In this document: piece by piece, positions 1-64,000 of the stretch
How positions within the stretch are numbered: the first letter of the stretch is position 1
How the letters are laid out: each line of letters opens with the position of its first letter
Assembly (NCBI GenBank): GCA_025999335.1
Contig: AP024681.1
Location: 615,610-679,609 of the forward strand
DNA from: Candidatus Parcubacteria bacterium
GTDB lineage: Bacteria; Patescibacteriota; Minisyncoccia; UBA6257; HR35
Reading direction: 5' to 3'
Length of the DNA: 64,000 nucleotides
Notes under the pieces: model-generated
The model's input: only the letters and a program-made list of their open reading frames with translations
The model's database searches: none
Told to the model about the DNA's origin: nothing
Position numbers and translations under genes: made by a program

Positions 1-123
1 GTTAGAAAAAGGCAGGGAATTGTTATAAATAGTTTTTATAGAAATATCCCATCTCAGATTTTAAAAAAAGATCTTAATGTCTTGATGTTTATTGAAATTT
101 TATTTTATGTTTATAATTAAATT

Positions 124-1734
124 ATGGTTGAGAGATTTGGTTATATTAGTTATTTAAGTGAAAATGTTGCTTTCCATTTAGATTTTACTAATATTTTTAT
201 TCTTACCATAGCGATTGTGAACGCTATTTTAGGTTTTACTATTTATTTTAAAAATAGAAAAAGTATTACTAACTTATCCTTTTTTTTAACTTTGATGGCT
301 GTTGTTTTTTGGGGAATTTCTGTTGCTTTTTTTAGAGGTTTTTCAGATAAAGAAACAATCTTACTGTTTTACCGCTTGGCATTCTTTTTTGGTGGTTTAA
401 TATCATTTGTTTTTTATTATTTTTCTTTAGCTTTTCCTTATGATTATTATAATTTTAACAAAACTCAGAAATATTTAATTCCTCTACCGTTTTTAGTTTT
501 AGCTTTTATTAGTTTAACGCCAAATATTTTAGTGATTGATGTTCAAAAAATTCCTGACACTGAAAACATTCTTATTTTTAATCAATATGCTAATATTATT
601 TATATTTTAATATTAATCTTTTATTTTGTGCTTGCTTATTATGTTTTAACTAAAAAATATTGGCAATTTCAGGGTAACTATAAAGATCAAATTTCAAGAG
701 TAATATTTGGTACCTCGATTTCAGTAATTATAGCTTTTTTTACGAATTTAATTTTACCTTCTTTCGGCATTTTTAATCTAAATTGGTTTGGTGCAGTTGC
801 GGTTATTATAATGAGCGTTTCTATATTCCTTTCAATTATTAAATATCATTTATTTAATGTTCAAATTGTTGCTACTGAAATTTTTGTATTTGTTTTATGG
901 ATTTTTACCTTTGTTCAATTTTTAGTTGCTGATTATACAATTTTAAAAATTACTAATGCTTTTCTTTTTTTAGTAATGTTAATTGCCGGTTTGTTATTAA
1001 TCCGTAGCGTTATTAAGGAGGTAGAGCAAAGGAGAGAATTAACTAATTTGAATATACTCAAAAATCAATTTTTATCTTTCGCCTCTCATCAATTGAAAAA
1101 TCCTTTAGCAGTTATTAGAGGTTATGCTCAATTGATGTTAGAAAATAAAGATAACGAAGATAAATTAATAAATTTTTATAAGAAAATCACAAATAAAATT
1201 GATGATCTTTTAAATTTAATAGAGATATTCGTTAATTATAGAAAAATAGAAGAGAAAAAGTTAGATTTTAAATTTGAATTAGTTAATGTCGTTGATCTTG
1301 TTAAAGAAGTTAGCGACGGTATAAAAATTTTGGCTGCAGAAAAAAATTTAGACTTTTCTTTTAAAACTAGTTCTGAGAAAATTATGGTCAAAGTTGATCC
1401 TTTAAAGTTTACTCAGGTCATTCAGAATATTCTTGATAATGCTATTAAATATACACGATCAGGTTTTGTTAGGATAGAAATCTATACGAATGACGATACT
1501 AAAGAAGTTATTATTAAAATAAGTGATTCGGGTATTGGCTTAGATAAAAATGATAAATTAAAATTATTTGATCAATTTTATAGATCAATTAATGTTAAAA
1601 ATTATATCGAAGGTTCGGGGTTAGGTTTATATGTTGCTAAATATATAATTGAAGCGCACAATGGTAAGATTTGGGCAGAATCAGAAGGCATTAATAAAGG
1701 TTCAACATTTTTTATATCATTACCTCTATCATAA
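124..1734 (+). CDS. Membrane sensor histidine kinase (multi-TM N-terminus, HisKA + HATPase_c)
   Basis: H-box 'FLSFASHQLKNPLAVIRGYAQLM'; N/G boxes 'NILDNAIKYT', 'DSGIGL', 'GSGLGLYVAKYIIEAHNGKIWAESEG'; about 7 hydrophobic helices in the first 290 aa. Confidence 0.8.
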   Translation: MVERFGYISYLSENVAFHLDFTNIFILTIAIVNAILGFTIYFKNRKSITNLSFFLTLMAVVFWGISVAFFRGFSDKETILLFYRLAFFFGGLISFVFYYFSLAFPYDYYNFNKTQKYLIPLPFLVLAFISLTPNILVIDVQKIPDTENILIFNQYANIIYILILIFYFVLAYYVLTKKYWQFQGNYKDQISRVIFGTSISVIIAFFTNLILPSFGIFNLNWFGAVAVIIMSVSIFLSIIKYHLFNVQIVATEIFVFVLWIFTFVQFLVADYTILKITNAFLFLVMLIAGLLLIRSVIKEVEQRRELTNLNILKNQFLSFASHQLKNPLAVIRGYAQLMLENKDNEDKLINFYKKITNKIDDLLNLIEIFVNYRKIEEKKLDFKFELVNVVDLVKEVSDGIKILAAEKNLDFSFKTSSEKIMVKVDPLKFTQVIQNILDNAIKYTRSGFVRIEIYTNDDTKEVIIKISDSGIGLDKNDKLKLFDQFYRSINVKNYIEGSGLGLYVAKYIIEAHNGKIWAESEGINKGSTFFISLPLS

Positions 1735-1750
1735 TTTTTAAATCAATATA

Positions 1751-2395
1751 ATGGATGATAGAAGTTTTTTTTCTTGTATTATTCCAGCTTATAACGAAGA
1801 AAAAACAATTGGATTAGTTATTAAAGCAGCGCTTCAACACCCATTGATAAAGGAAGTTATAGTTATTTCAGATGGTTCTACAGATCAAACTAAAGACATT
1901 GCTATTACTTGCGGAGCTCATACAGTTATTCAATTAGAAAAAAATATAGGCAAAGGCGGCGCTGTTTTAAAAGGTGTTTCTTATTCTAAGTATGATAACT
2001 TGTTATTATTAGATGCTGATTTAATTAATTTAACTATTAATCATATAGATGCTTTAATTAAGCCATTAATAGAGAATAATGAGATAGTTATGTCAATTGG
2101 AATATTGCCTAATCAATTATTGCCTTATTTATCTGGACAAAGAGCCTTAAGAAAGTTTTTAATAAAAAATATTCACGAAGATCTTATTAATAATAGTAAA
2201 TATGGATTAGAAATTATTTTGAGTAATTATGTTAAGAAAAATCAATATAAGACTGTTTTTGTTAATTTAAATGATATTCACTTTTTAAGAACTTTTGCTA
2301 AATTTTCCTTTATAAAAAGTTTACAATTAGAATTAAAATTTATTAAAGATTTATTAAGGATACTATTATTGTTATTTTTTTTAAAATTGAAGTGA
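1751..2395 (+). CDS. Family 2 glycosyltransferase (short form)
   Basis: N-terminal 'SCIIPAYNEEKTIG...ISDGSTDQT' and the DAD-like 'LLLDADL' motif are typical of the GT2 fold. Confidence 0.55.
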   Translation: MDDRSFFSCIIPAYNEEKTIGLVIKAALQHPLIKEVIVISDGSTDQTKDIAITCGAHTVIQLEKNIGKGGAVLKGVSYSKYDNLLLLDADLINLTINHIDALIKPLIENNEIVMSIGILPNQLLPYLSGQRALRKFLIKNIHEDLINNSKYGLEIILSNYVKKNQYKTVFVNLNDIHFLRTFAKFSFIKSLQLELKFIKDLLRILLLLFFLKLK

Positions 2396-2414
2396 TTGCT
2401 TTTATTTAATAATA

Positions 2415-3599
2415 TTATTTTTTAACTATTTTAAATTTTACAGTATTCGGTTTTATTTCTACGATTTCTATATTTTTAGGTAGATTAATAATATTATTTT
2501 TATTAATATCTATTGAATAATTGCCTTCATCTAAATTAAATAAGTCAATGATTGTTTTTAGCTTCGATTCATCAAGAAATTTAAAATCAGAATTATAACC
2601 AGAGAGAATAACTATTGTTTTAAAAGTAGAAGGCGATTGTATGGCGTATTCATCTTTTAGCCCTTTAAATTCTACCGGAATTTCTATGCTTTTTTGTATT
2701 TTCGCATTGTCGTAATTAGAAATTGCCCAAAAAGATAGAGTAAACATCAATGTTATAAAGAAAATAAGAGTTAGTTTAAGAATATTGATGTTGTTTAAAA
2801 TTTTTGTCAATTTTCTTTTTTCATGAAGATTGTAGTATTCTTTTAATGTTTTTTCTATTTTATTTAAAGAGACATCATAATCTATGCGTCCGTTACTTGC
2901 TAATGAAATATTGCCATTTGTTTCGGAAATAATAATACTAATAGCGTCGGAAATTTCAGTAATGCCTATTGCAGCTCGATGACGAGTAGCGGTAAACTTT
3001 TCATTATCTATTATTTGTCCCAGAGGTAAATGAGCTGCTGCCCATTTTATTGTCGAATTATTGATAATAATAGCTCCATCGTGTAAAGGCGAAGATTTAT
3101 TAAAGATACTTAAGATTATTTCTTTGTTAACCTGACTATTAAGAGCAATTTTGTGTTCTAAATAGTTTTCTAAATCAATCTTATTTTCCAAAACTACTAT
3201 AGCTCCTATTTTGTTTTTAGATAGATATTGAATCGCTTTTAAAATATCTAAAATAATTTTTTGTTTTTCATAACTGAAATCTTTATGTTTGGATATTTTA
3301 AAATAAATAGCTATAAGTTCAAAAAAATTTCTTAATTCTTTTTGAAAGATAACTATTAAGACTATGGGGATTATATTAATTATTTCTTGCAATAATGTTA
3401 AACTTATATTTAAACCTAAATTTATTGATAATACGTATAAACCGATTATTAGTAAAAAGGTAATAACAATTTTATTTATATGTAGTTTTAAGAAAAAATA
3501 TATTACTAAAGTTATAACTGTTGATGATATTAAAATATCAATAATATCTTTAAAAACTATGTTTTTTAAAACAAACAGATAATCATTTATGTATATCAT
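2415..3599 (-). CDS. cdaA: Diadenylate cyclase CdaA fused to a C-terminal YbbR/CdaR-like domain
   Basis: N-terminal TM helices; DAC-domain motifs 'PLHDGAIII' (DGA) and 'TATRHRAAIGITE' (RHR); then a TM segment and a roughly 110-aa beta-rich YbbR-like tail. Confidence 0.7.
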   Translation of the reverse strand: MIYINDYLFVLKNIVFKDIIDILISSTVITLVIYFFLKLHINKIVITFLLIIGLYVLSINLGLNISLTLLQEIINIIPIVLIVIFQKELRNFFELIAIYFKISKHKDFSYEKQKIILDILKAIQYLSKNKIGAIVVLENKIDLENYLEHKIALNSQVNKEIILSIFNKSSPLHDGAIIINNSTIKWAAAHLPLGQIIDNEKFTATRHRAAIGITEISDAISIIISETNGNISLASNGRIDYDVSLNKIEKTLKEYYNLHEKRKLTKILNNINILKLTLIFFITLMFTLSFWAISNYDNAKIQKSIEIPVEFKGLKDEYAIQSPSTFKTIVILSGYNSDFKFLDESKLKTIIDLFNLDEGNYSIDINKNNIINLPKNIEIVEIKPNTVKFKIVKK

Positions 3600-3805
3600 T
3601 TTTATATAAAACTACAAACAATTAAAACATTTATTTTTTCATTAAGTTAATTAATTTTTAATATTATTAAAAAATTGGTATTGGTATAGATAAATATAAT
3701 ATTTATGTAGTTATTATTAAAAGAGAACTATTTTTTATATTATAATTGAATTTTTGTAATTTAAATAAAATTTTTGTCAATATTGTTTTATATAAGAAGC
3801 AGAAA

Positions 3806-4090
3806 TTATTTTTTAGAGAGTCTAAAAATTATTTTGTAAATTTTCGGTATTTCTTTTTTGAGATCTTTATTTTTAGAAATCTTCTGGAGTTTATTAATAA
3901 TTTGTTTTTCTCTCTGCGATGAAGTAATGGGTAGCCCATATTTTCTTTTTAAATTAACAATATATTGAGCTATTCGCAATCTATGATTTAATAGTTTGAT
4001 TATTGTTGCATCTAATTTATCTATTATTTTTCTCTTTTGTGTTATTTGACGAGTAACAGTTTTTTTAATTAAAGTTTTATTAAGGAGCAT
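3806..4090 (-). CDS. AroQ-type chorismate mutase (small helical form)
   Basis: 94 aa with the pattern 'RKIIDKLDATIIKLLNHRLRIAQYIVNLKRKYGLPI...REKQII', resembling AroQ class CM; by-eye call. Confidence 0.4.
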   Translation of the reverse strand: MLLNKTLIKKTVTRQITQKRKIIDKLDATIIKLLNHRLRIAQYIVNLKRKYGLPITSSQREKQIINKLQKISKNKDLKKEIPKIYKIIFRLSKK

Positions 4091-4102
4091 TAGTAATTTT
4101 AT

Positions 4103-4999
4103 TTAATAAACAAAAGATAGCCAATGATGATATTGATTTATTTCGCCTGTTATAATTTGATGATAAGTATATTTAATGATATTGGTTATTTTGCCTATTT
4201 TCCCTTTATTGATTAATTTGTTATTGATTTGATAGATTGGCGTTATTTCGGCGGCTGTTCCGGTAAAAAATACTTCGTCACTGTTTAGTATTTCGTTAAC
4301 AGTAATATTTTTTTCAATAACTTTTATTTTTAAATCTTTAGCTATTTTGATAACAGTATCTCTAGTAATTCCAGGCAGTATGGATCCTAATTTCGGTGTA
4401 TAAAGTTTATCATTTTTAACTAAAAAAATATTTTCTCCTGAACCCTCAGCAATATAGCCTTTGTAATCAAGCATTATAGCTTCATCATAGCCTTCTTTTT
4501 TTGCGTCAATAGTAGCTAAAATAGAATTAATATAATATCCACATACTTTTGCTTCGCTTATAATTGATTGAGGATGTAATCTAATAAATTTTGATATTTT
4601 CACTTTTATGGCTTCTTTTTGAAAATAATTATCAAAAGGAATGGCAATAATAGCAATGTTGGCTTCTAATCCTTGTGGGTCTAAGCCAATCCTTTTATTT
4701 CTAAAGACAATAGGTCTAAGATAACAATTTTTAAGATTATTTTTTTTAACTATCTTTAAACATTGTTGCTTGATTTCTTGTTGACTAAAATCAATTTTTA
4801 TATTAATATAGTTAGCAGATTTAAATAATCTTTTTATATGATCGTCTAATCTAAAAATTGCTGCATTATTATTGATGGTTTTGTAACATCTAATACCTTC
4901 AAAGACACCATCGCCATAATGCAAAGTATGACTTAAAATTGGGACATTAGCTTTGTTAATATCTATTATTTTTTTATTAAACCAAACGTATTGTTTCAT
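4103..4999 (-). CDS. ilvE: Branched-chain amino acid aminotransferase (class IV fold)
   Basis: 'WFNKKIIDINKANVPILSHTLHYGDGVFEGIRCY', 'EGSGENIFLV', 'LPGITRDTVI', 'VFFTGTAAEITPI' are IlvE/class IV motifs. Confidence 0.7.
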   Translation of the reverse strand: MKQYVWFNKKIIDINKANVPILSHTLHYGDGVFEGIRCYKTINNNAAIFRLDDHIKRLFKSANYINIKIDFSQQEIKQQCLKIVKKNNLKNCYLRPIVFRNKRIGLDPQGLEANIAIIAIPFDNYFQKEAIKVKISKFIRLHPQSIISEAKVCGYYINSILATIDAKKEGYDEAIMLDYKGYIAEGSGENIFLVKNDKLYTPKLGSILPGITRDTVIKIAKDLKIKVIEKNITVNEILNSDEVFFTGTAAEITPIYQINNKLINKGKIGKITNIIKYTYHQIITGEINQYHHWLSFVY

Positions 5000-5023
5000 T
5001 GAATTTGCGAAAATTATTGTTTA

Positions 5024-5470
5024 TTATTTTGATGAGTTGTTGACGATATTATTGGTGATATTAAGAGAATTATTAATTTTTTGAATTATAGTTGGCAGAT
5101 CTTCAGTTTTGCTTATAAACTCCAAGCCGCCGAATTTTTTAACCATTTTTGTATAAAGCTGCCCTAATTCTTCTTTTATGTCTAATTTATTTGTTAGCAT
5201 TATTACTTTAATATCTTTACCTACAGGATGCATTTTAAAATTAAATAATGTATCTAAGCCATTCATATTAGGCATAACCATATCTAAAAGGATAAGACTT
5301 GGTTTTGGTTTGAGGTTGTATAACAAATCTAAAGCTTTATTTCCGTCTTCAGCTTCAGCTACTTGAAAGCCGTATTTTTCTAAAGCAATTTTCATCATTG
5401 CTCTGAAATCTTTATCATCATCAACAATTAGGATTAAAGGTTTATTTGTTTCATCATTACTTTGTTGCAT
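5024..5470 (-). CDS. Stand-alone response regulator receiver (CheY-like) with a short C-terminal extension
   Basis: 'ILIVDDDKDFRAMM...LILLDMVMPNMNGLDTL...IMLT' has the REC-domain acidic pocket and conserved Lys. Confidence 0.8.
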   Translation of the reverse strand: MQQSNDETNKPLILIVDDDKDFRAMMKIALEKYGFQVAEAEDGNKALDLLYNLKPKPSLILLDMVMPNMNGLDTLFNFKMHPVGKDIKVIMLTNKLDIKEELGQLYTKMVKKFGGLEFISKTEDLPTIIQKINNSLNITNNIVNNSSK

Positions 5471-5861
5471 TTACTAAATTATTTTTTAAGATTTCAACTA
5501 ATTTGTTCAAATCTGTTGCTTTGCGAAGATAATCAACAGCGCCTATTTCGCCAGCTATTTTTTTATGATATTTAGCAAGTTCTTCATTAAGATCGTCCAT
5601 TGAGGTAATAAAAAATATTTTGATATTTTGTAGTTCCGGTCTATCTTTGATGGCAAAAAAGGTCTCCACTCCGTCCATTTCCGGCATTATGACATCTAAT
5701 AAAATAATATCAGGTTTATTTTTATTTAAAATTTCCAAAGCTTCTTTGCCGTTAGTAGCTTCTAAAACATTAAAACCACTAGTTAAAAGTTTTAATTTCC
5801 ATATTTCTCTAAAATTATTATCGTCGTCTATGATTAAAACCAAAGGTTTATTCATTGCCAT
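5457..5861 (-). CDS. Stand-alone response regulator receiver (CheY-like)
   Basis: 'LVLIIDDDNNFREIW...IILLDVIMPEMDGVETFFAIK...IFFITS'. Confidence 0.8.
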   Translation of the reverse strand: MAMNKPLVLIIDDDNNFREIWKLKLLTSGFNVLEATNGKEALEILNKNKPDIILLDVIMPEMDGVETFFAIKDRPELQNIKIFFITSMDDLNEELAKYHKKIAGEIGAVDYLRKATDLNKLVEILKNNLVNATK

Positions 5862-5862
5862 T

Positions 5863-6273
5863 TTAATTATTTTGGAATATTGATTTAATTTTATTAATAA
5901 TGACCTCTATGTCAGCTGTTTTATGAATGACACCTAAGGTGACCATCGATTTTGCATACTCATCATCGATTAAATTGCCAGAATTATCATAAGTTAAATT
6001 AGTTAAAAATAAAATTGGCGGACATTTTTCATTTAAATCTTTCTTTAAATAAGCTATAAAATTAAACCCGTTAATTTTCGGCATATCTATATCTAATAAT
6101 ATTAAATCAGTGTTTATATTTGTTATATTCTGTAAGGCTTCTTGAGCATCAGTAAAACATTTTACTTGAAAACCAGCTTTGTTTAAAAAAAAAGATACAA
6201 GATCACAAAAAGATTTTTCATCATCGACAATCACAATTGTTTTTTTGGTGTTGTCGCTGGTGGTTGAGTTCAT
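5863..6273 (-). CDS. Stand-alone response regulator receiver (CheY-like)
   Basis: 'IVIVDDEKSFCDLV...LILLDIDMPKINGFNFIAYLK...ILFLTN'. Confidence 0.8.
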   Translation of the reverse strand: MNSTTSDNTKKTIVIVDDEKSFCDLVSFFLNKAGFQVKCFTDAQEALQNITNINTDLILLDIDMPKINGFNFIAYLKKDLNEKCPPILFLTNLTYDNSGNLIDDEYAKSMVTLGVIHKTADIEVIINKIKSIFQNN

Positions 6274-6451
6274 ATTTTTTATTATTGAATTTTATATTTA
6301 TAGTTAAACAACTTCTTGGATTATGCAATCAATAACAACCTATAATTAAATTATACTATAAATTTTATATAATTCAATATATTAACTTGTTAAATTAAAT
6401 TAATTATGTTATAATATATAAGGTCGTTATTAATTTATTGATACTTTTAAA

Positions 6452-6850
6452 ATGAAAGGTTTTTATACAAACATCGAAAAAGACACTTTAAATAATAAAA
6501 ATTATCGTAAAGTTATTTACACAGGTAAAAATTTACAATTAGTTTTAATGACTTTACAACCTGGCGAGGAAATAGGAATGGAAGTACACGATGATCATGA
6601 TCAATTTTTTAGAATTGAAGCTGGTCAAGGAAAATGCATTATTGATGGCAATGAATACACCCTTGAGGATGGGGTAGTTATAATTGTGCCTGCTGGTGCA
6701 GAGCATAATGTTATTAACACTTCTGCAACTGAGGAATTAAAACTTTATACTATTTACGCTCCTCCAGTTCATAAGGATCAATTAGTAAGAGTTACTAAAA
6801 AAGAGGCTGATGATATGCCTGAATGGTTTGATGGCAAAACAACAGAATAA
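6452..6850 (+). CDS. Cupin-domain protein
   Basis: 'GMEVHDDHDQFFRIEAGQGKCIIDGNEYTLEDGVVIIVPAGAEHNVIN' matches cupin motifs 1 and 2. Confidence 0.6.
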   Translation: MKGFYTNIEKDTLNNKNYRKVIYTGKNLQLVLMTLQPGEEIGMEVHDDHDQFFRIEAGQGKCIIDGNEYTLEDGVVIIVPAGAEHNVINTSATEELKLYTIYAPPVHKDQLVRVTKKEADDMPEWFDGKTTE

Positions 6851-6965
6851 AATCTCTGTAATTAAATTACATTAAAAAATTTCATCTTAATTTATTTTAA
6901 TCTTAATTTATATTGAGAGCAATTTTAGATTTACCAAATTTATATTTGTTATTTACTAACAATTT

Positions 6966-8507
6966 TTACAAAGGTATTTTTACATAGAATTTACTTCCTT
7001 TACCTTCACCTTCGCTTTCCGCCCAAATTTTTCCTTGATGAGCTTCAATAATATTTTTAGCAATATAAAGACCTAAACCGGTTCCTCGGATTTCTTTTTT
7101 AATTGAAGGATCGCGAACAAATTCTCCAAAAAGTTTAGTTTGAACTTCTTTGCTCATTCCTATCCCTGAATCGCTGACACTTATAATGAGCATATTATTT
7201 GTGTCTTTAGAAATATTAACTTTTACCCAACCTGATGGCGTATATTTTATTGCATTATCGATTAAATTTTGAATTACTTGAGAAAATCTTAATTTATCTA
7301 CTTTTACAATAGCTTGTTCCAAGGAAGTTTCTAAAGTTAAATCCAGTTTTTTTTGCTTTGCCGCTAATTGAAAATTATTAACAATTTCTTTAATTAAACT
7401 AACAACTTCAATATTTTCAAAATTAAATTCCAGTTTTCCTTCTTCAATTCGTCGGTAATCCATAAATTCTTCAATTAAAACTAAAAGATTATCAACTGAT
7501 TCCTTGATTTTTTTAGCAAAATCTTTTGCTTGATCAGGAACATTCTCAATGGCTGAATATATCAATTCCGCATACCCCTTAACAACCGCCATCGGCGCTT
7601 TAACTTGATGGGACGCAAAAGAAAGAAACTCCGATTTAATCCGATTTAATTGCTCAAGCTGTTCTTTTTGTTGGACTTCTGTATATACAGATTTAATTAA
7701 TAATATTCCCAAGAAGAATAAAACGCTTAAAATAATTAAATTGATAATAATGTCTAAGGAGGTTTTAGACTGAATTACTTGAACTAAAACTAATGAAAGC
7801 ATAAATAAGACAAAAACCTCAGCGCTAATAATCCTTATATTAAGGGCTTGATATTTTAAGATAGAATAACTCATCCCCAAAATAACAGGCAGCATAAACA
7901 AAGGTCCAAAAGGTATGAAAGTAACATTTTGGAAAACATTAACAAAAATAAACTGACTAAGGATTATTAAAAAATAACCTATAGAAAGACTAGAAATAAT
8001 AAACACCCAAGATTTCTTATGTTGTGCTTCCAGAGTTTTAGTTTTATTTATTGCCGAGATTATTGTTGATATTAAAAGTGACACAATAAAGATAGAAAAT
8101 AATGGCATTAATTTTCCAGGCGCAGGAAGTTGGACGCCATTTTTAATAATAATTTTTTCAAAAATTTTATCGGATAAAGTTAAACCAGCTATGAGTATCG
8201 TAACACTGACTATAATTAAAAAGTGAATCTTATTAATTATTAAATTTTCATTTGGATAATTTTTAATAAAAAGATAAAAACCAAGAAGATGAAAAGACGC
8301 GAAAAACAAAACCAGTCTTATCCAAAATATTTTATTGGGAGTGTCTAACCACGAAAAATAATTAGCTATTGACCAAAAAATAGTAGAAGCACATATGAGA
8401 AAGAAAAATAAGCTGGAAAAATTTCGGGGGTTGTGGTATAAAATAACAGAGCCTAAATAACCTATCAAAAAAATTACTGCCAAAGCAATAATTAGTTCAA
8501 TTGTCAT
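6966..8507 (-). CDS. Membrane sensor histidine kinase (second copy)
   Basis: H-box 'FLSFASHQVKAPMAVVKGYAELI'; 'NLIDNAIKYTP', 'DSGIGM', 'GTGLGLYIAKNIIEAHQGKIWAESEG'; multi-TM N-terminus. Confidence 0.8.
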   Translation of the reverse strand: MTIELIIALAVIFLIGYLGSVILYHNPRNFSSLFFFLICASTIFWSIANYFSWLDTPNKIFWIRLVLFFASFHLLGFYLFIKNYPNENLIINKIHFLIIVSVTILIAGLTLSDKIFEKIIIKNGVQLPAPGKLMPLFSIFIVSLLISTIISAINKTKTLEAQHKKSWVFIISSLSIGYFLIILSQFIFVNVFQNVTFIPFGPLFMLPVILGMSYSILKYQALNIRIISAEVFVLFMLSLVLVQVIQSKTSLDIIINLIILSVLFFLGILLIKSVYTEVQQKEQLEQLNRIKSEFLSFASHQVKAPMAVVKGYAELIYSAIENVPDQAKDFAKKIKESVDNLLVLIEEFMDYRRIEEGKLEFNFENIEVVSLIKEIVNNFQLAAKQKKLDLTLETSLEQAIVKVDKLRFSQVIQNLIDNAIKYTPSGWVKVNISKDTNNMLIISVSDSGIGMSKEVQTKLFGEFVRDPSIKKEIRGTGLGLYIAKNIIEAHQGKIWAESEGEGKGSKFYVKIPL

Positions 8508-8521
8508 ATTACAATATTATT

Positions 8522-9589
8522 TTAAATTAGAATTCTAGTTTCCCTAAAATTACTAATTTTTATTATATACCTTCCAGACTCAATTTTTTTTCTTAAGGCA
8601 AATTGTTTGATAACCAATGTTAAGACAGCAGCTCGTAAAAATGAAACTTCGCTAAGCTGAGGAATGCCACGAATCATCTTTTTAGATAAAAGCATAAATG
8701 ATTTATTTAATCTACTACTTAAAAATTTTGACCCTATAAAATTTCTTATTAATAAAATTTTCTCTTTTTCTGTTAAATTTAATTTATCAAGATTTAAAAT
8801 TTTGTTTCGAGTTTCATCGTTTAGGAATCCATTTAAAATTTTTAATCTGGGATTTAAATCATATCGTTCAATATCTAAAATAACATCAGATTCATTACCT
8901 GTTGCCATAATTACCGGAATTCGGTATTTTTTAGCTAATTCCCTTATTTTAATTTTTAAAACGAGATTATCAATTTCTTCTACTAGAATATCTACTTTAG
9001 GTTTTACTAAAAATTCTACTAAATTCTTTTCGCTGATTCCTTCTGGGTAAGGAATAACTTCACAAAATGGATTTATATCATAAATATGCCTCAGGCAAAG
9101 TATAGTTTTATTTTCTCCGACATCTAAGAATTTTAATCCAGCTGCCAACCTATTAAGATTGGATAATTCGAAAGTATCATTATCAGCTATTTTGAACTTA
9201 GTAAAACCTTGAAAAGCCAAAGCCATAGCAAGAGGATTGCCTACGTTTAAACCAACGATGCCTATTCTAAAATTTTTAATGTTTTTTTGTTCTGATTTCG
9301 TAATCAGCCCTAAATTGCGTGATGTTTTAATTAGATAAAAATAAGGCTCAGATAAAGAATGAACTAATTTTTGATGCCAAGGATAGTAAATCCAAACGTC
9401 ATCAATTCTTTTTATACTTTGCTTTGGCGAACATTTATTCAATTCTTGTAGGAGGAGGTCATATTTATCAACAATTTCAACGCCCATTTTCTTAAGTTCC
9501 TTAAAAATTTTCTTATCTTTTTCTCGTGTCAAATTTAAAATAAGGGGTTTATTTATATTTGTTTTGATCATTAATAATTTTTTCTTCAA
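8522..9589 (-). CDS. ThiF/MoeB/E1-like adenylyltransferase-family protein with an N-terminal extension
   Basis: Rossmann 'RIGIVGLNVGNPLAMALAFQGFTKFKIADNDTFELSNLNRL' (compare ThiF 'GxGxxG...D.D.V..SNLNRQ'); overlaps the upstream gene by 41 nt. Confidence 0.5.
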   Translation of the reverse strand: MKKKLLMIKTNINKPLILNLTREKDKKIFKELKKMGVEIVDKYDLLLQELNKCSPKQSIKRIDDVWIYYPWHQKLVHSLSEPYFYLIKTSRNLGLITKSEQKNIKNFRIGIVGLNVGNPLAMALAFQGFTKFKIADNDTFELSNLNRLAAGLKFLDVGENKTILCLRHIYDINPFCEVIPYPEGISEKNLVEFLVKPKVDILVEEIDNLVLKIKIRELAKKYRIPVIMATGNESDVILDIERYDLNPRLKILNGFLNDETRNKILNLDKLNLTEKEKILLIRNFIGSKFLSSRLNKSFMLLSKKMIRGIPQLSEVSFLRAAVLTLVIKQFALRKKIESGRYIIKISNFRETRILI

Positions 9590-10595
9590 CGCTATGACGA
9601 GGAGTGAATTTTTCTTCTATATCCATATAACCAAAACAGAAATGAAACTGAGGAAGCCAGTCGGTTTCAAATATTTCAGCTACTTCTTTAGCTAACCCCA
9701 TTTCTATAGCTGAAACAAAAATAGACGATTCTAAATTATTAGCTGCTAAAAACACCATTATTCTCTCGGCTAATTGACCAACTTTACACCAAATCAGAGG
9801 TGAATTTTCTTTGGAACTAATAAGACAAGAAACTGGCGCAGACTTAACGCTTAAATAATTTAATTTACCTAATTTTTTGCCTAAATCTAGATACTTGATC
9901 ATAAAAGGAAAAACAAAAGATAGCAAAAGGGGCATTTTTAAAGCATATCCCGGGATGCCTTCTTTTTTTCGTGATAAACTATTATTAATCCAACGAGACA
10001 TCTCTTGTCTGAAATTTTTATTGCGATAGGCAATTTCTAAACCTTTAGCAATTAATTCCGCCATTTTTTCAATTTTTGTTTTTTCAGTTAGAAGATTTAT
10101 CTCTAGAGACTCATCTTGGTTAAGAGTTTTGATTTTATTCAAAAGTTCTGACGGCACATTATCCGGTTTAAACATTCCTCGAGCATTTAATCTTTTTTTA
10201 ATTCCTAAGAGCCATTCTTTAAGCTCTTCGTTCGGGATTGGTTTTTTGTCGAGATCTTTAAAATAAACCCGCGCTATCAAGTTATTCTCAAAAATATATT
10301 CTGTTTTTTCATAAACATTAAAATATTTACTGGCTAAAATTAAGTTTTCTAAGGCGCAACCGATACTAATATATAAATCGCGGTTTAGAGGATCAGCATA
10401 AGGAAGCGCAAGATTATTATTTTTATAGATTTCACAGAAAGAAGGACTGATTTTAAATAACCAAGGTTGAGAATTATGAGTTGAAGGCGCAATTACAGCA
10501 TAGTTCAGTAAAAATTTAATCTTTTCGTCAAAATTTCTAAACTTATAAAAATCTTCTTCGTTAATTGTCCTTAGATCTTTCATTTTATTGCCCAT
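9549..10595 (-). CDS. Nitroreductase-family protein (long form, 348 aa)
   Basis: 'APSTHNSQPW' FMN-nitroreductase signature near the N-terminus; not the SagB 'PSAGxxYP' type. Confidence 0.55.
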   Translation of the reverse strand: MGNKMKDLRTINEEDFYKFRNFDEKIKFLLNYAVIAPSTHNSQPWLFKISPSFCEIYKNNNLALPYADPLNRDLYISIGCALENLILASKYFNVYEKTEYIFENNLIARVYFKDLDKKPIPNEELKEWLLGIKKRLNARGMFKPDNVPSELLNKIKTLNQDESLEINLLTEKTKIEKMAELIAKGLEIAYRNKNFRQEMSRWINNSLSRKKEGIPGYALKMPLLLSFVFPFMIKYLDLGKKLGKLNYLSVKSAPVSCLISSKENSPLIWCKVGQLAERIMVFLAANNLESSIFVSAIEMGLAKEVAEIFETDWLPQFHFCFGYMDIEEKFTPRHSVEEKIINDQNKYK

Positions 10596-12112
10596 TTTTG
10601 TTTAATTCCTGGTTTAAAATATTGGGGATATTCATAATGATGTAAAAATATTTTAGGCTCTAATTGCTTTTTATATATTGATGTTGCATTATAATAAAGG
10701 TGGTAATACTCTGCAGAATAGGTTGATAGAAAATTGATAATTGCTTTTTTAGCAAGATTCTCTATTTGATTGCTGGGCTTGATATTTTTTTTAAGTTCTA
10801 TATGGACATATAATTTTTGGTTCATATTTTTGTCATAAACAACTTGCATTGAGAATTTACCCGTAAAGTATTTTTGTAACTCTTTGTTTAATAATGCCCT
10901 TTTTATATATTCAGGATATAAATTAATACCTACTAAACTTACAGCAAAATCAGATCTTTCATAAACATAAACGAAGGGAAGCTTTAAAATTTTGTCTTTT
11001 ATTTTAAATTTTTCTGCTTCTTTAAATATATCAACACCTACCTCTTTTAGTCTTTTAATCATTTCATCAAAGTAAATAACTTCACCTCGATCAGGAAAAC
11101 TATATCTTATAAGAGGTATTGAGTCTCCGTAGCCAGATGCTAAAATTAAACCATCTTTTTCTTCAAACCAAACAATATAAGGATGGTATTGGGCTAGGGT
11201 AGGAGTTCTATTAGCTTCACGAAATACATTTTTAAAAACTTTATCTTTTTCTATAGCGATATGCCTTATAAGATTAGAAAGAGCTGTTTCATGAGCCATA
11301 GCATGTAATTCTATGCTGCCATAAATATTGACATTATCATTAAACATATTTTTAAGATGAAAAATTTTAGCAAAATATACTCTGAGTTCTTCAGGGAATC
11401 CCTCAGCGGCATTAATTATTCTAAATTGTTTTACTTGTTTTAAGTGATTTTTAAACTCATTTAATTCATCCGCGATATCTTTAATAAATGGCGGATAGCC
11501 TATCAATATAACTTGATCAAAATATTTGTAGAATTTGAGAAAGGATTTTATAAACGCTTCTTTATTAACGCCTACAGGAATAATTGTTATTTTATAATTT
11601 TTTTGAGATAAAAATTCAAAAGTTTTATAATTAATAATACCTCCGATCCATATTCCTAAACCAAAACCTATAATAACTAGCGAACTTTTTTTATCTATTT
11701 CGAATTGGTTTTTTAAAATTAATTCGAGAGTATATATATGCTGCAAGTCGTGTTGTTGATTTCTAGGGAAGTAAAATGGTTCTCCAGTAGAACCTGAAGT
11801 AGCTGAAATTGTTGTTGAAGAAATGATGTTTTTATTTGGAAATAAATCAAGATAGTTATATTTTCTTAAGTAGTTTTCTTTGTTCATAATGGGAAGTTTT
11901 TCGAGATCTTTCGAGCCATTTATATCTTTATAATTTATACCGTTATCAAGTAAAAATTTTCTATAAGCAGGCACATGGTTTATTGTAAATTTGATTAAGG
12001 TATTTAAGTTTTCCTTTCCTAGTTTTACCCAATAATCAGGATTTTTTGTTTTAAGATCTCTTAACCGTTCATTTATGTTAGTTGGGTAAGAGAAATAATT
12101 AAAGTCTTTCAT
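10580..12112 (-). CDS. Adenylate-forming enzyme, phenylacetate-CoA ligase / coenzyme F390 synthetase-like (PaaK/CapK family)
   Basis: AMP-binding P-loop-like 'SATSGSTGEPFYFPR' and overall size; 16-nt overlap with the downstream gene suggests an operon. Confidence 0.5.
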   Translation of the reverse strand: MKDFNYFSYPTNINERLRDLKTKNPDYWVKLGKENLNTLIKFTINHVPAYRKFLLDNGINYKDINGSKDLEKLPIMNKENYLRKYNYLDLFPNKNIISSTTISATSGSTGEPFYFPRNQQHDLQHIYTLELILKNQFEIDKKSSLVIIGFGLGIWIGGIINYKTFEFLSQKNYKITIIPVGVNKEAFIKSFLKFYKYFDQVILIGYPPFIKDIADELNEFKNHLKQVKQFRIINAAEGFPEELRVYFAKIFHLKNMFNDNVNIYGSIELHAMAHETALSNLIRHIAIEKDKVFKNVFREANRTPTLAQYHPYIVWFEEKDGLILASGYGDSIPLIRYSFPDRGEVIYFDEMIKRLKEVGVDIFKEAEKFKIKDKILKLPFVYVYERSDFAVSLVGINLYPEYIKRALLNKELQKYFTGKFSMQVVYDKNMNQKLYVHIELKKNIKPSNQIENLAKKAIINFLSTYSAEYYHLYYNATSIYKKQLEPKIFLHHYEYPQYFKPGIKQKWAIK

Positions 12113-12127
12113 TGCTTAAAATTTTCT

Positions 12128-12508
12128 TTAGTGACTCTGGGCATTTGTTCTTAATTTTTGGTAAAGTATTTTGCCACAATTCTTCTTTAATGAACTATTT
12201 ATATTTTTTATACAATCAGGCTTTCGAAAATTTTTTTCTTTGCCAACGAGATCACGTAAAACTGTGATTTTGAAAAATGAATTTCCTTTTAGAGAATGGT
12301 GATGAACTAATGTATTTGGAATCTGATACCTTGCTTTTACTTTATAATCTGTTTCTTGTAAAGATATTTTTTCAGCAGCTTCTTCTCGTGTTTCGCTTTT
12401 TATTTGATAATCAGTGACTATAATACCTATTCCGGTGGGATAATAGTTTATACTGAAAAGTTCTAAAAAATCTTTATTATCTATGTTTTTTATTTTATCA
12501 AGAGGCAT
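12128..12508 (-). CDS. Hypothetical protein
   Basis: ORF only; no recognisable motif. Confidence 0.3.
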   Translation of the reverse strand: MPLDKIKNIDNKDFLELFSINYYPTGIGIIVTDYQIKSETREEAAEKISLQETDYKVKARYQIPNTLVHHHSLKGNSFFKITVLRDLVGKEKNFRKPDCIKNINSSLKKNCGKILYQKLRTNAQSH

Positions 12509-12608
12509 ATTTATACTAAATTTTAAATCAAAATTTTGGAATTGTCAAGTTTAAAAGCAAGCAATTTAGCCTTTTTTAGAATTTTATAACTTAAATTATT
12601 TTAGAATT

Positions 12609-13481
12609 TCAACTCATTATTCTAATTAAAATTTCTCCTAAGTAAATAAAAATTAGCCAATAAACAAATTCTCCGCTTCCTAAAACAAAACCTAAATAAT
12701 TACCTTTTTTAGTTAATTGAAAATAATAAGAACTCCAAAGTGGCAATAAGATGATAGGCATTGAAAGCAGTAATAATTCATTAGAGATATAAGTAAGAAA
12801 ATACAATAAATAAATAATGCTCAAAAAGTTTATTATATTTATAATAGAATAAACCTCATCTTTTCCACGTAATATGCATAAAGTTAAAAAGCCTAATTTT
12901 TTATCTCCTTCAAAATCTTTGATGTCTAAGAAAAATTGCATCATTAAAGCTCGGATAAAAGTGAAAAGAAAGATTATACTTAAAATTTTTGCCATAGTAT
13001 TATTAATAGCCACTGAATAATAAATTATAGGTAGTAAAACAAGAAGAGCAAAAACAGAAGCTACATAAAAATTTTTAAATAAAGGTATTTTCTTTGTTAA
13101 TTTTTTAAAATATATAGGATAAAGAAAACCAAAGAGTACTATTAAAATAACAAACAGTATACTTTGTTTATTGCTAAAGTAAAGTAATAAAGTTAATAAA
13201 GCAAATAAGCCAATAATTAAAATAAAAGGAATGTATTTGTAAATGATTTTTAAATGTTGACTTCTTGTTTGATTGGTTAAAGAATCGATGTCGATATTTT
13301 GATATCTATCATGAAGATAGATTAAATAAAACGCAATATATACAATTAATAAAATATCCCAGGTAATTTTGATTTTTAGTAAAATGCTTGAGAAGATTAT
13401 GATTGACAAGGAACCAAGAGTTTGAAAATGACCGTTATATAAAAATTCGTTTATTATAAATTTAAAAAATTTTTTAATCAT
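12609..13481 (-). CDS. UbiA-family aromatic/polyprenyl prenyltransferase (integral membrane)
   Basis: Eight or more TM helices; Asp-rich motifs 'YLHDRYQNIDID' and 'FLDIKDFEGDKKLG' (DxxDxxxD). Confidence 0.5.
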   Translation of the reverse strand: MIKKFFKFIINEFLYNGHFQTLGSLSIIIFSSILLKIKITWDILLIVYIAFYLIYLHDRYQNIDIDSLTNQTRSQHLKIIYKYIPFILIIGLFALLTLLLYFSNKQSILFVILIVLFGFLYPIYFKKLTKKIPLFKNFYVASVFALLVLLPIIYYSVAINNTMAKILSIIFLFTFIRALMMQFFLDIKDFEGDKKLGFLTLCILRGKDEVYSIINIINFLSIIYLLYFLTYISNELLLLSMPIILLPLWSSYYFQLTKKGNYLGFVLGSGEFVYWLIFIYLGEILIRIMS

Positions 13482-13483
13482 TA

Positions 13484-14527
13484 TTAAATTCTTTTAGTTA
13501 AAGATAATATAAATTTTTTAAATTCTTCTTTAGTTGAATTTTGCGGAAGAATGTTTTCTATGTTTTGCCATGCTTTATCAATTAGTTTATTTGCAAATTT
13601 TAAAGATTCTTCAATAGCTCCAGATTTGTTTATTAATTCAATTGCTTCAGAAATCAATTTTTTGTCTCTTGTGTGTATTTTTAGAATTTGAATTAGTCGT
13701 TTAGATTTTGCGGATGTTAATTTTTTTAGAGCTAATATTACCGGAAAACTAATTTTTCCTTCAGTTATATCATTTCCAAAAGTTTTACCTAAATTTTTAT
13801 TATCTATTAAATCTAAAACATCATCTTTAATTTGAAAAGCAATAGCTATCAACTCGCCAAAATGCGATAATTGTCTTTCTGTATTTTTATTTTTTTGCGC
13901 TAAAGCACAAGCTATTCTTAGAGGCATCTTTACTAATCCACCTGTTTTCAATCGGCACATTTCCATATATTGACTTATATTAATATTTTGAGGGAATTTT
14001 TTATGCCAATAAATGTCAATTGTTTGACCAAAATGAACATTTATTATTTCTTCAATGTAAATTGAAGAAATTTTTTGTAATTGTTTTGAAGGCAAGTTGC
14101 TTTTCAATAAAATTTTCAAAGGAATAAAATGTAATAGTATTCCTGTATTAAGAGCTGTATCTAAACCAAATTTTATATGACATGTGAGTTCATTTCTCCT
14201 TAATAAAGAGTTATCTTCAATATCATCAATAATTAAAGTTGCATTATGAGCAATTTCAATTGCAGCTGCAATATTTAGATATTTTTTATAATTTTTGCCA
14301 AATAACTTAACTGTTAATAAAAATAAAATCGGTCTCCATCTTTTGCCACCTCTAAATAAAAAATCACGCGCAGGTTCATTGAAATTTTTATTTAAAGCAT
14401 TTAAATCAAAATTAAATTTTATTTTGTTAATAAAATATTTAATTTTTTGCTGATTTAATCGTTGTGGTAGATAAAAATCAATTTTTCTTTTGATATTTTC
14501 TATTATTTTTATTGAATTTTTATTCAT
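13484..14527 (-). CDS. trans-Isoprenyl diphosphate synthase (polyprenyl synthetase family)
   Basis: First DDxxD 'LIIDDIEDNSLLRR'; second 'FQIKDDVLD'; 'GK..G.D..EGK' motif. Confidence 0.8.
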   Translation of the reverse strand: MNKNSIKIIENIKRKIDFYLPQRLNQQKIKYFINKIKFNFDLNALNKNFNEPARDFLFRGGKRWRPILFLLTVKLFGKNYKKYLNIAAAIEIAHNATLIIDDIEDNSLLRRNELTCHIKFGLDTALNTGILLHFIPLKILLKSNLPSKQLQKISSIYIEEIINVHFGQTIDIYWHKKFPQNINISQYMEMCRLKTGGLVKMPLRIACALAQKNKNTERQLSHFGELIAIAFQIKDDVLDLIDNKNLGKTFGNDITEGKISFPVILALKKLTSAKSKRLIQILKIHTRDKKLISEAIELINKSGAIEESLKFANKLIDKAWQNIENILPQNSTKEEFKKFILSLTKRI

Positions 14528-14534
14528 TTATTTT

Positions 14535-14978
14535 TTATTCGCCAATTATATGGAATTGAATTTTTCTTTGACGTGCTCTATCTAATTCAAGGAAAAAAAT
14601 CTGTTGCCATTGTCCTAACTGTATTTTGCCTTTAATTATATTTAAAACAACACTTGTTGGTAAAAGTATAGCTTTACAATGCGCATGACCGTTGGCACAT
14701 TCATCTTCGCATAAATTAACTGTTCTTATGGTAAAATCATCGTGTTGGTATTTACAGTTTTTAGGTATGAGCCTTGATAGATGTTTTTTTATGTCGTTTA
14801 AAAGTAATGGTTCATTTTCATTTATTAAGATAGAAGCTGTCGTATGTAATGATTGAATGTTCATAATCCCATTTTTGATTTTACTTTCTTTGACAAATTT
14901 TTTTATCTCTTCGGTAATATTAATAAATTGGAATTCTTTTTCTGTTTGAATGGTAATTGTTTTAGTTTTGATTTTCAT
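14535..14978 (-). CDS. YjbQ/UPF0047 family protein (secondary thiamine-phosphate synthase-like)
   Basis: 'HTTASILINENEP', 'NGHAHCKAILL', 'GQWQQIFFLELD' are YjbQ family hallmarks. Confidence 0.6.
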   Translation of the reverse strand: MKIKTKTITIQTEKEFQFINITEEIKKFVKESKIKNGIMNIQSLHTTASILINENEPLLLNDIKKHLSRLIPKNCKYQHDDFTIRTVNLCEDECANGHAHCKAILLPTSVVLNIIKGKIQLGQWQQIFFLELDRARQRKIQFHIIGE

Positions 14979-15426
14979 ATTTTTGAAAATATTTTTTAAA
15001 TTTTTCTATTTCTATTTTAAACCATGGAGTATATTTATTAGGATGAGCTGAAATATCTTTTTTTAATTCTTTTAAAGAAATCCATTTATAATCAGCGATT
15101 TCTTTGCGATCAGGTTTTATTTTGCCATTATATTCTCCAATTAATACCGTGCATATTTCTTTTTCTACGCCTATGTCATTAAACGAAGCTTTATAATAAA
15201 ATGTGCCTATTTTTTTTAGAGCACAGGTAAACCCCAACTCTTCCATTAATCTTTTCTCTCCTAATTTTTTTATGTTTTTATTATTTTTTGTTGGATGACT
15301 ACAACAACTATTACTCCAATAAAGTGGCCACAATAGTTTATACTTACTGCGTTTTTGAATTAATAATTGTTTCTGTTTATTGAAAATGAATATTGAAAAA
15401 GCTCGATGTAAAAATCCATTGCCCAA
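14962..15426 (-). CDS. idi: Isopentenyl-diphosphate delta-isomerase, type 1 (Nudix fold)
   Basis: 'HRAFSIFIFNKQKQLLIQKRS..K..WPLYWSNSCCSHP' matches the IDI-1 active-site region (NTCCSHP). Confidence 0.65.
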   Translation of the reverse strand: MGNGFLHRAFSIFIFNKQKQLLIQKRSKYKLLWPLYWSNSCCSHPTKNNKNIKKLGEKRLMEELGFTCALKKIGTFYYKASFNDIGVEKEICTVLIGEYNGKIKPDRKEIADYKWISLKELKKDISAHPNKYTPWFKIEIEKFKKYFQKYENQN

Positions 15427-16237
15427 ATGGCATTCTAATTTATTCTTGTAGCTTAAAATTTTATTTCTTCTATTAACAACTATTAAAAGAGGATTATCTT
15501 TGTTGAGATTTTGAGTTTTTATTAAATTATATTATATTTAAATGTTTTATTAACTTTTTTATTGTCTATTTTTTTCTTAGTTGTTGTATAAAAAGACATT
15601 TTTAAAAATTATAATTGCTATTTTTTATTGAAGAATATAGTATGCTTTATAATATTAATAATTATTATATCATAATATTTATTATATTTATATATATTTC
15701 TCTAAATTTTCTGATTTTATAAAATATACTTTTTCTTTTTATTATTAACCTTATTCGTTTTTATAATTTATACATAGATTTAACAATATACATAAAAAAT
15801 ACACAAAAACAAAAACCCTCTAGATAAAAAAATTCTTTTTGTTTTTTGTCGCAGTAAGAATGCTTCAAAAGATAATTATTACATTCCTGGTTCTGAATGG
15901 GGTTCGGTATTAATATTTGATACTGAAACTAAAGAAATGTTAGATGCAATCATTGATAGAAATCAACCAACAGTTCTTGATGTTTCAGATAATGAAAAAT
16001 ATTTAACTTTTTCTAATTTTCTTGATAATAATTTAGAAATTTTTGAAATGTCTTCTTATGAAGAATTAAAAAGGTATAGGGGTAGAAGTAATATATGCAA
16101 AAGTCAATAACAAAATAACAATAAAGTTTTACTTTGTGATGCATATAACTTTTGTGTATATGCATTAAATAATGCTTGACAAATTTATTTTTTTAAGTAT
16201 AATTTAGAATAGAACTTTTTTAAAAGAGGAGGCGTTG

Positions 16238-16372
16238 ATGAAAAGGTGGCTGATTAGAAAAAAAAGATGGAAAGAAAAGATGAGGAGAGATATGAGAAGA
16301 GAGATAGGGGAGACATTGGATGAAAAGGTAAAAGGAAATAAAGAAACAAATAAACAAAAAAATGGGGAGTAA
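16238..16372 (+). CDS. Candidate 44-aa highly basic small protein (not in the ORF track)
   Basis: ATG at 16238 preceded by AGGAGG (16227-16232); translation MKRWLIRKKRWKEKMRRDMRREIGETLDEKVKGNKETNKQKNGE; stop overlaps a perfect 10-bp-stem hairpin terminator. Confidence 0.25.
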   Translation: MKRWLIRKKRWKEKMRRDMRREIGETLDEKVKGNKETNKQKNGE

Positions 16373-16396
16373 ATTTTACTCCCCTTTTTCTTTTTT
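16364..16396. terminator. Bidirectional rho-independent terminator
   Basis: Perfect hairpin GGGGAGTAAA-tt-TTTACTCCCC followed by TTTTTCTTTTTT on the + strand and a T-run on the - strand (3' of the MFS gene). Confidence 0.5.
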
Positions 16397-16405
16397 ATTA
16401 AACAT

Positions 16406-17617
16406 TTAATCTTCAACTTTCAAAAAAGGTATGAAAATCAGAATTGCTAAACTAGTAATGCCGGAGACAATAATTAAAGGAGCTAAACCAATTTTCGCGA
16501 ACAACCAACCACCTAAAGCTTCTGACGCCATTAAACCGACATTCATAACTGAAGTGACAAAAGCAAAAACGCTGCCCGCTAATTTAGGATCAGTTTTTTG
16601 AGCGGCGAAAGTAAGCATAGTTAAGAAGAAAATCATACCCAAAGTGCTAAAAATTAAACTATCAATAATTGCTAAAATTTTTGCTAAGTATAAATTATTT
16701 TTTATAAAATCGGTTAAATAAATTAATGACCAAAAAGTAAAAACGCCACCAAGTAAAACAGACCAGAATAATAGTTTTTTAAATTTAATATATTTTGTTA
16801 AATAATTAAAGCTTATTGCTCCTAAAGCTGAACCAATAGCGCTTAACGAAGATAAAGTGCCAAGAAATATTTTTGAAAATTTCAGAACATCAACTTGATA
16901 ATAAAACATCGGTGCTCCAATAGAAGGCGAAAATCTCCATAAAAACAAAAATAAATTAACCAACAGAAATTCTTTTGTCAAAACTGCGCTTTTGAAATTT
17001 TCTTTAAATTCTTTAAATCTAAGCACTGGCTCTTCTTCGGTTTTTCTTAAAAGTATTAAAACAATTAAAGCTATAATTAAAGGAAAAAAAATTGCTATCC
17101 CAAAAGTTGTTTGAGCTCTTAGATTTTCTGCAGCTAAACCACCAGCAAAACCGGTGATTATTTGGGCAATTGAGACTGCCAACCATTGAATTGATTGAAA
17201 TTCAGTCAGCTTTTTTTCTTTTTTGCCAATTTCAATCATTAAAGCATCAGTAACTACATCTTGAAAGGCATAGGCAAAAGATGAAATTGTTAAAATCATT
17301 AAAAGTAACCAAACTGAATAATTTTGAGTTAAAGATAAACCAAACCAACAGAAAGCAGCTAATAAACTTGTTAAAACTAAATAGCTTTTTCTTTTACTGC
17401 CAAAAATTGGGAGTAAATCAGAAATTAATCCCCATAAAGGTTTTATTGCCCAACCTAAAATTGTAATCGCACTAAAATAAGCAAGTTGGGTTGCTGTAAG
17501 TTTTAAAGTTTCTTTTAATAAAAAATTTAAAGTTAAATTCGGAAGCGACGAAAGACCATTCGGTGAAAAGAAATAAACTAAAGCAAAAATAATTAAGTAC
17601 TTAAATCTCTGGAGCAT
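16406..17617 (-). CDS. MFS-type transporter (12 TM; possibly folate-biopterin/BT1-like)
   Basis: 403 aa, about 12 hydrophobic helices with a central loop. Confidence 0.45.
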   Translation of the reverse strand: MLQRFKYLIIFALVYFFSPNGLSSLPNLTLNFLLKETLKLTATQLAYFSAITILGWAIKPLWGLISDLLPIFGSKRKSYLVLTSLLAAFCWFGLSLTQNYSVWLLLMILTISSFAYAFQDVVTDALMIEIGKKEKKLTEFQSIQWLAVSIAQIITGFAGGLAAENLRAQTTFGIAIFFPLIIALIVLILLRKTEEEPVLRFKEFKENFKSAVLTKEFLLVNLFLFLWRFSPSIGAPMFYYQVDVLKFSKIFLGTLSSLSAIGSALGAISFNYLTKYIKFKKLLFWSVLLGGVFTFWSLIYLTDFIKNNLYLAKILAIIDSLIFSTLGMIFFLTMLTFAAQKTDPKLAGSVFAFVTSVMNVGLMASEALGGWLFAKIGLAPLIIVSGITSLAILIFIPFLKVED

Positions 17618-17725
17618 TATTTATAATTATATCTTATAAAAATCAAAAATTTTTCTTAAAAACAACCAAAGGTATAATAATAAAAGATTAAGTTTTAGAG
17701 AAAAAGTTAGCGAAATTTACTTTCA

Positions 17726-18280
17726 ATGGTAGAACAACAAAATACTACCAAATTAATAGTTTTACTTATATTTCGATTTCTTATAAGTTATATTAAGAGT
17801 TTTTTCCTTACTGGTTCTGTTGTTTTTTCTGTGGGAATATTGTTATTTATTATATTGAATATTAACCAAAATTTTTCTTTTGGATTCCTTAAATACTTTT
17901 CTTTTGTTAACCCTCTTTTTAAAGAAGAGAGTTTTTCTATGGGCATCAAAGAAATAATGCAACTTTTTTTATTTATATCATTTATTTTTATGATAATTAT
18001 AGGAGTATTTAAAGTAATTATGAAAAAGATGTTTAAAATGGATATAGATCTATTATTTAGTTTTAAATCAAGATTAATTGTAATTTTATCCTTTATCACT
18101 GTTTTTTATATTATTTCTTTTTTTATTGTCGCGTTGAATGAAAATTTAGATAAAAAAGGATTTTATATTGTGTTTATTATTTTTTATATTATAAATTTAT
18201 TCTGTACTTTATTTTATTTTCTTTTTGATTTCATTTCGAAAAAAATTAAAATACAAGAACAAAACTCTTTATTTCTATAA
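17726..18280 (+). CDS. Hypothetical multi-pass membrane protein
   Basis: Hydrophobic helices; no motif. Confidence 0.3.
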   Translation: MVEQQNTTKLIVLLIFRFLISYIKSFFLTGSVVFSVGILLFIILNINQNFSFGFLKYFSFVNPLFKEESFSMGIKEIMQLFLFISFIFMIIIGVFKVIMKKMFKMDIDLLFSFKSRLIVILSFITVFYIISFFIVALNENLDKKGFYIVFIIFYIINLFCTLFYFLFDFISKKIKIQEQNSLFL

Positions 18281-18455
18281 AGTAAGAAAAAAGAATCTGG
18301 TTTTTTATTTGTTGTATAATAAAGTTAATATTGACTAAATAAAAGGTAGATTTATTTAAAAAAAATAATAGTTTTACGCTTTGCTAAAGGAATTAAAATA
18401 TGTTGTGATTAATAATAAAATGTTGTCGTTAAATATCTTAAAATAAAATAAATAA

Positions 18456-19781
18456 ATGGATTTTGAATCAAAAGAACCAGCCAAAGTACCAAAAACTACA
18501 TCTGAATCAGAAAATAAAGTTAATAATAGATATTTAATTATTTCTGAATATTTACACAGGTTAAAAAAAGAAGATCCCCTTAAGGTTTTGCCTTTTATTT
18601 TAAAAGAGGTTAGAGAAGAAATTCCGCCAGTTGAGATTAATACAGACAATAAAAATATTATTTTTTCACCAGAAGATGAAATTATAAAACTTAGAAGATT
18701 AGGAAAAGAAGAACGGAAAAAAGCTTTATTAAAATTTAAAGAAAATCTTGTTCGACAACGTGAAGCATGGGCTATGTGTCGTATTTTTATCGAAAGAGTA
18801 TTATTGTATAACCAAGATATTGCCAAAGAAAAATTAATGAAGATTGTGGAAGAATTTAGACGGTATTATCTTTTTACTGATAAACAAGTTCAATTAGTTG
18901 AAAAAATTTTAGATAGGTATTACAAAGCTCGTCAGCAAGCAAGGATATTATATGAAAAATTTAAAAACGATCCTATTGAATTAGTAAGACAAATTACGGG
19001 ATTAAAGTTAGATAGAGATGTAAATGTTTATTTTTCTTTAATGTCTTTGTGGATTGAAACAAATGCCTTTAATGCAGGTAGGTTGTTTGAGCAGTCTCTT
19101 GAACCGATAAGATATAATAAATTGCCCTCCGCAGGATTCGCTTCGCGTACTGAAGATGAAAACCCTGTATATTATATTGTTATTAATAACGAAGAAGTTA
19201 ATTTATTTGAATCTTCAGGCATTGTTTTATCATATCATGAGTTAGAGCATATAAAAAATATGTTTTTTATGGCGATATTTGAAGCTCCTCCACCGGAATT
19301 ACAAAGTTTTAATGATTATATTAATGAACAAGATCAAGAGAAGAAAGAAATAATTCTTCAAGATATTTTTAGTATGCATAGAGAATACGCTTTGGAAAGA
19401 GCAAAAGATGAAATTCTTGCTTATTTTAGACAATTTAGTTTATTAAAAGATACAATAACTTATGAAGATACAAAATGGATTTTAAATAATTTTCTTGATA
19501 ATAATCAAAATCCTTATTATGATTATTTATCTGATTTGCGTGATAATCCAAAATTCAAAGAAGATAATTTATATCAAAATTTAGCAAAAAAAATGCTTGT
19601 AGATGAATATGTAGATATTATTAAAAAAGCTTTAGATGCAGCAGTTAAATTATCAAGAGAAGGACATTATTTATACGAACAGTGCATTGCTCTTTTAGCT
19701 GATAGACCTTTGGTGACTTGGCAAAAAACTGTCCGTAGATTATTAGAGCAAAAGTTTAAAAGAAGTTTAGATCATTCATAA
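18456..19781 (+). CDS. Hypothetical protein (441 aa, charged, helical)
   Basis: Long ORF with coding-like composition; no motif recognised. Confidence 0.4.
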   Translation: MDFESKEPAKVPKTTSESENKVNNRYLIISEYLHRLKKEDPLKVLPFILKEVREEIPPVEINTDNKNIIFSPEDEIIKLRRLGKEERKKALLKFKENLVRQREAWAMCRIFIERVLLYNQDIAKEKLMKIVEEFRRYYLFTDKQVQLVEKILDRYYKARQQARILYEKFKNDPIELVRQITGLKLDRDVNVYFSLMSLWIETNAFNAGRLFEQSLEPIRYNKLPSAGFASRTEDENPVYYIVINNEEVNLFESSGIVLSYHELEHIKNMFFMAIFEAPPPELQSFNDYINEQDQEKKEIILQDIFSMHREYALERAKDEILAYFRQFSLLKDTITYEDTKWILNNFLDNNQNPYYDYLSDLRDNPKFKEDNLYQNLAKKMLVDEYVDIIKKALDAAVKLSREGHYLYEQCIALLADRPLVTWQKTVRRLLEQKFKRSLDHS

Positions 19782-19927
19782 AAATTTTTTATTTAGTTAT
19801 CAACTAAAATATTATTTCTTAAATAAAAAATTCTTTATATATAATACATAGCTTAAATTTATTTAAATTTAATTTTAAAGGTACTTTATTTTTTTTCTAA
19901 AAAACAAAATTTTTTATAATTGAATTT

Positions 19928-21151
19928 ATGCGATACGGTATAGTTGGATTAGGTATTTCAGGCAAAGCATTAGTAGATATTTTATTGAAGCTTGGGCACA
20001 AGCCAGTAGTTTTTGAATTAAAAAGTAGAAAGAGTTTTAAGCAAGAGGAAATTGAAAAATTAGAAAAAGAAGGAGTAGAGCTTATTTTTAATTATCAGCT
20101 AGATGATTTTAAAAAAGTTGATTTAGTTATTTTGTCTTCAGGAATAAAACACGATTTTTTCAAGCAAAATAAAATTAAATTTATCTCCGAGCTTGATTTT
20201 GTTTGTTCTTTTTTGGAAGACAAAGATTATATTTTTATAACCGGAACGAAAGGGAAGGGAACAACAGCAATTTTTACAAAGTTTTTATTTGATGAATTAG
20301 GTTTGAAAACTTTTTTAGGCGGGAATATTGGGGAAAGCGAATATTCAAAACCAGCTGTTTATGCAATTTTCGAGTCTGCTGATATTTATCTTTTCGAAAC
20401 TTCAAGTTTTCAATTAAGATCAAGTTTTCAAGCTAAGCCTTTGATTTATGCAATTGTTAATTTGGGAATCGATCATTTAGATCGGCATAATTCTTTAGAA
20501 GATTATTGGCAATCAAAATTAAAATTTTTAGAAAAAGCGAAATATTGGATTAAGCCTAATGAGTTTGAAATTTTAAAAAATGTTCCTGAAGAATTCAAAA
20601 ATAATTTTCCGGGAGAGCATAATTTGTATGACTTGAGTTTAGCTTATAGAATTTTAGAGGTTTATGCTAAAGAGAAAAATTTGGAAATTCCCGAGGATTT
20701 ATTAGCAAAAGCGGTTAAAAAATTTCCTAGACAAAAATTTGTTTTGCAATATGAAGGTGAAATTAATGGCGTAAAAATTTATAATGATTCAAAATCGACT
20801 CATTATTTATCTTTAAAAGCAAGTTTGAATTCATTTAATCAGCCAGTAATTTTAATTTGCGGTGGTTTAACAAAAGGTTTTGATTTTTCGGAAATTGAAG
20901 ATGTTATTAAGAAAAAAGTTAAATATGGAATAATTATTGGCAGAGATAAAGAGAAAATAGCGGAATCTTTTGATAAAAGCAGAATATTTTTAGCGGAAAA
21001 TTTAGAAGAAGCTATTAATAAAGCTTTAGAAGTCTCTCAAAGTGGTGATGTAATTTTATTTTCTCCAGGATGTGCTTCTTTTGATATGTTTCAAAATGCA
21101 ACAGAAAGAGGTGAGATTTTTTCAGAATTAATTAAAAAATTTGCTAAATGA
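19928..21151 (+). CDS. murD: UDP-N-acetylmuramoylalanine--D-glutamate ligase
   Basis: N-terminal 'GIVGLGISGKAL', Mur ligase P-loop 'ITGTKGKGTTA', 'NDSKSTHY' (MurD NDSKATN-like). Confidence 0.65.
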   Translation: MRYGIVGLGISGKALVDILLKLGHKPVVFELKSRKSFKQEEIEKLEKEGVELIFNYQLDDFKKVDLVILSSGIKHDFFKQNKIKFISELDFVCSFLEDKDYIFITGTKGKGTTAIFTKFLFDELGLKTFLGGNIGESEYSKPAVYAIFESADIYLFETSSFQLRSSFQAKPLIYAIVNLGIDHLDRHNSLEDYWQSKLKFLEKAKYWIKPNEFEILKNVPEEFKNNFPGEHNLYDLSLAYRILEVYAKEKNLEIPEDLLAKAVKKFPRQKFVLQYEGEINGVKIYNDSKSTHYLSLKASLNSFNQPVILICGGLTKGFDFSEIEDVIKKKVKYGIIIGRDKEKIAESFDKSRIFLAENLEEAINKALEVSQSGDVILFSPGCASFDMFQNATERGEIFSELIKKFAK

Positions 21152-21933
21152 AGATTTATATTGGTACATCAGGTTGGCAATATTATCATTGGTATGGTAA
21201 GTTTTATCCGGAAAACTTAAAAGCAAAAGATTTTTTAAATTTCTACGCAAAGCATTTTAAAACCGTTGAAGTTAACACAAGTTTTTATCATTTTACTAAA
21301 GAATCAACTTTTAAAAATTGGTTAAGTCAAGTTCCCAAAAATTTTTTGTTCTCAATCAAACTCCATCGTCTTTTTACTCATTTTCGAAGATTAAAATTAA
21401 AAAAAGAAGATAAAAGAATTTTAAAAGAAACAATTGATGGTTATAAAGTTTTAGGTAAAAATTTAGGAGTAATTTTAATTCAACTACCACCAGGACTTAA
21501 AAAAGATATCAAACTATTAAAAAATTTTTTGAAAATATTAAAAGATATTAGTTCGTATAAGTTCGCGGGTAAAAATGCTGTTCGCAGTAGTTCGCGTTAT
21601 TTTTTAAGATTCGCTATTGAATTTCGCCATAAATCTTGGCTTGATAAAGAAGTTTATAAGATTTTAAAAGAAAATAAAATTGCTTTTGTTATTTCTGACT
21701 CACCGAAATGGCTAACTGATATTGTTAAAACCGCTGATTTTGTTTATGTTCGTTTTCATGGCAAACCAAAGCTTTTTGCTTCAAAATATTCAAAAGAAGA
21801 ATTGAAAGACTATGCTGAGAAAATTAAAAAATTAAAACCTAAAATTTTATTCGCTTACTTTAATAATGATTTTGAAGGTTATGCTGTAGAAAATGCTTTA
21901 CAACTTAAAAGAATCTTAACTATATTAAATTAG
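21148..21933 (+). CDS. DUF72 (YecE-like) family protein carrying an in-frame GTTCGCR repeat insertion
   Basis: 'IYIGTSGWQYYHWYGKFYP', 'EVNTSFYH', 'FRHKSW' are DUF72 hallmarks. Confidence 0.65.
   Translation: MKIYIGTSGWQYYHWYGKFYPENLKAKDFLNFYAKHFKTVEVNTSFYHFTKESTFKNWLSQVPKNFLFSIKLHRLFTHFRRLKLKKEDKRILKETIDGYKVLGKNLGVILIQLPPGLKKDIKLLKNFLKILKDISSYKFAGKNAVRSSSRYFLRFAIEFRHKSWLDKEVYKILKENKIAFVISDSPKWLTDIVKTADFVYVRFHGKPKLFASKYSKEELKDYAEKIKKLKPKILFAYFNNDFEGYAVENALQLKRILTILN
21551..21597. repeat. Short copy of the GTTCGCR repeat element, inside the DUF72 coding sequence
   Basis: gttcgtataaGTTCGCGggtaaaaatgctGTTCGCAgtaGTTCGCGtt; locally GC-rich; reading frame is maintained (encodes SSYKFAGKNAVRSSSRYF). 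Confidence 0.4.
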
Positions 21934-22847
21934 AAATTTTGTTGTTGATTATCATTTATAAATGTTAATAAAAAAGGATCTTCAAAAATTACAGCGTTCC
22001 ATCTATTGGTTTTTGGATGAAAATTAAACCAGCAAATTTTTGCTATTTTTTCTTTAATTCTATTTGAAACAGTAAAATTTAGTATTTTTTTAATTATTTC
22101 AGTTCTTTCTTCGCTTTTTTTCTCAAGCGATCTTTCAATACCTATATGAGCATGTCCGATAATTATTCCAATTTCAGGTTTTTTTCTTTCGCTGTTTGTA
22201 AATTCAGCGATGGTTTGCATTTTTTGAGCTAACAAATGATTCCGTAAGGTGAGAACAATTAAATTTGTTTCCGGATGAATTCTTTCATTTAAATCTAATA
22301 CGAATCTATTTATAATTGATCGAGCCTCTTCGTCTTTTCCTGTAAGCCAGAGGGGATATTCTAAAATATGTGTAGAAAAAAATAATCCGGACAATAATTT
22401 TCCGCTACGTTTTAAAAATTCACGTCGTGTCATTTTTTGTTTTTTAAGTGCATCATTGACTAAAGAAACAAGAAGCAAAACTCCGGCAATTGGTTCAATA
22501 TTTAGTAAACTTTCTTGTAAGGCTATGGTTACATCTTCTTCTACAATGTCTGCAAAGAAAATAGATTGCCTATCTTTTTCTGCTTTTTCGACTATTCTTT
22601 TATACTGTATTGATTCATAACATGCTTCAAGTATTTTATAAGCTGATTCTATTGTTGAATAATCGCCGATGCCTTCTAAAACAACCCCATCTAAACCTTC
22701 AATATCTTTTGGATCTTGTTCAATATTATGTTTACCATAAATAATGCGAAATGTTGCGTAAGGCAACTCTTTGATTACTATATTTTTAGGCAATTCTTTT
22801 TTAGAATTTATATTTTCTGTGTTTTGATTATGCATATTACTTGGCAT
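21930..22847 (-). CDS. Hypothetical protein; internal twin-arginine-like segment 'MTRREFLKRSGKLLSGLFF' at about residue 140
   Basis: ORF; 'GIIIGHAHIGIER' motif; a possible alternative start at the internal Met would give a Tat-type signal peptide. Confidence 0.35.
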   Translation of the reverse strand: MPSNMHNQNTENINSKKELPKNIVIKELPYATFRIIYGKHNIEQDPKDIEGLDGVVLEGIGDYSTIESAYKILEACYESIQYKRIVEKAEKDRQSIFFADIVEEDVTIALQESLLNIEPIAGVLLLVSLVNDALKKQKMTRREFLKRSGKLLSGLFFSTHILEYPLWLTGKDEEARSIINRFVLDLNERIHPETNLIVLTLRNHLLAQKMQTIAEFTNSERKKPEIGIIIGHAHIGIERSLEKKSEERTEIIKKILNFTVSNRIKEKIAKICWFNFHPKTNRWNAVIFEDPFLLTFINDNQQQNF

Positions 22848-22899
22848 ATTTTTTATTTCTTTTACAATTTTAACCTATAAATAAAAAATAGCTTTATCC

Positions 22900-23409
22900 T
22901 TATTGACTAATTTTATCCTTTGTATTTAAAAAATTAATTAGTTTATCTATAATTTTTTCTTGATAACTAACTAATTTTTTTCTTGCTGTTTCTAAATCAA
23001 AATAACCAGCTTTATCAACTTCAGGTATTTTAATAAATTTTTTTGATTTAGGTGGAAATTCGAGTTCAATTAAATTGCTTTTAACTTTAAAATCATCACC
23101 AAAATCTTTTTTTAAAACAAAAACATAAAGAATCTTATTTGAACTCCTAACTTCACCAAGATATTTAAGATTGTTTGTATCTTCTTTATTAAGCTTTAAA
23201 CTAGTTTCTTCTTCAAACTCCCGAATAGCTGTTTCTTTTAAAATTTCTGGTTTTAAGTTTTGAGTTTTGAAATTTGAGATCTCACCTTTAGGCACACTCC
23301 AACAATTTTCATCTTTATTTTGCCAATAAGGACCACCAGGATGAACTAATAAAATTTCAATTTTGTTATTAATCTTTCTGTAAACCAAAACTCCTGCTGA
23401 TTTTTTCAT
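22900..23409 (-). CDS. NUDIX hydrolase
   Basis: Nudix box 'GEISNFKTQNLKPEILKETAIREFEEETSL'. Confidence 0.75.
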   Translation of the reverse strand: MKKSAGVLVYRKINNKIEILLVHPGGPYWQNKDENCWSVPKGEISNFKTQNLKPEILKETAIREFEEETSLKLNKEDTNNLKYLGEVRSSNKILYVFVLKKDFGDDFKVKSNLIELEFPPKSKKFIKIPEVDKAGYFDLETARKKLVSYQEKIIDKLINFLNTKDKISQ

Positions 23410-23504
23410 TTTAATTTAATTTTAACCTTGAGTTTTTATAATATAAAAACTTACTAGAAGTATTATAGTTTTTTAAATGAAATTATCTGTAATATAATTA
23501 AATT

Positions 23505-24431
23505 ATGAAAAGTCAAATTTTAGTAGAAAATAAACCAAAAAAGATTAATAGCAATTCAGGAGAAAAAATATTAAAGATAAATATTAATAGAATATGCAAC
23601 TGTCCTCAAAATAAACTTTCTTGTTTAGATGCTAAAACTTGGACTAAGTATCAAGTAGGTATTTGGGAATTTTTTTACGAAAAAAGGGATATTAGAGACA
23701 AAAATATTCACCCCGCTGTTTTTCCGATTGAATTACCAAAAAGATGTATAGAACTTTTTACTCATAAAGGAGAATTAGTTTTGGATCCTTTTGTTGGTAT
23801 TGGCACAACATTAATAGCTGCTAAAGATTTAGAAAGAAATGCTATAGGCTTTGATTTGAATAAAAAATATGTAGAATTAGCAAACAAAAGAATAAATAAA
23901 GAAAAACAACTTTTTGATTCCAACACAAAACAAATCGCGATTTGCGATGATGCTTTTAATATAAATAAATATTTAGAAGAAAAAACAATTTCTTTATGCG
24001 TGACATCACCACCTTATGCAAATATGTTAAACAAACAAAGATTAAATAAAAGTTTTCGAAGTGATTTAAGAAAAAAGAAATATTATTTAGATATCCAACA
24101 ATATTCACAAAATGAAAGAGATTTAGGCACCATGGAACCTAAAAAATACATTAAAGCGCTTCAAGAAATTTTTAAAAATATTTTACCACTTTTAAAAGCT
24201 AAAGCACATTGTGTGATTAATATTAACGATTTATGGGTAAACGATAAAAGAATACCACTTCATGTAATGGTGATAAAAGCAATGGAAGAAGTTGGTTATG
24301 AGTTAAGAAATATTATAATTTGGGATAAAAGAAAATTAGTTAATAAGGTAGGAATATTTGGTTGGCCAAGTAATTATATTACAATGGGAGCCACGTTTGA
24401 ATATTTATTAGATTTTTGGAAGCCAGAATAG
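23505..24431 (+). CDS. DNA methyltransferase, N6-adenine/N4-cytosine family (type II R-M methylase)
   Basis: Motif I 'VLDPFVGIGTTLIAA'; motif IV 'TSPPYANM'. Confidence 0.8.
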   Translation: MKSQILVENKPKKINSNSGEKILKININRICNCPQNKLSCLDAKTWTKYQVGIWEFFYEKRDIRDKNIHPAVFPIELPKRCIELFTHKGELVLDPFVGIGTTLIAAKDLERNAIGFDLNKKYVELANKRINKEKQLFDSNTKQIAICDDAFNINKYLEEKTISLCVTSPPYANMLNKQRLNKSFRSDLRKKKYYLDIQQYSQNERDLGTMEPKKYIKALQEIFKNILPLLKAKAHCVININDLWVNDKRIPLHVMVIKAMEEVGYELRNIIIWDKRKLVNKVGIFGWPSNYITMGATFEYLLDFWKPE

Positions 24432-24435
24432 AAGA

Positions 24436-25122
24436 TTAAAAAATTTTATTTAAATCATTGATTATTTCACTTAATCTTTTCACGTGAGGAAGAATATGTT
24501 CTGTTTTTCTAGCTATATAGACATAATCAAAAAAAGTAATAGTAGCTCTATATTGTGGTTCAAGTAGTTCTTTATAAAAATTAGTTGTAATGAAACCAAA
24601 TTTTATTTCTTTTTCCGGTTTATAGTTAATATTATATTTTTCTTTTAAAAAATCACAATATTGAGCAATATCTAAAATTAATTTCCATCTATGAGATTGC
24701 CCAGCTCGTTCTCTTAGAGATGTTTTTAAGCTAAATATGATTATCGGCTTATCAGGTTTTTCACTAAAAGCCATTAAATCCATATCTGGTTTTAATATTT
24801 CGTTCCCGATTTTAATGGCAGCGTATTCTTTTATTAATGGATGATTTTTAGAAAGAGAAAGTTGCATACTAGATGGCAATTTGCCCAGCTCCTTTATCTT
24901 TAAAAGAGTATAATAAACTCCAAAAGGAAATAAACTTCCTACAATAGCAACCCGGGCTTGCTTGTAATCTTTATTTCTATTTTTAGCTATTTCAGTGCAT
25001 TCTTTTTCACAGCTTTTTAAAATTTTATCAAAGTTATTTAAAATTTCTACCAAACTTTCGTAATTTTTACCTATTTTATCTATTCGTTTCTTTAAAATTT
25101 GTCGGTAAATAGATAATTTCAT
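24436..25122 (-). CDS. Putative cognate type II restriction endonuclease (family unknown)
   Basis: Convergent, 5 bp from the methylase stop; no recognisable family motif (typical for REases). Confidence 0.3.
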   Translation of the reverse strand: MKLSIYRQILKKRIDKIGKNYESLVEILNNFDKILKSCEKECTEIAKNRNKDYKQARVAIVGSLFPFGVYYTLLKIKELGKLPSSMQLSLSKNHPLIKEYAAIKIGNEILKPDMDLMAFSEKPDKPIIIFSLKTSLRERAGQSHRWKLILDIAQYCDFLKEKYNINYKPEKEIKFGFITTNFYKELLEPQYRATITFFDYVYIARKTEHILPHVKRLSEIINDLNKIF

Positions 25123-25134
25123 TTTAACTCAATT

Positions 25135-26010
25135 TTAACTCAATTTTAACATACCAACTCCTTGTCTTAAAATTTCAATTTTTCCATTTTTTAATTTAAT
25201 TAAAGTTGATGGTTTACCAACAATTTTACCAGTATTGTAATAAACAACATTATTTCCAAAGTATTTTTTCGCTTCAGTTATTGTTTTTGCCGGTTCATAA
25301 CCTTCCCAATTTGCTGAAGGAGCAACTAAAGGACCAGAAATTTTTAAAATGTTTCTTAACCATTTTGGTTTTGGCATTCTAAAAGCCAATGTTTTTGTAC
25401 CCCGATGAAGGTATTTAAACTTTTTAATTTTGTTTTTATCACTAATATCTAAAATCACCGAAACCGGTCCCGGCCAAATCTTTTTGAGGAAAGTTTTTAT
25501 ATCACCTGCTCGAATGTTAACCGAATTATTTGGTTTTTCATTCGAGTAAGTTATTCGGTTATCATTCGTGTGATCTATTTGCGTTGAATTAACGTCAACG
25601 CCAAAAATTTTTAAATCATCAAAATCAGAAATCAAAGTAATCATTGGTTTTTGTGGCGATCTTTTTCTTAATTTATAAATTCTTTCTACTGTTTTTTTAT
25701 TTAAAGCACTGCCGCAAATCCCATAAATTGTATCAGTTGGCATAACTGCAATTACGCCTTCTTTTAAAAGTAAAGCAAGTTTTTTCCAAGAATTTTTATA
25801 AGAACCAAAGTAACCGCCAATTGTATAATCATTTTTTATAATACGATGACAAGGGATTTTAGGGTTTTTATTTTTAGCTAAAATATTTCCTATAACTCGG
25901 TAAGCTTTTTTATTACCGGCTAATTTTGCTACTTCTTGATATGTTGAATATTTACCTGGTTTTATTTTTTTAATTATTCTTAGTACTTTATCTTTAAAAT
26001 GCATATTCAC
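25135..26010 (-). CDS. Fusion protein: N-terminal MGMT/Ogt-like methylated-DNA-protein-cysteine methyltransferase domain plus C-terminal YrdC/Sua5 (TsaC) threonylcarbamoyl-AMP synthase domain
   Basis: N-terminal 'YSTYQEVAKLAG...AYRVIGNILAKNKNPKIPCHRII' (PCHRV active-site Cys); C-terminal 'GVIAVMPTDTIYGICGSAL...RIYKLRKRSPQKPMITLISD' (YrdC). Confidence 0.65.
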   Translation of the reverse strand: MNMHFKDKVLRIIKKIKPGKYSTYQEVAKLAGNKKAYRVIGNILAKNKNPKIPCHRIIKNDYTIGGYFGSYKNSWKKLALLLKEGVIAVMPTDTIYGICGSALNKKTVERIYKLRKRSPQKPMITLISDFDDLKIFGVDVNSTQIDHTNDNRITYSNEKPNNSVNIRAGDIKTFLKKIWPGPVSVILDISDKNKIKKFKYLHRGTKTLAFRMPKPKWLRNILKISGPLVAPSANWEGYEPAKTITEAKKYFGNNVVYYNTGKIVGKPSTLIKLKNGKIEILRQGVGMLKLS

Positions 26011-26011
26011 T

Positions 26012-26563
26012 TTATTTCAGATCATTGTGAAAGTAAATAGTTTCTATTTTTTTATCTTTATATTTTAAGGTATGAATAAGAGGTTTTTTCTTGTTGCTAA
26101 CATTGCTAACACATTTTCCTTTGCCAATATAAAAACCAATATGTTTATGACCATCTTTGCCAAATCCCCAAACAATTATAGCGCCTTTTTTTAAAGTATT
26201 GATTTGATACCAACCTGATTTTTCTAAATCTTCAACAGTACTTTTTACTGTTGAATGTATGTCATTAATTAGTCCTATTATCTTTAAAATTGTACTTACA
26301 TAAAAAGCACAACTTAAACTGCCATTTTTATAAATATCTTTTGATTTGTTGTCAATAAAAAAATAAAGCGATCTAAAAAATTTTATTCCTAAACTATTTT
26401 TAATTAAGACAAAGAGAGATTTTTTCTTATTGATTTTATAAGCCATTTTAATTAAAATTATATCATATAAACGTTTAAAAAAATGAAAATTTATATCATT
26501 TTGCATAATATAAGAAGCTCTTATAATGTTGGAGCGATTTTTCGCACTGCTGATGCTGCTCAA
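26012..26563 (-). CDS. Hypothetical protein, possibly a papain-like (NlpC/P60/CHAP-like) hydrolase; the true start is probably the internal Met near 26446
   Basis: Cys then His in a 'SLSCAFYVS...GHKHIGFYIG' arrangement; the 5' 80 nt overlap the divergent SpoU gene, so the annotated start is likely too long. Confidence 0.25.
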   Translation of the reverse strand: MSSISSAKNRSNIIRASYIMQNDINFHFFKRLYDIILIKMAYKINKKKSLFVLIKNSLGIKFFRSLYFFIDNKSKDIYKNGSLSCAFYVSTILKIIGLINDIHSTVKSTVEDLEKSGWYQINTLKKGAIIVWGFGKDGHKHIGFYIGKGKCVSNVSNKKKPLIHTLKYKDKKIETIYFHNDLK

Positions 26564-26944
26564 GTTGATAAAATATATTTAACAGGTTACACTCCAACGC
26601 CAAAAACTAATCCTAAACAAATTCATAAATCAGCATTAGGCGCTGAAAATTTTGTGCAATGGGAAAAGCATAAAAATATTAACTATCTTCTGAAAAAACT
26701 TAAAAAAGAAAAGTTTAAAATTGTGGCTGTGGAGCAAAGTGAAAAAAGTATCCCTTATTATAAATTTAAACCTAAAAATGATTTAGTTTTAATCTTCGGC
26801 AATGAAGTTCGTGGTTTAAATAAAAAAATTTTAGAAAAAGCTGATTATATTTTAGAAATACCGATGCTTGGTAAAAAAGAATCATTAAATGTTGCTATAT
26901 CTTGTGGTATTATTGTGTACTATTTAAGATTTAGAGATTATTAA
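26483..26944 (+). CDS. SpoU/TrmH-family RNA 2'-O-methyltransferase
   Basis: 'NIRSSYNVGAIFRTADAAQVDKIYLTGYT', 'LIFGNEVRGL', 'LEIPMLGKKESLNVA'. Confidence 0.75.
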   Translation: MKIYIILHNIRSSYNVGAIFRTADAAQVDKIYLTGYTPTPKTNPKQIHKSALGAENFVQWEKHKNINYLLKKLKKEKFKIVAVEQSEKSIPYYKFKPKNDLVLIFGNEVRGLNKKILEKADYILEIPMLGKKESLNVAISCGIIVYYLRFRDY

Positions 26945-26983
26945 ATATTATTGATAATTTAGCAAATTTTTTGTTTTAATTAT

Positions 26984-28219
26984 TTAATAAGTTATTTCAT
27001 ATAATGTTTTAATCTCTTCTTGAGAAAGAGCGCGATTGTAAAGACGTATTTCATCTATTATTCCTTCAAAATATTCACCAGGGATAATGCGCATTCCTAT
27101 TTTGGGAGTTTGCACTAAATTTGTATTAGGTGGAGCATCTAAGGTGTGTGTTGCTAATAATAAATCATTTTGGTAGTATTTTTTAATAGTTCCGCTAGCA
27201 GAAAGAGTAATAGCAATAAATGTCCATTGTTTAAGAGGAACATTCCCATATCTGGTGTGACTACTCCATTCGTGTGCGCCAAATTTAGCGTTATCATAAA
27301 CAGCTAATCCGAAAGCTTGATTAAAAGAATCATTTCCATAGTGAAAAACGTGATATATTTGTTGTCCACTTCGTGTTGCAAATTGATTAATCCAAGCAAT
27401 AACTGTTCTATCCTGTGAACTAAAAGGAAAATTTACTTGGTTTATTATATTTATATACGAGCTTGTTCCATTAAAATTTAAAGCTTTTCCAATTTTACCA
27501 TCAACCCATTGAGGTTCGTTGTATAGAATTCCATTGTTATTATTATTACTATTGTCATAAGTTGTAGTACCTTTGCCTTCATCAAACGTCCACCATCCTA
27601 CTAATCCTTGTTTTAATGAAGCTGGTTCAGCGCGTGCCTGAAGAGAAGAAGGTGTCAACTTTTTATTGTTTCCTACTTCATAGATAAAGTTATTATCTCC
27701 TTGGTCATTACCACCAAGTTCTTCTTTACCTTTGTTGCTTTCGCTTTCTAAAGCAGCTGTTAATTCATAGCTTCCACCAACAGTAAAGGTATAAAAGTAA
27801 GGAGGTTTGTTAATCGGATCAGTTGGTAATTTAGGTATGTTTATAAGATAATTTTGGCTAAAAGGAATGGGAATCCAACCCGTGCCATCAAGATTATTGG
27901 GATTTTCTGAACATTGATACGACCAACCATAAGGTAGTAATGGTAATTGACTTAACCACGAAGAACAAATTGTTGATGAATCTTGTAGGGAAACATAGAC
28001 TATGTTAGGGGAAGCGTATTGTTTTTCATTGAAGGATTGGTTGTTTATTAACATAAGGTTTATTGCTTTTTCAATATTCTTTAAATCGTTTATTCTTTGA
28101 GTGTCTCGTGCGTTTTTAAATATTTCTGCAGGCTGAATAATTGTTATTAAAACAGTTGATAAAACTGCTATTATAGATAGAACAATTAAGATTTCTATTA
28201 GGGTAAAAGATTTTAACAT
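26984..28219 (-). CDS. Type IV pilin-like protein with a C-terminal LamG/concanavalin-like lectin domain
   Basis: Prepilin N-terminus 'MLKSFTLIEILIVLSIIAVL'; LamG-like 'GLVGWWTFDEGKG...ALNFNGTSSYINI...IDEIRLYNRALSQEEI'. Confidence 0.7.
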   Translation of the reverse strand: MLKSFTLIEILIVLSIIAVLSTVLITIIQPAEIFKNARDTQRINDLKNIEKAINLMLINNQSFNEKQYASPNIVYVSLQDSSTICSSWLSQLPLLPYGWSYQCSENPNNLDGTGWIPIPFSQNYLINIPKLPTDPINKPPYFYTFTVGGSYELTAALESESNKGKEELGGNDQGDNNFIYEVGNNKKLTPSSLQARAEPASLKQGLVGWWTFDEGKGTTTYDNSNNNNNGILYNEPQWVDGKIGKALNFNGTSSYINIINQVNFPFSSQDRTVIAWINQFATRSGQQIYHVFHYGNDSFNQAFGLAVYDNAKFGAHEWSSHTRYGNVPLKQWTFIAITLSASGTIKKYYQNDLLLATHTLDAPPNTNLVQTPKIGMRIIPGEYFEGIIDEIRLYNRALSQEEIKTLYEITY

Positions 28220-28356
28220 ACTTTTGTTATATCGTTTTTAGTGTTATTATTAAAATTATAAAATACTTAATATTTTTTTAGAAATGCATTTTTTGTGCTA
28301 TATACTTGGGTAATGTATAATATAAAAAAGTCGAAAAATTTTCAGTTAGTTCAAAT

Positions 28357-29085
28357 ATGGATAAATATTTAAGAAATTCAATAATTATTGGTATTTTTCT
28401 TTTTATTATCGCTTTATTTTTAGGTATTTATACATTTTCAGATATACTTAAGTCATTACGATTGTCACAAAGTTTTTCAGTATCAGCTGAAGGCAAAGAA
28501 GTTGTTATTCCTAACATTGCTCAATTAACCATAGGTCTTATTACTGAAGGCGAGAGTTTGCTTAAGATTCAAAAAATAAATACGGAAAAATTTAATAAGG
28601 TGATTAAATTTTTAAAAGATCAAGGTATTGATGAAAAAGATATTAAAACAGAAAATTATTCAGTAAAGCCAATCTACGACTACAAGAAATCACCTTATCA
28701 AATAGTTGCTTATTCTATTAATCAAAATGTTTTGGTTAAGATCAGAGATCTTAATAAAGTTAATGTAATTCTTAGCGGAGTTGTTCAAAATGGTGCTAAT
28801 AATATTAGTGGTCCTAATTTTGTTGTGGATGATCCAGAGATTTATTTAGATAAAGCTAGAGATAAAGCAATTAAACTTGCAAAAGAAAAAGCTGAGAAGA
28901 TTGCTAAAACAGCAGGGATTAGATTGGGGAAAATCATAAACATTTCTGAATCTTCGTATTCGCCAATGCCTATTTATATGAAAGCAATGGAAATAGGTGG
29001 AGGTGAAAGTGGAGCATTGCCGTCAATTGAACCAGGCTCTCAAGAAATAAAAATTTGGGTAACGATTACTTATGAAATTAAATAA
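28357..29085 (+). CDS. SIMPL/DUF541 family periplasmic protein
   Basis: N-terminal TM helix; 'LDKARDKAIKLAKEKAEKIAKTAGIRLGKII' is a typical SIMPL C-terminal region. Confidence 0.65.
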   Translation: MDKYLRNSIIIGIFLFIIALFLGIYTFSDILKSLRLSQSFSVSAEGKEVVIPNIAQLTIGLITEGESLLKIQKINTEKFNKVIKFLKDQGIDEKDIKTENYSVKPIYDYKKSPYQIVAYSINQNVLVKIRDLNKVNVILSGVVQNGANNISGPNFVVDDPEIYLDKARDKAIKLAKEKAEKIAKTAGIRLGKIINISESSYSPMPIYMKAMEIGGGESGALPSIEPGSQEIKIWVTITYEIK

Positions 29086-29467
29086 TTTTTATTAAGATTT
29101 CTCTTTCTCTTGGTCCATCAAATTCAATTAAAACTATTCTTTGCCAAGTACCTAAAATTAATTTTTTGTTTTCAAAAGGAAGGAGAAGAGAAGTGCCGAC
29201 AATTGACGATAAAAAGTGATCAGAGAAATGTTCAGGATTGTGAGGATGGATATAATTTGCTTTAGGTTTGATTTTCTCAAAAGCAGTTATATAATCTTTT
29301 TCAGCCCCCGGATCTAAATCAGCAGTCGTTAAAGAACAAGTTGTATGCAGAGCAAAAAGAAAGATTAATCCTTCATTTTTTTCTTGTGCTATTAATAACT
29401 TATTAAGTTTATCAGTAATATCAATTACTTCTTGTTTTTTTGTTGTTTTTACGATTGTATGTTGCAT
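29078..29467 (-). CDS. YjbQ/UPF0047 family protein (second paralog)
   Basis: 'HTTCSLTTADLDPG', 'GTWQRIVLIEFDGPRER'. Confidence 0.6.
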   Translation of the reverse strand: MQHTIVKTTKKQEVIDITDKLNKLLIAQEKNEGLIFLFALHTTCSLTTADLDPGAEKDYITAFEKIKPKANYIHPHNPEHFSDHFLSSIVGTSLLLPFENKKLILGTWQRIVLIEFDGPREREILIKII

Positions 29468-29501
29468 AATTTTATTTTAAAATAAAATCATTAAGAATGA
29501 A

Positions 29502-30506
29502 ATGGATAATTTATTAAAAATTAAAATAATAATCTTATTATTTATATTATTATTTTCTTTAGATTACTCACAAGCTAAAAATAATTTTTTAATTTTTAAA
29601 AATATTCATCGCTATTCTTTGTGGCAACCAAGAGATAGTCACAGTGTAGTTGTCTATAAAAATAAAGTTTTTTTATTAGGTGGTTTAAACGGTAATAAAA
29701 ATGTTATCGAGCCTGGTAGTGTTAATTATGAAAAAGCTGAACATTTTAGTGATGTTTGGGTTTCTGAAGATTTAAAAAAATGGAGAAAGATTTTAGACAA
29801 AGCTCCTTGGGGAGGAAGAAGGTCTATGGTTGTTTTAGAATTTAGGGATAAACTTTGGCTTTTTGGCGGTTATGGTCCTAAAATTGGTTTAAAAAATGAT
29901 ATTTGGGTATCTGAAGATGGCATTAACTGGTTATTGGTAAAAAAACAAGCTGAATGGCAACCACGCGAAGGTCATACAGTTACTGAGTTTAATAATAAAT
30001 TATATCTTATTGGTGGCGTAGATTATAAAAATAAAAAAGTTTTTAATGATGTTTGGTTCTCTGACGATGGTCTTCATTGGCAATTAGCAACTGAGAAAGC
30101 TCCTTTTTCGCCGCGATGGGATCATGCTACTGCTGTTTTTGGTAATAAAATTTGGTTAGCCGGAGGCATGAATTTAGAAAGAAGAATATTTAGAGATGTT
30201 TGGTATTCGGAAAATGGTAACGACTGGTTTTTAATTTCAAAACGCGTTCCTTGGGCAGCAAGACAAGGACATAGTTTATTAAGTTTTGGAAATAAATTAT
30301 GGCTTATTGGAATATTAAGTAAAGAAAATGATATTTGGTATTCTTTAGATGGATTGCATTGGTTGAAAAATAAATTTAAAACTGCTTGGTCTGGCAGAGA
30401 AGATTTTGCTTCTATTATTTTTAAAAATAGAATTTGTATATTAGGAGGAATGGATGTATTTTGGCAATGGAAAAATGATATTTGGTGTTCGGAGAATTTA
30501 AAATAA
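29502..30506 (+). CDS. Secreted Kelch-repeat beta-propeller protein
   Basis: Signal peptide; six or more repeats of 'R.GH..V.F..KLWL.GG......NDVW.S.DG..W'. Confidence 0.6.
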   Translation: MDNLLKIKIIILLFILLFSLDYSQAKNNFLIFKNIHRYSLWQPRDSHSVVVYKNKVFLLGGLNGNKNVIEPGSVNYEKAEHFSDVWVSEDLKKWRKILDKAPWGGRRSMVVLEFRDKLWLFGGYGPKIGLKNDIWVSEDGINWLLVKKQAEWQPREGHTVTEFNNKLYLIGGVDYKNKKVFNDVWFSDDGLHWQLATEKAPFSPRWDHATAVFGNKIWLAGGMNLERRIFRDVWYSENGNDWFLISKRVPWAARQGHSLLSFGNKLWLIGILSKENDIWYSLDGLHWLKNKFKTAWSGREDFASIIFKNRICILGGMDVFWQWKNDIWCSENLK

Positions 30507-30692
30507 TCATCACAAACATTACCCAATTAAAGTTTGTTTATGTTGCTAACAGGATATATAAAAAACAATGATTCGTTAAATTATTTTGTTTTTATTTATT
30601 TTTTATAATTGCTATTCAATTACTTATTGAAAAAACATAGGATATTGAGATATTATTATCTAAATTAAATAGTATGATATAATTAGGCTGAT

Positions 30693-30995
30693 ATGAAAAA
30701 ATATTACGGAGTATTTTTTTTAATATTTGCAGTTGTTAGTTTAAATTTTTTGTTGAATTATCGTTTGATTGCTGATTTAATTTTAATTTCTATTATTGAT
30801 CCCGACAATTATGATGTTTTAGGATTTATTTTAGATGATGATAATTTAATTTATCTTGTTTTTATTGTATTTAGTTTCTCTGTAGTTGATTTTATCTTTG
30901 CAAAAAATTATTTTAGTAAATTATTTATTAAAACTACTTTTCGTCAACAAGATAGTTTTTTAGGCAACCTATACATTCGTTCGCCTCCTTTTTAA
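30693..30995 (+). CDS. Hypothetical small membrane protein
   Basis: ORF only. Confidence 0.2.
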   Translation: MKKYYGVFFLIFAVVSLNFLLNYRLIADLILISIIDPDNYDVLGFILDDDNLIYLVFIVFSFSVVDFIFAKNYFSKLFIKTTFRQQDSFLGNLYIRSPPF

Positions 30996-31057
30996 TAATA
31001 TAGTTAGCAATAAAAATCTAATATTAGTTGGTCAATATTTAAAAGTTATAAACTAAG

Positions 31058-31417
31058 ATGAAAAAATATTTTATTTTTGGACTTTTAGCTATTATTTTAG
31101 GTTCACAATTAATTTTTGCTAAAAGTTTAACATCAACAAAAATGAAACCAAACTACAATGCTTGCGTTAATTCAAAGATAAAACAGTTAACAAAAGAAAT
31201 GACAAAGAAAAAACAAGATGCTTGGACTGAATTTAAAACAGCTAACAAAAAGGCAACTACTAGTCAAGCTAGAAGAGAAATTGAAAAAAATTATAATCAA
31301 AAAATTGTTGATATCAAAAGATGGTATAACCAAGAATTGAAGAATGTTAAAACAGAATGCAAAAGTTTACAGTCTTCGACTTCAACTTTAACAACAACAA
31401 CTTCTAGTCAACAATAA
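31058..31417 (+). CDS. Secreted hypothetical protein; paralog of the N-terminal domain of 31581..32405
   Basis: Signal peptide; 'YNACVNSKIKQLTKEM...NQELKNVKTECKSL' aligns with 'YNACVGRQVKELRKEM...NQELRRIQQECRQL' in the next gene. Confidence 0.4.
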   Translation: MKKYFIFGLLAIILGSQLIFAKSLTSTKMKPNYNACVNSKIKQLTKEMTKKKQDAWTEFKTANKKATTSQARREIEKNYNQKIVDIKRWYNQELKNVKTECKSLQSSTSTLTTTTSSQQ

Positions 31418-31451
31418 GGTAAATAATTTAATTATAGTTTTCAAAGGTCGA

Positions 31452-31481
31452 GCCAGCGCCTTAAAAAGCGCTGGTTTTTAT
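31452..31481 (+). terminator. Rho-independent terminator
   Basis: GCCAGCGC-cttaaaaa-GCGCTGG followed by TTTTTAT. Confidence 0.5.
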
Positions 31482-31580
31482 AATTTATATATTTTTGTTA
31501 TAATTTAAAAAACAAATAATAATCAATATATAAAAATTAATTTTTAAGGTCATTATTAATAAATAATATCTTTATAAAAA

Positions 31581-32405
31581 ATGAAAAAATATTTAACTTT
31601 TTTTATTTTGATAATCGTTTTTGTAGTCGGTCAATTAACTTTTGCTCAAAATTCAATCGAAGCAAGACGACGCCAAGTAATTAGAGATTTAGAAGGTAAT
31701 GTTATGGTTTCAACAACAACACCAACAACTACTAGAAAAGTTATGCACGATTCTGCTATGACTGCTATTCGCAATTTTAAACGCGAAGGAAAAACAGATT
31801 ATAATGCTTGTGTTGGTAGACAAGTTAAAGAATTAAGAAAAGAAATGAGAGCTAAGAGAAGAGAAGCTTCTAACGAATTTAACACAGAGTTCAAAGCAGC
31901 AACGACTGTTGAAGCAAAAAGAGAGGCGCGAATAAAACATAACCAAGCGATGAGAGAAATTCGTAGATTGTTTAATCAAGAATTAAGAAGAATTCAGCAA
32001 GAATGTCGACAACTAAACATTCCTCAACCTTCAACATCAACTTCATCGATTCCACCAACGACTTCAACTTCAACATCAAGGCAATCTCCTTCAGAGATTA
32101 CAATAAAAATTACTAATTCAGGTTTTGAACCAAAAGAGGTTACTATAAGTAGAGGGACTAAGGTTACCTGGATTAACGAATCCGACAATTCTTCTTGGCC
32201 TGCATCAGCTGTTCATCCCACTCATAAAGTTTATCCTGGTTCTGGCATCGAAAAATGCGGTACGCCTGAACAAGTAAATATTTTTGATGCTTGCAAATCT
32301 TTAAGCAAAGGTGAAAGTTGGAGTTTTGTTTTTAATGAAATTGGCGAATGGTATTATCATGATCATGTTAATCCTTCTTTAAAAGGTGAAATCAATGTTG
32401 AATAA
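31581..32405 (+). CDS. Secreted protein with a Ser/Thr-rich linker and a C-terminal cupredoxin-like beta-sandwich domain (tentative)
   Basis: 'ITIKITNSGFEPKEVTISRGTKVTWINESD...H..H...C...YYHDH' resembles plastocyanin/EfeO-type cupredoxin folds; the ligand set is not canonical. Confidence 0.35.
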   Translation: MKKYLTFFILIIVFVVGQLTFAQNSIEARRRQVIRDLEGNVMVSTTTPTTTRKVMHDSAMTAIRNFKREGKTDYNACVGRQVKELRKEMRAKRREASNEFNTEFKAATTVEAKREARIKHNQAMREIRRLFNQELRRIQQECRQLNIPQPSTSTSSIPPTTSTSTSRQSPSEITIKITNSGFEPKEVTISRGTKVTWINESDNSSWPASAVHPTHKVYPGSGIEKCGTPEQVNIFDACKSLSKGESWSFVFNEIGEWYYHDHVNPSLKGEINVE

Positions 32406-32564
32406 ACTTAATTTCTAAAAAAATTTTAGCAAAATTTAATTTTCTTTATCTTAATCAGCAATCTTTTTGAATCTATTAGATTTTTTTGTTTTGTTGTTTT
32501 AATAATTTAGTTTTTTTAATATTAATTTTCTGTTAAAATTATAAATAAGTAAATAATAAATATT

Positions 32565-33131
32565 ATGTTGTTAATAACGCTAATTTTTGTATGGATAATT
32601 TTAATTTTAGCATTTCTCTTATTTGTTTATTTATTTTTACACTTATTTGTAGAATTATTTTTTACATTATTTAAAAAATATGCTCCTTTTGTGCCAACGG
32701 TAACACTTATCTATCGTCAAGAATTTGAAGAGCTTTTTAAGTTTCTTGAAAGTCTTAATTTAGAAAATAAGAAATTTGTTGATCTTGGTTCTGGCGATGG
32801 CGTAGTGGTTAAAAAATTTGCAGAGAAAGGTTATCCGAGTTATGGCATTGAAGGCAACCCTTTTTTATTTTTTTTAAGCAAACTAGGAATAAAAAATAAA
32901 AATGCCTTTTTTATCAGAAGTGATTTTTTTAAAGAAGATTTGCGAAATTTCGGAATTGTATATGTTTATCAATTAACATCAATTAATCAAAAATTATTAC
33001 CTAAACTACAAGAGGAACTTAAAAGCGGATCAATTATTATTGCTCATAAATTTCCATTTTTTGAATCTGAACAAATTAAATTAATTAAAAAAATTAATGG
33101 CAATACATTATTAATTTACCAAAAATTATGA
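32565..33131 (+). CDS. Small class I SAM-dependent methyltransferase (membrane-anchored)
   Basis: Motif I 'FVDLGSGDGVVVKKFAEKGYPSYGIEGNP'. Confidence 0.5.
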   Translation: MLLITLIFVWIILILAFLLFVYLFLHLFVELFFTLFKKYAPFVPTVTLIYRQEFEELFKFLESLNLENKKFVDLGSGDGVVVKKFAEKGYPSYGIEGNPFLFFLSKLGIKNKNAFFIRSDFFKEDLRNFGIVYVYQLTSINQKLLPKLQEELKSGSIIIAHKFPFFESEQIKLIKKINGNTLLIYQKL

Positions 33132-33265
33132 AAATCTATTTTTTATTTATTTGTAGTTATTGATTAATGATTTTATTTAAATTTATTAAAGATTTTGTTT
33201 TAATTTAAAATAAATTTAAATAAAAAAAGGTCGCATTTAAATTACTTAATATTGCAATAGAAATA

Positions 33266-33793
33266 ATGGAAAATAAAAATTTAAATATTTCTTTAGGTCT
33301 TTTAAGACTTTCTTTGGGATGGATATTTTTATGGGCATTTTTTGATAAACTTTTAGGTTTAGGATTTAGTACTTGTCGTGATACTCAAACAGGAATTGTG
33401 AATTATTTTTGCAATCAAGCATGGTTATATGGAGGATCGCCAACATTTGGTTTTCTAAAATTTGCTACCAAAGGTCCATTTCAAGCAATCTTTCAAGGTT
33501 TAGCAGGGAATCCGATTGTTGATTGGTTATTTATGTTAGGTCTTTTAGGTATTGGTTTGGGACTTATGTTGGGAATTTTTATGAGATTATCAACATTTTT
33601 TGCCGGTATTTTGCTTGGTTTAATGTATTTAGCAGCTTCTATCTTGCCAGAACATAATCCATTTATTGACGAACATATTATTTATATTATTGTTATGGCT
33701 GTTTTGTGTTTGTCTAATTCAGGAAGATATTTAGGTTTTGGTAATTTTTGGGAAAAAACGAGTTTTGTTCAAAAGTATCCTATTTTAAAGTAA
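33266..33793 (+). CDS. DoxX-family membrane protein
   Basis: 'LGLLRLSLGWIFLWAFFDKLLG' DoxX-type first helix; 4 TM. Confidence 0.5.
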   Translation: MENKNLNISLGLLRLSLGWIFLWAFFDKLLGLGFSTCRDTQTGIVNYFCNQAWLYGGSPTFGFLKFATKGPFQAIFQGLAGNPIVDWLFMLGLLGIGLGLMLGIFMRLSTFFAGILLGLMYLAASILPEHNPFIDEHIIYIIVMAVLCLSNSGRYLGFGNFWEKTSFVQKYPILK

Positions 33794-33844
33794 AAATATT
33801 CATATATACCCTCCCCAAGTATTTTTATGGTATAATTTTATATA

Positions 33845-34111
33845 ATGGATGAAAAGATTAAAAAGAAAGCTTTAAGAAGGTTAAATATTGCGAAAGGACA
33901 AATTGATGGTTTAAAAAAAATGATTGAGAAAGAAAAATATTGTATTGATATTTTAATTCAATCAATGGCAATCAAGCAAGCTTTATCTGGCATTGAAGAT
34001 TTAATTTTGGAAAATCATTTTAGAATTCATGCGCCAAAGCAATTTAGAAATAAAAAAGAGGTCGCTATTAAAGAATTATTAAGAATTTATAAATTAGCAA
34101 AAAGAAAATAA
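33845..34111 (+). CDS. csoR: CsoR/RcnR-family metal-sensing transcriptional repressor (DUF156)
   Basis: 'LRRLNIAKGQIDGLKKMIEKEKYCIDILIQSMAIKQALSGIEDLILENHFRIH' has the conserved Cys and His of the Cu-sensing W-X-Y-Z motif. Confidence 0.7.
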   Translation: MDEKIKKKALRRLNIAKGQIDGLKKMIEKEKYCIDILIQSMAIKQALSGIEDLILENHFRIHAPKQFRNKKEVAIKELLRIYKLAKRK

Positions 34112-34258
34112 TCTAACCCGAATAGTAATTTGCCAAATGTAAATTTAATACATTCAATCTTAATTGAGTAGTTAATTCGTTAATAATTTAGATTATTCAT
34201 TAAGAAGTTAATTATTCGGGTAGTTAATTTGGTCATAATTCAGATATAAAATAATATT

Positions 34259-34867
34259 ATGAAAAAAATTTTTATTTTATTTATTCTACTTTCGGTAAGT
34301 TCATTTGTTTTAGCTCACAGTGAAGATGCGGAGTTAAATAATGAACTTCAAAAGGGTAGGGAATTGATAGAGAAATTACAAAGAGGAGAAATTACTTGCC
34401 AAAACTTGACTAATAAAGATTTTCATTCAATTGGTGAGTATGTTATGGAACAAATGGTTGGCGGCAGCGATCATTTGTCAATGAATCAAATAATGGAGAA
34501 AATGCACGGTAAGAATGCAGAAGAGTTAATGCACATTAATATGGGTAAACGTTTTAGTGGATGTATTGATAATACTACCTTAGAACCAACAAAATTATTA
34601 TTAGCAACATCAGTTAGAAATTCTGAGACAATGGGGCGAGGGATGATGAATCAAGATAGAGTAGGATATAATATGATGGGACCAGGTATGATGAATTATA
34701 TTAATTGGATGTCTCAACCTGTTTCTGGTTTTTATGGAGTTTTATTTAGTATTTTAGGTATTATTTGGTTATTACTTATGTTAACCTTGCCTATTTTGAT
34801 TTTATTTTTGTTGATTTTATCGATTGTATATCTTATTAAAAAAATAAGAGCCGAAATAAAAAAATAA
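34259..34867 (+). CDS. Secreted His/Met-rich protein with a C-terminal membrane anchor; putative periplasmic copper-binding protein
   Basis: Signal peptide; 'MGRGMMNQDRVGYNMMGPGMMNY' MxxM-type Met-rich stretch; C-terminal TM. Confidence 0.4.
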   Translation: MKKIFILFILLSVSSFVLAHSEDAELNNELQKGRELIEKLQRGEITCQNLTNKDFHSIGEYVMEQMVGGSDHLSMNQIMEKMHGKNAEELMHINMGKRFSGCIDNTTLEPTKLLLATSVRNSETMGRGMMNQDRVGYNMMGPGMMNYINWMSQPVSGFYGVLFSILGIIWLLLMLTLPILILFLLILSIVYLIKKIRAEIKK

Positions 34868-34945
34868 CAATTTTAATATTAAGATCGACATAAACTCTAT
34901 AAAATTTATTTTGAAATTTTTATATAAATAAAACTTATATAAATA

Positions 34946-36037
34946 ATGGTTAAATTAATTCAAAAAGAAAATCAGAATTATTATGAATGCGAAGAATGTC
35001 ATTATGCTTATGGAACCGAAGAATTGGCACAAAAGTGTGAAAATTGGTGTAAAACAACTAGAAGTTGCAATCTTGAAATAATAAAATACGGCAAGAAATT
35101 TGAAATAGATCCAGAAACAGCTATTAAAAATGAAAAAACCATAGGATCAACCATCATTAGTGGTTTATTAGGAGTTTTTGTAGGTGGATTTTTGGTTTTT
35201 ATATTTTCGAAATTTAATTATATAAATGGTAACTTAATGGCGAATAAAGTTAATGTTGAAAACATAATCCAAGCAATCGTAGCTCAAGTTTTACCCAAAG
35301 AAGGTTTTCAAACAAGATTAGCTTTTGGTAATAGCGTACAAAAAATGATTGATTGTAAAGTGATTGACATAGAAAAACTTAAAAAGTTATACAATGGCAA
35401 CATTCCAGAATATATTCAAAAAGCAATTGATGGAAATAATGAGCCTATAGTTATCAATAACGAAACAGCTAATTATCTTTTAACTCTATTTTGGCCCTTA
35501 GGTCTTTCGAATAAAACCGAGTTTAACGAGAATATTCCCTTTAGTAAGAAAGATTTACCTTATTTAGCGTCTACAGGTGGTTGGTGGTTAGGAGAAAAGA
35601 ATAACGGAGTAGAATATTTTAATAAATGTGAAATTATAAAATTAACTCCTGAACAAGAATCTATTGTTTATGAAGTAGCTCAAAATACTTATAGACCTTG
35701 TTGTAATAATTCAACTTTTGCGCAGGATTGTAATCATGGTTCAGCTTTACTTGGTGCTTTAGAATTGGCTGCTTCTCAAGGTTATTCCAAAGATGAACTT
35801 TATAAATTAGCTTTGCAACTTAATTCTTTTTGGTTTCCTGATAATTATGTCAAGATTGCTTTGTATAAAAAATTAGTTGAAAATCAAGACTGGCAAAATA
35901 TTAATCCTAAAGAAATAATGTCAATAAAATATTCATCAATTTCTGGTTATTTACAAAATGTCGAAAAAAAATTAGCTCAACTTAACCTGCCTGGCATTCA
36001 AACTCAAGGCGCAGGTTGTGGTTTGCAAAATGAATAA
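34946..36037 (+). CDS. Hypothetical protein with an N-terminal Cys4 zinc ribbon and one TM
   Basis: 'YECEECHYAY...CENWC'; TM at about 70-90; Cys-containing periplasmic domain. Confidence 0.35.
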   Translation: MVKLIQKENQNYYECEECHYAYGTEELAQKCENWCKTTRSCNLEIIKYGKKFEIDPETAIKNEKTIGSTIISGLLGVFVGGFLVFIFSKFNYINGNLMANKVNVENIIQAIVAQVLPKEGFQTRLAFGNSVQKMIDCKVIDIEKLKKLYNGNIPEYIQKAIDGNNEPIVINNETANYLLTLFWPLGLSNKTEFNENIPFSKKDLPYLASTGGWWLGEKNNGVEYFNKCEIIKLTPEQESIVYEVAQNTYRPCCNNSTFAQDCNHGSALLGALELAASQGYSKDELYKLALQLNSFWFPDNYVKIALYKKLVENQDWQNINPKEIMSIKYSSISGYLQNVEKKLAQLNLPGIQTQGAGCGLQNE

Positions 36038-36509
36038 AAGTTTAATTTTGGGAATAGTTATTGGAGTGATTTTTTTTAGCGCAATTTATTTTTTTAATAA
36101 ACAACCGTTGACTCAAAAAAATCCTTTGTTTTCCGAGCTTCAAGCAGTTGTTTACAAAACTCCAACTTGTGGATGTTGCAAGGAATATATTAACTATTTA
36201 AAAGCTAATGGCTTTTCGGTTGAGGTGAGAGAGGTTAGCGATGAAGAATTAGAAAATGTCAAAAAACAAAATCAAATTCCAGCAGATTTATGGTCCTGCC
36301 ACACTGTTTTTCTCAATAATTATTTCGTTGAAGGACATATGCCAGTTGAAGCAATTAGCAAACTTTTAACTGAAAAACCAAATATTAACGGAATTGCTTT
36401 ACCGAAAATGCCTTCTGGTTCTCCAGGAATGCCCGGCATTAAACTCTATCCATTTAAAATTTATTCAGTAAAAGACGGTAAAGATTTGGGATTATTTATG
36501 GAGATATAA
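36018..36509 (+). CDS. DUF411 (CopG-like) metal-binding protein
   Basis: 'TPTCGCCKEY' CxCC motif and 'WSCHTVF', 'GHMP' are typical of DUF411 proteins found in copper-resistance operons. Confidence 0.6.
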   Translation: MVCKMNKSLILGIVIGVIFFSAIYFFNKQPLTQKNPLFSELQAVVYKTPTCGCCKEYINYLKANGFSVEVREVSDEELENVKKQNQIPADLWSCHTVFLNNYFVEGHMPVEAISKLLTEKPNINGIALPKMPSGSPGMPGIKLYPFKIYSVKDGKDLGLFMEI

Positions 36510-36524
36510 ATTTAAAATTTTCTA

Positions 36525-38132
36525 ATGATTAAGAAATATTTGCTTATTATTTTTATTATAGTTTTATTATTTTTTGTTAGTTATTTTATTTTTGTAAATA
36601 AAAATTTTGTAAATCAATATATTGAAAATAGTAATAATAACAACATTAAAAATCAAATTCAAACTATTTCAAATATTAATCATCCAAAGATTGTTGAATT
36701 ACAAAATGGAGACTCTTATGATTTAAATATTGATTTTGTAAATCATAATATAAATGGAAAAACTTATCGTATGTTAGCTTATAATGGCAGCATACCTGGG
36801 CCTATCATAAAAGTAAAACAGGGAAGTGAAATCACATTAAAAGTGAAAAACAATACTAATTTTTCTACTCTTTTGCATTCTCATGGTGTTAGATTAGAAA
36901 ACCAATTTGACGGAACACATCTTGTCCAAAAAGAAATTAATCCCGGAGAAACTTTTGCTTATAAAATTAAATTTCCCGATTTTGGTTTTTATTGGTATCA
37001 TCCTCATTTAAGAGAAGATTTGCAACAAGAATTAGGTCTTTATGGAGGTTTTTTGGTTATTCCTTCTAATAATGATTATTGGTTAAAAATAAATAAAGAA
37101 GAGTTTTTATTTTTAGATGATATTTTAATTGAAAATAACAATCTTGTTTTGAATTATGAAAACGCTGATCATACTTTAATGGGAAAATTTGGCAATATTA
37201 TGCTTACTAATGGACAAACATATTATTCTTTAAAAGTTAACAAAGGTGAAGTTATAAGATTTTATATTGTTAACACAGCCAATGTTCGTCCTTTTAATTT
37301 TTCTATTGAAAATACGAAATTAAAATTAATTGGTTCAGATAATGGTTTATACGAGAAGGCACGTTGGGTAGATTCGGTTTTAATTGCGCCTTCAGAAAGA
37401 TATATTGTTGAAGCACTATTTGACAAAGAAGGTAAATTTAAGATTCAAAATAAAACCCCAAATAAGAGTTATGATTTAGGCGAAATTATAGTAGAATCAA
37501 GTTTTACAGATATCTCTTATGCTAATTTTTTTAATAAATTTACGGATTATGAAAAAACAACCAAAGATATAGTGAATTTAAAACAATATTTAGCAAAAAA
37601 ACCTGACAAAGAAATATGGCTTGCAATGAATATGGGTATGATGATGAACAACGAATCTATGGGTATGATGATGACTATGATGAATAATAATATGAACCAT
37701 AATAATCATAATAATAGTATGATGCAAGCAGCAGACAATATAGAATGGGAAGACAGAAATCCATCAATGAATAAAATATCAAATATAAAGAATATTCAAT
37801 GGAAAATTATTGATAAAGAAAATGGTTTAGAAAATATGGATATTCAATGGAAATTTAAAAAAGGTGATTTAGTGAAAATTAGAATTTTTAATGACCCAAA
37901 TTCTATGCATTCAATGCAACACCCTATTCATATTCATGGACAAAGATTTTTAGTTTTAGCTCGTAATGGCGTACAAGAGAATAATTTTGCTTGGAAAGAT
38001 ACGGTTTTAGTGAAAACAGGAGAAACAGTTGATATTTTAGTTGACTTTTCTAATCAAGGTAAGTGGTTAATACATTGTCATATTCCAGAACATATGGAAG
38101 CAGGAATGATGATGCAATTTGAAGTAGAATAA
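36525..38132 (+). CDS. Multicopper oxidase (CueO/CopA-like) with a Met-rich insert
   Basis: Copper-ligand motifs 'HSHGVRL', 'WYHPHLRED', 'HPIHIHGQRF', 'HCHIPEHMEAGMM'; Met-rich 'MNMGMMMNNESMGMMMTMM'. Confidence 0.85.
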   Translation: MIKKYLLIIFIIVLLFFVSYFIFVNKNFVNQYIENSNNNNIKNQIQTISNINHPKIVELQNGDSYDLNIDFVNHNINGKTYRMLAYNGSIPGPIIKVKQGSEITLKVKNNTNFSTLLHSHGVRLENQFDGTHLVQKEINPGETFAYKIKFPDFGFYWYHPHLREDLQQELGLYGGFLVIPSNNDYWLKINKEEFLFLDDILIENNNLVLNYENADHTLMGKFGNIMLTNGQTYYSLKVNKGEVIRFYIVNTANVRPFNFSIENTKLKLIGSDNGLYEKARWVDSVLIAPSERYIVEALFDKEGKFKIQNKTPNKSYDLGEIIVESSFTDISYANFFNKFTDYEKTTKDIVNLKQYLAKKPDKEIWLAMNMGMMMNNESMGMMMTMMNNNMNHNNHNNSMMQAADNIEWEDRNPSMNKISNIKNIQWKIIDKENGLENMDIQWKFKKGDLVKIRIFNDPNSMHSMQHPIHIHGQRFLVLARNGVQENNFAWKDTVLVKTGETVDILVDFSNQGKWLIHCHIPEHMEAGMMMQFEVE

Positions 38133-38199
38133 AATTAAAATTTTATTAGTTTTGTTTAAGGAATAATTTATTAATATTAAATTGTAAAATAATATTTAA

Positions 38200-38829
38200 A
38201 TGATCGGATATAAACTGCTAAAGTTATTCAGCATTGTTTTTGTTTTAGTGCCTATTGTTATTATTTTTGCTCATTGTCCGTTGTGTACTGCTGGAGCTGG
38301 AATAGGCGCTTTAATTGCTAAAGAATTAGGAATGAAATCTTCGGCGATTGGGGTTTGGATGGGCGCTTTTAGTGTGGCTTTGGGATGGTGGTTGGGAAAT
38401 GTGGTTATGAAGCGTGCCGCGCGTTTCATCCCCAGAAGCCACCCGTCTGCTGAACAGGCAGGCATAGCCCTCGGCTCGGCATTCGCCGATCGTCTCCGCC
38501 GGAATGAACCGCGTTGGCACGCTTTTCTATTAGTTTCATTAATATTACTATCTTTTCTATCGATTATCTTGCCTCTAAAGCTTTATTTTTATGAAATTGG
38601 ATCTTTTTCAATTTTTTGGTTTGGAGATTATGGAAGTTTGTTTAATCGTACTTATGTTTATGATCAATTTTTACTGGGTTCAATTATTGGAGGATTGATG
38701 ATTATAATTTCAACTTTTATTAGCAAAAAAATCATTCAATTACGTCAAAATAAAATTTTTCCTTATCAAGGTCTTATAATTACTTTTATTTTATTGATAA
38801 TTATTACTATTTTCTTTCAATTTAAATAA
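38200..38829 (+). CDS. Hypothetical membrane protein containing a GC-rich in-frame insertion
   Basis: TM helices; 'HCPLCTAGAG' near the N-terminus. Confidence 0.4.
   Translation: MIGYKLLKLFSIVFVLVPIVIIFAHCPLCTAGAGIGALIAKELGMKSSAIGVWMGAFSVALGWWLGNVVMKRAARFIPRSHPSAEQAGIALGSAFADRLRRNEPRWHAFLLVSLILLSFLSIILPLKLYFYEIGSFSIFWFGDYGSLFNRTYVYDQFLLGSIIGGLMIIISTFISKKIIQLRQNKIFPYQGLIITFILLIIITIFFQFK
38409..38524. repeat. About 115-nt GC-rich (roughly 60% GC) segment with imperfect terminal inverted repeats, inserted in-frame
   Basis: gaaGCGTGCCGCGCG...CGCGTTGGCACGC termini; GC content roughly double the surroundings; encodes KRAARFIPRSHPSAEQAGIALGSAFADRLRRNEPRWHA. Confidence 0.4.
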
Positions 38830-39362
38830 TGGATGAATTAAATAAAAATATTAACGAACAACAAATAGGTAAACATGAAAGCTATGCGCTTAAAAAACAA
38901 CGCAAAGAGGAAGAACGAAGAAAACGACAGCGCAAAAAAATTATAAAAAAAATAATAAATGTTGCATTGATTGTTATTATTATTAGTGCTGGAATTTTTG
39001 GTTTAATTTGGCTTAAATTGAACAGTCCTAATTTACCTCCAACCTCATTAGAAGGTCATATTGAGGAATCTCCGCCGGGGCATATTTTATCTGAGCCAAT
39101 GCCCGAAGTTATTCAAAAACATATGCTTGAACATGCCGATGGCAAGGGCAAGCCAGGTGTTATTATTCAATATAATTGTCAAAAATATGTTTGCGAACCA
39201 GATTTAATACAAAAACTAACTGAGTTAGTAAAACAATATCCAGAAAATGTTTATCTTGCTCCAAATAATTACGATGGAAAAATAATTTTAACTAAACTTG
39301 GCAAAATTCAGATTTTAGATGTCTTTGATGAACAAAAAATTAGAAAATTCATTGAGGAATGA
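38829..39362 (+). CDS. Hypothetical membrane-anchored protein (Lys/Arg-rich N-terminus, one TM)
   Basis: ORF; start overlaps the upstream stop (ATGA). Confidence 0.35.
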   Translation: MDELNKNINEQQIGKHESYALKKQRKEEERRKRQRKKIIKKIINVALIVIIISAGIFGLIWLKLNSPNLPPTSLEGHIEESPPGHILSEPMPEVIQKHMLEHADGKGKPGVIIQYNCQKYVCEPDLIQKLTELVKQYPENVYLAPNNYDGKIILTKLGKIQILDVFDEQKIRKFIEE

Positions 39363-39484
39363 TTAAATATCTAAATACATCAACTTAATAAAACAAGTAA
39401 TAAAAAATAATTTTTAAATAATATACTCAGAAAAATATTATAATTTATATAGAAATGGATGAGAATTATTTACCTTAAAACCCA

Positions 39485-39922
39485 ATGGTCCCAATTGAAT
39501 ATGAAACTTTAATAGTTTTTCTTTCAACATCTATAATTTTTATTTTTGTTCTAATTTTTAATGCAATTTTTAAAAAGAAAATTTGCGCCGTTTGTGCATC
39601 AGTATTTTTAACCTGGTTAATATTTTTGGTTCTTTATTATTTTGGTTATTTTCAAAACTTATTGGTTTTAGCTCTTTTAATAGGATCGAGCGCAAGCGGA
39701 ATTTTTAATCTTTTAAAAGAAAAGTTAAATATTTTTAAACTGCCATTTATTCTAACTCTTTTAACAATTGCTTATTTTCTTTTATTAAAACAAATTGATA
39801 TCGCTCTTTTGATTTTTAACTTAATTTTATGGCTATTGTTTGCTTTAATATTTTTATTTTCAAAGAACCAAAACCTAAAATCAATCTTTCAAAAATTAAT
39901 TGAATGTTGTAAAGATTGGTGA
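39485..39922 (+). CDS. Hypothetical multi-pass membrane protein
   Basis: ORF; four hydrophobic helices. Confidence 0.3.
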   Translation: MVPIEYETLIVFLSTSIIFIFVLIFNAIFKKKICAVCASVFLTWLIFLVLYYFGYFQNLLVLALLIGSSASGIFNLLKEKLNIFKLPFILTLLTIAYFLLLKQIDIALLIFNLILWLLFALIFLFSKNQNLKSIFQKLIECCKDW

Positions 39923-40073
39923 AATTAATTATTTTAGTCTTTTAATTTTATAAATTTTCTTTAACAAATAAACTATTCCAAATATATTAAAAACCAATCC
40001 TAACCAAAATAATTTTATTTGGTACTGACTAATTAAGTTGATAATACCAATGGCTCCAAGAATAGGCAGTATA

Positions 40074-40373
40074 TTAACAAAATAATGAGCGCAACAGGAT
40101 ATCATAGCTACAGTGGAGGTTGTTCCAGATACAGCCAGAACACCGCTGGATGTTTTTTTTTTGATTAATAATAGTTTTTAAATAAACATAAAGCCCAACT
40201 TGAATTCCAAATCCTATTGTTAAACCAATAAAAAAATACCAGAACTGCAAAAACTGACTTAAGGCAAAAGACCAACCAGATATTAAACTAACCATAGAAA
40301 AATAAATAGCCAATAATAAAATTGTTCCAGAAAAACCATATATTACAGATTTTAATAAGATTCTTTTATCCAT
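40074..40373 (-). CDS. Hypothetical small membrane protein
   Basis: ORF; TM helices; C-terminal 'CSGC'. Confidence 0.25.
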   Translation of the reverse strand: MDKRILLKSVIYGFSGTILLLAIYFSMVSLISGWSFALSQFLQFWYFFIGLTIGFGIQVGLYVYLKTIINQKKNIQRCSGCIWNNLHCSYDILLRSLFC

Positions 40374-40417
40374 ATTTTGTTTTAAATAATTTCTAATTTT
40401 CTATAGAAATATAGAAA

Positions 40418-41044
40418 TTAAATTTTTTGTTCTTCATTAATTTTTCTAATTTCTTGAAGAAGAAAGTCATTACGGATGCCCATATCAGGATCATCTAAAA
40501 TATAACGAACTATCCCTTCTTTATCAATGATAACATAACTGTGACCCGGATATAAGCCAGGATGCATTGAAGAAGGTATATTTAACATACCAAAATTTTT
40601 AGAAGCTGATTTATTAACATCAAATAAAACAATAGCTTGCTTAAGTTCCGGCATCTTTTGAATAGCTTGCTTCCATTCTTCAGGCGAATCAACAATAATG
40701 GAAAGAACAATTGTTTTTTCTGTTTCAAATCTTTTATCTTTAGTTAAAGCAACCATTTGTTGCCAGCAAGATGGATAGCACATTACACCTTCATTAAAAA
40801 ATAGCAATACATTTTTACCTCGAAAGTTTTTTAAAGAATAAACCTCGCTATCAATGCCTAAAAGTTCAAAATCTGGCGCTGGTTTGTTGATTATTTCTTT
40901 GTTGATCAAAAGAAGATTGTGATGTTTAAAATGTTCTTTTTGAGAAATCTCTTGTTTTGATGGTTCTTTCGATGCTGGCAGTAATAATAGAAAAATGATA
41001 ATTACTGCTAAAACGATTGGCAAAATAATTACTAGGTTTTTCAT
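40418..41044 (-). CDS. Thioredoxin-fold redoxin-family protein (TlpA/peroxiredoxin-like), membrane-anchored
   Basis: N-terminal TM; 'PAPDFELLGIDSEVYSLKNFRGKNVLLFFNEGVMCYPSCWQQ'. Confidence 0.55.
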   Translation of the reverse strand: MKNLVIILPIVLAVIIIFLLLLPASKEPSKQEISQKEHFKHHNLLLINKEIINKPAPDFELLGIDSEVYSLKNFRGKNVLLFFNEGVMCYPSCWQQMVALTKDKRFETEKTIVLSIIVDSPEEWKQAIQKMPELKQAIVLFDVNKSASKNFGMLNIPSSMHPGLYPGHSYVIIDKEGIVRYILDDPDMGIRNDFLLQEIRKINEEQKI

Positions 41045-41143
41045 CGTGTTTTAAATTTTAAATACCCCGACTGGGTATATTATATCACAATTTTGATTTA
41101 TTTGACAAATATGTTATAATTGAAATAAAAGTATTAATAATTT

Positions 41144-41250
41144 GTCGCGAACTAATACAAACTGTACGCGAACCACTGCGAACTATATCAGTATTGTGGT
41201 ATCAAAAAGTTCGCAACAGTTCGCGAGAAGGTTCGCAAGGGTTCGCGATT
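41144..41250. repeat. GTTCGCR repeat element (promoter-proximal copy)
   Basis: tcGCGAACtaatacaaactgtacGCGAACcactGCGAACtatat...aaaaaGTTCGCAacaGTTCGCGagaagGTTCGCAaggGTTCGCGat: GCGAAC units followed by GTTCGC units, forming a large imperfect inverted repeat; 35 nt are near-identical to 42596-42631. Confidence 0.5.
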
Positions 41251-41263
41251 TGCAAATCCAAAA

Positions 41264-43474
41264 ATGAAAAAATATATTTGTCCAATGGGATGCCTTGAGC
41301 CTCAAGATCAGCCCGGAAATTGTCCTGTTTGTGGAATGAAGCTTGTTGAAGTTGAGGAAAAATATCACAAAAAACACAAAGAAAAACACGAAGAACATTT
41401 AGATAAACATCAAGGCCATCGAACTGAAGATTTTCTCAAAAAATTTTGGTTATCTTTGATTTTAACTATTCCGATAGTTCTTTATTCTGATATTTTTCAA
41501 AAAATTAGTAACATAAAATTACCTTCTTTTGAGGGAATTCAATATTTGCCTTTTGGGCAGACAGGTTTAATTATGCTTCTTGGTTCTATTGTCTTTTTTT
41601 ATGGTGGTTTTGTTTTTCTTGTTGGTGCTTATCGAGAAATAAAAGCAAAGAATCCGGGAATGATGACTTTGATTGCTTTAGCGGTAGTATCTGCTTATGT
41701 TTATAGTGTTTTTGCTGTTTTATTCAAAATTGGACATGAATTTTTCTGGGAATTAGCAACCTTAATTACGATTATGCTTTTGGGACATTATTTTGAAATG
41801 AAATCAGTTTCTTCAGCGCAACGAGCTTTACAGGAGATTGAAAAGTTATTGCCTGATATCGCGGAATTAGAAGACGGAAGAAAAGTGAAATTAGATGAAT
41901 TAAAGTTAAATGATATTGTAATTGTTCGGCCCGGAGGAAAGATTCCTGCTGATGGTATTGTTATTGAGGGAAAATCTGAAGTTAATGAAAGTATGATAAC
42001 TGGAGAAAGTAAACCGGTTTTAAAAGAAATTGGTTCAGAAGTCATTGCTGGAACAATTAATGGTGATGGAGTTTTAAAAGTCAAAGTAACAAAAATTGGC
42101 GAAGAGACATTTTTGGCAGGAATTAAAAGATTAATTAAAGAAGCGCAAGCATCAAAATCAAAACTTCAAGTTTTAGCTGATGTTTTTGCGAAATATTTGA
42201 CTTTTATTGCTATAGGTATAGGTTCTTTGAGTTTTATTATTTGGCTTTTGTTACAAAAAAATCTTGCTTTTGCCCTTGAAAGATTGGTAACAGTTTTGAT
42301 TGTTGCTTGTCCTCATGCTTTAGGTTTAGCAGTTCCCTTAGTTGTGGCAATTTCAACATCTTTAGCAATTCATAACGGCTTTTTAATTAGAAACAGATTA
42401 CAACTTGAGCTGGCAAGAAAAATAGATGTTGTTTTATTTGATAAAACTGGGACCTTAACTTCTGGAAGATTTAAGGTAAGAGAAATTATAACGCGAACCG
42501 ATGCGAACAACGATGACAACCGCGAACTTATGCGAACAGATAATGACAAAGTTCGCGAGAGTTCGCAAGAGTTTGCGTCTGAAAACAATGTTCGCAATAG
42601 TTCGCGAGAAGGTTCGCAAGAGTTTGCGATATTACAATTAGCAGCCTCCTTAAATCAATACTCCCAACATTTTATTGCTCAAGGGATTTTAGAAAAAGCA
42701 AAAGAGCAGGGAATTAAACTTTTAAAAGTTGAGGAATTTGAAAATCTAACTGGTAGAGGAGTTAAAGGAAAAATTAATGGAAAAACTTATTATCTTGGCG
42801 GTAATAATTTGTTAAAGGAACTGGGTTACCCGAATGAAAACCGAATAAATTACCCGAATGAAAATCAAATTGGAACAACGGTCTATCTTATTGATGAAAA
42901 TAAAAATCTTTTAGGAGCAATTGTGTTGGAAGATGAAATCCAGGAAGAATCTTTTGAAGCTGTTAAGAATTTACATCAAATGGGAATTAAAGTAGCAATG
43001 ATAACCGGTGATAAAAAAGAAGTTGCTGAAAAAGTTGCCAAGGAGTTAGGAATTGATGAGTATTTTGCTGAAGTTTTACCAGAAGATAAAGTTAATAAAG
43101 TTAAAGAACTTCAAAAAAGAAATTTAAAAGTAATGATGGTTGGCGATGGAATTAATGACGCTCCGGCATTGATGCAAGCTGATGTTGGTGTGGCAATTGG
43201 GGCAGGTACAAATGTGGCTATTGAATCAGCGGGAATAATTTTAGTCAGAAATGATCCAAGAGATATTGTTAAATTAATTGAGCTTTCAAGAAAAACTTAT
43301 CGCAAAATGATTGAAAACCTCTTTTGGGCAACTGGCTATAATATTGTTGCTTTACCACTCGCAGCTGGGATTTTAGCTTTTAAAGGAATCTTTCTTTCCC
43401 CAGCTTTAGCTGCAATCTTTATGTCTCTTTCAACAGTAATTGTTGCTGTTAATGCGTTGGGGTTGAGAGGTTGA
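41264..43474 (+). CDS. copB: Copper-translocating P1B-type ATPase (CPH motif, His-rich N-terminus; CopB-like)
   Basis: 'CPMGC...CPVCGM' N-terminal metal site; His-rich 'KYHKKHKEKHEEHLDKHQGH'; TM 'ACPHALGLA'; 'DKTGTLT', 'GDGINDAPAL', 'MITGD'. Confidence 0.9.
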   Translation: MKKYICPMGCLEPQDQPGNCPVCGMKLVEVEEKYHKKHKEKHEEHLDKHQGHRTEDFLKKFWLSLILTIPIVLYSDIFQKISNIKLPSFEGIQYLPFGQTGLIMLLGSIVFFYGGFVFLVGAYREIKAKNPGMMTLIALAVVSAYVYSVFAVLFKIGHEFFWELATLITIMLLGHYFEMKSVSSAQRALQEIEKLLPDIAELEDGRKVKLDELKLNDIVIVRPGGKIPADGIVIEGKSEVNESMITGESKPVLKEIGSEVIAGTINGDGVLKVKVTKIGEETFLAGIKRLIKEAQASKSKLQVLADVFAKYLTFIAIGIGSLSFIIWLLLQKNLAFALERLVTVLIVACPHALGLAVPLVVAISTSLAIHNGFLIRNRLQLELARKIDVVLFDKTGTLTSGRFKVREIITRTDANNDDNRELMRTDNDKVRESSQEFASENNVRNSSREGSQEFAILQLAASLNQYSQHFIAQGILEKAKEQGIKLLKVEEFENLTGRGVKGKINGKTYYLGGNNLLKELGYPNENRINYPNENQIGTTVYLIDENKNLLGAIVLEDEIQEESFEAVKNLHQMGIKVAMITGDKKEVAEKVAKELGIDEYFAEVLPEDKVNKVKELQKRNLKVMMVGDGINDAPALMQADVGVAIGAGTNVAIESAGIILVRNDPRDIVKLIELSRKTYRKMIENLFWATGYNIVALPLAAGILAFKGIFLSPALAAIFMSLSTVIVAVNALGLRG
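42491..42631. repeat. GTTCGCR repeat element inserted in-frame (about 47 codons) in the ATPase N-domain just after DKTGTLT
   Basis: acGCGAACcgatGCGAACaacgatgacaacCGCGAACttatGCGAACag...aaaGTTCGCGagaGTTCGCAagagtttgcg...atGTTCGCAataGTTCGCGagaagGTTCGCAagagtttgcgat; encodes RTDANNDDNRELMRTDNDKVRESSQEFASENNVRNSSREGSQEFA. Confidence 0.5.
43386..43468. repeat. Left direct repeat (attL-like): the in-gene 3' end of the ATPase
   Basis: 57/57 identity (43412-43468 vs 47615-47671) plus about 25 nt at roughly 80% identity upstream. Confidence 0.55.
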
Positions 43475-43484
43475 TTTAACAAAC

Positions 43485-43514
43485 TTGACAAGGTTTGTTT
43501 TTGTTGTGTATAAT
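43485..43514 (+). promoter_or_regulatory. Near-consensus sigma70-type promoter upstream of the precursor peptide gene
   Basis: TTGACA (43485-43490), 18-nt spacer, TATAAT (43509-43514); about 80 nt upstream of the precursor ATG. Confidence 0.45.
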
Positions 43515-43592
43515 GTATTACAGCTAAATTAGAAAGTTGTTTGAATTCTAAGTAAATTATATTAAAGGTCGCTATTAAATAAAATTAAATAA

Positions 43593-43772
43593 ATGAGGAA
43601 AATAATATTAAAAAATAATGATAAAAAAAGAATTGCTAGTATCTATTCGAGAGAACCAGAGTATACGCAAATAAGAAAGGTGAATTTGGTAGCTGGTCCA
43701 TGTGACAATTCTAGCAATGGATGTACAGGTAGTTGCAATCATTCATCGGGTGCCATTCAACAACTCAAATAA
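43593..43772 (+). CDS. TOMM/LAP-type RiPP precursor peptide (59 aa), not in the ORF track
   Basis: MRKIILKNNDKKRIASIYSREPEYTQIRKVNLVAGPCDNSSNGCTGSCNHSSGAIQQLK. Charged leader plus a Cys/Ser/Thr/Gly-rich C-terminal core (GPCDNSSNGCTGSCNHSSG), 53 nt upstream of the YcaO gene. Confidence 0.6.
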   Translation: MRKIILKNNDKKRIASIYSREPEYTQIRKVNLVAGPCDNSSNGCTGSCNHSSGAIQQLK

Positions 43773-43824
43773 CGAATATACAAGTTACTTGCAATTACTT
43801 TTTAAAATAATTATATTTGTATAA

Positions 43825-45096
43825 ATGTTAATTAAGGAAAGAAGGCTAGAGGGAATATCAAAAATTAAAATATATAAAAATACTAGATGGTATGATTTAC
43901 CATTCATATGGCAATATGCGGCTTTTTTTTCTAATTTTAAAAAAAACAATATCTTTGGAGTAGGATCTTCATTGATTTCTCGAAAAATAGCTATTACTCG
44001 AGCTTTTTATGAGTTGCTAGAAAGATTTTCGCTTAGCTACCCTTCTCTTAATAAATTTTTAAGGCTCAGTTTTTCTGAAATAGACGAAGATAGAACAATA
44101 CCGTACAATGTTTGGTTCAAGAAAAATGATGTTGAAAAAAACCAAAAAATAAATCCAAAATTAATTAAAAATATACCTTCTTTAGATGATAAATTATACT
44201 TTGCGTGGGGTTACAATTTAATTAATAGAGAAAAAGTTTTAATTCCTGCACAGTTAATCTATGTTCCTCCAAAAAGATTTATCGAAAAAATAATTCGTGA
44301 GTCAAATAGTACCGGGGCTGCTGCTGGTAAAAATTTAAAACAATGTTTGATTAAAGGTATTTTAGAAATTTTAGAAAGAGATGCGTTTATAAATTATTAT
44401 TTAAACGAATTTTTTGGTGAAAGGATAGATCTTAGCAGATTTAAAAATATTAAATGCTTTATTAATAAATTTAGAAAATACCATTTAGAAATATATTCTT
44501 TTTATCTACCTTCCGATATAGAAATTTTTAATGTGGTGACTTTCTTAATAGATAAATCAGGCATGAGTCCAATTATAAATTGTGGTTCTGCCTCAGGGTT
44601 TGAGATCGAAAATTGTATTTTAAAAAGCCTTGAAGAATCTCTTCAGGTTTTAATGTGGATAAGATTACTTTCTTTAACTAAAAGAATTAGTACTATAGAT
44701 CTTAACACTCTTGAGAACAGGGGATTTTTTTGGATGGATAATAAAAAATTGAAATTAATATATCAATGGGTAAATAAATCAAGAAAACCAAAACAACTTA
44801 ATTCTTTAATTAAAAAGCTTAAAAATAACAAAAATAACCGTTTAAATTATCTTATTGAGCAAATTAAAAATCATAATTATAATATATATTATTCTGAAAT
44901 TACTTCTGAAAAATTCAAAAAATTAAAAGTAAAAGTAATTAAAGTGATAATTCCTCAATTGCAATGGATATATTTAGGCGAAGATTTTAAATTTATTAAT
45001 TGGGAACGAATTAAAAAGATCAGAGAAATTAACAATCTTAAACCTTTTGATGTAGATGCTAACAAATTAAATAAAGTGCCACATTTTTTTTTATAA
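43825..45096 (+). CDS. YcaO-domain cyclodehydratase (TOMM 'D' protein)
   Basis: 'GVGSSLISRKIAITRAFYELLERFSL' and 'SNSTGAAAGKNLKQCLIKGILEILERDA' are YcaO ATP-binding signatures; C-terminal '...VPHFFL'. Confidence 0.8.
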   Translation: MLIKERRLEGISKIKIYKNTRWYDLPFIWQYAAFFSNFKKNNIFGVGSSLISRKIAITRAFYELLERFSLSYPSLNKFLRLSFSEIDEDRTIPYNVWFKKNDVEKNQKINPKLIKNIPSLDDKLYFAWGYNLINREKVLIPAQLIYVPPKRFIEKIIRESNSTGAAAGKNLKQCLIKGILEILERDAFINYYLNEFFGERIDLSRFKNIKCFINKFRKYHLEIYSFYLPSDIEIFNVVTFLIDKSGMSPIINCGSASGFEIENCILKSLEESLQVLMWIRLLSLTKRISTIDLNTLENRGFFWMDNKKLKLIYQWVNKSRKPKQLNSLIKKLKNNKNNRLNYLIEQIKNHNYNIYYSEITSEKFKKLKVKVIKVIIPQLQWIYLGEDFKFINWERIKKIREINNLKPFDVDANKLNKVPHFFL

Positions 45097-45113
45097 CTAT
45101 TTATAACATCTAA

Positions 45114-45893
45114 ATGAAAGAGAAATTAAGTTATGTAATATTAAAAAAATTAGCTTCAAATTATGAAAATGTCAACAATTTTGAATTTTTAAAATACTTT
45201 AAAAAATCCTCTATAGATAAATTCCATAAAACTATCAAAAATTATCCCGAAAGCTGGAAAAAAATTAATTTTAAAACATACGCAAGGTTCTCCAATGTTT
45301 TGCTTAATAAAAATTTTGGAAAGGATGAGCTTTTAAAAATTATTTTTAAAAGAAGAAGTGAGAGAAATTTTCAAAAATATCCTTTAAGTTTGAAAGAAAT
45401 TTCTTATTTTCTCCTAGGAGCAACAATTACCAAGGTTTTTGATAATAATTTCGATTATAACTCATTTAGAGCTTATCCTTCGGCTGGAGCCCGTTACTCT
45501 CTTGAGGTATATTTATTTTTATTATCATCAAAAGATCTAAAAAGGGGCTTGTATCATTATAATGTAAGATTTCATTGTTTAGAGTATATGTGGGATTTTA
45601 AGAAAAAAGATTTAATAAAAATTTTTAATCAAAAATTTATTCTAAATAGTAGTTTAATAATTTTTATTACTTGTGTTATTAAAAGAATTTATCCTAAATA
45701 TGGTGAAAGAAGCTTGAGATTGGCTCTATTAGAGGCAGGACATTTAGCTCAAAATTTTTTACTGTTAGCTACAAAATTAGGGCTGAAATCTTGTCCAGTG
45801 GGTGGTTTTAAAGAACAAAAAATTTTAGAAATTTTAGATATATCTCAGGAAGAACAAGAATTGCCCCTTTATTGTATAATAATAGGAAAATGA
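45114..45893 (+). CDS. SagB-type (McbC-like) FMN-dependent dehydrogenase (TOMM 'B' protein)
   Basis: 'FKRRSERNF', 'YPSAGARYSLEVYLF', 'LLEAGHLAQNF', 'CPVGGF'. Confidence 0.8.
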   Translation: MKEKLSYVILKKLASNYENVNNFEFLKYFKKSSIDKFHKTIKNYPESWKKINFKTYARFSNVLLNKNFGKDELLKIIFKRRSERNFQKYPLSLKEISYFLLGATITKVFDNNFDYNSFRAYPSAGARYSLEVYLFLLSSKDLKRGLYHYNVRFHCLEYMWDFKKKDLIKIFNQKFILNSSLIIFITCVIKRIYPKYGERSLRLALLEAGHLAQNFLLLATKLGLKSCPVGGFKEQKILEILDISQEEQELPLYCIIIGK

Positions 45894-47539
45894 CATTAGA
45901 AATGATTTTATCTAAAGAAAAAGGACCGTTGAGAGAACATATTTTTTGTGATATTAAGTTTTTGAGAATCGGCACTAAAGAACTAATTACAGAGAGCAAA
46001 CTTATTGTTCGTTCAAATGAAAAGGTAGCTTTAATTGGAAGAAATGGAAGTGGGAAATCAACTTTAATTAGATTGATAATTAGTTTTTATGAAAAAAGAG
46101 ATGTTTCCGAAGATTTAGAATTTTCTGGTAAGATTTTTATTTCCCCTGAAATTAAGATAGCTTATCTACCTCAAGAAATTAAACTACAATTTTCTGGTAC
46201 TGTTGAAGAATATTTAGAATGGAGAGGTGGTGAATTTGTAAAACTAGTTAAAAGATATAAAGAGTTTTCCGAAAAAGGAGAATTTTCTTTAGAAGAAGCA
46301 GAAGAATATTCACGAATAATTGAAAGAATGACTCAATTTAATTTATGGGATTATGAAGGAAAAAGAGATAGAATTTTAAAAAAATTAAATATTAGATCAG
46401 AAATTCTAAATAGAGATGTCCAGGAGATATCTGGTGGTGAAGCTACAAAAATAACTTTAGCTGGAATTCTACTTTCTGATGCTAATTTCTGGATTCTTGA
46501 TGAGCCAACTAACAATTTAGATAAGGATTCTATAGATATCCTTTTTGAAGAAATGAGAAGGTTTAGGGGAGGAATTTTATGTATTACTCACGATAGAAGA
46601 CTTTTAAATATTTCTTCAAGAATTTTTGAGATAGATGAAGAAACTAAAACTTTAAAAGTTTGGGGAGGTAATTATGAATTTTATAAAAAAGAAAAGGAAA
46701 AAGAATTTTTGGGGAGGATGAAAAAATTTGAGGAACAAGAAAGAAAAAGGAAAAAATTAGAAAAAGCTATTGAGGAGTTAAAGAAAAAATCTCAAGAATT
46801 TGAAAAAATTGGCCGTGATGCTTTTTACAGAGCAAAAGGATCTAAAATAGCTAAACAAGCTAAGGTTCAAGAAGAGAGAATTTTAAGAGAACTTTCTCAG
46901 CTTACCGAACCTCAGCCTCCAGAAAGGCCAGAGTTTCCTAAGTCACAACCAGAAGTTTTAAAAGGAAATGTGCTTTCAATTAAAGGCTTATCTTATTCTT
47001 TTAATGATAAGATTTCAATTAATATTCCTTATTTAATTCTAGAAGCCGGGGAAAGGCTTTTAATAGAAGGACCAAACGGTTCTGGTAAAACAACTTTGAT
47101 TAGACTCATTCTTGGTGAAATAAAACCATCAGAAGGAAAAGTAACTCTTAAAGAAAGTATTATAATTGGATATTTACCTCAATCACCTAAAATCGAAAAT
47201 ATCAGCCAAAAAGTTTATCAATTTCTAAAAACTGAACATAATATTAATGAAGGGGAGACTAAAGCTATTCTTAATAGAATGAAAATACCACATGTTTTCA
47301 ATTTGACTTTAAAAGATCTAAGCATTGGCGAAATAAGAAGATTACAACTTGCTGCTATTTTATTTAAAAATCCAGACCTTTTAATTTTGGATGAGCCAAC
47401 TAATCATCTTGATATTTATACCATTGAAGAACTTGAAGTGGCGTTGAAAGATTATAAGGGAACAATAATTTTTGTTTCTCATGATAAATATTTTATAAAC
47501 ACTTTAAAACCAACCCAAAAAATAGTTTTAAAAAGATAA
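45872..47539 (+). CDS. ABC-F family ATPase (two ABC domains, no TM, charged interdomain linker); candidate self-immunity/ribosome-protection protein
   Basis: Walker A 'GRNGSGKST' and 'GPNGSGKTT'; signature 'SGGE'/'SIGE'; 'ILDEPTNNLD'/'ILDEPTNHLD'; KE-rich linker at about 270-320; 22-nt overlap with the SagB-like gene. Confidence 0.7.
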   Translation: MYNNRKMTLEMILSKEKGPLREHIFCDIKFLRIGTKELITESKLIVRSNEKVALIGRNGSGKSTLIRLIISFYEKRDVSEDLEFSGKIFISPEIKIAYLPQEIKLQFSGTVEEYLEWRGGEFVKLVKRYKEFSEKGEFSLEEAEEYSRIIERMTQFNLWDYEGKRDRILKKLNIRSEILNRDVQEISGGEATKITLAGILLSDANFWILDEPTNNLDKDSIDILFEEMRRFRGGILCITHDRRLLNISSRIFEIDEETKTLKVWGGNYEFYKKEKEKEFLGRMKKFEEQERKRKKLEKAIEELKKKSQEFEKIGRDAFYRAKGSKIAKQAKVQEERILRELSQLTEPQPPERPEFPKSQPEVLKGNVLSIKGLSYSFNDKISINIPYLILEAGERLLIEGPNGSGKTTLIRLILGEIKPSEGKVTLKESIIIGYLPQSPKIENISQKVYQFLKTEHNINEGETKAILNRMKIPHVFNLTLKDLSIGEIRRLQLAAILFKNPDLLILDEPTNHLDIYTIEELEVALKDYKGTIIFVSHDKYFINTLKPTQKIVLKR

Positions 47540-47588
47540 ATCTTTGGTTAAATATTTATTCAATGTTCATATTTTTAGTATTCAAAAT

Positions 47589-47671
47589 CATCTTTTTTCT
47601 CCCCAACTTCAGCAGCAATCTTTATGTCTCTTTCAACAGTAATTGTTGCTGTTAATGCGTTGGGGTTGAGA
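47589..47671. repeat. Right direct repeat (attR-like): duplicated ATPase 3' end with its own stop codon
   Basis: Identical 57-mer; ends '...GLR-stop' and is followed directly by a hairpin terminator. Confidence 0.55.
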
Positions 47672-47675
47672 TAAA

Positions 47676-47700
47676 AACCGCAAGTTTGCGGGGATTTTAT
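47676..47700 (+). terminator. Rho-independent terminator
   Basis: CCGCAA-gt-TTGCGG followed by GGATTTTATTTATATTTTT. Confidence 0.5.
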
Positions 47701-47784
47701 TTATATTTTTAATCTTTAAAATACTATTCATGATTTTATTAATTTTCTTGAGATTATTTTATAATAAATAAAAAGTAAAATAAT

Positions 47785-48399
47785 ATGTATAACATCCTTA
47801 TTTTTGGTGATAGTATAGCAGCGGGTAGAAAAATAAATAAAATAAAGTCGTGGCCATCTCTTTTAGCTCAATTTCTTGATAAGAAAGATAAAGATTTTAC
47901 GCTCGTTCATAATTTAAGTATTCCCGGAGATTCAAGTAATGATGTTTTAAAAAGATTCTCCGTAGAAGCTGAGGCAAGATGTAAAAAAATTTATCCTGAT
48001 GATCGTTGTTCGATTATTTTTACTATAGGTATAAATGATACAAAATGTATTAATTCTGTAAACAATCCTGTTACAAATGAAAAAACCTTTCTAAAGAATA
48101 TAATTTCGCTTATTGAAAGGGCACAAAAATACACTAACCATATTATTTTTGTTGGCTTAACTCCAGTTGATGAAAGTAAAACAATTTCTTTAGATGGTGT
48201 TTATTTTTTTAATGAAAAAATAAAAGCATATGAAAAAATAATCCAAGATGAATGTAAAAAAAGAAAAATTGTGTTTTTAGATATTGTTAATGAGTGGTTA
48301 AAATCCAATTATTTGAGATTTCTTTCAAATGACGGAATCCATCCTAATGAGAAGGGGCATCAAAAAATTTTCAAAAAAGTGAAGATATTATTTAAATAA
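47785..48399 (+). CDS. SGNH/GDSL-family hydrolase
   Basis: 'ILIFGDSIAAG' (block I Ser), 'GINDT', C-terminal 'DGIHPNEKGHQ' (Asp-His). Confidence 0.7.
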   Translation: MYNILIFGDSIAAGRKINKIKSWPSLLAQFLDKKDKDFTLVHNLSIPGDSSNDVLKRFSVEAEARCKKIYPDDRCSIIFTIGINDTKCINSVNNPVTNEKTFLKNIISLIERAQKYTNHIIFVGLTPVDESKTISLDGVYFFNEKIKAYEKIIQDECKKRKIVFLDIVNEWLKSNYLRFLSNDGIHPNEKGHQKIFKKVKILFK

Positions 48400-48404
48400 A
48401 ATTA

Positions 48405-48926
48405 ATGTTTATTCAAATATTAAATATTTTCAAAAGACCCGTTTATTTAATTTCTTGGATATTTTTGACTTTCATTTTTGTTACTTTTTTCATAATAGTT
48501 CAAATTTATTTTACGCCTGATTATCGAGCCAATCCTGAACTTATATTTTTAGTTTTAAAACCAAAAGATTATTTTCTTTTGACTACTTTTGCTTTTTTAA
48601 TTGCTTTAAATTTTGTTTTGTCTGTTTACACTTTTAGATTGACAAATAAAATATTTGATTCCAGTAAATCTTTAATTCAAAACATACCAGCAGTTTTTTC
48701 TTCGTTATTTACTGGCATTATTGCAACTGCTTTTTGTACTTCTTGTTTAGTTTCAGTTTTAAGTTTTTTAGGAACATCTACTGCTTTTGGTTTAACTCTT
48801 TTTTCTTTAAAATACAAAAGCTGGATAATTTTAGGAAATTTCATATTTTTAATCCTGTTAACTTTTTATAATTTGAAAAATATCAGTAAAATTGTGAATA
48901 AAAACGAAAAAGAGTGTAATTGCTAA
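48405..48926 (+). CDS. Hypothetical multi-pass membrane protein
   Basis: ORF; TM helices. Confidence 0.3.
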   Translation: MFIQILNIFKRPVYLISWIFLTFIFVTFFIIVQIYFTPDYRANPELIFLVLKPKDYFLLTTFAFLIALNFVLSVYTFRLTNKIFDSSKSLIQNIPAVFSSLFTGIIATAFCTSCLVSVLSFLGTSTAFGLTLFSLKYKSWIILGNFIFLILLTFYNLKNISKIVNKNEKECNC

Positions 48927-49276
48927 AATAAATTAAACACCTTAGATTTAATTTATTGATTGAAACTTTTTTAATTTTTAAAGGAAACGAGAAAAATATT
49001 ACAAAAGATATTTACTTTTAAATAGAAGGCTATAAAAACAAAAGAATAAAAAAACAAAAAGTTAAATTGTTACAAATTAATTGTTATAAGTAGGTTCAAT
49101 CGAAAAAATGTTCATAATCTTTATAAAAAATTTGGCTTTAAAAAATGTGGTTATGAATTTAGAATGAATTTTTAAGTTATATTTATTTTTTTAGAAAAGT
49201 AAAAAAAATAAAACTGAAAAAATAAAAGAAAAGATGCAGTTTTTGTAAAATAGATTAAATTAGTATAATAAATATA

Positions 49277-49855
49277 ATGAATCCAGAAAATCCAAATTTT
49301 ATAGATAAAAATTCTAAGTGGGAGGAAGAAAGAAATGAAGTTAATAAAATAGTTGATAGACTTGGCAATCCAATTGATGAAGGTATTAAGGAAACTGTAA
49401 TTGCTCTTAGAATTTTTGGACTCGAGACGACAGGTTCTTGTGAAGGACATTTGGAAAGAGGGTTACCTTATCCTTGGGTTGATATTGGTACTGATCCTCC
49501 CGAAGATTGGGATCCTAATATTCAAGATGAAACACAAAGAAAAATTGAAGCAGAATGGAAGAGAAAAAATTTTCAACAGAGAGAAAAAATAATCGATCTT
49601 CTTAATGAATTTTATCGTAAAAGATTAGAACAAGGAGAATTTGATTATCAATCTCAATTAATTATAAGTGATATAGGAATTTTTGGCGGTTTTAGGTTTC
49701 AGAGTTTAGGTGCGTCAACATTTGAATTAAAGGTAGAAAGATTGAGATCGGAGGCTGAAGAGATCGCTCCAGAAATTCAACAGGAATTCGAACGCTATCG
49801 ACAAGAAATGCAATCCTTTACGCAATTTTTAAAAAAGAAATTTTTTGAGAATTAA
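49277..49855 (+). CDS. Hypothetical protein (acidic, locally higher GC)
   Basis: ORF; no motif. Confidence 0.35.
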   Translation: MNPENPNFIDKNSKWEEERNEVNKIVDRLGNPIDEGIKETVIALRIFGLETTGSCEGHLERGLPYPWVDIGTDPPEDWDPNIQDETQRKIEAEWKRKNFQQREKIIDLLNEFYRKRLEQGEFDYQSQLIISDIGIFGGFRFQSLGASTFELKVERLRSEAEEIAPEIQQEFERYRQEMQSFTQFLKKKFFEN

Positions 49856-50104
49856 ATTCTGAAATAATAAGTTTTAAATCTATCTGTTAGCATATATTGT
49901 TAATCAGATTAAAAGTTGTTGTATTTATTTATTTTAATCTATATTAAAATTAGCATTATATTTATTATGTTTTTGTTTGCAATATTTTTAAATAAGTTTA
50001 CAATAAATAAGTTTTTGTAATTTATAGATAAATAACTAATAAGAAGTTTTATTATTAAAATTGGAAAATAAAAATATCATTGAATTTTAGTTTAAAATTT
50101 AATT

Positions 50105-51490
50105 ATGAATAGAATATTCTTAATCAATTTATTATTTTTATTTTTTAATATTGTTACTGCTCAAAATTATGTTTTATTTGTAAGCGATGCAAATCCTTCT
50201 CAAGGTGATACTTTAATTATAAAATTAACCTTACCCACTAATACAAACATAAAAAGTGCTTTTTTGGATAAAGAAAAAATTAATTTTGTGAATATAAATA
50301 ATAATATTTTAACAGCATTTATAGGCATTAATGCAAAGCAAAAGCCAGGAATTGCTAAATTAAGCATTCAGTTAAGCAATAATCAAGTTCTAACTAAAAA
50401 TATTATAATAAAATCGAAAAATTTTCCTATTACTAAATTACAAACAACGCCTGAATTGGAAAAAAAAGGTTTTACGTCTGCAAAAATTGTTGAGAATTTG
50501 ATCAAAGAGAACAAACTTGTTTCTACTATTACTTCAAAATTTACAAATAAACTATATTTTAATCAAACATTTGGCTATCCTTTAGACAAAATGATTGTTG
50601 TTGGTGATTATGGTAATATAAGAAAAAATAATTATGATGAAGTTCAGCATTTAGGCATAGATCTTGATGGTCAACTAGGAGACGCTGTTTATGCAATTAA
50701 TAATGGTAAAGTTGTTTTAGCTAGAGAATTAATTAATTATGGTAAGACTGTTATTATTGATCACGGAGTTGGTATCTTTTCTTTATATCTTCATTTAAAT
50801 AAAATTAATGTTTGGGAAGGCAAAGATGTTAAAAAAGGTCAAAAGATCGGAGAAGTAGGTAATACTGGTTATTCTCTTGGTCCTCATCTACATTTATCTA
50901 TAAAAATTAATAATAATTCAGTTGATCCATTAAAGTTTTTTTCTATTATGAATAATTTTTTAAATTCTTATCCAAGCGAAAACAAATCAAGCAATAATGA
51001 CTCTGCTTTAAACATAAATAATAATATAATCTTAAAAAAGATAAGCTGGGGTTTTGAAAATACTAATAAACGTTATATTGATACTATTATTATTCATTCT
51101 TCATACAATCCTTTTGATAATGATTATTATAATGTAGATAAAATTTTAGATATTTATAAAGATTATGATGTGTCTGCTCATTATTTAATTGATCGTCAAG
51201 GAAAAATTTATAAATTAGTTGAAGAAAAAAACATAGCCTATCATGCCGGTAAAAGTAAAATGCCTGATGGAAGGATTAATGTTAATTATTTTTCTATTGG
51301 TATAGAATTAATTTATCATAAAAATGAAACTCCTAACGAATACCAATATCAAAGTTTAAATAAATTAATAAAGGATATTAAAAATCGCTATCAAATAAAA
51401 TATATTTTAGGACACAAAGATATCGCCCCTCAAAGGAAAGATGATCCATGGAATTTTGACTGGAATAAAGCAAAGAATAATGACAATTAA
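50105..51490 (+). CDS. Bifunctional peptidoglycan hydrolase: M23 (LytM) peptidase domain plus N-acetylmuramoyl-L-alanine amidase (Amidase_2/PGRP) domain
   Basis: M23 'HLGIDLDG...GNTGYSLGPHLHLSI'; amidase 'IIIHSS', 'AYHAG', 'SIGIELI', 'GHKDIAP'. Confidence 0.75.
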   Translation: MNRIFLINLLFLFFNIVTAQNYVLFVSDANPSQGDTLIIKLTLPTNTNIKSAFLDKEKINFVNINNNILTAFIGINAKQKPGIAKLSIQLSNNQVLTKNIIIKSKNFPITKLQTTPELEKKGFTSAKIVENLIKENKLVSTITSKFTNKLYFNQTFGYPLDKMIVVGDYGNIRKNNYDEVQHLGIDLDGQLGDAVYAINNGKVVLARELINYGKTVIIDHGVGIFSLYLHLNKINVWEGKDVKKGQKIGEVGNTGYSLGPHLHLSIKINNNSVDPLKFFSIMNNFLNSYPSENKSSNNDSALNINNNIILKKISWGFENTNKRYIDTIIIHSSYNPFDNDYYNVDKILDIYKDYDVSAHYLIDRQGKIYKLVEEKNIAYHAGKSKMPDGRINVNYFSIGIELIYHKNETPNEYQYQSLNKLIKDIKNRYQIKYILGHKDIAPQRKDDPWNFDWNKAKNNDN

Positions 51491-51555
51491 ATAATGCTAA
51501 ATTAATTTTAATGTTTTACAAGTATTAAAATAATCATCAATTAATATAAATAAAA

Positions 51556-51864
51556 ATGATTTTAGTTTACATAACAAATCCAGATAAAAAGACAGCTTTA
51601 AAAGTTAGCAAATATTTACTTGAAAAAAGACTTGTTGCTTGTATTAATATTTTTAAAATTCAAAGTTTGTATTGGTGGAAAGGAAAGATTGAAGATGCTA
51701 ATGAATATGTTGTGATTGCTAAAACAATTTCTAGAAATTATTCAAAAATAGAAAAAGAAATAAGGAAAATTCATCCTTATAAAATTCCATGCATAATGAA
51801 AATTAAAGTCGATAAAATTAATAAAGATTATTTAAATTGGCTTTTAAATAATATAAAATCATAA
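51556..51864 (+). CDS. cutA: CutA1 divalent-cation tolerance protein
   Basis: 'ILVYITNPDKKTALKVSKYLLEKRLVACINIF..IQSLYWWKGKIEDANEYVVIAKT'. Confidence 0.7.
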   Translation: MILVYITNPDKKTALKVSKYLLEKRLVACINIFKIQSLYWWKGKIEDANEYVVIAKTISRNYSKIEKEIRKIHPYKIPCIMKIKVDKINKDYLNWLLNNIKS

Positions 51865-51866
51865 AA

Positions 51867-52283
51867 ATGAATTGGATATTTTTCGCTTTATTTTCAGCAA
51901 TAACTGCAGCTTTGGTAGCAATTTTTGGCAAAATGGGAATTGATCATGTGGATATAACTTTAGCGACAACTATTAGAGTAATTATTATGGCATTATTGTT
52001 AATTATGATTTCAATTTTATCAGGCAAATTTCAGCTTTTGAATACAATTGACAATAAAGCTTTAGGTTATATTTTTTTAGCAGGAATCTCGGGTGCTTTA
52101 TCATGGCTTGCTTATTTTTTAGCATTAAAACTTGGACCTGCTTCTGGAGTTGCCGCTTTAGATAGATTAAGTGTTGTTTTTGTTTTGATTTTTTCAATTT
52201 TATTTTTAGCTGAAGAATTAACATTATTTAAATTATTAGGAGCAATTTTGATAACAATCGGAGCAATTTTGATGATTTTATAA
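51867..52283 (+). CDS. EamA-like (DMT superfamily) small membrane transporter
   Basis: 138 aa, 4-5 TM, EamA-like helices. Confidence 0.45.
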   Translation: MNWIFFALFSAITAALVAIFGKMGIDHVDITLATTIRVIIMALLLIMISILSGKFQLLNTIDNKALGYIFLAGISGALSWLAYFLALKLGPASGVAALDRLSVVFVLIFSILFLAEELTLFKLLGAILITIGAILMIL

Positions 52284-52315
52284 AAATTTTTTTTAATTTA
52301 TGTTTTTTTCTTCAA

Positions 52316-53113
52316 GTGATAGCTGGTGGCAAAAAAATTTTTAATGAAAATTATTTAAAAACTTATGTTGATATGATAACTCCACAAAGAACTGAAAAAG
52401 AAGTTAGTTTTCTTTTAAAATTTATAAAGGAAAAATTTAAAAATAAAAAGATTAAAATTTTAGATTTAGCTTGCGGTTATGGAAGACATTCAATTCCTTT
52501 AGCTCAAGCAGGGTATTTAGTAACAGGTGTTGATTATTCAGATTATTTTTTGAGATTGGCTAAAAAAGAAGCTAAAAAATTAAAACTTAAAAATGTTGAA
52601 TTTATAAAGAAAGATATGAGAAAAATTGATTTCAAAAATGAATTTGATCTGGTGATTAATATGTTTACTTCATTTGGCTATTTTGAAAATGAAAATGATA
52701 ATATTTTGATTCTTAAAAAAGTTTATCAAGCATTAAAAAAGAAAGAATATTTTATTTTTGATTTAGACAATTATCATCAAAGAATTGATTGGCTTATTAA
52801 GGAAGGTAAGCGGGTTGACGGTTTTTTGATAGTTTCTCGAACAGTTAAACAATCAAACGGACTTGAAGTAACAACAACTTATGGACTTAATCCACTAGAA
52901 TTAAAAGCTTTTATAGAAAGAAAATGGATTGAAGGTAAAGCTAAAAGTTATAAAGGAATTTATCTTCTCTATCCTCTAAATGAAATTTGTAATTATTTAA
53001 AATTATTAAATTTTAAAATTGAAAAATTTTATGGAGATTTTGATGGCAGGAAATTTACTTTTGATTCTTTACGAATGATTATTGTAGCTAAAAAAGTTAA
53101 TAAATTATTATAA
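52316..53113 (+). CDS. Class I SAM-dependent methyltransferase
   Basis: Motif I 'ILDLACGYGRHSIPLAQAGYLVTGVDYS'; 'DLVINMFTSFGYF'. Confidence 0.7.
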   Translation: MIAGGKKIFNENYLKTYVDMITPQRTEKEVSFLLKFIKEKFKNKKIKILDLACGYGRHSIPLAQAGYLVTGVDYSDYFLRLAKKEAKKLKLKNVEFIKKDMRKIDFKNEFDLVINMFTSFGYFENENDNILILKKVYQALKKKEYFIFDLDNYHQRIDWLIKEGKRVDGFLIVSRTVKQSNGLEVTTTYGLNPLELKAFIERKWIEGKAKSYKGIYLLYPLNEICNYLKLLNFKIEKFYGDFDGRKFTFDSLRMIIVAKKVNKLL

Positions 53114-53806
53114 AGCTACTTTCAAATTATTGGTAACCAAAACAATATTTTTACTTTTTAAATCGAGATAAATTTGAATTGCTTTTATTTGAACTCCTCT
53201 ATTTTTTGCAATTTGAAGTAATTCGTAAATTTTTTCATCGGCATTTTTGTTTGGCTTAAAGGCTTTGATATTTTTCATACCAGCAATAAAAAGAATAATT
53301 GAGTTTTTAGGATGATTTATAAGTTCTTTGATGTGTTTTTGACCTCTTAAAGAATGGCAATCAGGATACATTGCAAAATAATTTTCTTTCATCACAGCAC
53401 TTTTTATTTCTAAATAATATTTTTTATTTTTGCGTTGAATTAAATAATCAATTAAAGAATTGCCCAATCTATAATTTCTTTTCAAAATTTTTGCTCCCTT
53501 AAGCCAAGAAATTAAACCTTTTTCTAAACCAATTTCAAAACATTTCATTTGTAAATTTGTATCAATTATACTTGCTGAATTTTTGTCTTCTTTTACAAAA
53601 GAGAGACGATATTTTGTCTTTTGAGGTATTTTCAAAGGTAAAAGATGCCCGATTTTATTTTTAACTAAAAATTCTTCTAATCTTCCAGTATTGTTTAATG
53701 AAGCTTTTGTGATTTTATTGTCAATTTTTATTTTAACTACAAATCTATTTAATCTTTCTATTATTTGGCACGGAACAATCGAAGAAATTTTTAAAACTGT
53801 TTTCAT
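53108..53806 (-). CDS. sfsA: SfsA-family (sugar fermentation stimulation) nuclease-like protein
   Basis: 'CQIIERLNRFVVKIKID.KITKASLNNTGRLEEFL' matches the SfsA N-terminal OB region 'RyKRFLADV...aHCpNTGsM'. Confidence 0.6.
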   Translation of the reverse strand: MKTVLKISSIVPCQIIERLNRFVVKIKIDNKITKASLNNTGRLEEFLVKNKIGHLLPLKIPQKTKYRLSFVKEDKNSASIIDTNLQMKCFEIGLEKGLISWLKGAKILKRNYRLGNSLIDYLIQRKNKKYYLEIKSAVMKENYFAMYPDCHSLRGQKHIKELINHPKNSIILFIAGMKNIKAFKPNKNADEKIYELLQIAKNRGVQIKAIQIYLDLKSKNIVLVTNNLKVAL

Positions 53807-54231
53807 AATTTTTTATTGTTGTGAAAATATATATTTATTATTTACAATTATAAGAAAACTATAGTTTAAAACATAAACATTTAGTTAAAAAATGAAATTA
53901 AAAATTTTAAGAATTTTAGAATTGTTTCTTCCTAAAACATTAAAAACTTAGACAAAAAAGAAATTATGTTAAAGTTAGAACTTAACTGAATTATTATTAA
54001 TAAACAATTTCAAAAATAAAAAATAATCAATTTAATTTTATATTTTTTAAATTTATTAGCACTAAATAAAAAAATAAACTCTAAAAATATATAACAATTT
54101 TCTGAATTTCAAACTATTAGAAGCATTTATTAACTAATTTTTTACAATTTTTGCTATAATTATGAATATAAATAAATTAATTAACCTATAAAGAAAGATC
54201 CTTTATTACTTGATTATATCAATTTACCTTT

Positions 54232-54612
54232 ATGTTAAAGGTCGATAAATTAACTCCGATTTCTTTATTATAAAAGAAAGCGAATTCGAACGTTTTGGTA
54301 AAAGAGGAGGCGAAGGACAACTCCAAGAAGATAAGCTACAAGATCTTATTAATGAAATAAACGAGCGCGCAAAAGGAGCTCCGGAAAAAGTAAGGGAATG
54401 AGTTGAAAAAGTTTTTATCGAAAATTTAAAGGCATATAATAATATAAATTATGCAATTAGGACTTAGAAGGTATAAGAAACGATTTTCGTATGATAGTTA
54501 ACGAACCAAAAAAAGCAGAAGAAGTTGGCTTAATGCAGTATTATAAAGATTGGGAAGTTGAAGATATAGAAAAGCTTTACTGGGTACTTTATGGAGAAAA
54601 TTTAGAAGAATG
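54232..54612 (+). pseudogene. Possible decayed gene (several short coding-like frames, higher GC) within an 835-bp ORF-free region
   Basis: Frames read KESEFERFGKRGGEGQLQEDKLQDLINEINERAKGAPEKVRE and VNEPKKAEEVGLMQYYKDWEVEDIEKLYWVLYGENLEE, interrupted by stops or frameshifts. Confidence 0.2.
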
Positions 54613-54641
54613 ATAAAAATTAAAGTTATTATAATCAAACA

Positions 54642-55886
54642 TTGATAATGAATCCAGAAACCTACAAACCATCGCAAGAAAATCAACCAATAGATTCACG
54701 TAAATTAAGCGAAAAAAATACTGAAAAATGGATTGAGGTTGCTCAAGAGAGATTAGAAGAAATTAGCTTGCCAGAAGATTTAATAAAAATTATTAAAGAA
54801 TCTTTAAACATTCCGCAATTAGGACCTTATCATAATGAAGGTCCTATAATGGCTGCTCATCTTGGTTTAATGGTTCAATCTTTAGAAGAAATTAAAGAAA
54901 AATCTTTTAATTTCAGTATTTTAAAGATACCTTCTAATGAAATTCTTAGAAACCATATTATTAATATTTTAACAACCACTGCTAAAAAATCATTTGAACA
55001 ATTATTACTGTTTATTTATCTTCATGATATCGGCAAATCTAATTGTATGGTTATCATAGATAATCAAAAAAGACAAATTCCTTTTAATATGGGAAAATGG
55101 CAAGAATACTTACAGCAAGTCAAAGGCAATAGATATGCAGCCTTAAAAAAATTAAAAACTGAAGGCTATGAACAAATTAGCTATCGAACTGATGATAAAG
55201 ATCACGGTGAGGAGGGAGTAAGGATTATTCAAGAACTTGCAAGAACTAACGAAAAACTTTATAATTTCATTGAAGAAAATAACCAGCTTTTAAGTATAAT
55301 TTCAAATCACGAAGCATATTTTCAAGTATTTAGTCAAAGCAGTTCAGCTAAAAATTTTGAAAAATTACTTCGGCTATTAAACTTAATAGATGATAATGGA
55401 AATATAGTCAATGAAGAAAATCTTAATTTGTTTTTTACTGCTTGTTTTCTTGGTATTGCTGGGTCTTTAAACAAAAAAGGGGAGTCTGATTTTAATGGTT
55501 TTATAAATATGGTGGTAGCTTGGGAATGTTACAAACTTATTGATAAATTTTTGCGAGAACTCGAAGTAGACGAAAACAAAAAACAGCATATAAAAGAACG
55601 ATTAATCAATCTTAGCTCTATAGAAGATGTGAATAAAAAAATACAAGAAATTAAAAATGAAGAAAAATTAAAAACGGTAAAATTTAACGATGAAGATATC
55701 GAAGAAATTATACAGCAAGCTATTACAAATAAAATTATAAAATTAGAAGACAAAGAAAGACTTAGAGAAATAATGACAAGGAGTAATGCTAGTGAAAATA
55801 TTTTTGCTTTTTTAGGACAAAATTTACCTAAAGAATGGAAACGCCTGATTCCTCAAATTAGAGAATTTTTATTAAAAAAAATATAA
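54642..55886 (+). CDS. HD-domain-like phosphohydrolase-family protein (tentative)
   Basis: 'IYLHDIGKS' HD motif. Confidence 0.4.
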   Translation: MIMNPETYKPSQENQPIDSRKLSEKNTEKWIEVAQERLEEISLPEDLIKIIKESLNIPQLGPYHNEGPIMAAHLGLMVQSLEEIKEKSFNFSILKIPSNEILRNHIINILTTTAKKSFEQLLLFIYLHDIGKSNCMVIIDNQKRQIPFNMGKWQEYLQQVKGNRYAALKKLKTEGYEQISYRTDDKDHGEEGVRIIQELARTNEKLYNFIEENNQLLSIISNHEAYFQVFSQSSSAKNFEKLLRLLNLIDDNGNIVNEENLNLFFTACFLGIAGSLNKKGESDFNGFINMVVAWECYKLIDKFLRELEVDENKKQHIKERLINLSSIEDVNKKIQEIKNEEKLKTVKFNDEDIEEIIQQAITNKIIKLEDKERLREIMTRSNASENIFAFLGQNLPKEWKRLIPQIREFLLKKI

Positions 55887-56053
55887 AAATTCATTTAATC
55901 TTAAAATTAAAGTTTAAAATAGCGAAGAAATTATAAAGGTTTGATTTTACAAAAAATTTAACTATGGCTAATATTTGTTAAAAAAGTTTTATATTTTTAG
56001 TTTTTAGTTAATCAAAGTGAATATTGATTTTATTATTAAACCATATAAGAAAA

Positions 56054-57457
56054 TTAAAGCTTTTGAGTAATTTTAATAATATTCATATTTTTTCTATCAT
56101 AAACATAATAAATTACATATTTACTATCTGAAGAAAATGCTAAATAAGGTAATATGTAAGGTAATATGTATTCAAATTTTTCTCCTTCTATACCATCAAC
56201 AACAATAAAATTCTGACTATCTTTGCTACTTACTATATAAGCAAAATGCTTGCCATTAGGAGAAAAAGAAAAAAATTTTATATCTTCTGCATCCGGCTCT
56301 TTTTTTTCTTGACCGTCAATTACTATAAAAGAATTATTATCTTTGTAAGCTATATAAGCAAAATGTTTGCTATCTTTAGAAAAATATAAATTCGATATAG
56401 AATCATATTTTGTTTGTTCTTTGTTATTAAGTACTACAAATGCTTTTTTATTTTGAACAGCTACATAAGCAAAATGCTTGCTGTCAGGAGAGAAAGTTAA
56501 AGAAGATACAAGATCATATTTTTTACCTTCTTTACCGTCAAAAATAACGAAATTTTTATTGTCTTTATTGGCAACATAGGCAAAATGTTTACCATTGGGA
56601 GAAAAAATCAATTTATAAATAATAGAATCAGTTTTTTCTTTATTATCTGATATTACGATTTCTTGATTATCTAAAACAAGATAATATTTTTTACATTTTG
56701 CCGTACCTGGATAATGGTTATCGTTTAAACAATTTTGACCTTTTATATAAGCAAAATGTTTACTATCAGGAGAAAAAGTTAAAGAAGATATAAAATCATA
56801 TTTTTTACCTTCTTTACCGTCAACGACAATAAATTGTTTACCATCTTTAGTGGCTATATAAGCAAAATGCTTGCTGTCAGGAGAGAAAGTTAAAGAATAT
56901 ACAAGATCATATTTTTTACCTTCTTTACCGTCAAGAACTACTGCTGCTGTATTGTTTACAAACACTGCATAAGCAAGACGTTTGCTATTAGGAGAAAATA
57001 TTATTGGATACACATGTTCATACTTATATTTTTTTATTTCTTTATTATCTAAAACAACAAAGCGACTACCAAACTCTTCTGCTACATAAGCAAAATGCTT
57101 ACTGTCAGGAGAGAAAGTTATTGTATAAAAAAGTATGTAGTCATATTCTTTCCCTTTTTTATAATCATCTAAAATTATAAAATACTTATTTGTGTTTGTT
57201 TTTACAATAATAGCCGAACGTTTAGAATTATCAGCAATTCGTAGATATGTAGGATACAAATCATTAAAATTAAGCTTATATATTATTTCTTTTGTGATTT
57301 TTTGATTAAGATCATCTGTTTTTTGTTTAGTTAAATTTATTAATTGTTCACTATTATTAGATGTTGAAAATTGTTGCGCCGATGTCGGATTATAATTACG
57401 AGTAAAGATAAACAATAATAAGAAAATTAAAAACAATATTCTTTTATGCTTATACAT
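56054..57457 (-). CDS. Secreted tandem-repeat (beta-propeller-like, PD40/TolB-like) protein
   Basis: Signal peptide; about nine repeats of 'TFSPDSKHFAYIA.KDGK.FIVVDGKEGKKYD'; the repeats are also near-identical at the DNA level. Confidence 0.5.
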   Translation of the reverse strand: MYKHKRILFLIFLLLFIFTRNYNPTSAQQFSTSNNSEQLINLTKQKTDDLNQKITKEIIYKLNFNDLYPTYLRIADNSKRSAIIVKTNTNKYFIILDDYKKGKEYDYILFYTITFSPDSKHFAYVAEEFGSRFVVLDNKEIKKYKYEHVYPIIFSPNSKRLAYAVFVNNTAAVVLDGKEGKKYDLVYSLTFSPDSKHFAYIATKDGKQFIVVDGKEGKKYDFISSLTFSPDSKHFAYIKGQNCLNDNHYPGTAKCKKYYLVLDNQEIVISDNKEKTDSIIYKLIFSPNGKHFAYVANKDNKNFVIFDGKEGKKYDLVSSLTFSPDSKHFAYVAVQNKKAFVVLNNKEQTKYDSISNLYFSKDSKHFAYIAYKDNNSFIVIDGQEKKEPDAEDIKFFSFSPNGKHFAYIVSSKDSQNFIVVDGIEGEKFEYILPYILPYLAFSSDSKYVIYYVYDRKNMNIIKITQKL

Positions 57458-57540
57458 TATATATTTATATTAATAATTTTATTTTACTTACCTTATTAAT
57501 TAGATTATAAACAAAATTTTAATTATTAGAAAAAATTTTT

Positions 57541-58749
57541 CTATTCAAAAATTATTTTATAAAATCTTTTTTTGCCAACTTTTAAGATTGCTTCATCTCT
57601 GAGAGAAGTTTTAAAGGATTCATCTAAGAAAATTTTTTTGCTATCAATTTCAATAGCTCCATTTTTTAAGTACTCTTTTAATTCACTATTACTACGAAAA
57701 ATTTTTGTTGCTTTGAGAATTTCAATTAAAGGTTTATTTTTTAAACTACTAACTAATTTAATTGTCTCTAAAACATTTTCAGTTGGAATTTCCTTTTTTT
57801 GAAAAATTTTCTCAAATTCCTCTTTAGCTTTTTCTGCTTTTTCTTTACTATGATATAAAGTTACAATCTCTACGGCTAATCTTTTTTTAGCTTGCATTGG
57901 ATGAAGTTTATTTAAAATCTCTTTTATTTCTTTCTCTTTAAGGTTAGTGCATAATTTAAACCATTGTTCCATTAATTCATCAGGAAGGCTCATAATTTTA
58001 CCAAACATTTCATTTGCTGATTCCGTAATGCCAACATAATTACCATAACTTTTACTCATTTTTCTTCCATCCGTTCCTAAAAGCAAAGGCATTAAGATTA
58101 CCACTTGTTTTTCTTGATTAAAAAAAGTTTGCAATTCTCGACCAACCAAACAATTAAATCTTTGATCTGAACCGCCTAATTCAATGTCAGCATTGAGCAT
58201 TACGCTATCATAACCTTGTATTATTGGGTAAATAATTTCATGCAAATGAATAGGCAAATTTTCTTTTAATCTATTTTCAAAGTCTTCTCGAGCTAAAATT
58301 TGTTGAATTGTTAGTTTAGAGAGTAATTTTATTATTTTTTCAAAATTCATCTTCTTTAGCCATTCTGAATTATAACGAATTTCTAGATTATCTTTTTTCA
58401 AAATTTTTAAAGCTTGCTTTAAATAGGTTTTCATATTTTTTTTAATTTCCTCATCACTAAGTTGAGGGCGAGTTATTTTTTTTCCAGTTGGATCGCCAAT
58501 TTTAGCTGTAAAGTCTCCAATTATTAAAACTGCCGTATGTCCTAAATCTTGAAATTCTCTTAATTTTCTCAAAACAGTCGCAAAACCTAAATGAATGTCC
58601 GGAGATGTAGGATCAATGCCCAATTTTACTCTTAATGGTTTTTTATCTTTAATAGCTTTTTTAATTTTATTTTCTAGATCTTTTGCAGTAATAATTTCTA
58701 AGGTTCCTTTTTTTATTATTTCTAATTGTTCTTTGGGTGATTTTCCCAT
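57541..58749 (-). CDS. tyrS: Tyrosine--tRNA ligase
   Basis: HIGH 'DPTSPDIHLGF', 'KMSKS', C-terminal S4-like domain. Confidence 0.9.
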   Translation of the reverse strand: MGKSPKEQLEIIKKGTLEIITAKDLENKIKKAIKDKKPLRVKLGIDPTSPDIHLGFATVLRKLREFQDLGHTAVLIIGDFTAKIGDPTGKKITRPQLSDEEIKKNMKTYLKQALKILKKDNLEIRYNSEWLKKMNFEKIIKLLSKLTIQQILAREDFENRLKENLPIHLHEIIYPIIQGYDSVMLNADIELGGSDQRFNCLVGRELQTFFNQEKQVVILMPLLLGTDGRKMSKSYGNYVGITESANEMFGKIMSLPDELMEQWFKLCTNLKEKEIKEILNKLHPMQAKKRLAVEIVTLYHSKEKAEKAKEEFEKIFQKKEIPTENVLETIKLVSSLKNKPLIEILKATKIFRSNSELKEYLKNGAIEIDSKKIFLDESFKTSLRDEAILKVGKKRFYKIIFE

Positions 58750-58841
58750 TTATAGTTTAATTGTTATAATTAAATAGGCTTTTTAAAATTATACAGCAAA
58801 ACTTATAATAAAACCAAACTAATGTTAAAACAATTTTATTA

Positions 58842-60329
58842 ATGAAGAAATTGATATTTTTAATTTTTATCGGAGTAGCGGCTGTTGTGTTTTTGTTTAA
58901 AGATTATTTTGAAAAACTTTATTTTCAACCTCAAAAAGCAATAGAGAAAAAAGTGGAGAAGGGAATTAGTGAGATTAAAAGCTATGAAATTGTTTTTAGT
59001 AATTTAGAAATTCCTTGGAGTATTGTCTTTTTGAATGAAAATCAAATTTTAGTAACTGAAAGACAAGGTAGAGTGAAAATTATTGATTTAAAAGAAAAAA
59101 GAATTGTTCAAAATTTTGAAATTAAGGAAGTAAAACATATTGGCGAGGGTGGGCTTTTAGGAGCAGAAATTCACCCAAAATTTAAAGAGAATGGGTTTAT
59201 TTATCTTTATTACACAACAGAAAAGGACGAAGAATTGATTAATAGAGTTGAAAGATATATTTTAAAAGATAGTGAGCTTACCAAAGATAAAGTTATTGTT
59301 GATAATATTCCGGCAAGTAGCGTTCATAATGGAGGAAGAATAAAATTTAGTCCTGATGGTTATTTATATATTACAACTGGCGATGCTGGAAATTCTGAAA
59401 ATGCTCAAAATGTTAATTCATTAGCCGGGAAAATTTTAAGAGTAAAAGACGATGGCAGTATTCCTGAAGATAATCCATTTAAAAATGAGGTTTATGCTTA
59501 TGGAATTAGAAATTCCCAGGGAATTAGTTGGGACAAAAATGGTAATTTATGGTCAATTGATCATGGAAGATCGGGTATAAAGAGCGGTTTAGATGAAATT
59601 AATTTAATTGAGAAAGGCAAAAATTACGGTTGGCCCCTTATTCAAGGAGATGAGAAAAAAGAAGGAATGGAAACGCCGATTATTAATTCTGGTCCGGATA
59701 TTACTTGGGCGCCAGCTGATTTAATTTATTATGAAGGCAATCTATTTTTTACAGGATTAAGAGGTCAGGGTTTATATCAATATAATATTCAAAATAGAAA
59801 TTTAAAAGTTCATTTCTTCCAACAATTCGGCAGATTAAGAGCTTTAACTTTAGGTCCTGACGGTTATTTTTATTTATCAACATCTAATCGTGATGGCAGA
59901 AATTATCCTCAAGAAGGAGATGACAAAATTATTAAAATAACCCCTCAATATTTATTGAGTGAAAAAACTATTTACAAAAACGATCAAATAGAAATTTTTT
60001 CTCCCAAGCCTAATGAAAAAATTAAAAGTCCTTTAAAAATTACTGGTCAAGCAAGAGGTAATTGGTTTTTTGAAGCTACTTTTCCTATAGTTTTAACTGA
60101 TTGGAACGGAAAAATTATTGCTGAAAGTTATGCTCAAGCTAAGGGTGAGTGGATGACAACTGATTTTGTACCTTTTGAAGCTATTTTAAATTTTGAAACC
60201 ACTGTGTTTTCTGATACTCTAGAAAATCATTTTAGCCGAAGAGGTTATTTAATCTTACAAAAAAATAATCCTTCAGGTTTACCAGAACACGATAATACTT
60301 TAAAAATTCCCGTTATCTTTGATTTTTAA
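58842..60329 (+). CDS. PQQ-dependent soluble sugar (glucose/sorbosone) dehydrogenase-like beta-propeller protein with a C-terminal domain
   Basis: 'LEIPWSIVFLNENQILVTERQGRVKII', 'GGRIKFSPDGYLYITTGD', 'GKNYGWP' are GSDH family motifs. Confidence 0.65.
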   Translation: MKKLIFLIFIGVAAVVFLFKDYFEKLYFQPQKAIEKKVEKGISEIKSYEIVFSNLEIPWSIVFLNENQILVTERQGRVKIIDLKEKRIVQNFEIKEVKHIGEGGLLGAEIHPKFKENGFIYLYYTTEKDEELINRVERYILKDSELTKDKVIVDNIPASSVHNGGRIKFSPDGYLYITTGDAGNSENAQNVNSLAGKILRVKDDGSIPEDNPFKNEVYAYGIRNSQGISWDKNGNLWSIDHGRSGIKSGLDEINLIEKGKNYGWPLIQGDEKKEGMETPIINSGPDITWAPADLIYYEGNLFFTGLRGQGLYQYNIQNRNLKVHFFQQFGRLRALTLGPDGYFYLSTSNRDGRNYPQEGDDKIIKITPQYLLSEKTIYKNDQIEIFSPKPNEKIKSPLKITGQARGNWFFEATFPIVLTDWNGKIIAESYAQAKGEWMTTDFVPFEAILNFETTVFSDTLENHFSRRGYLILQKNNPSGLPEHDNTLKIPVIFDF

Positions 60330-60404
60330 TTAAAACAATCCCCGCAATATGTTATATTTATATTAATATAAATTAAAAGGTCTTTTTAAAAAATAAGATA
60401 AAAA

Positions 60405-61253
60405 ATGTACCTTGTTATTTTAATTTCATCTTTTTCAGGAGCTTTAGTTGCTTATCATATTTATTATCATAAAAGACAAAAAAAACCGTTAGTTTGTCCA
60501 TTGAAAGCAGATTGCGAAAATGTTGTCCATAGTAACTATTCAAAATTTTTAGGAATTGATTTAGAAAAATTAGGAATTTTTTATTATTCTTTAATTTTTA
60601 TAAGTTATTTAATATATCAAATAAGTGGTTTTGATTATTTAATTTTTGATTTTGTTCTTTTTAGCTTATCTTTGCTTGCTTTTCTTTTTTCTATTTATTT
60701 AACCTTTATTCAAGTTTTAAAAATAAGGAAATTTTGCAGCTGGTGTTTGGTTTCGGCATTTCTTTCATCTTTAATATTTTTAAATTCTTACTTTTTGTAT
60801 AGAGAAAGTATAGTTTTTATGGCTAAAATGTTAAGAGATATAACTGTTTTTGTTCATGCTTTAAGCGGAGGAGTTGGTTTAGGAGTAGTTTTAGTTGTTG
60901 ATTATTTATTTTTTAAATTTTTGAAAGATAGAAAAATTGACCAGCGTGAAAAAGAAGTATTAGATCATCTTTCTGATTTTGTTTGGTTAGTTTTAGGTTT
61001 AATTATTGTTTCGGGATTATTTATTTATTTTTCAGATATGGAAAAATATCATAATTCAGTTAAATTCCAATTTAAAATGATTGCTGTATCTATTCTAATT
61101 ATCAATGGATTTTTAATGAATCTTTTTATCTCTCCCAAGCTTATAGATTTAGATTTAAAAAATTTGTCATCTTATAAAGAAAAAATGGCAATTATAATGG
61201 GGACAATTTCTTTTATGTCTTGGTTTTTAAGTTTTTGCTTTAGGAAGAATTAA
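60405..61253 (+). CDS. Vitamin K epoxide reductase (VKOR)-family membrane protein with extra C-terminal TM helices
   Basis: 'CPLKADCENVVHSNYSKFLGIDLEKLGIFYY' loop Cys pair and TM 'CSWC' active site. Confidence 0.5.
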   Translation: MYLVILISSFSGALVAYHIYYHKRQKKPLVCPLKADCENVVHSNYSKFLGIDLEKLGIFYYSLIFISYLIYQISGFDYLIFDFVLFSLSLLAFLFSIYLTFIQVLKIRKFCSWCLVSAFLSSLIFLNSYFLYRESIVFMAKMLRDITVFVHALSGGVGLGVVLVVDYLFFKFLKDRKIDQREKEVLDHLSDFVWLVLGLIIVSGLFIYFSDMEKYHNSVKFQFKMIAVSILIINGFLMNLFISPKLIDLDLKNLSSYKEKMAIIMGTISFMSWFLSFCFRKN

Positions 61254-61548
61254 ATTTTTAGACGCAAATCTTTCAACTTTAGTTTTACTCTACTTTTTAA
61301 TTTTAATTATTTCATCCGTGTTAGGTGTTGTATTCTTTAATATAAAAAAAACTTTAGTAAAAAGAAACTAAAAATTTTAACTTAAATATTTCAAAAAATT
61401 TTTTAATTTTATAAGCATCTATTACTTATATAAGAATATTAAACAATGATTCAAAATTCATATTGCTTTGATTTTTAAATCGTTTTTTCTAGGTTTTAAA
61501 AAATTTTTCTTAAAGATTATAGTAAATTAAGTAAAAGTGAAGACAAAC

Positions 61549-61602
61549 AAAATATTTAAAAACAACATTCCAACATTCTTAAGAATGTTGGAATGTTAGC
61601 TT
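61549..61602. repeat. 54-bp repeat containing a perfect 17-bp-arm palindrome (copy 1)
   Basis: aaaatatttaaaaacAACATTCCAACATTCTTAAGAATGTTGGAATGTTagctt. Confidence 0.5.
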
Positions 61603-61767
61603 ATATTCTATAATCTTAAATAGATTAGAATATAATTAATATAATCTTTAACTTTTAAGAAAATATTAAAATATTAATTAATTAAAAAATTATAATATTT
61701 ATTATATTCATTGCTAGTTTTTACACGTATTTTTAATAATAAAAATTTATATCATTAAGATTCATTT

Positions 61768-62346
61768 ATGAAAAACGAAATTGAAGCAACATTTCTTTCG
61801 GTTAATAAAGATTCAGTACGAACTAAACTTAAGAAAGCTGGATTTGAACTAAAAACTCCTGAATATTTAATGCGGAGAAAAACTTTTGATTTCTCCCGTG
61901 TTGCGCCAGGCCAAAACAAATGGGGACGTGTTCGTCAGGAGGCAGATATGGTAACGATGACTATAAAGGAAATTCGTGGATCGGGAATTAACGACACTTA
62001 TGAAATTGAACTAATAGTTAACGACTTTGATACTGCCTGTGATTTTTTTGAAGCATGTGGCATTCCTGCGAAAGCGTTTCAAGAAAATATGCGCGAGGTA
62101 TGGACACGTAATGGCGTTGAAGTAACGATTGACACATGGCCTGGGCTAAATCCGTTTGTTGAGATTGAAGGTGAAAACGAAAAGGTTGTTCGGGACATAT
62201 CTAAAGAGCTTGGTTTTGATTTTGAAAAGGCTGTTTTTGGAAGTATTGATCTAATATACGAAAAAGAGCTTGGTATTCCTGCCGAAATAATTATTCGTTT
62301 ACCAGAAATTACCTTTGCTAATCCGCCAAAGAAAAAGGACATGTAA
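61768..62346 (+). CDS. CYTH-like domain protein (class IV adenylyl cyclase/triphosphatase fold), tentative
   Basis: N-terminal 'EIEATFLSV' (EIE.KF motif); GC content visibly higher than its neighbours. Confidence 0.45.
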   Translation: MKNEIEATFLSVNKDSVRTKLKKAGFELKTPEYLMRRKTFDFSRVAPGQNKWGRVRQEADMVTMTIKEIRGSGINDTYEIELIVNDFDTACDFFEACGIPAKAFQENMREVWTRNGVEVTIDTWPGLNPFVEIEGENEKVVRDISKELGFDFEKAVFGSIDLIYEKELGIPAEIIIRLPEITFANPPKKKDM

Positions 62347-62564
62347 TTCATATATTTTTACACATTATTAAAATTTATAAATATTTATAATTGATTAATT
62401 TTTAAAGTTTTCATAATACAGTAACAATCCTTAAATTCTTTATAGAAAAACAAAATTATTTTTGAATCTAATAATTTAATCTTTTTAATTCTTTAAAAAG
62501 TTTCATAAGTTCTAGGTGTTAAATAGATATTAGCATTTTATAAATCTGTATTAAAATTATTCTA

Positions 62565-63611
62565 ATGAAGTTTAAATTTAAGATTTCCCAAACAGGAAAT
62601 TTTTATTTTTTTATTTGGAATCTTAGCGAGTGGCATTTTTCCTGTAGGCCCGAAGTAAATTACTATTGGAAAACTTTTTCGCCAACCAAATCTTTTAAAG
62701 AAGAACTTTTATTGGAAAAATATTTAAAAAAATCAGCGAATATTTTTAAAAAATACGAAAAAGAGAAAGGCGAAGTTGTTTTTCCAGTTCTCGCTAAAGC
62801 TTTAAAGGCTAAAAGCAAAAAAGATATTTTGAATGAACTTAAAGGAAGAGACAGAATTTTTATGGAAAAAGTTTTTAAGGTTTTTGAGACAATGTTTTCT
62901 TTTTATTGGCAGGAATCAAAGCCAAGATTAAAAAAATTTATTCAGCTTTTTGCAAATCCTAAAGTAGAAAAATTAATTGGCAAAGCCCTAAAAATACTTG
63001 AAATTTATTTTGGCAAGATAGATTCTAAAGAAATTACTGTTTATCTTTTAATGATACCTCAGCATTTTATGGGCGGAGGTGGCGCTAATGTTGGAAGAAA
63101 TAAAATAACCGTGGAAATTGGCAATATTTCTCCTAAAGGATTTCGATGGTCTTTAATTACCATCTTACACGAAATTGCCCATGTTTGCTTTCAATATCAT
63201 CAAAGTTATTTCGATAATTTGCTAAAAGAATTTTTAAAATCTTTAAATAAACAAGAAATTAAAGAAATTAATATTGATAAAATATTTGATAACGATTTAA
63301 TAACTATTTTTAGAGAAGGTATTACTTCTTCAATAATTTCTGATGGTATCATTGATGATATTCTTTTTAAAACCAATACAAGAAAAAAATTGGAATTTCA
63401 GTTAAAAAATATTGATTTTATTAAAACTTATCCTGAAGGTTATTTTAGAAAATTTATGAGTTACTATCTTTATCCTTTAAACAAAAAATATCTTCGCCAA
63501 AAAAGAAAAATTGATAAAAATTATTTAAAAGAATCTTTAAAATTAATTAAAAAATTTAATAAGATATATAAAAAATTTAACGGTTATATAAGATTATACA
63601 ATTTCAATTAA
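62565..63611 (+). CDS. Hypothetical protein with an HExxH motif ('LHEIAHVCF')
   Basis: ORF; possible zinc-metallopeptidase-like motif. Confidence 0.35.
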   Translation: MKFKFKISQTGNFYFFIWNLSEWHFSCRPEVNYYWKTFSPTKSFKEELLLEKYLKKSANIFKKYEKEKGEVVFPVLAKALKAKSKKDILNELKGRDRIFMEKVFKVFETMFSFYWQESKPRLKKFIQLFANPKVEKLIGKALKILEIYFGKIDSKEITVYLLMIPQHFMGGGGANVGRNKITVEIGNISPKGFRWSLITILHEIAHVCFQYHQSYFDNLLKEFLKSLNKQEIKEINIDKIFDNDLITIFREGITSSIISDGIIDDILFKTNTRKKLEFQLKNIDFIKTYPEGYFRKFMSYYLYPLNKKYLRQKRKIDKNYLKESLKLIKKFNKIYKKFNGYIRLYNFN

Positions 63612-63772
63612 ATAAAATTTAAAACAATAATTATTTTTTAAAATTTATATGTTTTAAATGCTTCGAAATAGATATTAAATATATAAAATAAATCTTATAT
63701 ATTTTTAAAATTATATAGATTGTATTTTTAAATTTTTAATTAATATTCAGAATATTTTTATGATTTTGAATA

Positions 63773-63826
63773 AAAATATTTAAAAACAACATTCCAATAT
63801 TCTTAAGAATGTTGGAATGTTAGCTT
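63773..63826. repeat. 54-bp palindrome-containing repeat (copy 2; 53/54 identical to copy 1)
   Basis: aaaatatttaaaaacAACATTCCAATATTCTTAAGAATGTTGGAATGTTagctt; the single C-to-T change keeps a G-U pair if transcribed from the + strand. Confidence 0.5.
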
Positions 63827-64000
63827 GAAGATGGTTGATTGCGTGAAAATAAAAAAGAATAAAAAATTAAAATTAATAGATAATTTTACTTTTATTAATT
63901 AGATTTTAAAAATATAAAGCATTAATATAATTGATAAGCTAAAAAGCTTAACGGTTGTTTTGAAAAATAACATTAAAAACTAAAGGAGCATTTAAAAGTT

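What the first reader, a model, noticed from the sequence alone, without database searches (positions are those of the whole stretch)
43593..43772. Missed small gene: 59-aa TOMM precursor peptide
The ORF falls below the 60-aa cut-off of the supplied ORF track. Translation: MRKIILKNNDKKRIASIYSREPEYTQIRKVNLVAGPCDNSSNGCTGSCNHSSGAIQQLK. The C-terminal 20 residues contain 4 Cys, 6 Ser, 1 Thr and 4 Gly, which is a heterocyclisable core. The preceding 'VAG-P' could be a leader-cleavage region. The only near-consensus sigma70 promoter I could find in the window (TTGACA-18-TATAAT, 43485-43514) lies immediately upstream, which is consistent with high expression of a precursor.
Basis: seen in the sequence. 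Interest (0 to 1): 0.8.

Follow-up and report, generated by a model that had tools for sequence, protein, structure and literature searches.

The report
Azole-peptide precursor gene in repeat-flanked cassette
The 59-codon ORF is a real, conserved gene for the precursor of a thiazole/oxazole-modified peptide; it heads a compact four-gene cassette (precursor, YcaO, dehydrogenase, ribosome-protection-type ABC-F) inserted at the end of a copper-pump gene in a Parcubacteria genome, which suggests, but does not prove, a new ribosome-targeting peptide antibiotic.

Summary
The ORF (43593-43772, +) is exactly as described. It is a real gene. Ten distinct orthologous small ORFs sit directly upstream of homologous YcaO genes. 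They share a core C-x-N-S-x-N-G-C-T-G-S-C-N-H-S-S that stays almost unchanged while YcaO identity falls to 33-35%. Most codon changes in the core are synonymous, including AGY/TCN serine switches.

Nine of ten loci have a sigma70-like promoter matching at least 11/12 positions just upstream. Downstream lie a single-domain YcaO with no E1/ThiF/RRE partner, a SagB dehydrogenase with the catalytic Lys-Tyr, and an ABC-F that best matches NCBI's ribosomal-protection-like model.

New here: the promoter plus four genes form a 4.1-kb unit bracketed by a 78-nt direct repeat of the CopA 3' end. In related genomes the same unit is bracketed by perfect 51-nt repeats of the RtcB 3' end. The ABC-F therefore belongs to the cassette.

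A second perfect promoter exists at 16176. GenBank already lists the peptide as a hypothetical protein (BCX15750.1). YcaO+nitroreductase clusters in CPR bacteria were reported bioinformatically in 2020. The ABC-F link, the conserved core family and the repeat-bounded cassette appear unreported. A ribosome target is inferred, not shown.

The parts
43391..43468 (+). Left direct repeat (DR-L), the last 78 nt of the CopA ORF before its present final codons GGT TGA
   Evidence: the repeat finder: 78 nt, 94% identical to 47594-47671, with the last 56 nt identical.
43485..43514 (+). Sigma70-type promoter TTGACA-18-TATAAT, 17 nt inside the cassette's left edge. The -10 ends 78 nt before the ATG.
   Evidence: A promoter at the equivalent position matches >=11/12 in 9 of 10 orthologous loci, five of them 12/12.
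43564..43571 (+). 5'-UTR motif AAAGGTCG, function unknown
   Evidence: Found 9-35 nt upstream of the precursor ATG (27-35 nt in four loci, 9 nt in L088) in the window, L003, L005, L168 and L088. No Rfam match. No stable fold.
43593..43700 (+). Precursor gene, leader part (residues 1-36). It has a basic N-terminus, the motif R-I-A-S-I-Y (equivalent to K-D-A-V-I-F in orthologues), and ends ...NLVAGP.
   Evidence: Alignment of 8 orthologues. Further members.
43701..43748 (+). Precursor gene, conserved core CDNSSNGCTGSCNHSS (residues 37-52) with 3 Cys, 5 Ser and 1 Thr as candidate heterocyclisation sites
   Evidence: The core is near-invariant in the window, L005, L168, L088, L089, L171 and L009. 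Synonymous changes outnumber non-synonymous ones in the comparisons among these near-invariant cores (e.g. window vs L171, 8 vs 1), and Ser codons switch between AGY and TCN.
43749..43772 (+). Window-specific C-terminal tail GAIQQLK plus the stop codon. Most orthologues end ...NHSSK.
43825..45096 (+). YcaO cyclodehydratase (423 aa, single domain)
   Evidence: PF02624 at 132 bits. TIGR03604 at 159 bits, below its cutoff of 219. Family-invariant acidic and Ser/Gly residues (E63, E66, S162, G164, E181, E184, R185) that I take, from memory, to be the ATP/Mg2+ motifs. AF2 model pLDDT 87; best PDB match is the LynD YcaO domain, with no E1/RRE domain.
45114..45893 (+). SagB/McbC-type FMN dehydrogenase (259 aa)
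   Evidence: TIGR03605 at 129.5 bits, above its cutoff of 78.4. K195-Y196 is 98% conserved in 88 homologues and aligns to the KY of CyaGox. McbC is also hit.
45890..47539 (+). ABC-F ATPase (549 aa) of the ribosomal-protection-like type. Its ATG overlaps the SagB stop codon (ATGA).
   Evidence: NF000355 at 389.8 bits, above its cutoff of 380. EttA and Uup models score far below their cutoffs. Best PDB hit is VmlR/ExpZ. The start matches BCX15753.1.
47594..47671 (+). Right direct repeat (DR-R), a relic of the original CopA 3' end, followed in frame by TAA
47678..47701 (+). Intrinsic terminator hairpin CCGCAAGTTTGCGG plus a T-run. It was probably the original CopA terminator and now ends the cassette operon.
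   Evidence: The fold of 47600-47710 gives -34.2 kcal/mol, z = -4.2.

Best explanation
The ORF is the A gene (precursor peptide) of a minimal linear azol(in)e-peptide (LAP/TOMM) operon in a Candidatus Parcubacteria genome.

Shown:
- It is a conserved, selected coding gene.
- It lies behind a conserved strong promoter.
- It is co-oriented with, and immediately upstream of, a YcaO, a SagB-type dehydrogenase and an ABC-F.
- The promoter plus these four genes form a 4.1-kb unit bracketed by direct repeats of the 3' end of the gene it is inserted into.

Inferred mechanism:
1. The leader (residues 1 to about 36, motif RIASIY) is recognised directly by the partner-less YcaO or by the YcaO-SagB pair.
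2. YcaO uses ATP to cyclodehydrate Cys and Ser/Thr in the core CDNSSNGCTGSCNHSS to azolines.
3. SagB (FMN, Lys-Tyr) oxidises them to thiazoles and (methyl)oxazoles. The adjacent C44-T45 and S47-C48 pairs could form bis-heterocycles.
4. An enzyme encoded outside the cassette removes the leader.
5. More speculative: the product blocks the bacterial ribosome, and the co-transcribed ARE-like ABC-F protects the producer's ribosomes.
6. More speculative: the cassette spreads as a unit by recombination at its flanking repeats.

My confidence by step: precursor gene 0.95, azole formation 0.75, ribosome target with ABC-F immunity 0.45, mobile cassette 0.5. The overall figure given refers to 'genuine LAP precursor modified by the adjacent YcaO/SagB'.
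For: Gene reality:
- Exact ORF.
- Ten distinct orthologues upstream of YcaO homologues of 33-58% identity.
- Only this frame is open in all loci.
- Mostly synonymous change in the core, with Ser AGY/TCN switches.
- Strong Shine-Dalgarno sites before orthologues in L089, L171 and L009.
- Promoter matching >=11/12 in 9 of 10 loci.

Enzymes:
- YcaO fold, invariant candidate ATP/Mg2+ residues, nearest structure LynD.
- SagB above the NCBIfam cutoff, with a conserved KY.
- YcaO-SagB adjacency in 87 of 97 distinct loci.

ABC-F link:
- Immediately after SagB in all 8 loci that have this core type and enough sequence, and also in L170.
- ATGA overlap with the SagB stop in 3 loci.
- Best NCBIfam model is ribosomal-protection-like NF000355 for every member tested. 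This includes an independent case in a Saccharibacteria LAP locus, L033.
- The interdomain linker is about 19 aa longer than Uup's and about 7 shorter than VmlR's.
- The ABC-F lies inside the repeat-bounded cassette at two different chromosomal sites.

Background: LAP clusters (YcaO + nitroreductase) were reported in CPR genomes (PMC7298704). LAPs that plug the ribosome exit tunnel are known (PMC7136475).
Against: - There are no expression, mass-spectrometry or activity data. Everything comes from metagenome assemblies.
- No E1-like/ThiF-like/RRE partner is present, although nearly all characterised azole-forming YcaOs need one.
- The YcaO scores below the TIGR03604 trusted cutoff.
- A standalone YcaO plus a flavin dehydrogenase can give an amidine rather than azoles, as in streptamidine (PMC8442711).
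- The cassette encodes no protease and no exporter.
- ABC-F homologues of 43-85% identity also occur without any YcaO/SagB nearby (L166, L167, L169, L172, L173).
- The ABC-F keeps an NBD1 'arm' like the housekeeping Uup and EttA, and PDB scores separate the ARE and housekeeping types only modestly (206 vs 180 bits).
- Core similarity to klebsazolicin is not above compositional chance.
Confidence: 0.8

Rival explanations
1. It is a genuine azole-peptide precursor, but the product's target is not the ribosome (for example DNA gyrase as for microcin B17, or a membrane or signalling role). On this view the ABC-F is a translation factor or regulator that merely travels in the operon.
For: Orphan ABC-F homologues occur without the cluster. 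The ABC-F has a Uup/EttA-like arm. The order of G-S-C / G-C motifs resembles microcin B17 slightly more than shuffled controls do (fraction of shuffles >= observed 0.0015-0.036). Other subclades of the same YcaO family carry quite different third genes.
Against: There is no McbG-type pentapeptide-repeat gene and no exporter. The ABC-F lies inside the repeat-bounded cassette at two sites. It accompanies this core type in 8 of 8 loci. It is independently linked to another LAP locus, L033. Every member is best matched by the ribosomal-protection-like model and falls far below the EttA and Uup cutoffs.
Confidence: 0.3
2. YcaO performs different chemistry on this peptide (backbone thioamidation or amidine formation). 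SagB has a structural or cryptic role, so the product is not an azole peptide.
For: The best sequence hit in the PDB is the thioamide-forming M. jannaschii YcaO. There is no RRE partner. In streptamidine a standalone YcaO plus a dehydrogenase gives an amidine (PMC8442711). TIGR03604 scores below its cutoff.
Against: No TfuA is present. The TOMM SagD model scores 159 bits against 68 for the McrA-thioamidation model. The best structural match is the heterocyclase LynD. The SagB Lys-Tyr catalytic motif is 98% conserved. Nine of the 16 core residues are Cys/Ser/Thr.
Confidence: 0.12
3. The cassette is an intracellular toxin/antidote (addiction or growth-control) module. The modified peptide acts on the producer's own ribosomes and the ABC-F is the antidote. 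That would stabilise a selfish mobile cassette rather than make a secreted antibiotic.
For: No exporter, no leader protease and no signal for secretion lie inside the repeat-bounded unit. The cassette has an insertion signature at two sites. Its own strong promoter drives both the peptide and the ABC-F.
Against: Known LAPs such as microcin B17 and klebsazolicin rely on housekeeping proteases, so the missing genes could lie elsewhere in the genome. Orphan ABC-Fs look more like immunity kept against neighbours' toxin. There is no precedent.
Confidence: 0.1
4. The peptide is a Cys-rich metal-binding peptide (copper chaperone, metallothionein or chalkophore) belonging to the surrounding copper-homeostasis genes.
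For: In the window it lies between CopA and other copper genes (multicopper oxidase 36525-38132, cupredoxin-like 31581-32405).
Against: The same cassette sits after RtcB, after an MFS/Mur-ligase pair, and next to lasso-peptide genes in other genomes. The direct repeats show that it was inserted into CopA's 3' end. There are only 3 Cys. The constant partners are YcaO/SagB/ABC-F, not metal genes.
Confidence: 0.03
5. The ORF is a chance open frame in AT-rich intergenic DNA.
For: It has no Shine-Dalgarno site in the window and no Pfam or NCBIfam hit. An exhaustive phmmer search finds no significant true relative.
Against: The ORF is conserved in 10 loci with synonymous-dominated change. None of the 11 start sites inspected in the window has a Shine-Dalgarno site, whereas orthologues in other genomes do.
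Confidence: 0.01

Closest known systems
LAP (YcaO + nitroreductase) clusters of CPR bacteria, Sharrar et al. 2020 (PMC7298704)
   Same: Same phylogenetic setting and the same YcaO-nitroreductase pair with an upstream Cys/Ser-rich small ORF. That paper counted 110 clusters in 93 CPR genomes, 51 of them Parcubacteria.
   Different: Their example carries a peptidase as third gene. Here that corresponds to a different subclade, with an M16-type peptidase in 18 loci. The paper's passages on CPR LAP clusters, as retrieved, do not mention an ABC-F, the conserved CxNSxNGCTGSCNHSS core family, the lack of a partner protein or flanking repeats. None of these clusters has been characterised experimentally.
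Klebsazolicin and phazolicin, ribosome exit-tunnel LAPs (PMC7136475, PMC6783444)
   Same: They are linear azole peptides made by a YcaO plus an FMN dehydrogenase from a small precursor. They target translation, which is what the ABC-F suggests here.
   Different: They need an E1-like C protein and use an exporter (KlpE/PhzE) for immunity. Here there is no C protein, no exporter, and an ABC-F instead. The similarity of the core to the KLB core SQSPGNCASCSNSASANCTGGLG is not above chance. The S/T-P amidine motif is absent.
Microcin B17 (McbABCDEFG)
   Same: Its precursor has G-S-C / G-C-S sites that become bis-heterocycles. The McbC dehydrogenase is a detectable homologue. McbD is a structural match. 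The leader is removed by a housekeeping protease (my own knowledge).
   Different: Its target is gyrase, with McbG and McbEF immunity and an McbB scaffold, all of which are absent here. Its core is Gly-rich and much longer.
Standalone YcaOs of bottromycin and streptamidine pathways (PMC7136475, PMC8442711)
   Same: These YcaOs act without an E1/ThiF partner. Streptamidine also pairs a YcaO with a flavin dehydrogenase.
   Different: They make one thiazoline and/or amidine rings. The streptamidine dehydrogenase is very unlike McbC, whereas the enzyme here is a clear SagB-family member with the KY motif. Those pathways have many more genes.
ARE-type ABC-F ribosome-protection proteins (VmlR, Vga, Msr, Lsa; producer-encoded OleB/CarA/TlrC)
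   Same: The best NCBIfam model is NF000355. The best PDB hit is VmlR. The interdomain linker is extended. The gene is co-located with antibiotic biosynthesis genes, as in macrolide producers (my own knowledge).
   Different: No full-text hit links an ABC-F to a RiPP or YcaO cluster. This protein keeps an NBD1 arm. It does not reach the cutoff of any specific ARE subfamily.
Integrated elements that duplicate the 3' end of their target gene (integrase-dependent islands; integrase-less CIME-type relics); from my own knowledge
   Same: The insert sits exactly at a gene's 3' end, flanked by direct repeats of that end, and the target ORF is kept intact.
   Different: No integrase is encoded in the cassette or within about 14 kb. 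The unit is only 4.1 kb. Mobility itself was not shown.

Membership tests
LAP/TOMM precursor peptide (RiPP A gene) | Small ORF adjacent to, and co-oriented with, a YcaO cyclodehydratase gene | tested here: met
   It lies 52 nt upstream of the YcaO on the same strand. The same arrangement holds in 10 orthologous loci.
LAP/TOMM precursor peptide (RiPP A gene) | C-terminal core enriched in Cys/Ser/Thr, N-terminal leader | tested here: met
   Nine of the 16 core residues are C/S/T. The leader motif (D/E/I)-A-(V/S/F)-x-hydrophobic is shared with orthologues.
LAP/TOMM precursor peptide (RiPP A gene) | Match to a curated precursor family model | tested here: not met
   No Pfam or NCBIfam hit at E<=0.01. 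The exhaustive phmmer search finds only the peptide itself.
LAP/TOMM precursor peptide (RiPP A gene) | Azol(in)e rings in the mature product | not testable with these tools
   This needs mass spectrometry or NMR of the product.
Canonical azole synthetase (C/D or F/D plus B proteins) | YcaO (D) with ATP/Mg2+ binding residues | tested here: met
   PF02624. The invariant residues E63, E66, S162, G164, E181, E184 and R185, which I take from memory to be the ATP/Mg2+ motifs. LynD-like fold.
Canonical azole synthetase (C/D or F/D plus B proteins) | Score above the TIGR03604 (SagD-type) trusted cutoff | tested here: not met
   159.3 bits against a cutoff of 219.25.
Canonical azole synthetase (C/D or F/D plus B proteins) | E1-like (C) or Ocin-ThiF-like (F) partner with an RRE, separate or fused | tested here: not met
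   No such family is conserved within +/-5 kb in 97 loci. The YcaO is a single domain of 423 aa. The window holds no second YcaO, SagB or ABC-F copy. ThiF/E1-type partners were not searched for window-wide.
Canonical azole synthetase (C/D or F/D plus B proteins) | FMN dehydrogenase (B) with the catalytic Lys-Tyr | tested here: met
   TIGR03605 at 129.5 bits, above 78.4. K195-Y196 is 98% conserved and aligns to the KY of CyaGox.
ARE (antibiotic-resistance) ABC-F | Two ABC domains joined by a linker, no transmembrane domain, passing an ABC-F ribosomal-protection model | tested here: met
   NF000355 at 389.8 bits, above 380. Relatives score 374-413 bits.
ARE (antibiotic-resistance) ABC-F | Extended interdomain linker (ARD) relative to housekeeping ABC-Fs | tested here: inconclusive
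   The linker is about 19 aa longer than Uup's and about 7 aa shorter than VmlR's, judged from pairwise alignments. An NBD1 arm is present, unlike VmlR.
ARE (antibiotic-resistance) ABC-F | Confers resistance to a ribosome-binding drug | not testable with these tools
   This needs expression in a sensitive host plus the purified peptide.
Klebsazolicin/phazolicin family | Homologous core or leader, E1-like C protein, dedicated exporter | tested here: not met
   Core similarity gives p = 0.05-0.44 against shuffles. There is no C protein and no exporter.
CPR LAP clusters (Sharrar 2020) | YcaO adjacent to a nitroreductase-family gene, with a Cys/Ser-rich small ORF, in a CPR genome | tested here: met
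Integrative / cis-mobilisable element | Direct repeats at both ends that duplicate the target sequence | tested here: met
   78-nt repeat at CopA in the window. Perfect 51-nt repeats at RtcB in L005, L006 and L168.
Integrative / cis-mobilisable element | Element-encoded integrase or recombinase | tested here: not met
   The four cassette genes are all accounted for. None was found among the 19 neighbouring ORFs scanned.
Integrative / cis-mobilisable element | Empty target sites or excised circles in related genomes | not tested
No empty CopA or RtcB site is among the loci held.

The most novel reading that the evidence does not exclude
A self-contained, integrase-less 4.1-kb 'antibiotic plus immunity' cassette circulates among CPR bacteria by recombination at duplicated 3' ends of host genes. 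Its partner-independent YcaO and SagB convert an ultra-conserved 16-residue core into an azole peptide that blocks the ribosome. A dedicated ARE-type ABC-F provides self-protection. This would be the first RiPP cluster with ABC-F immunity and a minimal two-enzyme azole synthetase.
Probability: 0.3. Interest if true: 0.8.

Novelty: new variant of a known kind. Interest (0 to 1): 0.6.

Why it matters
CPR/Patescibacteria are ultra-small, mostly uncultured episymbionts with very few known natural products. How they compete or control their hosts is an open question.

This locus offers a directly testable, synthesisable system: about 2.3 kb for the precursor plus two enzymes. If it works it would show three things. 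Azole installation can proceed without the E1/RRE partner thought to be near-universal. A RiPP pathway can use an ABC-F as its resistance gene, which would both predict a ribosomal target and provide a resistance-guided mining handle. And such clusters can move as tiny repeat-bounded cassettes.

The extreme conservation of the 16-residue core across enzymes that are only 33-58% identical points to a conserved macromolecular target, and so to a potentially useful antibiotic scaffold. If the ribosome inference fails, the finding remains an ordinary new member of the already reported CPR LAP clusters.

Tried and rejected
- **Klebsazolicin homology.** I recalled the KLB core from memory, confirmed it in PMC10125368 and tested it. 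Local alignment scores do not exceed shuffles (p 0.05-0.44), so I rejected it.
- **Microcin B17 similarity.** It is only marginal (p 0.0015-0.036) and driven by G-S-C/G-C spacing. I did not treat it as homology.
- **Direct sequence searches with the peptide.** The word-indexed search found only the peptide itself. The exhaustive phmmer search found the peptide itself plus unrelated Cys-rich repeat proteins. The family is recoverable only through genomic context.
- **A conserved third biosynthetic protein (C/E1/ThiF/RRE, protease, exporter).** Clustering all neighbours of 97 loci found none for this subclade.
- **'ABC-F is exclusive to the cluster'.** Rejected, because five orphan homologues were found with no YcaO/SagB relics nearby.
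- **RNA elements.** There is no Rfam hit at 43300-44000. There is no significant structure in the 5' UTR or in the precursor-YcaO spacer, so there is no evidence for an attenuator.
- **The antisense 44-aa ORF (43608-43742).** It is not conserved.
- **Flanking repeats at the other loci.** L086/L003 (same CopA site), L171, L009 and L088 show none. In L170 the 'repeat' is a second precursor gene with its own promoter.
- **Literature.** No full-text hit links YcaO or RiPPs to ABC-F other than incidental co-mentions. The klebsazolicin primary paper was not held.
Full report
**1. The observation.**
Window 43593-43772 (+) is an ATG-to-TAA ORF. TTGACA-18-TATAAT lies at 43485-43514.

Three details are wrong or incomplete:
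- The last 20 residues contain 2 Cys, 5 Ser, 1 Thr and 3 Gly. The whole peptide has 3 Cys, not 4.
- A second perfect -35/-10 pair exists at 16176-16203.
- The peptide is not absent from public annotation. It is GenBank BCX15750.1, 'hypothetical protein KatS3mg097_642', from a Candidatus Parcubacteria MAG on a 680-kb contig. The next three genes are BCX15751-15753.

The window is about 26% G+C.

**2. The neighbourhood.**
- Upstream is a CopA-type Cu-ATPase (41264-43474).
- Downstream on the same strand come three genes:
  - a YcaO (43825-45096, 423 aa; PF02624; TIGR03604 at 159 bits, below its cutoff of 219)
  - a SagB-family dehydrogenase (45114-45893; TIGR03605 at 129.5 bits, above its cutoff)
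  - an ABC-F (NF000355 'ribosomal protection-like' at 389.8 bits against a cutoff of 380; the EttA and Uup models score about 250 bits, far below theirs)
- The ABC-F most likely starts at ATG 45890. Its ATGA overlaps the SagB stop codon, and this start matches the GenBank protein.
- A terminator hairpin follows at 47678-47691.

**3. Is the small ORF a gene?**
YcaO homologues were collected. Their loci were fetched from genomes and metagenomes.

Ten distinct small ORFs lie immediately upstream of YcaOs that are 33-58% identical to the window's. They end in a shared core:

| Locus | Core region |
|---|---|
| window | GPCDNSSNGCTGSCNHSS... |
| L005 | GPCGNSGNGCTGSCNHSSK |
| L168 | CCQNSGNSCTGSCNHSSK |
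| L088 | SCSNSGDGCNGSCNHSSK |
| L089 | SCSNSGNGCTGSCNHSSK |
| L171 | SCDNSANGCTGSCNHSSK |
| L009 | ACTNSGNGCTGSCNRCSG |
| L087, L006, L003 | looser variants |

Further evidence that the ORF is a gene:
- At the codon level most differences are synonymous. Window vs L171 shows 8 synonymous and 1 non-synonymous change in 16 codons. Conserved serines alternate between AGY and TCN codons.
- Only this frame is open in all loci. The 44-aa antisense ORF is not conserved.
- The window gene lacks a Shine-Dalgarno site, but so do all 11 start sites inspected in the window. Orthologues in L089, L171 and L009 have strong GGAGG-type sites at the right spacing.
- A sigma70-like promoter with at least 11 of 12 consensus positions sits just upstream in 9 of 10 loci, and five are perfect.

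**4. The enzymes.**
- *YcaO.* Residues I take, from memory, to be the ATP/Mg2+ motifs are invariant in the family (E63, E66, S162, G164, E181, E184, R185), as is the C-terminal P-H-x-F-L. An AlphaFold model (pLDDT 87, pTM 0.91) is one YcaO domain. Its best PDB match is the YcaO half of the cyanobactin heterocyclase LynD, followed by MusD, the M. jannaschii YcaO, TruD and McbD. LynD's E1-like/RRE half has no counterpart.
- *SagB.* K195-Y196 is conserved in 98% of 88 homologues and aligns with the KY of the thiazoline oxidase CyaGox. McbC is also detected. From my own knowledge this is the catalytic Lys-Tyr of azoline dehydrogenases.
- *Neighbours.* Clustering every ORF within +/-5 kb of 97 distinct YcaO loci gives YcaO in 97 and SagB in 87. 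The third gene differs by subclade: M16 peptidase (18 loci), a PRTase/beta-propeller protein (12), histidine phosphatase plus a kinase-like protein (11 and 10), or ABC-F (11). No E1-like, ThiF-like or RRE protein is conserved.

This is therefore a two-enzyme, partner-less azole synthetase candidate.

**5. The ABC-F.**

*For a functional link:*
- The ABC-F directly follows SagB in all eight loci with this core type that extend far enough, and in L170, which has a different core and two precursor genes. The junction is an ATGA overlap in three loci and a close start in the others, from a 22-nt overlap to a 71-nt gap.
- A truncated ABC-F of the same type sits next to a different LAP precursor and YcaO in a Saccharibacteria MAG, L033.
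- All members tested are best matched by NF000355 at 374-413 bits.
- The top PDB hit is VmlR/ExpZ.
- The interdomain linker is about 19 residues longer than Uup's and about 7 shorter than VmlR's.

*Against exclusivity:*
- Homologues of 85%, 63%, 50%, 44% and 43% identity occur with no YcaO/SagB nearby and no relics of them.
- The 85% homologue appears split by a frameshift.
- The protein keeps an NBD1 arm like Uup and EttA.

**6. The cassette.**
Folding the region after the ABC-F revealed a copy of the CopA 3' end.
- A 78-nt direct repeat brackets the promoter and the four genes: 43391-43468 and 47594-47671, 94% identical, with the last 56 nt identical.
- The right copy continues in frame into TAA and the terminator. 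It is evidently the original CopA end (...NALGLR*). The present CopA ends ...NALGLRG* and runs into cassette DNA.
- In L005, L006 and L168 the same unit lies after an intein-containing RtcB gene. There it is bracketed by perfect 51-nt repeats of the RtcB 3' end including its stop codon, with spacings of 4089, 4125 and 4074 nt.
- Those three genomes differ by 8-15% in the flanks and in the cassette interior. Yet each keeps its two repeat copies identical, and L168's copies share the same two variants. That suggests homogenisation or repeated recombination.
- L086/L003 share the CopA site but have lost, or never had, the right repeat.
- No integrase is encoded in the cassette or among 19 neighbouring ORFs.

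What is shown is an insertion signature at two independent sites that encloses the ABC-F. What is inferred is that the unit is, or was, mobile.

**7. Mechanism proposed.**
1. Transcription starts at the cassette's own promoter.
2. The precursor is translated.
3. The YcaO or the YcaO-SagB pair recognises the leader.
4. ATP-dependent cyclodehydration and FMN-dependent oxidation convert Cys and Ser/Thr in CDNSSNGCTGSCNHSS to azoles.
5. A non-cassette protease removes the leader.
6. The product inhibits ribosomes, and the ABC-F protects the producer.

Steps 1-2 rest on conservation. Steps 3-4 rest on enzyme family features. Steps 5-6 are inference. The rivals are a non-ribosomal target, other YcaO chemistry, an intracellular toxin/antidote module, a metal-binding peptide and a chance ORF. 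They are weighed in the rival list.

**8. Comparison with what is known.**
- Sharrar et al. 2020 reported that LAP clusters (YcaO, usually with a nitroreductase, in one example with a peptidase) are widespread in CPR genomes and speculated about ribosome targeting by analogy with phazolicin (PMC7298704). The general kind is therefore known, though uncharacterised.
- Travin et al. 2020 excluded standalone-YcaO clusters from their mining for translation-targeting LAPs (PMC7136475).
- Klebsazolicin and phazolicin use an E1-like partner and exporter-based immunity.
- The apparent resemblance of the core to the klebsazolicin core (sequence from PMC10125368) is not significant.
- Streptamidine shows that a standalone YcaO plus a dehydrogenase need not yield azoles (PMC8442711).
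- Full-text searches found no report of an ABC-F in a YcaO or RiPP cluster.

**9. Verdict.**
As a precursor it is a new member of a known kind. The system around it is a new variant: a partner-less YcaO/SagB pair, a highly conserved core, an ARE-like ABC-F, and a repeat-bounded 4.1-kb cassette at two insertion sites. Chemistry, target and mobility remain to be demonstrated.

Noticed in passing
window 41142-41249 and 42491-42630: A palindromic repeat built from CGCGAAC / GTTCGCG heptamer arrays occurs once in the AhpC-CopA intergenic region. It occurs again in frame inside the CopA ORF, where it encodes a low-complexity insert (...TRTDANNDDNRELMRTDNDKVRESSQEFASENNVRNSSREGSQEFA...). A similar TCGCGAACTTATGCGAAC motif lies upstream of the precursor in L170. 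L001's CopA has a different insert at the same place. It is reminiscent of Rickettsia palindromic elements that insert into coding genes.
   Followed up: partly
window 16176-16203: A second perfect TTGACA-16-TATAAT promoter-like site. I did not examine what it drives.
   Followed up: no
L005 1-4732, L006 1760-4681, L168 1-2617: The gene the cassette is inserted behind in these genomes is an RtcB RNA ligase carrying one or two inteins (Intein_splicing, Hint and LAGLIDADG hits; 973 to over 1670 aa).
   Followed up: no
L171 925-2646: A lasso-peptide-like gene set (56-aa ORF, PqqD-like RRE, Asn-synthase-like cyclase) lies directly upstream of the YcaO/SagB/ABC-F cassette. That makes two RiPP systems side by side in one CPR contig.
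   Followed up: no
L169 9121-11524 (minus strand): An orphan ABC-F (50% identical) in another Parcubacteria MAG lies 2.6 kb from a ThiF-family gene, a nitroreductase-like gene and a 505-aa ORF. This may be a different azole or ThiF-dependent RiPP cluster.
   Followed up: no
L170 4009-4164 and 8041-8217: This cassette has two paralogous precursor genes, each with its own promoter-like region. One lies before the YcaO and one after the ABC-F. Their cores differ from the NGCTGSCN type (...CQPPTPPCGPCKKCSPH and ...CGNPPACSTDCKNCNDPGCKRCQH).
   Followed up: partly
L166 4826-6446: The closest ABC-F homologue (85% identity) is split into 72-aa and 481-aa pieces, by a frameshift or an assembly error. 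It has no YcaO/SagB nearby, so it may be a decaying orphan immunity gene.
   Followed up: partly
window 43564-43571; L003, L005, L168, L088 upstream regions: A conserved AAAGGTCG-like motif lies in the 5' UTR, 27-35 nt before the precursor ATG in four loci and 9 nt before the annotated ATG in L088. It is too far upstream to act as a normal Shine-Dalgarno site in most loci. Its function is unknown.
   Followed up: partly
loci L007-L165 (CPR YcaO-SagB clade): Other subclades pair the same YcaO-SagB core with different third genes: M16 peptidase, PRTase fused to a PQQ-like beta-propeller, or histidine phosphatase plus a kinase-like protein. Their Cys-rich precursors are very different but share a D-A-K/Q-E/P-F leader motif. 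This points to a large, unexplored RiPP radiation in Patescibacteria.
   Followed up: partly
window 31581-43474: The cassette is inserted at the edge of a copper-homeostasis gene group: a cupredoxin-like protein, a multicopper oxidase at 36525-38132, an AhpC/redoxin, and CopA with an HMBD domain.
   Followed up: no
L173 4734-8176: Another orphan ABC-F (43% identity) is flanked by a 38-aa ORF upstream and a radical-SAM enzyme downstream. This may be a different peptide-modification locus linked to the same ABC-F family.
   Followed up: no

What the first reader, a model, noticed from the sequence alone, without database searches (positions are those of the whole stretch)
45872..47539. ABC-F ATPase translationally coupled to the TOMM genes, suggesting a ribosome-targeting product with self-immunity
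The protein has two ABC cassettes, no transmembrane domain and a KE-rich interdomain linker, which is ABC-F architecture. Antibiotic-resistance ABC-F proteins protect the ribosome from exit-tunnel and peptidyl-transferase-centre binders. Known LAPs such as klebsazolicin and phazolicin bind the ribosomal exit tunnel. The start codon overlaps the dehydrogenase gene by 22 nt, which argues for co-expression. No exporter is encoded inside the islet.
Basis: inference. Interest (0 to 1): 0.6.

Follow-up and report, generated by a model that had tools for sequence, protein, structure and literature searches.

The report
Ribosome-protection ATPase inside azole-peptide operon
A tiny uncultured Parcubacteria genome carries a four-gene operon in which a peptide-antibiotic (azole peptide) pathway ends with a ribosome-binding ABC-F ATPase of the antibiotic-resistance type. 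This linkage is kept across a whole clade of related operons, which suggests that the peptide attacks the ribosome and that the ATPase protects the producer.

Summary
The ABC-F gene is real. It has two ABC cassettes, no membrane segment and a charged helical linker. Its likely start is the ATG at 45890, which overlaps the dehydrogenase stop by 4 nt (ATGA), not 22 nt.

It is the last gene of a promoter-to-terminator unit: precursor, YcaO, SagB dehydrogenase, ABC-F. The genome is Ca. Parcubacteria KatS3mg097.

The same four-gene order recurs in 8 further distinct loci, 9 with the window, in about five different flanking contexts. YcaO identity falls to 35% and ABC-F identity to 41% across them. 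Seven of these YcaOs, with the window's, form one clade with 100% bootstrap support. About 60 more distant CPR YcaO–SagB loci lack an ABC-F. One has a different ABC-F inserted between YcaO and SagB.

The ABC-F is not EttA, Uup, YbiT or YheS. It passes only the "ribosomal protection-like ABC-F" model. Its linker is about 21 residues longer than EttA's, like producer-type resistance ABC-Fs.

One caveat weakens the case. Three close ABC-F orthologues sit without any TOMM genes, one of them at the same LepA–Dtd position. The linker-tip motif is also conserved across a much wider CPR clade.

Best reading (about 0.5): a recruited ARE-like ABC-F gives self-protection against a ribosome-targeting azole peptide. 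This is a new variant of a known kind and is unproven.

The parts
43485..43514 (+). Promoter-like site, TTGACA-18 nt-TATAAT (12/12 match). It lies 11 nt after the Cu-ATPase stop and about 80 nt before the precursor ORF.
   Evidence: The total number of promoter-like sites in the region is not above the shuffled expectation, but this is the only perfect match.
43593..43772 (+). Precursor peptide ORF, 59 aa (KatS3mg097_642). The core is ...AGPCDNSSNGCTGSCNHSSGAIQQLK.
   Evidence: The core motif C-x-N-S-x-N-G-C-T-G-S-C-N-H-S-S-K also appears upstream of the YcaO in L011, L172, L010 and L013.
43825..45096 (+). YcaO cyclodehydratase, 423 aa (BCX15751.1). No E1-like or C-protein partner is present in the operon.
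   Evidence: Pfam YcaO 2.8e-38. TIGR03604 SagD scores 159 bits, below its cutoff of 219. It belongs to the 100%-bootstrap ABC-F-linked YcaO clade.
45114..45893 (+). SagB-type FMN dehydrogenase, 259 aa.
   Evidence: TIGR03605 129.5 bits, cutoff 78.4; Pfam Nitroreductase 3.7e-22.
45890..47539 (+). ABC-F ATPase, 549 aa (BCX15753.1). The start ATG overlaps the SagB stop as ATGA. The mechanical ORF begins at TTG 45872.
46673..46900 (+). Interdomain linker (ARD/PtIM-equivalent), residues 262-337. It forms a helical hairpin: helix 262-306, loop IGRD 307-310, helix 311-337. It is about 21 residues longer than in EttA.
   Evidence: AlphaFold2 secondary structure. Landmark-to-landmark lengths. Alignment showing the insertion at the hairpin tip. 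A linker-only PDB search gives VmlR, Sal(B), VmlR2 and MsrE as best hits.
46796..46843 (+). Linker tip, residues 303-318 (EFEKIGRDAFYRAKGS). It carries the clade-wide motif [DN][AD]F[YRK]R-x-K-G.
   Evidence: The motif is present in 73 of 80 members of the CPR+Dormibacteraeota clade. It is lost in the two TOMM-linked homologues whose precursor cores have diverged (P0003/L002 and P0022/L008).
47678..47701 (+). Terminator-like GC hairpin (CCGCAAGTTTGCGG) followed by a T-rich tail, 139 nt after the ABC-F stop.

Best explanation
The gene encodes a soluble ABC-F ATPase of the long-linker, antibiotic-resistance-like type. It is transcribed and translated as the last cistron of a four-gene operon for a linear azole-containing peptide (LAP): precursor, YcaO, SagB, ABC-F.

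Proposed mechanism:
- YcaO and SagB convert Cys/Ser/Thr of the roughly 20-residue conserved core into azoles.
- The mature peptide binds the large ribosomal subunit near the peptidyl-transferase centre or the entrance of the exit tunnel, as klebsazolicin and phazolicin do.
- The ABC-F, made in step with the enzymes through ATGA coupling, binds the ribosomal E site in its ATP form.
- It pushes its extended helical hairpin (tip ...GRDAFYR...) towards the peptidyl-transferase centre and dislodges or excludes the peptide.
- It then leaves after ATP hydrolysis. This is target protection acting as self-immunity.

What is shown: the gene identities, the operon structure, the conserved linkage, the ARE-like architecture, and non-membership of the E. 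coli housekeeping subfamilies.

What is inferred: ribosome binding by this protein, the ribosome as the peptide's target, and the protective role.

The ABC-F was probably recruited from a pre-existing CPR-wide ABC-F lineage rather than invented for this operon.
For: 1. Operon structure.
- A perfect -35/-10 promoter precedes the precursor, and a hairpin with a T-rich tail follows the ABC-F.
- All four genes lie on one strand, with the ATGA overlap.
- In relatives the SagB to ABC-F spacing is -4 to +71 nt by the gene calls; L011 is called with a 23-nt overlap from what is probably too early a start.

2. Conserved linkage.
- Nine distinct loci have [small ORF]-YcaO-SagB-ABC-F: window, L002, L005, L176, L008, L007, L011, L172 and L010.
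- They sit in about five different flanks: Cu-ATPase; RtcB-intein with a cation ATPase; LepA-Dtd; MFS with CysRS; lasso-like genes.
- Eight of these YcaOs (window, L002, L005, L176, L008, L007, L011, L172) form one clade with 100% bootstrap support. L010 groups with L013 as its weakly supported sister (51.5%).
- Pairwise YcaO and ABC-F identities co-vary, Spearman 0.85.

3. Asymmetry typical of producer/immunity pairs. In this subclade the biosynthetic trio is never seen without the ABC-F (0 of 9). The ABC-F does occur without the trio (L001, L006, L175), with no YcaO or SagB remnants.

4. Specificity.
- About 60 more distant CPR YcaO-SagB loci lack an ABC-F within about 7 kb and have unrelated Cys-rich cores.
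- The ABC-F-linked group shares the core CxNSxNGCTGSCNHSSK.

5. A second, independent association. L085 has a different ABC-F (armless, 172-residue linker) inserted between YcaO and SagB.

6. ARE-like features.
- NF000355 is passed at 389.3 bits (cutoff 380), and it is the model with the best E-value across the 22 clade members, all of which match it.
- The distance from H-loop 1 to Walker A2 is 160 residues. EttA/Uup/YbiT/YheS have 139-142, the OleB family 164 and MsrE 175.
- The insertion sits at the hairpin tip.
- The linker alone best matches VmlR, Sal(B), VmlR2 and MsrE.
- Murina et al. 2019 (PMC6723617) report that the ARE1-5 subfamilies carry linker extensions averaging about 30 residues over EttA.

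7. Suggestive co-variation. The two TOMM-linked homologues with divergent precursor cores (L002, L008) are among only 7 of 80 clade members that have lost the tip motif.

8. No exporter or other immunity gene is in the operon, and there is no other ABC ATPase in the 64-kb window.

9. Precedent from established knowledge. ABC-F self-resistance genes sit in the macrolide, lincosamide and streptogramin gene clusters (OleB, CarA, SrmB, TlrC, LmrC, VarM). The LAPs klebsazolicin and phazolicin bind the ribosomal exit tunnel (review PMC7136475).
Against: - Three close orthologues (85%, 63% and 50% identity) stand alone. L175 has LepA-Dtd-ABC-F where L176 has LepA-Dtd-[precursor-YcaO-SagB]-ABC-F. That pattern fits a resident gene next to which the trio is gained or lost.
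- The long linker and its tip motif are conserved across an 80-member CPR+Dormibacteraeota clade. Most of that clade shows no detected YcaO on the same contig. The ARE-like architecture is therefore not specific to this peptide.
- All TOMM linkages trace to one acquisition plus L085, so the number of independent events is small.
- No RiPP has been shown to be countered by an ABC-F. My literature searches found none.
- The deep phylogeny is unresolved, with under 20% support, so no named ARE subfamily can be assigned.
- I could not check whether this is the only ABC-F in the 680-kb genome.
Confidence: 0.5

Rival explanations
1. The ABC-F is a resident, lineage-wide translation factor or intrinsic-resistance factor of Parcubacteria. 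It has no specific relation to the peptide. The precursor-YcaO-SagB trio was inserted upstream of it once and has stayed there by inheritance. Co-transcription is incidental, or merely borrows the downstream gene's expression.
For: - TOMM-less orthologues are nested among TOMM-linked ones. P0001 is sister to the window protein with 97% bootstrap support, and P0004 and P0023 also nest there.
- LepA-Dtd-ABC-F in L175 compares with LepA-Dtd-trio-ABC-F in L176.
- The tip motif and linker length are conserved in 73 of 80 sequences of a broad CPR+Dormibacteraeota clade.
- Genes for a HisKA_7TM two-component system recur near the ABC-F with or without TOMM genes.
- The linkage traces to a single origin.
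Against: - Both flanks of the module change repeatedly, yet the four genes stay contiguous and tightly spaced in 9 of 9 loci.
- The trio is never seen without the ABC-F in this subclade.
- A second, unrelated ABC-F is embedded in another YcaO-SagB pair (L085).
- The protein is not in any E. coli-type housekeeping subfamily.
- ABC-Fs are dispensable in many reduced genomes: they are absent from 214 bacterial species (PMC6723617).
- The nearest TOMM-less copy (L001) is split by a frameshift in a poly-A run. This could also be an assembly error.
Confidence: 0.3
2. The ABC-F acts as a regulator or sensor, like LmrC. It would respond to ribosomes occupied by the peptide, or by a related antibiotic, and tune expression of the operon or of other genes. 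It would not give bulk protection.
For: - There is a precedent. The ABC-F LmrC, encoded in the lincomycin gene cluster, is a signal-transducing component rather than the main resistance factor (PMC8546547, listed).
- Two-component system genes recur nearby.
Against: - No attenuator-like leader or separate regulated promoter is seen before the ABC-F. It is translationally coupled to SagB.
- The operon has no other immunity gene that could provide the protection.
Confidence: 0.1
3. The ABC-F is the ATPase of an exporter for the peptide, working with membrane proteins encoded elsewhere, for example the 173-aa membrane protein at 48405-48926.
For: - There is no dedicated exporter in the operon.
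- A conserved small membrane protein directly follows the ABC-F in L002 and lies nearby in the window, at 69% identity.
Against: - The two cassettes are fused, with an ABC-F linker and arm and no transmembrane domain. The fold matches ribosome-bound ABC-Fs.
- The membrane protein is absent from the other TOMM-linked loci. It belongs to the local metal-homeostasis neighbourhood.
- ARE ABC-Fs have been shown not to act as pumps (PMC6723617).
Confidence: 0.03

Closest known systems
Producer self-resistance ABC-Fs encoded in antibiotic gene clusters (OleB/CarA/SrmB/TlrC family = ARE4; LmrC/VarM = ARE5)
   Same: - It is encoded inside and co-expressed with a biosynthetic gene cluster.
- It has the same architecture: arm retained, linker about 160-169 residues from H-loop 1 to Walker A2, and a short C-terminus. 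A Streptomyces OleB-family protein has arm 91, linker 164 and C-terminus 30, against 86, 160 and 19 here.
- These proteins and other long-linker actinobacterial ABC-Fs are the nearest non-CPR neighbours in the tree, although support is under 20%.
   Different: - It is not a member: NF000171 scores 235 bits against a cutoff of 800.
- The cluster makes a ribosomally synthesised azole peptide, not a macrolide, lincosamide or streptogramin.
- The host is an uncultured Parcubacteria bacterium with a genome of about 0.68 Mb.
Chromosomal or plasmid ARE ABC-Fs VmlR, Sal(B), Msr(E), Vga and Lsa
   Same: - The linker alone gives its best PDB sequence matches to VmlR (6ha8), Sal(B) (7p48), VmlR2 (8buu) and MsrE (5zlu).
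- The hairpin tip is extended, and the protein passes the generic ribosomal-protection-like ABC-F model NF000355.
   Different: - It scores below every subfamily cutoff: Sal 274/725, Msr 251/680, Vga 251/725, Lsa 194/750.
- It retains the arm subdomain, which MsrE (42 residues against 86 here) and the ARE1/ARE2 subfamilies (Murina et al. 2019, PMC6723617) have greatly reduced.
- Its linker is about 15 residues shorter than MsrE's.
Klebsazolicin and phazolicin gene clusters (ribosome exit-tunnel LAPs)
   Same: - It has a short precursor with a Cys/Ser/Thr-rich core of about 20-27 residues, a YcaO cyclodehydratase and a SagB-type dehydrogenase.
- The ribosome is the predicted target (review PMC7136475).
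   Different: - Those clusters rely on a dedicated exporter for immunity and have an E1-like partner fused or adjacent to the YcaO (my own knowledge, not tested here).
- This operon has neither. It has an ABC-F instead.
CPR LAP clusters described by Sharrar et al. 2020 (PMC7298704)
   Same: - These are YcaO plus adjacent nitroreductase plus a small precursor in Parcubacteria and Microgenomates.
- They report 110 clusters in 93 CPR genomes, 89 of them with a nitroreductase next to the YcaO, and they speculated on a ribosome target.
   Different: - No ABC-F appears in the passages of that paper retrieved around 'YcaO'; the example cluster described there carries a peptidase.
- In my sample the ABC-F-less loci often carry an M16-type peptidase after SagB and have unrelated precursor cores.
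Housekeeping ABC-Fs EttA, Uup, YbiT and YheS
   Same: The overall ABC-F fold is shared (Foldseek E 1e-35 to 1e-38), and an arm subdomain is present.
   Different: - It scores far below their cut-offs: EttA 255/807, Uup 245/900, YbiT-type 226/762, YheS-type 184/917.
- It lies outside their clades.
- Its linker is about 20 residues longer.
- It has no C-terminal domain, with only 19 residues after H-loop 2.

Membership tests
ABC-F (ABCF) ATPase family | Two ABC nucleotide-binding domains in one polypeptide, each with Walker A, Walker B plus catalytic Glu, and an H-loop | tested here: met
   Pfam ABC_tran, 2 stretches, 5.8e-47. Motifs GRNGSGKS/LDEPTNNLD/THD and GPNGSGKT/LDEPTNHLD/SHD were located. 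The second signature motif is the degenerate LSIGE.
ABC-F (ABCF) ATPase family | No transmembrane domain | tested here: met
   The maximum 19-residue Kyte-Doolittle mean is 1.18.
ABC-F (ABCF) ATPase family | Charged alpha-helical interdomain linker (PtIM/ARD), and a fold like ribosome-bound ABC-Fs | tested here: met
   The AlphaFold2 model has a hairpin at 262-306/311-337, pLDDT 87.6. ABC_tran_Xtn scores 24 bits, just below its cutoff of 25.9. The Foldseek top 25 are all ABC-F-family proteins, most of them ribosome-bound.
ARE (antibiotic-resistance / ribosomal-protection) ABC-F | Passes NCBI's ribosomal-protection-like ABC-F model NF000355 | tested here: met
   389.3 bits against a cutoff of 380. 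All 22 clade members match it, and it is the family with the best E-value among them, 1.1e-129. The margin over the cutoff is narrow.
ARE (antibiotic-resistance / ribosomal-protection) ABC-F | Linker extended relative to EttA (typical of ARE1-5, not universal) | tested here: met
   The distance from H-loop 1 to Walker A2 is 160 residues, against 139 in EttA. The insertion is at the hairpin tip.
ARE (antibiotic-resistance / ribosomal-protection) ABC-F | Membership of a named ARE subfamily (Msr, Vga, Lsa, Sal, OptrA, PoxtA, CplR, OleB/CarA) | tested here: not met
   All subfamily models score far below their cut-offs. The tree places the protein in a separate CPR+Dormibacteraeota clade with 94% support.
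ARE (antibiotic-resistance / ribosomal-protection) ABC-F | Confers resistance to, or displaces, a ribosome-bound inhibitor | not testable with these tools
   This needs expression and translation assays.
Housekeeping EttA / Uup / YbiT / YheS subfamilies | Passes the subfamily HMM cut-off and groups with the E. coli protein | tested here: not met
   EttA 255/807, Uup 245/900, PRK15064 (YbiT-type) 226/762, PRK10636 (YheS-type) 184/917. It lies outside the EttA clade (89-90% support) and the other clades.
BGC-embedded self-resistance gene | Co-located and co-oriented with the biosynthetic genes, with the linkage conserved among related clusters | tested here: met
   9 of 9 distinct loci of the YcaO subgroup have the linkage, in about five flanking contexts. 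It is absent from the more distant YcaO-SagB loci.
BGC-embedded self-resistance gene | The gene is restricted to producers, or is patchy as an accessory gene | tested here: inconclusive
   Three close orthologues have no TOMM genes. Whole-genome presence or absence could not be surveyed.
TOMM / LAP biosynthetic cluster | YcaO cyclodehydratase plus FMN dehydrogenase plus a precursor with a Cys/Ser/Thr-rich core | tested here: met
TOMM / LAP biosynthetic cluster | E1-like (C protein) or Ocin-ThiF-like partner for the YcaO | tested here: not met
   There is no such gene between the promoter and the terminator, nor in the homologous operons. TIGR03604 scores below its cutoff. No recognisable fused partner domain was detected in the 423-aa YcaO: Pfam and NCBIfam match only YcaO-type models, spanning residues about 52-420; no dedicated partner or RRE-domain search was run.

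The most novel reading that the evidence does not exclude
A family of Parcubacteria azole peptides with the conserved core CxNSxNGCTGSCNHSSK inhibits the ribosome at the peptidyl-transferase centre or the tunnel entrance. The operon's ABC-F is then the first example of ABC-F target protection used as immunity against a ribosomally synthesised peptide. On this reading, the linker tip co-evolves with the peptide core. Stand-alone copies in related genomes are orphan immunity genes kept because neighbours produce the peptide.
Probability: 0.4. Interest if true: 0.75.

Novelty: new variant of a known kind. Interest (0 to 1): 0.6.

Why it matters
ABC-F self-resistance genes are an accepted marker of ribosome-targeting small-molecule antibiotics. 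Finding one conserved inside a minimal RiPP operon would extend resistance-guided genome mining to peptides.

It gives a concrete, small and testable lead: four genes and a core of about 20 residues, pointing to a new ribosome inhibitor from uncultured CPR bacteria.

It would also show that ABC-F target protection can work against a peptide ligand.

Finally, it would hint at how ultra-small, host-dependent bacteria compete or interact through translation inhibitors.

Tried and rejected
- **Genome scan with the ABC-F alignment.** The generic Walker B patterns (DEPTNNLD, LDEPTNHL) saturated the scan. It returned only ABC-Fs of about 30% identity from unrelated phyla. These were useless for orthologue context and were kept only as outgroups and for the linker-length distribution.
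- **Homologue search with the 59-aa precursor.** It found only the precursor itself, so precursor-based expansion of the family failed.
- **Foldseek against the PDB.** It confirms the ABC-F fold but does not separate ARE from housekeeping proteins. PoxtA, EttA, Uup, YbiT and VmlR2 all score alike.
- **Deep phylogeny.** Neighbour-joining with 100 bootstraps leaves the relationships between subfamilies unresolved, at under 20% support. No sister ARE subfamily can be claimed.
- **Promoter scan.** The number of promoter-like sites is not above chance in this AT-rich DNA. Only the single 12/12 match is used, and only as a lead.
- **Search for remnants.** A tblastn search for YcaO or SagB remnants beside the TOMM-less ABC-Fs found none.
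- **Exporter idea.** The conserved 173-aa membrane protein belongs to the metal-homeostasis neighbourhood and is absent from the other operons, so I rejected it as a partner.
- **Literature searches.** Queries for ABC-F with YcaO, with RiPP and with Parcubacteria found no prior description of the linkage. The library covers only open-access papers.
- **Sole ABC-F question.** I could not determine whether this is the only ABC-F in the 680-kb genome, because the context look-ups were exhausted.


Full report
**1. What is at the coordinates**

The window has about 26% G+C. The ORF at 45872-47539 on the + strand is real.
- It has two ABC_tran domains (5.8e-47) and a near-threshold ABC_tran_Xtn hit in between.
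- Its best NCBIfam match is NF000355, "ribosomal protection-like ABC-F family protein", at 389.3 bits against a cutoff of 380.
- EttA (255/807), Uup (245/900), the YbiT- and YheS-type models and every named ARE subfamily model fall far below their cut-offs.
- It has no hydrophobic segment, with a maximum Kyte-Doolittle mean of 1.18.
- Its linker, residues 262-337, is 54% charged, with 18 K and 15 E.
- An AlphaFold2 model built on 22 homologues is confident (pLDDT 87.6, pTM 0.80). It shows two nucleotide-binding domains joined by a long helical hairpin: helix 262-306, loop IGRD, helix 311-337.
- The 25 best Foldseek matches in the PDB are all ABC-F-family proteins, most of them solved on the ribosome.

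So the observed architecture is confirmed.

The 22-nt overlap is not confirmed. TTG 45872 is only the first possible start. The in-frame ATG at 45890 overlaps the SagB stop codon as ATGA. It yields exactly the 549-aa protein deposited as BCX15753.1 from "Candidatus Parcubacteria bacterium" KatS3mg097, on a 680,436-bp contig. It also corresponds to the 4-nt overlap in the 72%-identical homologue.

**2. The surrounding unit**

Upstream on the same strand lie three genes.
- A 59-aa ORF at 43593-43772 ends in AGPCDNSSNGCTGSCNHSSGAIQQLK.
- A 423-aa YcaO lies at 43825-45096.
- A 259-aa SagB-type dehydrogenase lies at 45114-45893.

A perfect TTGACA-18-TATAAT site sits at 43485-43514, just after the stop of a copper P-type ATPase. 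A GC hairpin with a T-rich tail follows the ABC-F at 47678. Together they bracket a four-gene unit.

There is no E1-like partner, no protease and no exporter in the unit. The ABC-F profile finds no other ABC ATPase anywhere in the 64-kb window.

The neighbourhood from 36 to 52 kb is a metal-homeostasis region: DUF411, multicopper oxidase, AhpC, Cu-ATPase and CutA1. The 173-aa membrane protein at 48405-48926 is 69% identical to the gene that directly follows the ABC-F in L002. It is absent from the other related operons.

**3. Is the linkage conserved?**

Searching with the ABC-F gave a graded series of Patescibacteria homologues. Searching with the YcaO gave 24 relatives. Fetching their contigs showed the same order, small ORF, YcaO, SagB, ABC-F, in several settings.
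- L002-L005: the same Cu-ATPase context.
- L007 and L011: RtcB-intein upstream; in L007 a cation ATPase downstream (L011 ends in an unidentified gene).
- L172-L174: RtcB-intein upstream, with an HD protein and a cation ATPase downstream.
- L008 and L009: MFS upstream and CysRS downstream.
- L176: LepA-Dtd upstream.
- L010: lasso-like PqqD and Asn-synthase genes upstream.

By the gene calls the SagB to ABC-F spacing is always between -4 and +71 nt, apart from L011, where the ABC-F is called from a probably too early start (a 23-nt overlap).

A scan of metagenome contigs with a YcaO alignment gave 80 further loci, with YcaO identity of 22-45%. Nearly all have the YcaO-SagB pair but no ABC-F within the fetched flanks.

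In a YcaO tree, eight ABC-F-linked sequences (window, L002, L005, L176, L008, L007, L011, L172) form one clade with 100% bootstrap support. L010, together with L013, whose contig ends inside SagB, is the weakly supported sister. Pairwise identities of YcaO and ABC-F co-vary across loci, with Spearman 0.85.

So the module has been inherited or moved as a unit since a single origin, through at least five changes of neighbourhood.

The one exception among the distant loci is instructive. L085 has YcaO, ABC-F, SagB in that order. Its ABC-F is of a different lineage, with a reduced arm (47 residues) and a 172-residue linker, like MsrE. The nearest relative of that ABC-F (P0107) lies in a radical-SAM/SPASM cluster with a 63-aa ORF.

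**4. The counter-evidence**

The ABC-F also occurs without the biosynthetic genes.
- The closest homologue (P0001, 85% identity, L001) has none.
- P0004 (63%, L006) has none.
- P0023 (50%, L175) has none.

No YcaO or SagB remnants are detectable beside them.

L175 reads LepA-Dtd-ABC-F, where L176 reads LepA-Dtd-[precursor-YcaO-SagB]-ABC-F. That is a clean presence/absence polymorphism of the trio next to a gene that stays put.

In the ABC-F tree these TOMM-less proteins nest among TOMM-linked ones inside a 26-member clade with 100% support. This implies several losses of the trio, or, less parsimoniously, several gains.

The L001 copy is split by a 1-nt insertion in a poly-A run. That is either decay or an assembly error.

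**5. What kind of ABC-F is it?**

I aligned 206 ABC-Fs: the CPR homologues, 80 unrelated genomic ABC-Fs, E. coli EttA, Uup, YbiT and YheS, and OptrA, Msr(E), PoxtA, a Streptomyces OleB-family protein and a staphylococcal ARE-like protein.

The number of residues from H-loop 1 to Walker A2 is as follows.

| Protein or group | Residues |
|---|---|
| EttA, Uup, YbiT, YheS | 139-142 |
| OptrA | 141 |
| Staphylococcal ARE-like protein, PoxtA | 149-150 |
| OleB-family protein | 164 |
| MsrE | 175 |
| 80 unrelated genomic ABC-Fs (median) | 140.5 |
| Window protein | 160 |
| Its CPR relatives | 155-164 |

The extra residues sit at the tip of the linker hairpin. The linker alone gives its best PDB sequence matches to VmlR, Sal(B), VmlR2 and MsrE.

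The arm subdomain is retained (86 residues) and there is no C-terminal domain. This combination matches the producer-type OleB/CarA family and other long-linker actinobacterial ABC-Fs, which are also its nearest non-CPR neighbours. Support for that placement is under 20%, so no sister group can be claimed.

Murina et al. 2019 report that ARE1-5 linkers are on average about 30 residues longer than EttA's. They also report that ABC-Fs are missing from 214 bacterial species, including many with reduced genomes (PMC6723617).

The protein therefore works like a long-linker ARE. It is a member of the generic ribosomal-protection-like family, but of no named subfamily.

**6. Peptide specificity**

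The ABC-F-linked operons share a strikingly conserved core, C-x-N-S-x-N-G-C-T-G-S-C-N-H-S-S-K. It appears in the window, L011, L172, L010 and L013, even where the YcaOs are only about 35% identical. The ABC-F-less CPR clusters have unrelated Cys-rich cores. A subset of them carry an M16-type peptidase after SagB.

The linker-tip motif [DN][AD]F[YRK]R-x-K-G is present in 73 of 80 members of the wider CPR+Dormibacteraeota clade. Two TOMM-linked homologues have precursor cores that have clearly diverged: L002 (NCSNPGCSSCNRCDYGGKCKK) and L008 (RCQPPTPPCGPCKKCSPH). Both are among the seven that have lost the motif.

With two of two divergent-core loci against none of six canonical-core loci, this is only suggestive. 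The clade-wide conservation of the tip also shows that it predates the association with this peptide.

**7. Interpretation**

The pattern best fits an immunity-type relationship.
- The biosynthetic trio is never seen without the ABC-F, while the ABC-F is sometimes seen alone.
- The genes are tightly coupled in one operon.
- The linkage is kept while both flanks change.
- A second ABC-F lineage has been recruited into another YcaO-SagB pair.
- The architecture is ARE-like.
- No other immunity or export gene is present.

Known LAPs of this size, klebsazolicin and phazolicin, bind the ribosomal exit tunnel (PMC7136475). I therefore favour self-protection of the producer's ribosome against its own azole peptide (confidence about 0.5). 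The ABC-F was probably recruited from a pre-existing CPR ABC-F lineage.

The main rival (about 0.3) is that it is a resident lineage-wide factor, next to which the trio happened to be inserted once. A regulatory role like that of LmrC (about 0.1) and an export role (about 0.03) are less likely.

Nothing here demonstrates ribosome binding, the peptide's target or protection.

**8. Novelty**

CPR LAP clusters with YcaO and a nitroreductase are already described, and a ribosome target has been speculated for them (Sharrar et al. 2020, PMC7298704). ABC-F self-resistance genes in small-molecule antibiotic clusters are textbook knowledge.

I found no report of an ABC-F conserved inside a RiPP or LAP operon. 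The searchable library holds open-access papers only.

I rate the finding a new variant of a known kind, of moderate to good interest, because it yields a compact and directly testable prediction.

Noticed in passing
L085 1-3096: A different gene order, YcaO, ABC-F, SagB. The ABC-F is armless with a 172-residue linker, like MsrE, and overlaps both neighbours. A methyltransferase and a HisKA_7TM-type kinase follow. This looks like an independent recruitment of an ABC-F into a CPR azole-peptide cluster.
   Followed up: partly
L188-L193 (for example L188 3580-9965): P0107, the closest relative of the L085 ABC-F, is preceded by a 63-aa ORF, a radical-SAM/SPASM enzyme and a PNP_UDP_1 nucleosidase. 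Another radical-SAM/SPASM enzyme follows it. This may be a second kind of RiPP-like cluster carrying an ABC-F.
   Followed up: no
L010 1052-2646: PqqD-like and asparagine-synthase-like genes, resembling lasso-peptide B1 and C genes, lie directly upstream of the YcaO-SagB-ABC-F genes. Two RiPP systems may sit side by side.
   Followed up: no
L175 10121-12335 (-) and L007 1-1541 (+): A ThiF-family protein (371-379 aa) paired with a 354-358-aa nitroreductase-like protein lies next to a HisKA_7TM sensor kinase. The pair recurs near the ABC-F in both TOMM-linked and TOMM-less Parcubacteria loci. Its function is unknown. It could be another peptide-modification pair, or the missing E1-like partner acting in trans.
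   Followed up: no
L001 about 6290-6340: The ABC-F of the nearest TOMM-less relative (85% identity, GCA_041640295.1) is split into 72-aa and 481-aa ORFs by a 1-nt insertion in a poly-A run. This is either pseudogenisation after loss of the peptide genes or an assembly error.
   Followed up: partly
window 36018-43474, 48405-48926, 51556-51864: The four-gene module sits inside a copper and metal-homeostasis neighbourhood: DUF411-glutaredoxin, multicopper oxidase, AhpC, Cu P-type ATPase and CutA1. It lies between the Cu-ATPase and a conserved 173-aa membrane protein ending in CNC. Compared with L002, the window has an extra GDSL hydrolase gene (47785-48399) between the ABC-F and that membrane protein.
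   Followed up: partly
window about 42500-42630 (within the Cu-ATPase gene 41264-43474): The copper ATPase carries a low-complexity insertion of about 45 residues with an internal repeat (...SSQEFASENNVRNSSREGSQEFA...) in its cytoplasmic domain.
   Followed up: no
L007 3760-6681, L011 1720-6732, L172 696-3617: The RtcB RNA ligase genes upstream of the module are interrupted by one or two inteins. The L011 protein is 1670 aa and also has LAGLIDADG and PDDEXK domains.
   Followed up: no
L014-L091 (for example L049 8988-10253): In 11-13 of the ABC-F-less CPR YcaO-SagB loci, an M16-type zinc peptidase of about 420 aa (HxxEH motif) follows SagB. It is probably the leader peptidase. The window-type operons have none.
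   Followed up: partly
window 47318-47332 (ABC-F residues 477-481): The second ABC signature motif is LSIGE rather than LSGGx. The pattern S-x-G-E is invariant in the 22-member clade. This hints at asymmetric ATP sites, as reported for some ARE ABC-Fs.
   Followed up: no

Follow-up and report, generated by a model that had tools for sequence, protein, structure and literature searches.

Near-identical palindromic repeats around a CYTH-like/HExxH gene pair in a Patescibacteria genome: putative operators of an ArsR-type winged-helix protein

Two repeats and the genes they enclose

Near the end of the window, by which we mean the whole 64,000-nucleotide stretch of DNA under analysis, two co-oriented genes lie between two copies of a 54-bp repeat. 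The features of this segment are listed below.

61549..61602, no strand: 54-mer copy 1, consisting of a 15-nt A/T-rich left flank, a 34-bp perfect palindrome and a 5-nt right flank
61567..61594, no strand: 28-bp core of copy 1, ATTCCAACATTCTTAAGAATGTTGGAAT, which fits the cross-species consensus exactly; putative 13-2-13 site of an ArsR-type regulator
61579..61607, plus strand: promoter-like element at copy 1, with a -35 TTAAGA at 61579-61584 (palindrome centre), a 17-nt spacer and a -10-like TATATT at 61602-61607
61768..62346, plus strand: CYTH-like (class IV adenylate cyclase-like) gene, 192 aa, identical to NCBI KatS3mg097_660
62565..63611, plus strand: hypothetical protein of 348 aa with a HEIAH motif, KatS3mg097_661; 24.5% GC, 31 homologues only
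63773..63826, no strand: 54-mer copy 2, 53/54 identical to copy 1, with T at 63798 replacing C
63791..63818, no strand: 28-bp core of copy 2, ATTCCAATATTCT TA AGAATGTTGGAAT

The 54-mers are identical at 53 of 54 positions, in agreement with the sequence-only reading of this DNA that preceded our analysis, and are the sole copies in the 64 kb. That reading had also seen a perfect palindrome with 17-bp arms in each repeat, which is correct for copy 1; in copy 2, the single substitution (C61574 to T63798) falls within the left arm and creates a T-G mismatch. The 34-bp palindrome (AACATTCCAACATTCTT followed by AAGAATGTTGGAATGTT) occupies positions 61564-61597 and 63788-63821, and a search of the window with up to three mismatches returns these two matches, with 0 expected from 100 shuffles. 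Both copies contain the same 13-2-13 inverted-repeat architecture, ATTCCAACATTCT-TA-AGAATGTTGGAAT, and have 12 + 5 nt of non-consensus flank in common. Both are predicted to fold into hairpins far more stable than those of shuffled sequences (-20.3 kcal/mol, z -7.6, for copy 1 and -18.5 kcal/mol, z -5.5, for copy 2). The earlier statement that the repeats lack T-tracts holds for the plus (coding) strand at both copies; on the minus strand, TTTTT is found 3' of each stem, and the terminator scan marks copy 1 as terminator-like. The strand that carries these T-tracts is free of genes.

The TTAAGA-17-TATATT element of copy 1 lies at the exact offset seen in the wider palindrome family and faces the CYTH-like gene, 160 nt downstream. 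It is one of 16 such matches in the region, where shuffles give 19.8, and its geometry, which is that of the regulator's own promoter in other genomes, gives a slight indication of promoter character. In copy 2, the canonical offset on the plus strand is occupied by TGAAGA, which is not a -10-like hexamer, and the next plus-strand gene starts approximately 400 nt downstream, past the window end.

The CYTH-like and HExxH labels given to the enclosed genes are approximate: the CYTH match of the 61768-62346 product is below the cut-offs (Pfam E 4e-4, NCBIfam 1.6e-6), the HEIAH protein has no family match in Pfam or NCBIfam, and PADLOC matched neither protein. The genes had also been described as GC-richer than their neighborhood. 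This applies to the CYTH-like ORF, whose 37.8% GC is the highest of the 63 ORFs (mean 27.5%, sd 3.5) and is elevated at codon positions 1, 2, and 3, but not to the ORF at 62565-63611 or to the enclosed segment as a whole (24.8% GC against 26.4% for the window). The sequence of the CYTH-like protein is conserved at 79-90% identity in over 100 protein clusters from Patescibacteria. For the enclosed genes, the search yielded one contig, of 2.7 kb from Logan, which begins inside palindrome 1. In seven other loci with CYTH-like orthologues and three with HExxH orthologues, the palindrome is absent and the neighbors are different. The supposed cassette is thus not a conserved unit, and its genes show no conserved membership of a regulon. 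What may be retained of the mobile cassette first proposed is a possible duplication or recombination, implied by the non-consensus flanks that copies within a genome sometimes share.

The palindrome family and its winged-helix protein

Exact copies of the core ATTCCAACATTCT-NN-AGAATGTTGGAAT are present in at least 120 stretches of DNA that represent many species-level genomes, mostly of Patescibacteria; named members of this group account for 56 of the 80 listed stretches that carry it. More than 100 species are represented, with a locus GC content of 26-59%. The core consensus is ATTC-N4-ATTCT-NN-AGAAT-N4-GAAT, extended to NAAC ATTC-YNAY-ATTCT-NN-AGAAT-RTNR-GAAT GTTN, and the 13-2-13 architecture is seen in 342 unique sites. 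Only the central 2 bp of the core vary, and the site can also be written as 11-6-11 with a variable center. Chance matches to the pattern are expected at about 0.4 per 0.89 Mb. The sites are multi-copy and mostly solitary, with up to 5-7 copies per 8 kb at some loci. Further copies are intergenic and adjoin unrelated genes with no common functional theme, and in several genomes single genes lie between two copies. Among 2.9 million viral contigs, we found one site and one copy of the winged-helix (wHTH) protein described below, and a phage or plasmid origin was rejected on this near-absence. The sequence-only reading had held that copies behind many unrelated genes would point to a generic REP-like terminator: the core does lie beside many unrelated genes, and does so in more than 100 species rather than in one genome, but without a terminator signature.

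In the set of sites fetched through the protein, the arms are perfect in about 30% and imperfect in about 70% of cases. Pairing of the degenerate positions is slightly above expectation (observed 64/48/76%, expected 48/38/65%), mismatches are transversions as often as transitions, and those compatible with G-U pairing do not favor either strand (22 vs 30, 24 vs 23, and 13 vs 10). A conserved hairpin, suggested by compensatory variants in pattern-selected loci, failed on these same measures in the protein-anchored set. Since wobble mismatches have no strand preference in the family, no weight can be given to the earlier remark that the C-to-T difference between the window copies would preserve G-U pairing. 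Invariant blocks with degenerate spacers, imperfect arms, and the lack of G-U strand bias correspond to a pattern of protein-DNA recognition.

The sole recurrent neighbor among 1048 flanking ORFs is a protein of approximately 90-100 aa, which occurs at 22 loci, in 17 of them next to the site. It matches the Pfam families HTH_5/ArsR, MarR, and HVO_A0114, and comparison of its profile with the PDB retrieved HlyU, CadC, CzrA, SmtB, and AspA, with HlyU (3jth) as the best match (E 1e-10). An AlphaFold model built from database proteins (pLDDT 93) displays an H-H-H-wing-H topology whose nearest folds are MarR, CzrA, SmtB, HlyU, and AspA. Conserved metal ligands (alpha3N Cys, alpha5 His/Asp/Glu) are missing from the invariant columns of the two protein alignments; with neither a conserved Cys nor an alpha5 ligand pattern, the protein was not assigned to the metal-sensing ArsR/SmtB subgroup. 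The protein is widespread in Patescibacteria, with one family member from bacterium HR35, and is also encoded by a number of MAGs that bear the labels Verrucomicrobiota, Kiritimatiellia, or Omnitrophota. Its database names are generic, and PADLOC gives only generic wHTH-domain matches (Csa3/CasR), which, with the blank result for the enclosed proteins, led us to reject a link to defense systems.

The reciprocal test, a metagenome profile search started from an alignment of five close sequences, recovered the palindrome in 80/80 independent metagenomic loci. Upstream of the wHTH gene, a site within 120 nt is found in 69 of 73 loci, and all 77 of 77 have one at the stop codon; the site itself supplies this stop codon, and also that of at least one other gene. 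The upstream site and the wHTH gene's leaderless promoter overlap at the -35 box and spacer: TTGAGA (site positions 13-18) forms the -35 box and is followed by a 17-nt spacer and, from 8 nt past the site, a -10 element (TGnTAAGAT or TATAAT). The ATG follows about 6 nt further. Over the sites in general, -10-like hexamers peak at offset 7 (13% against a background of 3-5%), and about 65% of the sites have none. Outside the wHTH promoter, a hexamer at the canonical offset has no predictive value for a downstream gene (28% vs 33%), and a general promoter element was rejected on this ground. Searches of the 64-kb window with tblastn and hmmsearch found no homologue of the regulator, and no KatS3mg097 protein appears among the 120 regulator homologues listed.

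Hairpins, recombination sites, and dispersed repeats

The palindromes might act as RNA, forming hairpins that serve as terminators, 3'-end stabilizers, or processing sites for the flanking genes. Their predicted stability (-16 to -24 kcal/mol, z -5 to -9) would suit such a role, as would the minus-strand TTTTT tails in the window and the existence of perfect-arm variants changed on both sides. In the pattern-selected set, moreover, 58% of site-adjacent gene 3' ends lie within 40 nt of a site, and convergent gene pairs outnumber divergent ones by 16 to 7. In the larger set, however, this ratio is 37:27 and not significant, and stems are not followed by more T in the transcribed direction (2.92 vs 3.42 of 8). 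With no such enrichment in the family, no T-tract on the plus strand, and the window T-tracts confined to the gene-free strand, an intrinsic terminator was rejected, in line with the earlier judgment that the repeats are not canonical terminators. The arm and mismatch statistics of the protein-fetched sites also stand against an RNA structure, and the copy upstream of the wHTH gene contains the -35 box and is thus not transcribed as a hairpin. Rfam 15 returned only a chance miRNA-hairpin match for positions 61300-64000 (31 bits, gathering score 80). We consider an RNA role quite unlikely. It is extremely unlikely that the copies are integron-type attC or Xer/dif-like sites bounding a mobile gene cassette, despite the near-identical palindromes flanking two co-oriented genes, of which one has an atypical composition, the AAC...GTT ends that resemble attC core sites, and the 11-6-11 notation. 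Sites of the attC type are imperfect, 57-141 nt long, and built of R''-L''/L'-R' boxes, whereas the 34-bp palindrome is perfect or nearly so and has neither extrahelical bases nor bulges. The ORFs scanned from 54.6 to 63.6 kb, including seven upstream of the repeats, encode no integrase or recombinase. The mostly solitary sites, present as just two copies in the window, form no cassette array, the enclosed genes form no conserved cassette, and the spacers are long (514, 218, and approximately 605 nt). A dif/Xer site is present once per replicon, at the terminus, and has an asymmetric crossover region of 6-8 bp; the sites here are multi-copy, vary in the central 2 bp alone, and show no skew inversion at the locus. 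The MITE-like boundaries that had been suggested also lack support: the sequences outside the 54-mers (..CAAAC / ATATT.. and ..TGAAT / GAAGA..) contain no consistent direct repeat that could represent a target-site duplication, and the only associated gene encodes the wHTH protein and no transposase that could act as an autonomous partner. Taken together, imperfect arms, the lack of G-U strand bias, and the lack of a directional T-tract are consistent with a protein-binding DNA site and not an RNA hairpin, an attC site, or a MITE.

A rather doubtful, though broader, alternative is a dispersed REP-like family spread by duplication or recombination and bounding exchangeable site-gene-site modules, with the wHTH protein as the binding factor of the element and not a conventional regulator. 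The same 28 bp are found in several phyla and over the full 26-59% GC range, some loci carry as many as 5-7 copies per 8 kb, several genomes have a single gene enclosed by two copies, and sites supply stop codons. Non-consensus flanks sometimes shared between copies within a genome hint at duplication or recombination: at least 6 nt beyond the element are common to 7.6% of within-locus pairs against 1.4% of pairs between loci, with some shared stretches of 30-70 nt, and the locus L151 displays the pattern X/site/Y, W/site/Z, X/site/Z. Between loci whose flanks are otherwise unalignable and whose neighbors are highly variable, the site-wHTH-site module retains 85-92% nucleotide identity. Against this reading, no recombinase or transposase is associated with the sites, the associated protein being a plain wHTH protein, and no target-site duplication is seen. 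At the one strain-level breakpoint examined, between L147 and the 99.8% identical L151, the break lies 24 nt outside the palindrome, so that recombination exactly at the site was rejected there. The near-absence from viral contigs, the presence of only two copies in the 64-kb window, and the absence of sites around orthologues of the enclosed genes also argue against it. A more specific version, in which palindrome and wHTH protein would constitute an unrecognized repeat system of Patescibacteria and recombination at or beside the palindromes would exchange or duplicate site-gene-site modules, appears unlikely. If true, it would amount to REPtron- or integron-like gene shuffling in ultra-small genomes, with a winged-helix protein replacing the HUH transposase or integrase, and the CYTH-like/HExxH unit between the 54-mers would be one such module.

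A proposed operator role and related systems

The palindrome is most likely the binding site of the wHTH protein and not the edge of a mobile cassette, and the explanation that we favor as probable for the window is that the 54-mers are putative operators of this ~90-aa ArsR/SmtB-family protein, encoded elsewhere in the genome. The fact that the palindrome brackets the wHTH gene in every locus of the reciprocal test and overlaps its promoter supports the regulator-binding sites that the sequence-only reading had listed among its options, at the level of prediction from sequence. Each 54-mer carries one 13-2-13 site, the predicted cognate site of the protein, which would bind it as a dimer or a pair of dimers and repress its own promoter. 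The window copies may be operators for the same regulator, presumably encoded in another part of the 680-kb genome. Copy 1, placed over the promoter-like TTAAGA-17-TATATT, would then allow repression of the CYTH-like and HExxH genes. Copy 2 is probably a recent duplicate of copy 1 because of the common 12 + 5 nt of flank, such shared non-consensus flanks pointing to duplication and not to sites arisen by point mutation. It could serve as an auxiliary operator, by looping or as a roadblock where the unit ends, or have no function. We counted against the operator explanation that the regulator is absent from the window, that -10-like hexamers next to sites have predictive value only at the regulator's own promoter, are missing at most sites and, at copy 1, are within the range of chance, that the neighbors of the sites are heterogeneous, that orthologues of the enclosed genes lack the site, and that flanks are shared.

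Patescibacteria (CPR) are mostly uncultured and possess very few transcription factors, and to our knowledge almost nothing is known about their gene regulation. The ~90-aa ArsR-type protein, its 28-bp palindrome, and a defined leaderless promoter provide a concrete candidate regulator-site pair, open to tests in vitro or in E. coli that do not require cultured hosts, and its sites offer a means of predicting regulated loci in any CPR MAG. The pair has apparently not been described so far: literature searches, both on sequence words and on the topic, turned up no account of the motif. The bracketing by two sites, one of them over the stop codon, the extra sites by unrelated genes, and the occasional shared flanks are atypical for operators, and could point to a chromosome-organizing or recombination role.

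The closest parallels are the ArsR/SmtB repressors with 12-2-12 operators (SmtB, CzrA, CadC), which have the same small dimeric winged-helix fold and bind an inverted repeat with arms of about 12-13 nt and a 2-nt center, overlapping the regulator's own promoter. In contrast to these, the protein described here has no conserved Cys or alpha5 metal-ligand motifs, two sites bracket its gene with the second over the stop codon, and the site is essentially invariant across more than 100 species from several phyla, with many extra copies by unrelated genes. The non-metal regulators HlyU, NolR, and PagR, which have A/T-rich palindromic targets, are of similar size (approximately 90-100 aa) and include the best PDB sequence match. 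However, their action is confined to single genera and to a few promoters of virulence or symbiosis genes, whereas the present site is multi-copy and cross-phylum, and the present protein lacks a redox Cys pair. Another structural relative is AspA, the ArsR-like centromere-binding protein of the Sulfolobus plasmid pNOB8, a small wHTH protein whose gene lies beside the one specific palindrome that it binds; by model comparison, 4rs8 superimposes with a target-normalized TM-score of 0.81 and an rmsd of 0.7 Å over 70 columns. AspA works with ParB and ParA on a plasmid, while here no partition genes lie beside the wHTH gene and the sites are chromosomal and dispersed.

Among repeat systems, REP/RAYT elements (REPtrons) likewise combine dispersed extragenic palindromes with one gene between two copies. 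Here, the flanked gene encodes a wHTH protein and not an HUH/Y1 transposase, the consensus lacks GTAG, the arms are often imperfect, and the core is common to several phyla, whereas REPs are species-specific. Integron attC sites also lie at gene ends and occasionally bracket a gene as a pair, but they conserve structure, whereas the present palindromes conserve sequence and come without integrase, bulged bases, or a cassette array. For CIRCE/HrcA and the NrdR boxes, a palindromic operator and its repressor are conserved over very large phylogenetic distances, and the present palindrome resembles them in being essentially invariant across phyla and kept together with its protein. These systems control defined gene sets (chaperones and ribonucleotide reductases, respectively), whereas the neighbors of the present sites are heterogeneous.

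Two 54-mers and a palindrome shared across species

The CYTH-like and HExxH genes are flanked by two 54-mers, confirmed at the following coordinates and differing by one base:

61549-61602: copy 1
63773-63826: copy 2

Both hold a 34-bp palindrome with the halves AACATTCCAACATTCTT and AAGAATGTTGGAATGTT, whose arm, read from the sequence, is AACATTC twice, 8 nt apart. The sequence-only reading had described a perfect palindrome in each; this is true of copy 1, while in copy 2 a T for C at 63798 breaks one pair. The T-tracts it reported as lacking are indeed absent after the stems on the + strand, whereas the - strand has TTTTT there. At up to 3 mismatches, the 64-kb window contains no third copy of the 34-bp palindrome, and none is expected by chance.

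The search for other copies showed that other genomes have the palindrome too. Scanning one genome per species with the pattern ATTCCAAYATTC-N4-GAATRTTGGAAT gave at least 120 matching DNA stretches. Among the 80 matches listed, 56 belong to named Patescibacteria lineages (Saccharibacteria, Paceibacterota, Giovannoni-, Doudna-, Zambryski-, Nomurabacteria and others), 13 are labelled otherwise (Verrucomicrobiota/Chthoniobacterales 4, Kiritimatiellia 4, Bdellovibrionales 3, Omnitrophota 1, Gammaproteobacteria 1) and 11 are unclassified. The GC content of the palindrome loci ranges from 26 to 59%. In these pattern-selected copies of the 28-bp core (the site), the 13-nt arms are constant throughout, with variation confined to the central two bases (GC, CA/TG, TA); AAC...GTT immediately outside the core is also kept, and the excess of pairing ends 4-5 nt outward. 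Site density in the loci examined is about 1 per 10-15 kb, with a local maximum of 5-7 per 8 kb. Besides the regulator gene described below, intergenic sites adjoin unrelated genes, for example those for RadC, an ABC transporter, MurC, a glycosyltransferase, NUDIX, ribosomal protein S9, AbiEii-like, DUF559-like, NYN and PD-(D/E)XK proteins, and enolase. A literature search found no description of the motif.

A second palindrome type, ATTCTCTAATTCGCGCGAATTAGAGAAT, has the same outer blocks around a GCGC centre and co-occurs in several regulator loci, where a paralogous regulator may have it as its site.

GCGC-centre palindromes (positions in loci of other genomes, fetched through the regulator protein)
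L172: 576
L140: 210, 1231
L139: 2006, 2944
L191: 2129
L135: 190
L131: 3816

A probable winged-helix regulator and its predicted promoter

When 1048 crude ORFs from the palindrome loci were clustered, the sole family recurring beside the site was a protein of 88-101 aa, found in 22 loci and adjacent in 17, with the site mostly 0-32 nt upstream of its start. This winged-helix (wHTH) protein matches HTH_5 (ArsR), MarR and HVO_A0114 in Pfam, and among solved structures its profile picks out HlyU, CadC, CzrA, SmtB, ArsR and AspA. Modelled with AlphaFold from 26 database homologues (pLDDT 93), it shows the topology helix-helix-helix-wing-helix, with MarR, CzrA, SmtB, HlyU, CadC and AspA as nearest folds. 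The homologues have neither a conserved Cys nor conserved alpha5 metal ligands, and their database names are generic only ('ArsR/MarR family', 'helix-turn-helix transcriptional regulator', 'hypothetical').

Because these first loci had been selected by the palindrome, the search was repeated with the protein as starting point. Run against metagenome contigs, its profile gave 529 confirmed relatives, and 80 loci were kept and scanned for ATTC-N4-ATTC-N4-GAAT-N4-GAAT with up to 2 mismatches, a relaxed pattern expected by chance about 0.4 times per 0.89 Mb. The site is present in all 80 protein-anchored loci. It lies within 120 nt upstream of the wHTH gene in 69 of 73 usable loci and at the 3' end of the gene in 77/77, typically starting 13 nt before the ORF end, so that the gene takes its last codons and its stop from the left arm and centre of the site. 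In most loci (L122-L201) the gene thus ends with A TTC CAA CAT TCT TGA, giving FQHS-stop from the palindrome; an unrelated 80-aa ORF (L141, 2753-2995) likewise ends in ..PPTFQHS within a site.

Upstream, the spacing does not vary: 17 nt separate the palindrome centre TTGAGA (positions 13-18) from an extended -10 (TGnTAAGAT, TATAAT or similar), which begins 8 nt past the site, and the ATG lies about 6 nt further. As predicted from these elements, this is a sigma-70-type promoter giving a leaderless mRNA, with its -35 box and spacer within the palindrome, which is the classic layout of an autorepressed gene. From this layout and the protein family, we infer that the wHTH protein binds the site and represses. 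More generally, -10-like hexamers peak at offset 7 past the site (13% versus a background of 3-5%); with the regulator's own promoter excluded, they do not predict a co-directional gene (28% versus 33%), and the promoter geometry is therefore established solely for the regulator gene. In L151, a 26-nt tandem repeat (3 copies, 1631-1729) lies between the operator and the regulator gene start.

Judged from sequence and predicted fold, the system resembles an ArsR/SmtB-type autoregulated repressor with a 12-2-12 operator: operator architecture, protein fold and overlap with the regulator's own promoter are all found in the related genomes. The wHTH protein is not a metal-sensing member. The invariance of the site across phyla is like that of CIRCE/HrcA or NrdR boxes, from which it differs in having no coherent target gene set. 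The element does not qualify as an attC site, a MITE, an intrinsic terminator, a dif site or a member of any Rfam family.

At the window locus, copy 1 has TTAAGA (61579-61584), 17 nt and TATATT (61602-61607), matching the family offset exactly and facing the CYTH-like gene 160 nt downstream; promoter-like matches in its A/T-rich region show no excess (16 versus 19.8 in shuffles). Copy 2 has TGAAGA at the family -10 offset and is followed by about 400 gene-free nt, as seen in a Logan contig from this organism, 2.7 kb long, that begins inside palindrome 1 and extends 231 nt beyond the window end. No regulator homologue is encoded within the 64-kb window. Both copies probably serve as operators for a regulator whose gene lies elsewhere. 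Copy 1 would then govern the CYTH-like and HExxH genes, and copy 2 would be a recent duplicate, either an auxiliary site or one without any role. The comparative evidence strongly favours one alternative of the sequence-only reading, a regulator-binding site, and we infer that it acts as such here.

DNA site, RNA hairpin or mobile repeat

Some variants in the pattern-selected loci carry matching changes in both arms and had raised the suspicion of a conserved hairpin, which finds no support in the protein-anchored set. There, the blocks ATTC, A-ATTCT, AGAAT-T and GAAT are invariant; across 168 unique sites, the variable arm positions 5, 6 and 8 are paired in 64, 48 and 76%, where base frequencies predict 48, 38 and 65%. 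The arms are perfect in only about 30% of these sites, with transversions as frequent as transitions among the mismatches. Mismatches of the G-U type show no strand bias (transcribed versus other strand 22 vs 30, 24 vs 23, 13 vs 10), T is not enriched after the stem in the direction of transcription (2.92 vs 3.42 of 8), the excess of convergent over divergent junctions at sites (37:27) is not significant, and Rfam gave no above-threshold match. Conserved blocks and tolerant positions without strand asymmetry have the look of a double-stranded protein-binding site. The remark that the C-to-T change would preserve a G-U pair therefore carries no weight, as wobble mismatches in the family show no strand preference.

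Shared flanks point to duplication, conversion or recombination, not point mutation, as the likely origin of the copies. The window copies have 12 nt of left and 5 nt of right flank in common outside the family consensus; in loci of other genomes, the common flanks reach about 60 + 40 nt (L130), at least 70 nt on the right of three copies (L172) and more than 50 nt (L066). Copy pairs sharing at least 6 nt beyond the element make up 7.6% within loci versus 1.4% between loci. The site-wHTH-site module is 85-92% identical in nucleotides between loci with unalignable flanks and widely varying neighbours. In L151, whose three sites have chimeric flanks, the flanks X and Z enclose one solo site and are elsewhere split by the regulator module, as though an X-site-Z unit had gained this module by insertion or lost it by excision.

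Sites of L151
1544-1628: X, site A, promoter-wHTH
1972-2036: wHTH, site B, Z
2715-2828: X, site C, Z

A REP-like or cassette-like system, which could account for such flanks, is nevertheless unlikely. No recombinase or transposase is associated with the sites, the system hardly occurs in viral contigs, and at the sole strain-level breakpoint examined (L147 versus L151, 99.8% identical) divergence begins 24 nt upstream of site C, outside the site. Dispersed palindromes with one gene between two copies recall the layout of REP/RAYT, whose defining feature is missing because the flanked gene is not a Y1 transposase. The main value of the finding would lie in a testable predicted regulator-operator pair for a large uncultured radiation, with a smaller chance that the system is a novel one for repeats or recombination.

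The enclosed genes

The products of the two enclosed ORFs are identical to NCBI KatS3mg097_660 and _661 ('Candidatus Parcubacteria bacterium', contig of 680,436 nt), and their upstream neighbours encode a VKOR-family protein, a glucose/sorbosone dehydrogenase and TyrRS. The spacers are long for the genome (median 76 nt), all very A/T-rich and without a called feature. The entire 64-kb window has no tRNA or tmRNA gene found, and cumulative GC skew climbs almost monotonically over 1-64000, placing no origin or terminus in it.

Spacers
61254-61767: 514 nt
62347-62564: 218 nt
63612 to beyond 64000: about 605 nt

Enclosed genes and relatives in other genomes
CYTH-like gene, window: 61768-62346
CYTH-like gene, L202: 6001-6579
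CYTH-like gene, L205: 6001-6585
CYTH-like gene, L206: 5001-5579
CYTH-like gene, L208: 5001-5579
CYTH-like gene, L210: 2008-2586
HEIAH-motif (HExxH) gene, window: 62565-63611
HEIAH-motif gene, L214: 298-1317
HEIAH-motif gene, L215: 3133-3891

The higher GC ascribed to the cassette belongs to the CYTH-like ORF (37.8%, richest of 63 ORFs, raised at every codon position; window 26.4%) and extends neither to ORF 62565-63611 (24.5%) nor to the enclosed segment overall. The CYTH-like protein has 603 homologous clusters, the best 120 of which are 79-90% identical and nearly all 192 aa long; more than 100 Patescibacteria clusters show this identity. Its gene looks GC-rich in the window because its GC keeps to 36-43% (GC3 0.22-0.38) in host DNA of 26 to 56% GC; in L202 it has 40% GC beside neighbours with GC3 of 0.49-0.75. 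Nucleotide similarity to these orthologues (78-81%) ends at the ORF borders, a pattern that may reflect repeated horizontal transfer or unusually strong constraint.

The mobile-cassette interpretation found no support: none of the ORFs scanned between 54.6 and 63.6 kb encodes an integrase, and neither a bulged attC-type structure nor a target-site duplication is present. Nor is the synteny kept in relatives, as seven other CYTH-like loci lack the palindrome (over 5-6 kb on the longer contigs) and an adjoining HExxH gene, and in part have the CYTH-like gene followed by convergent radical-SAM, thymidylate kinase and GreA genes. The closest relatives of the HExxH protein (71% and 67% identity, on contigs of 24-26% GC) have different neighbours and no palindrome. 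Conservation thus holds neither for the two genes as a unit nor for either of them as a target of the site.

Immediately upstream of the CYTH-like gene, L208 and L209 (1834-4167) carry genes for a large serine recombinase and a REP_ORF2-G2P replication protein, which may mark an integrated element. In L207, a LAGLIDADG-like ORF (4242-4922) lies between L19 and Cob_adeno_trans and is missing from the otherwise syntenic L206; both contigs carry the CYTH-like gene. No Pfam, NCBIfam or PADLOC entry matches the HEIAH-motif protein; it is rare (31 homologues), and identity falls from 71% to about 41% beyond the two closest, so that it appears fast-evolving and lineage-restricted.
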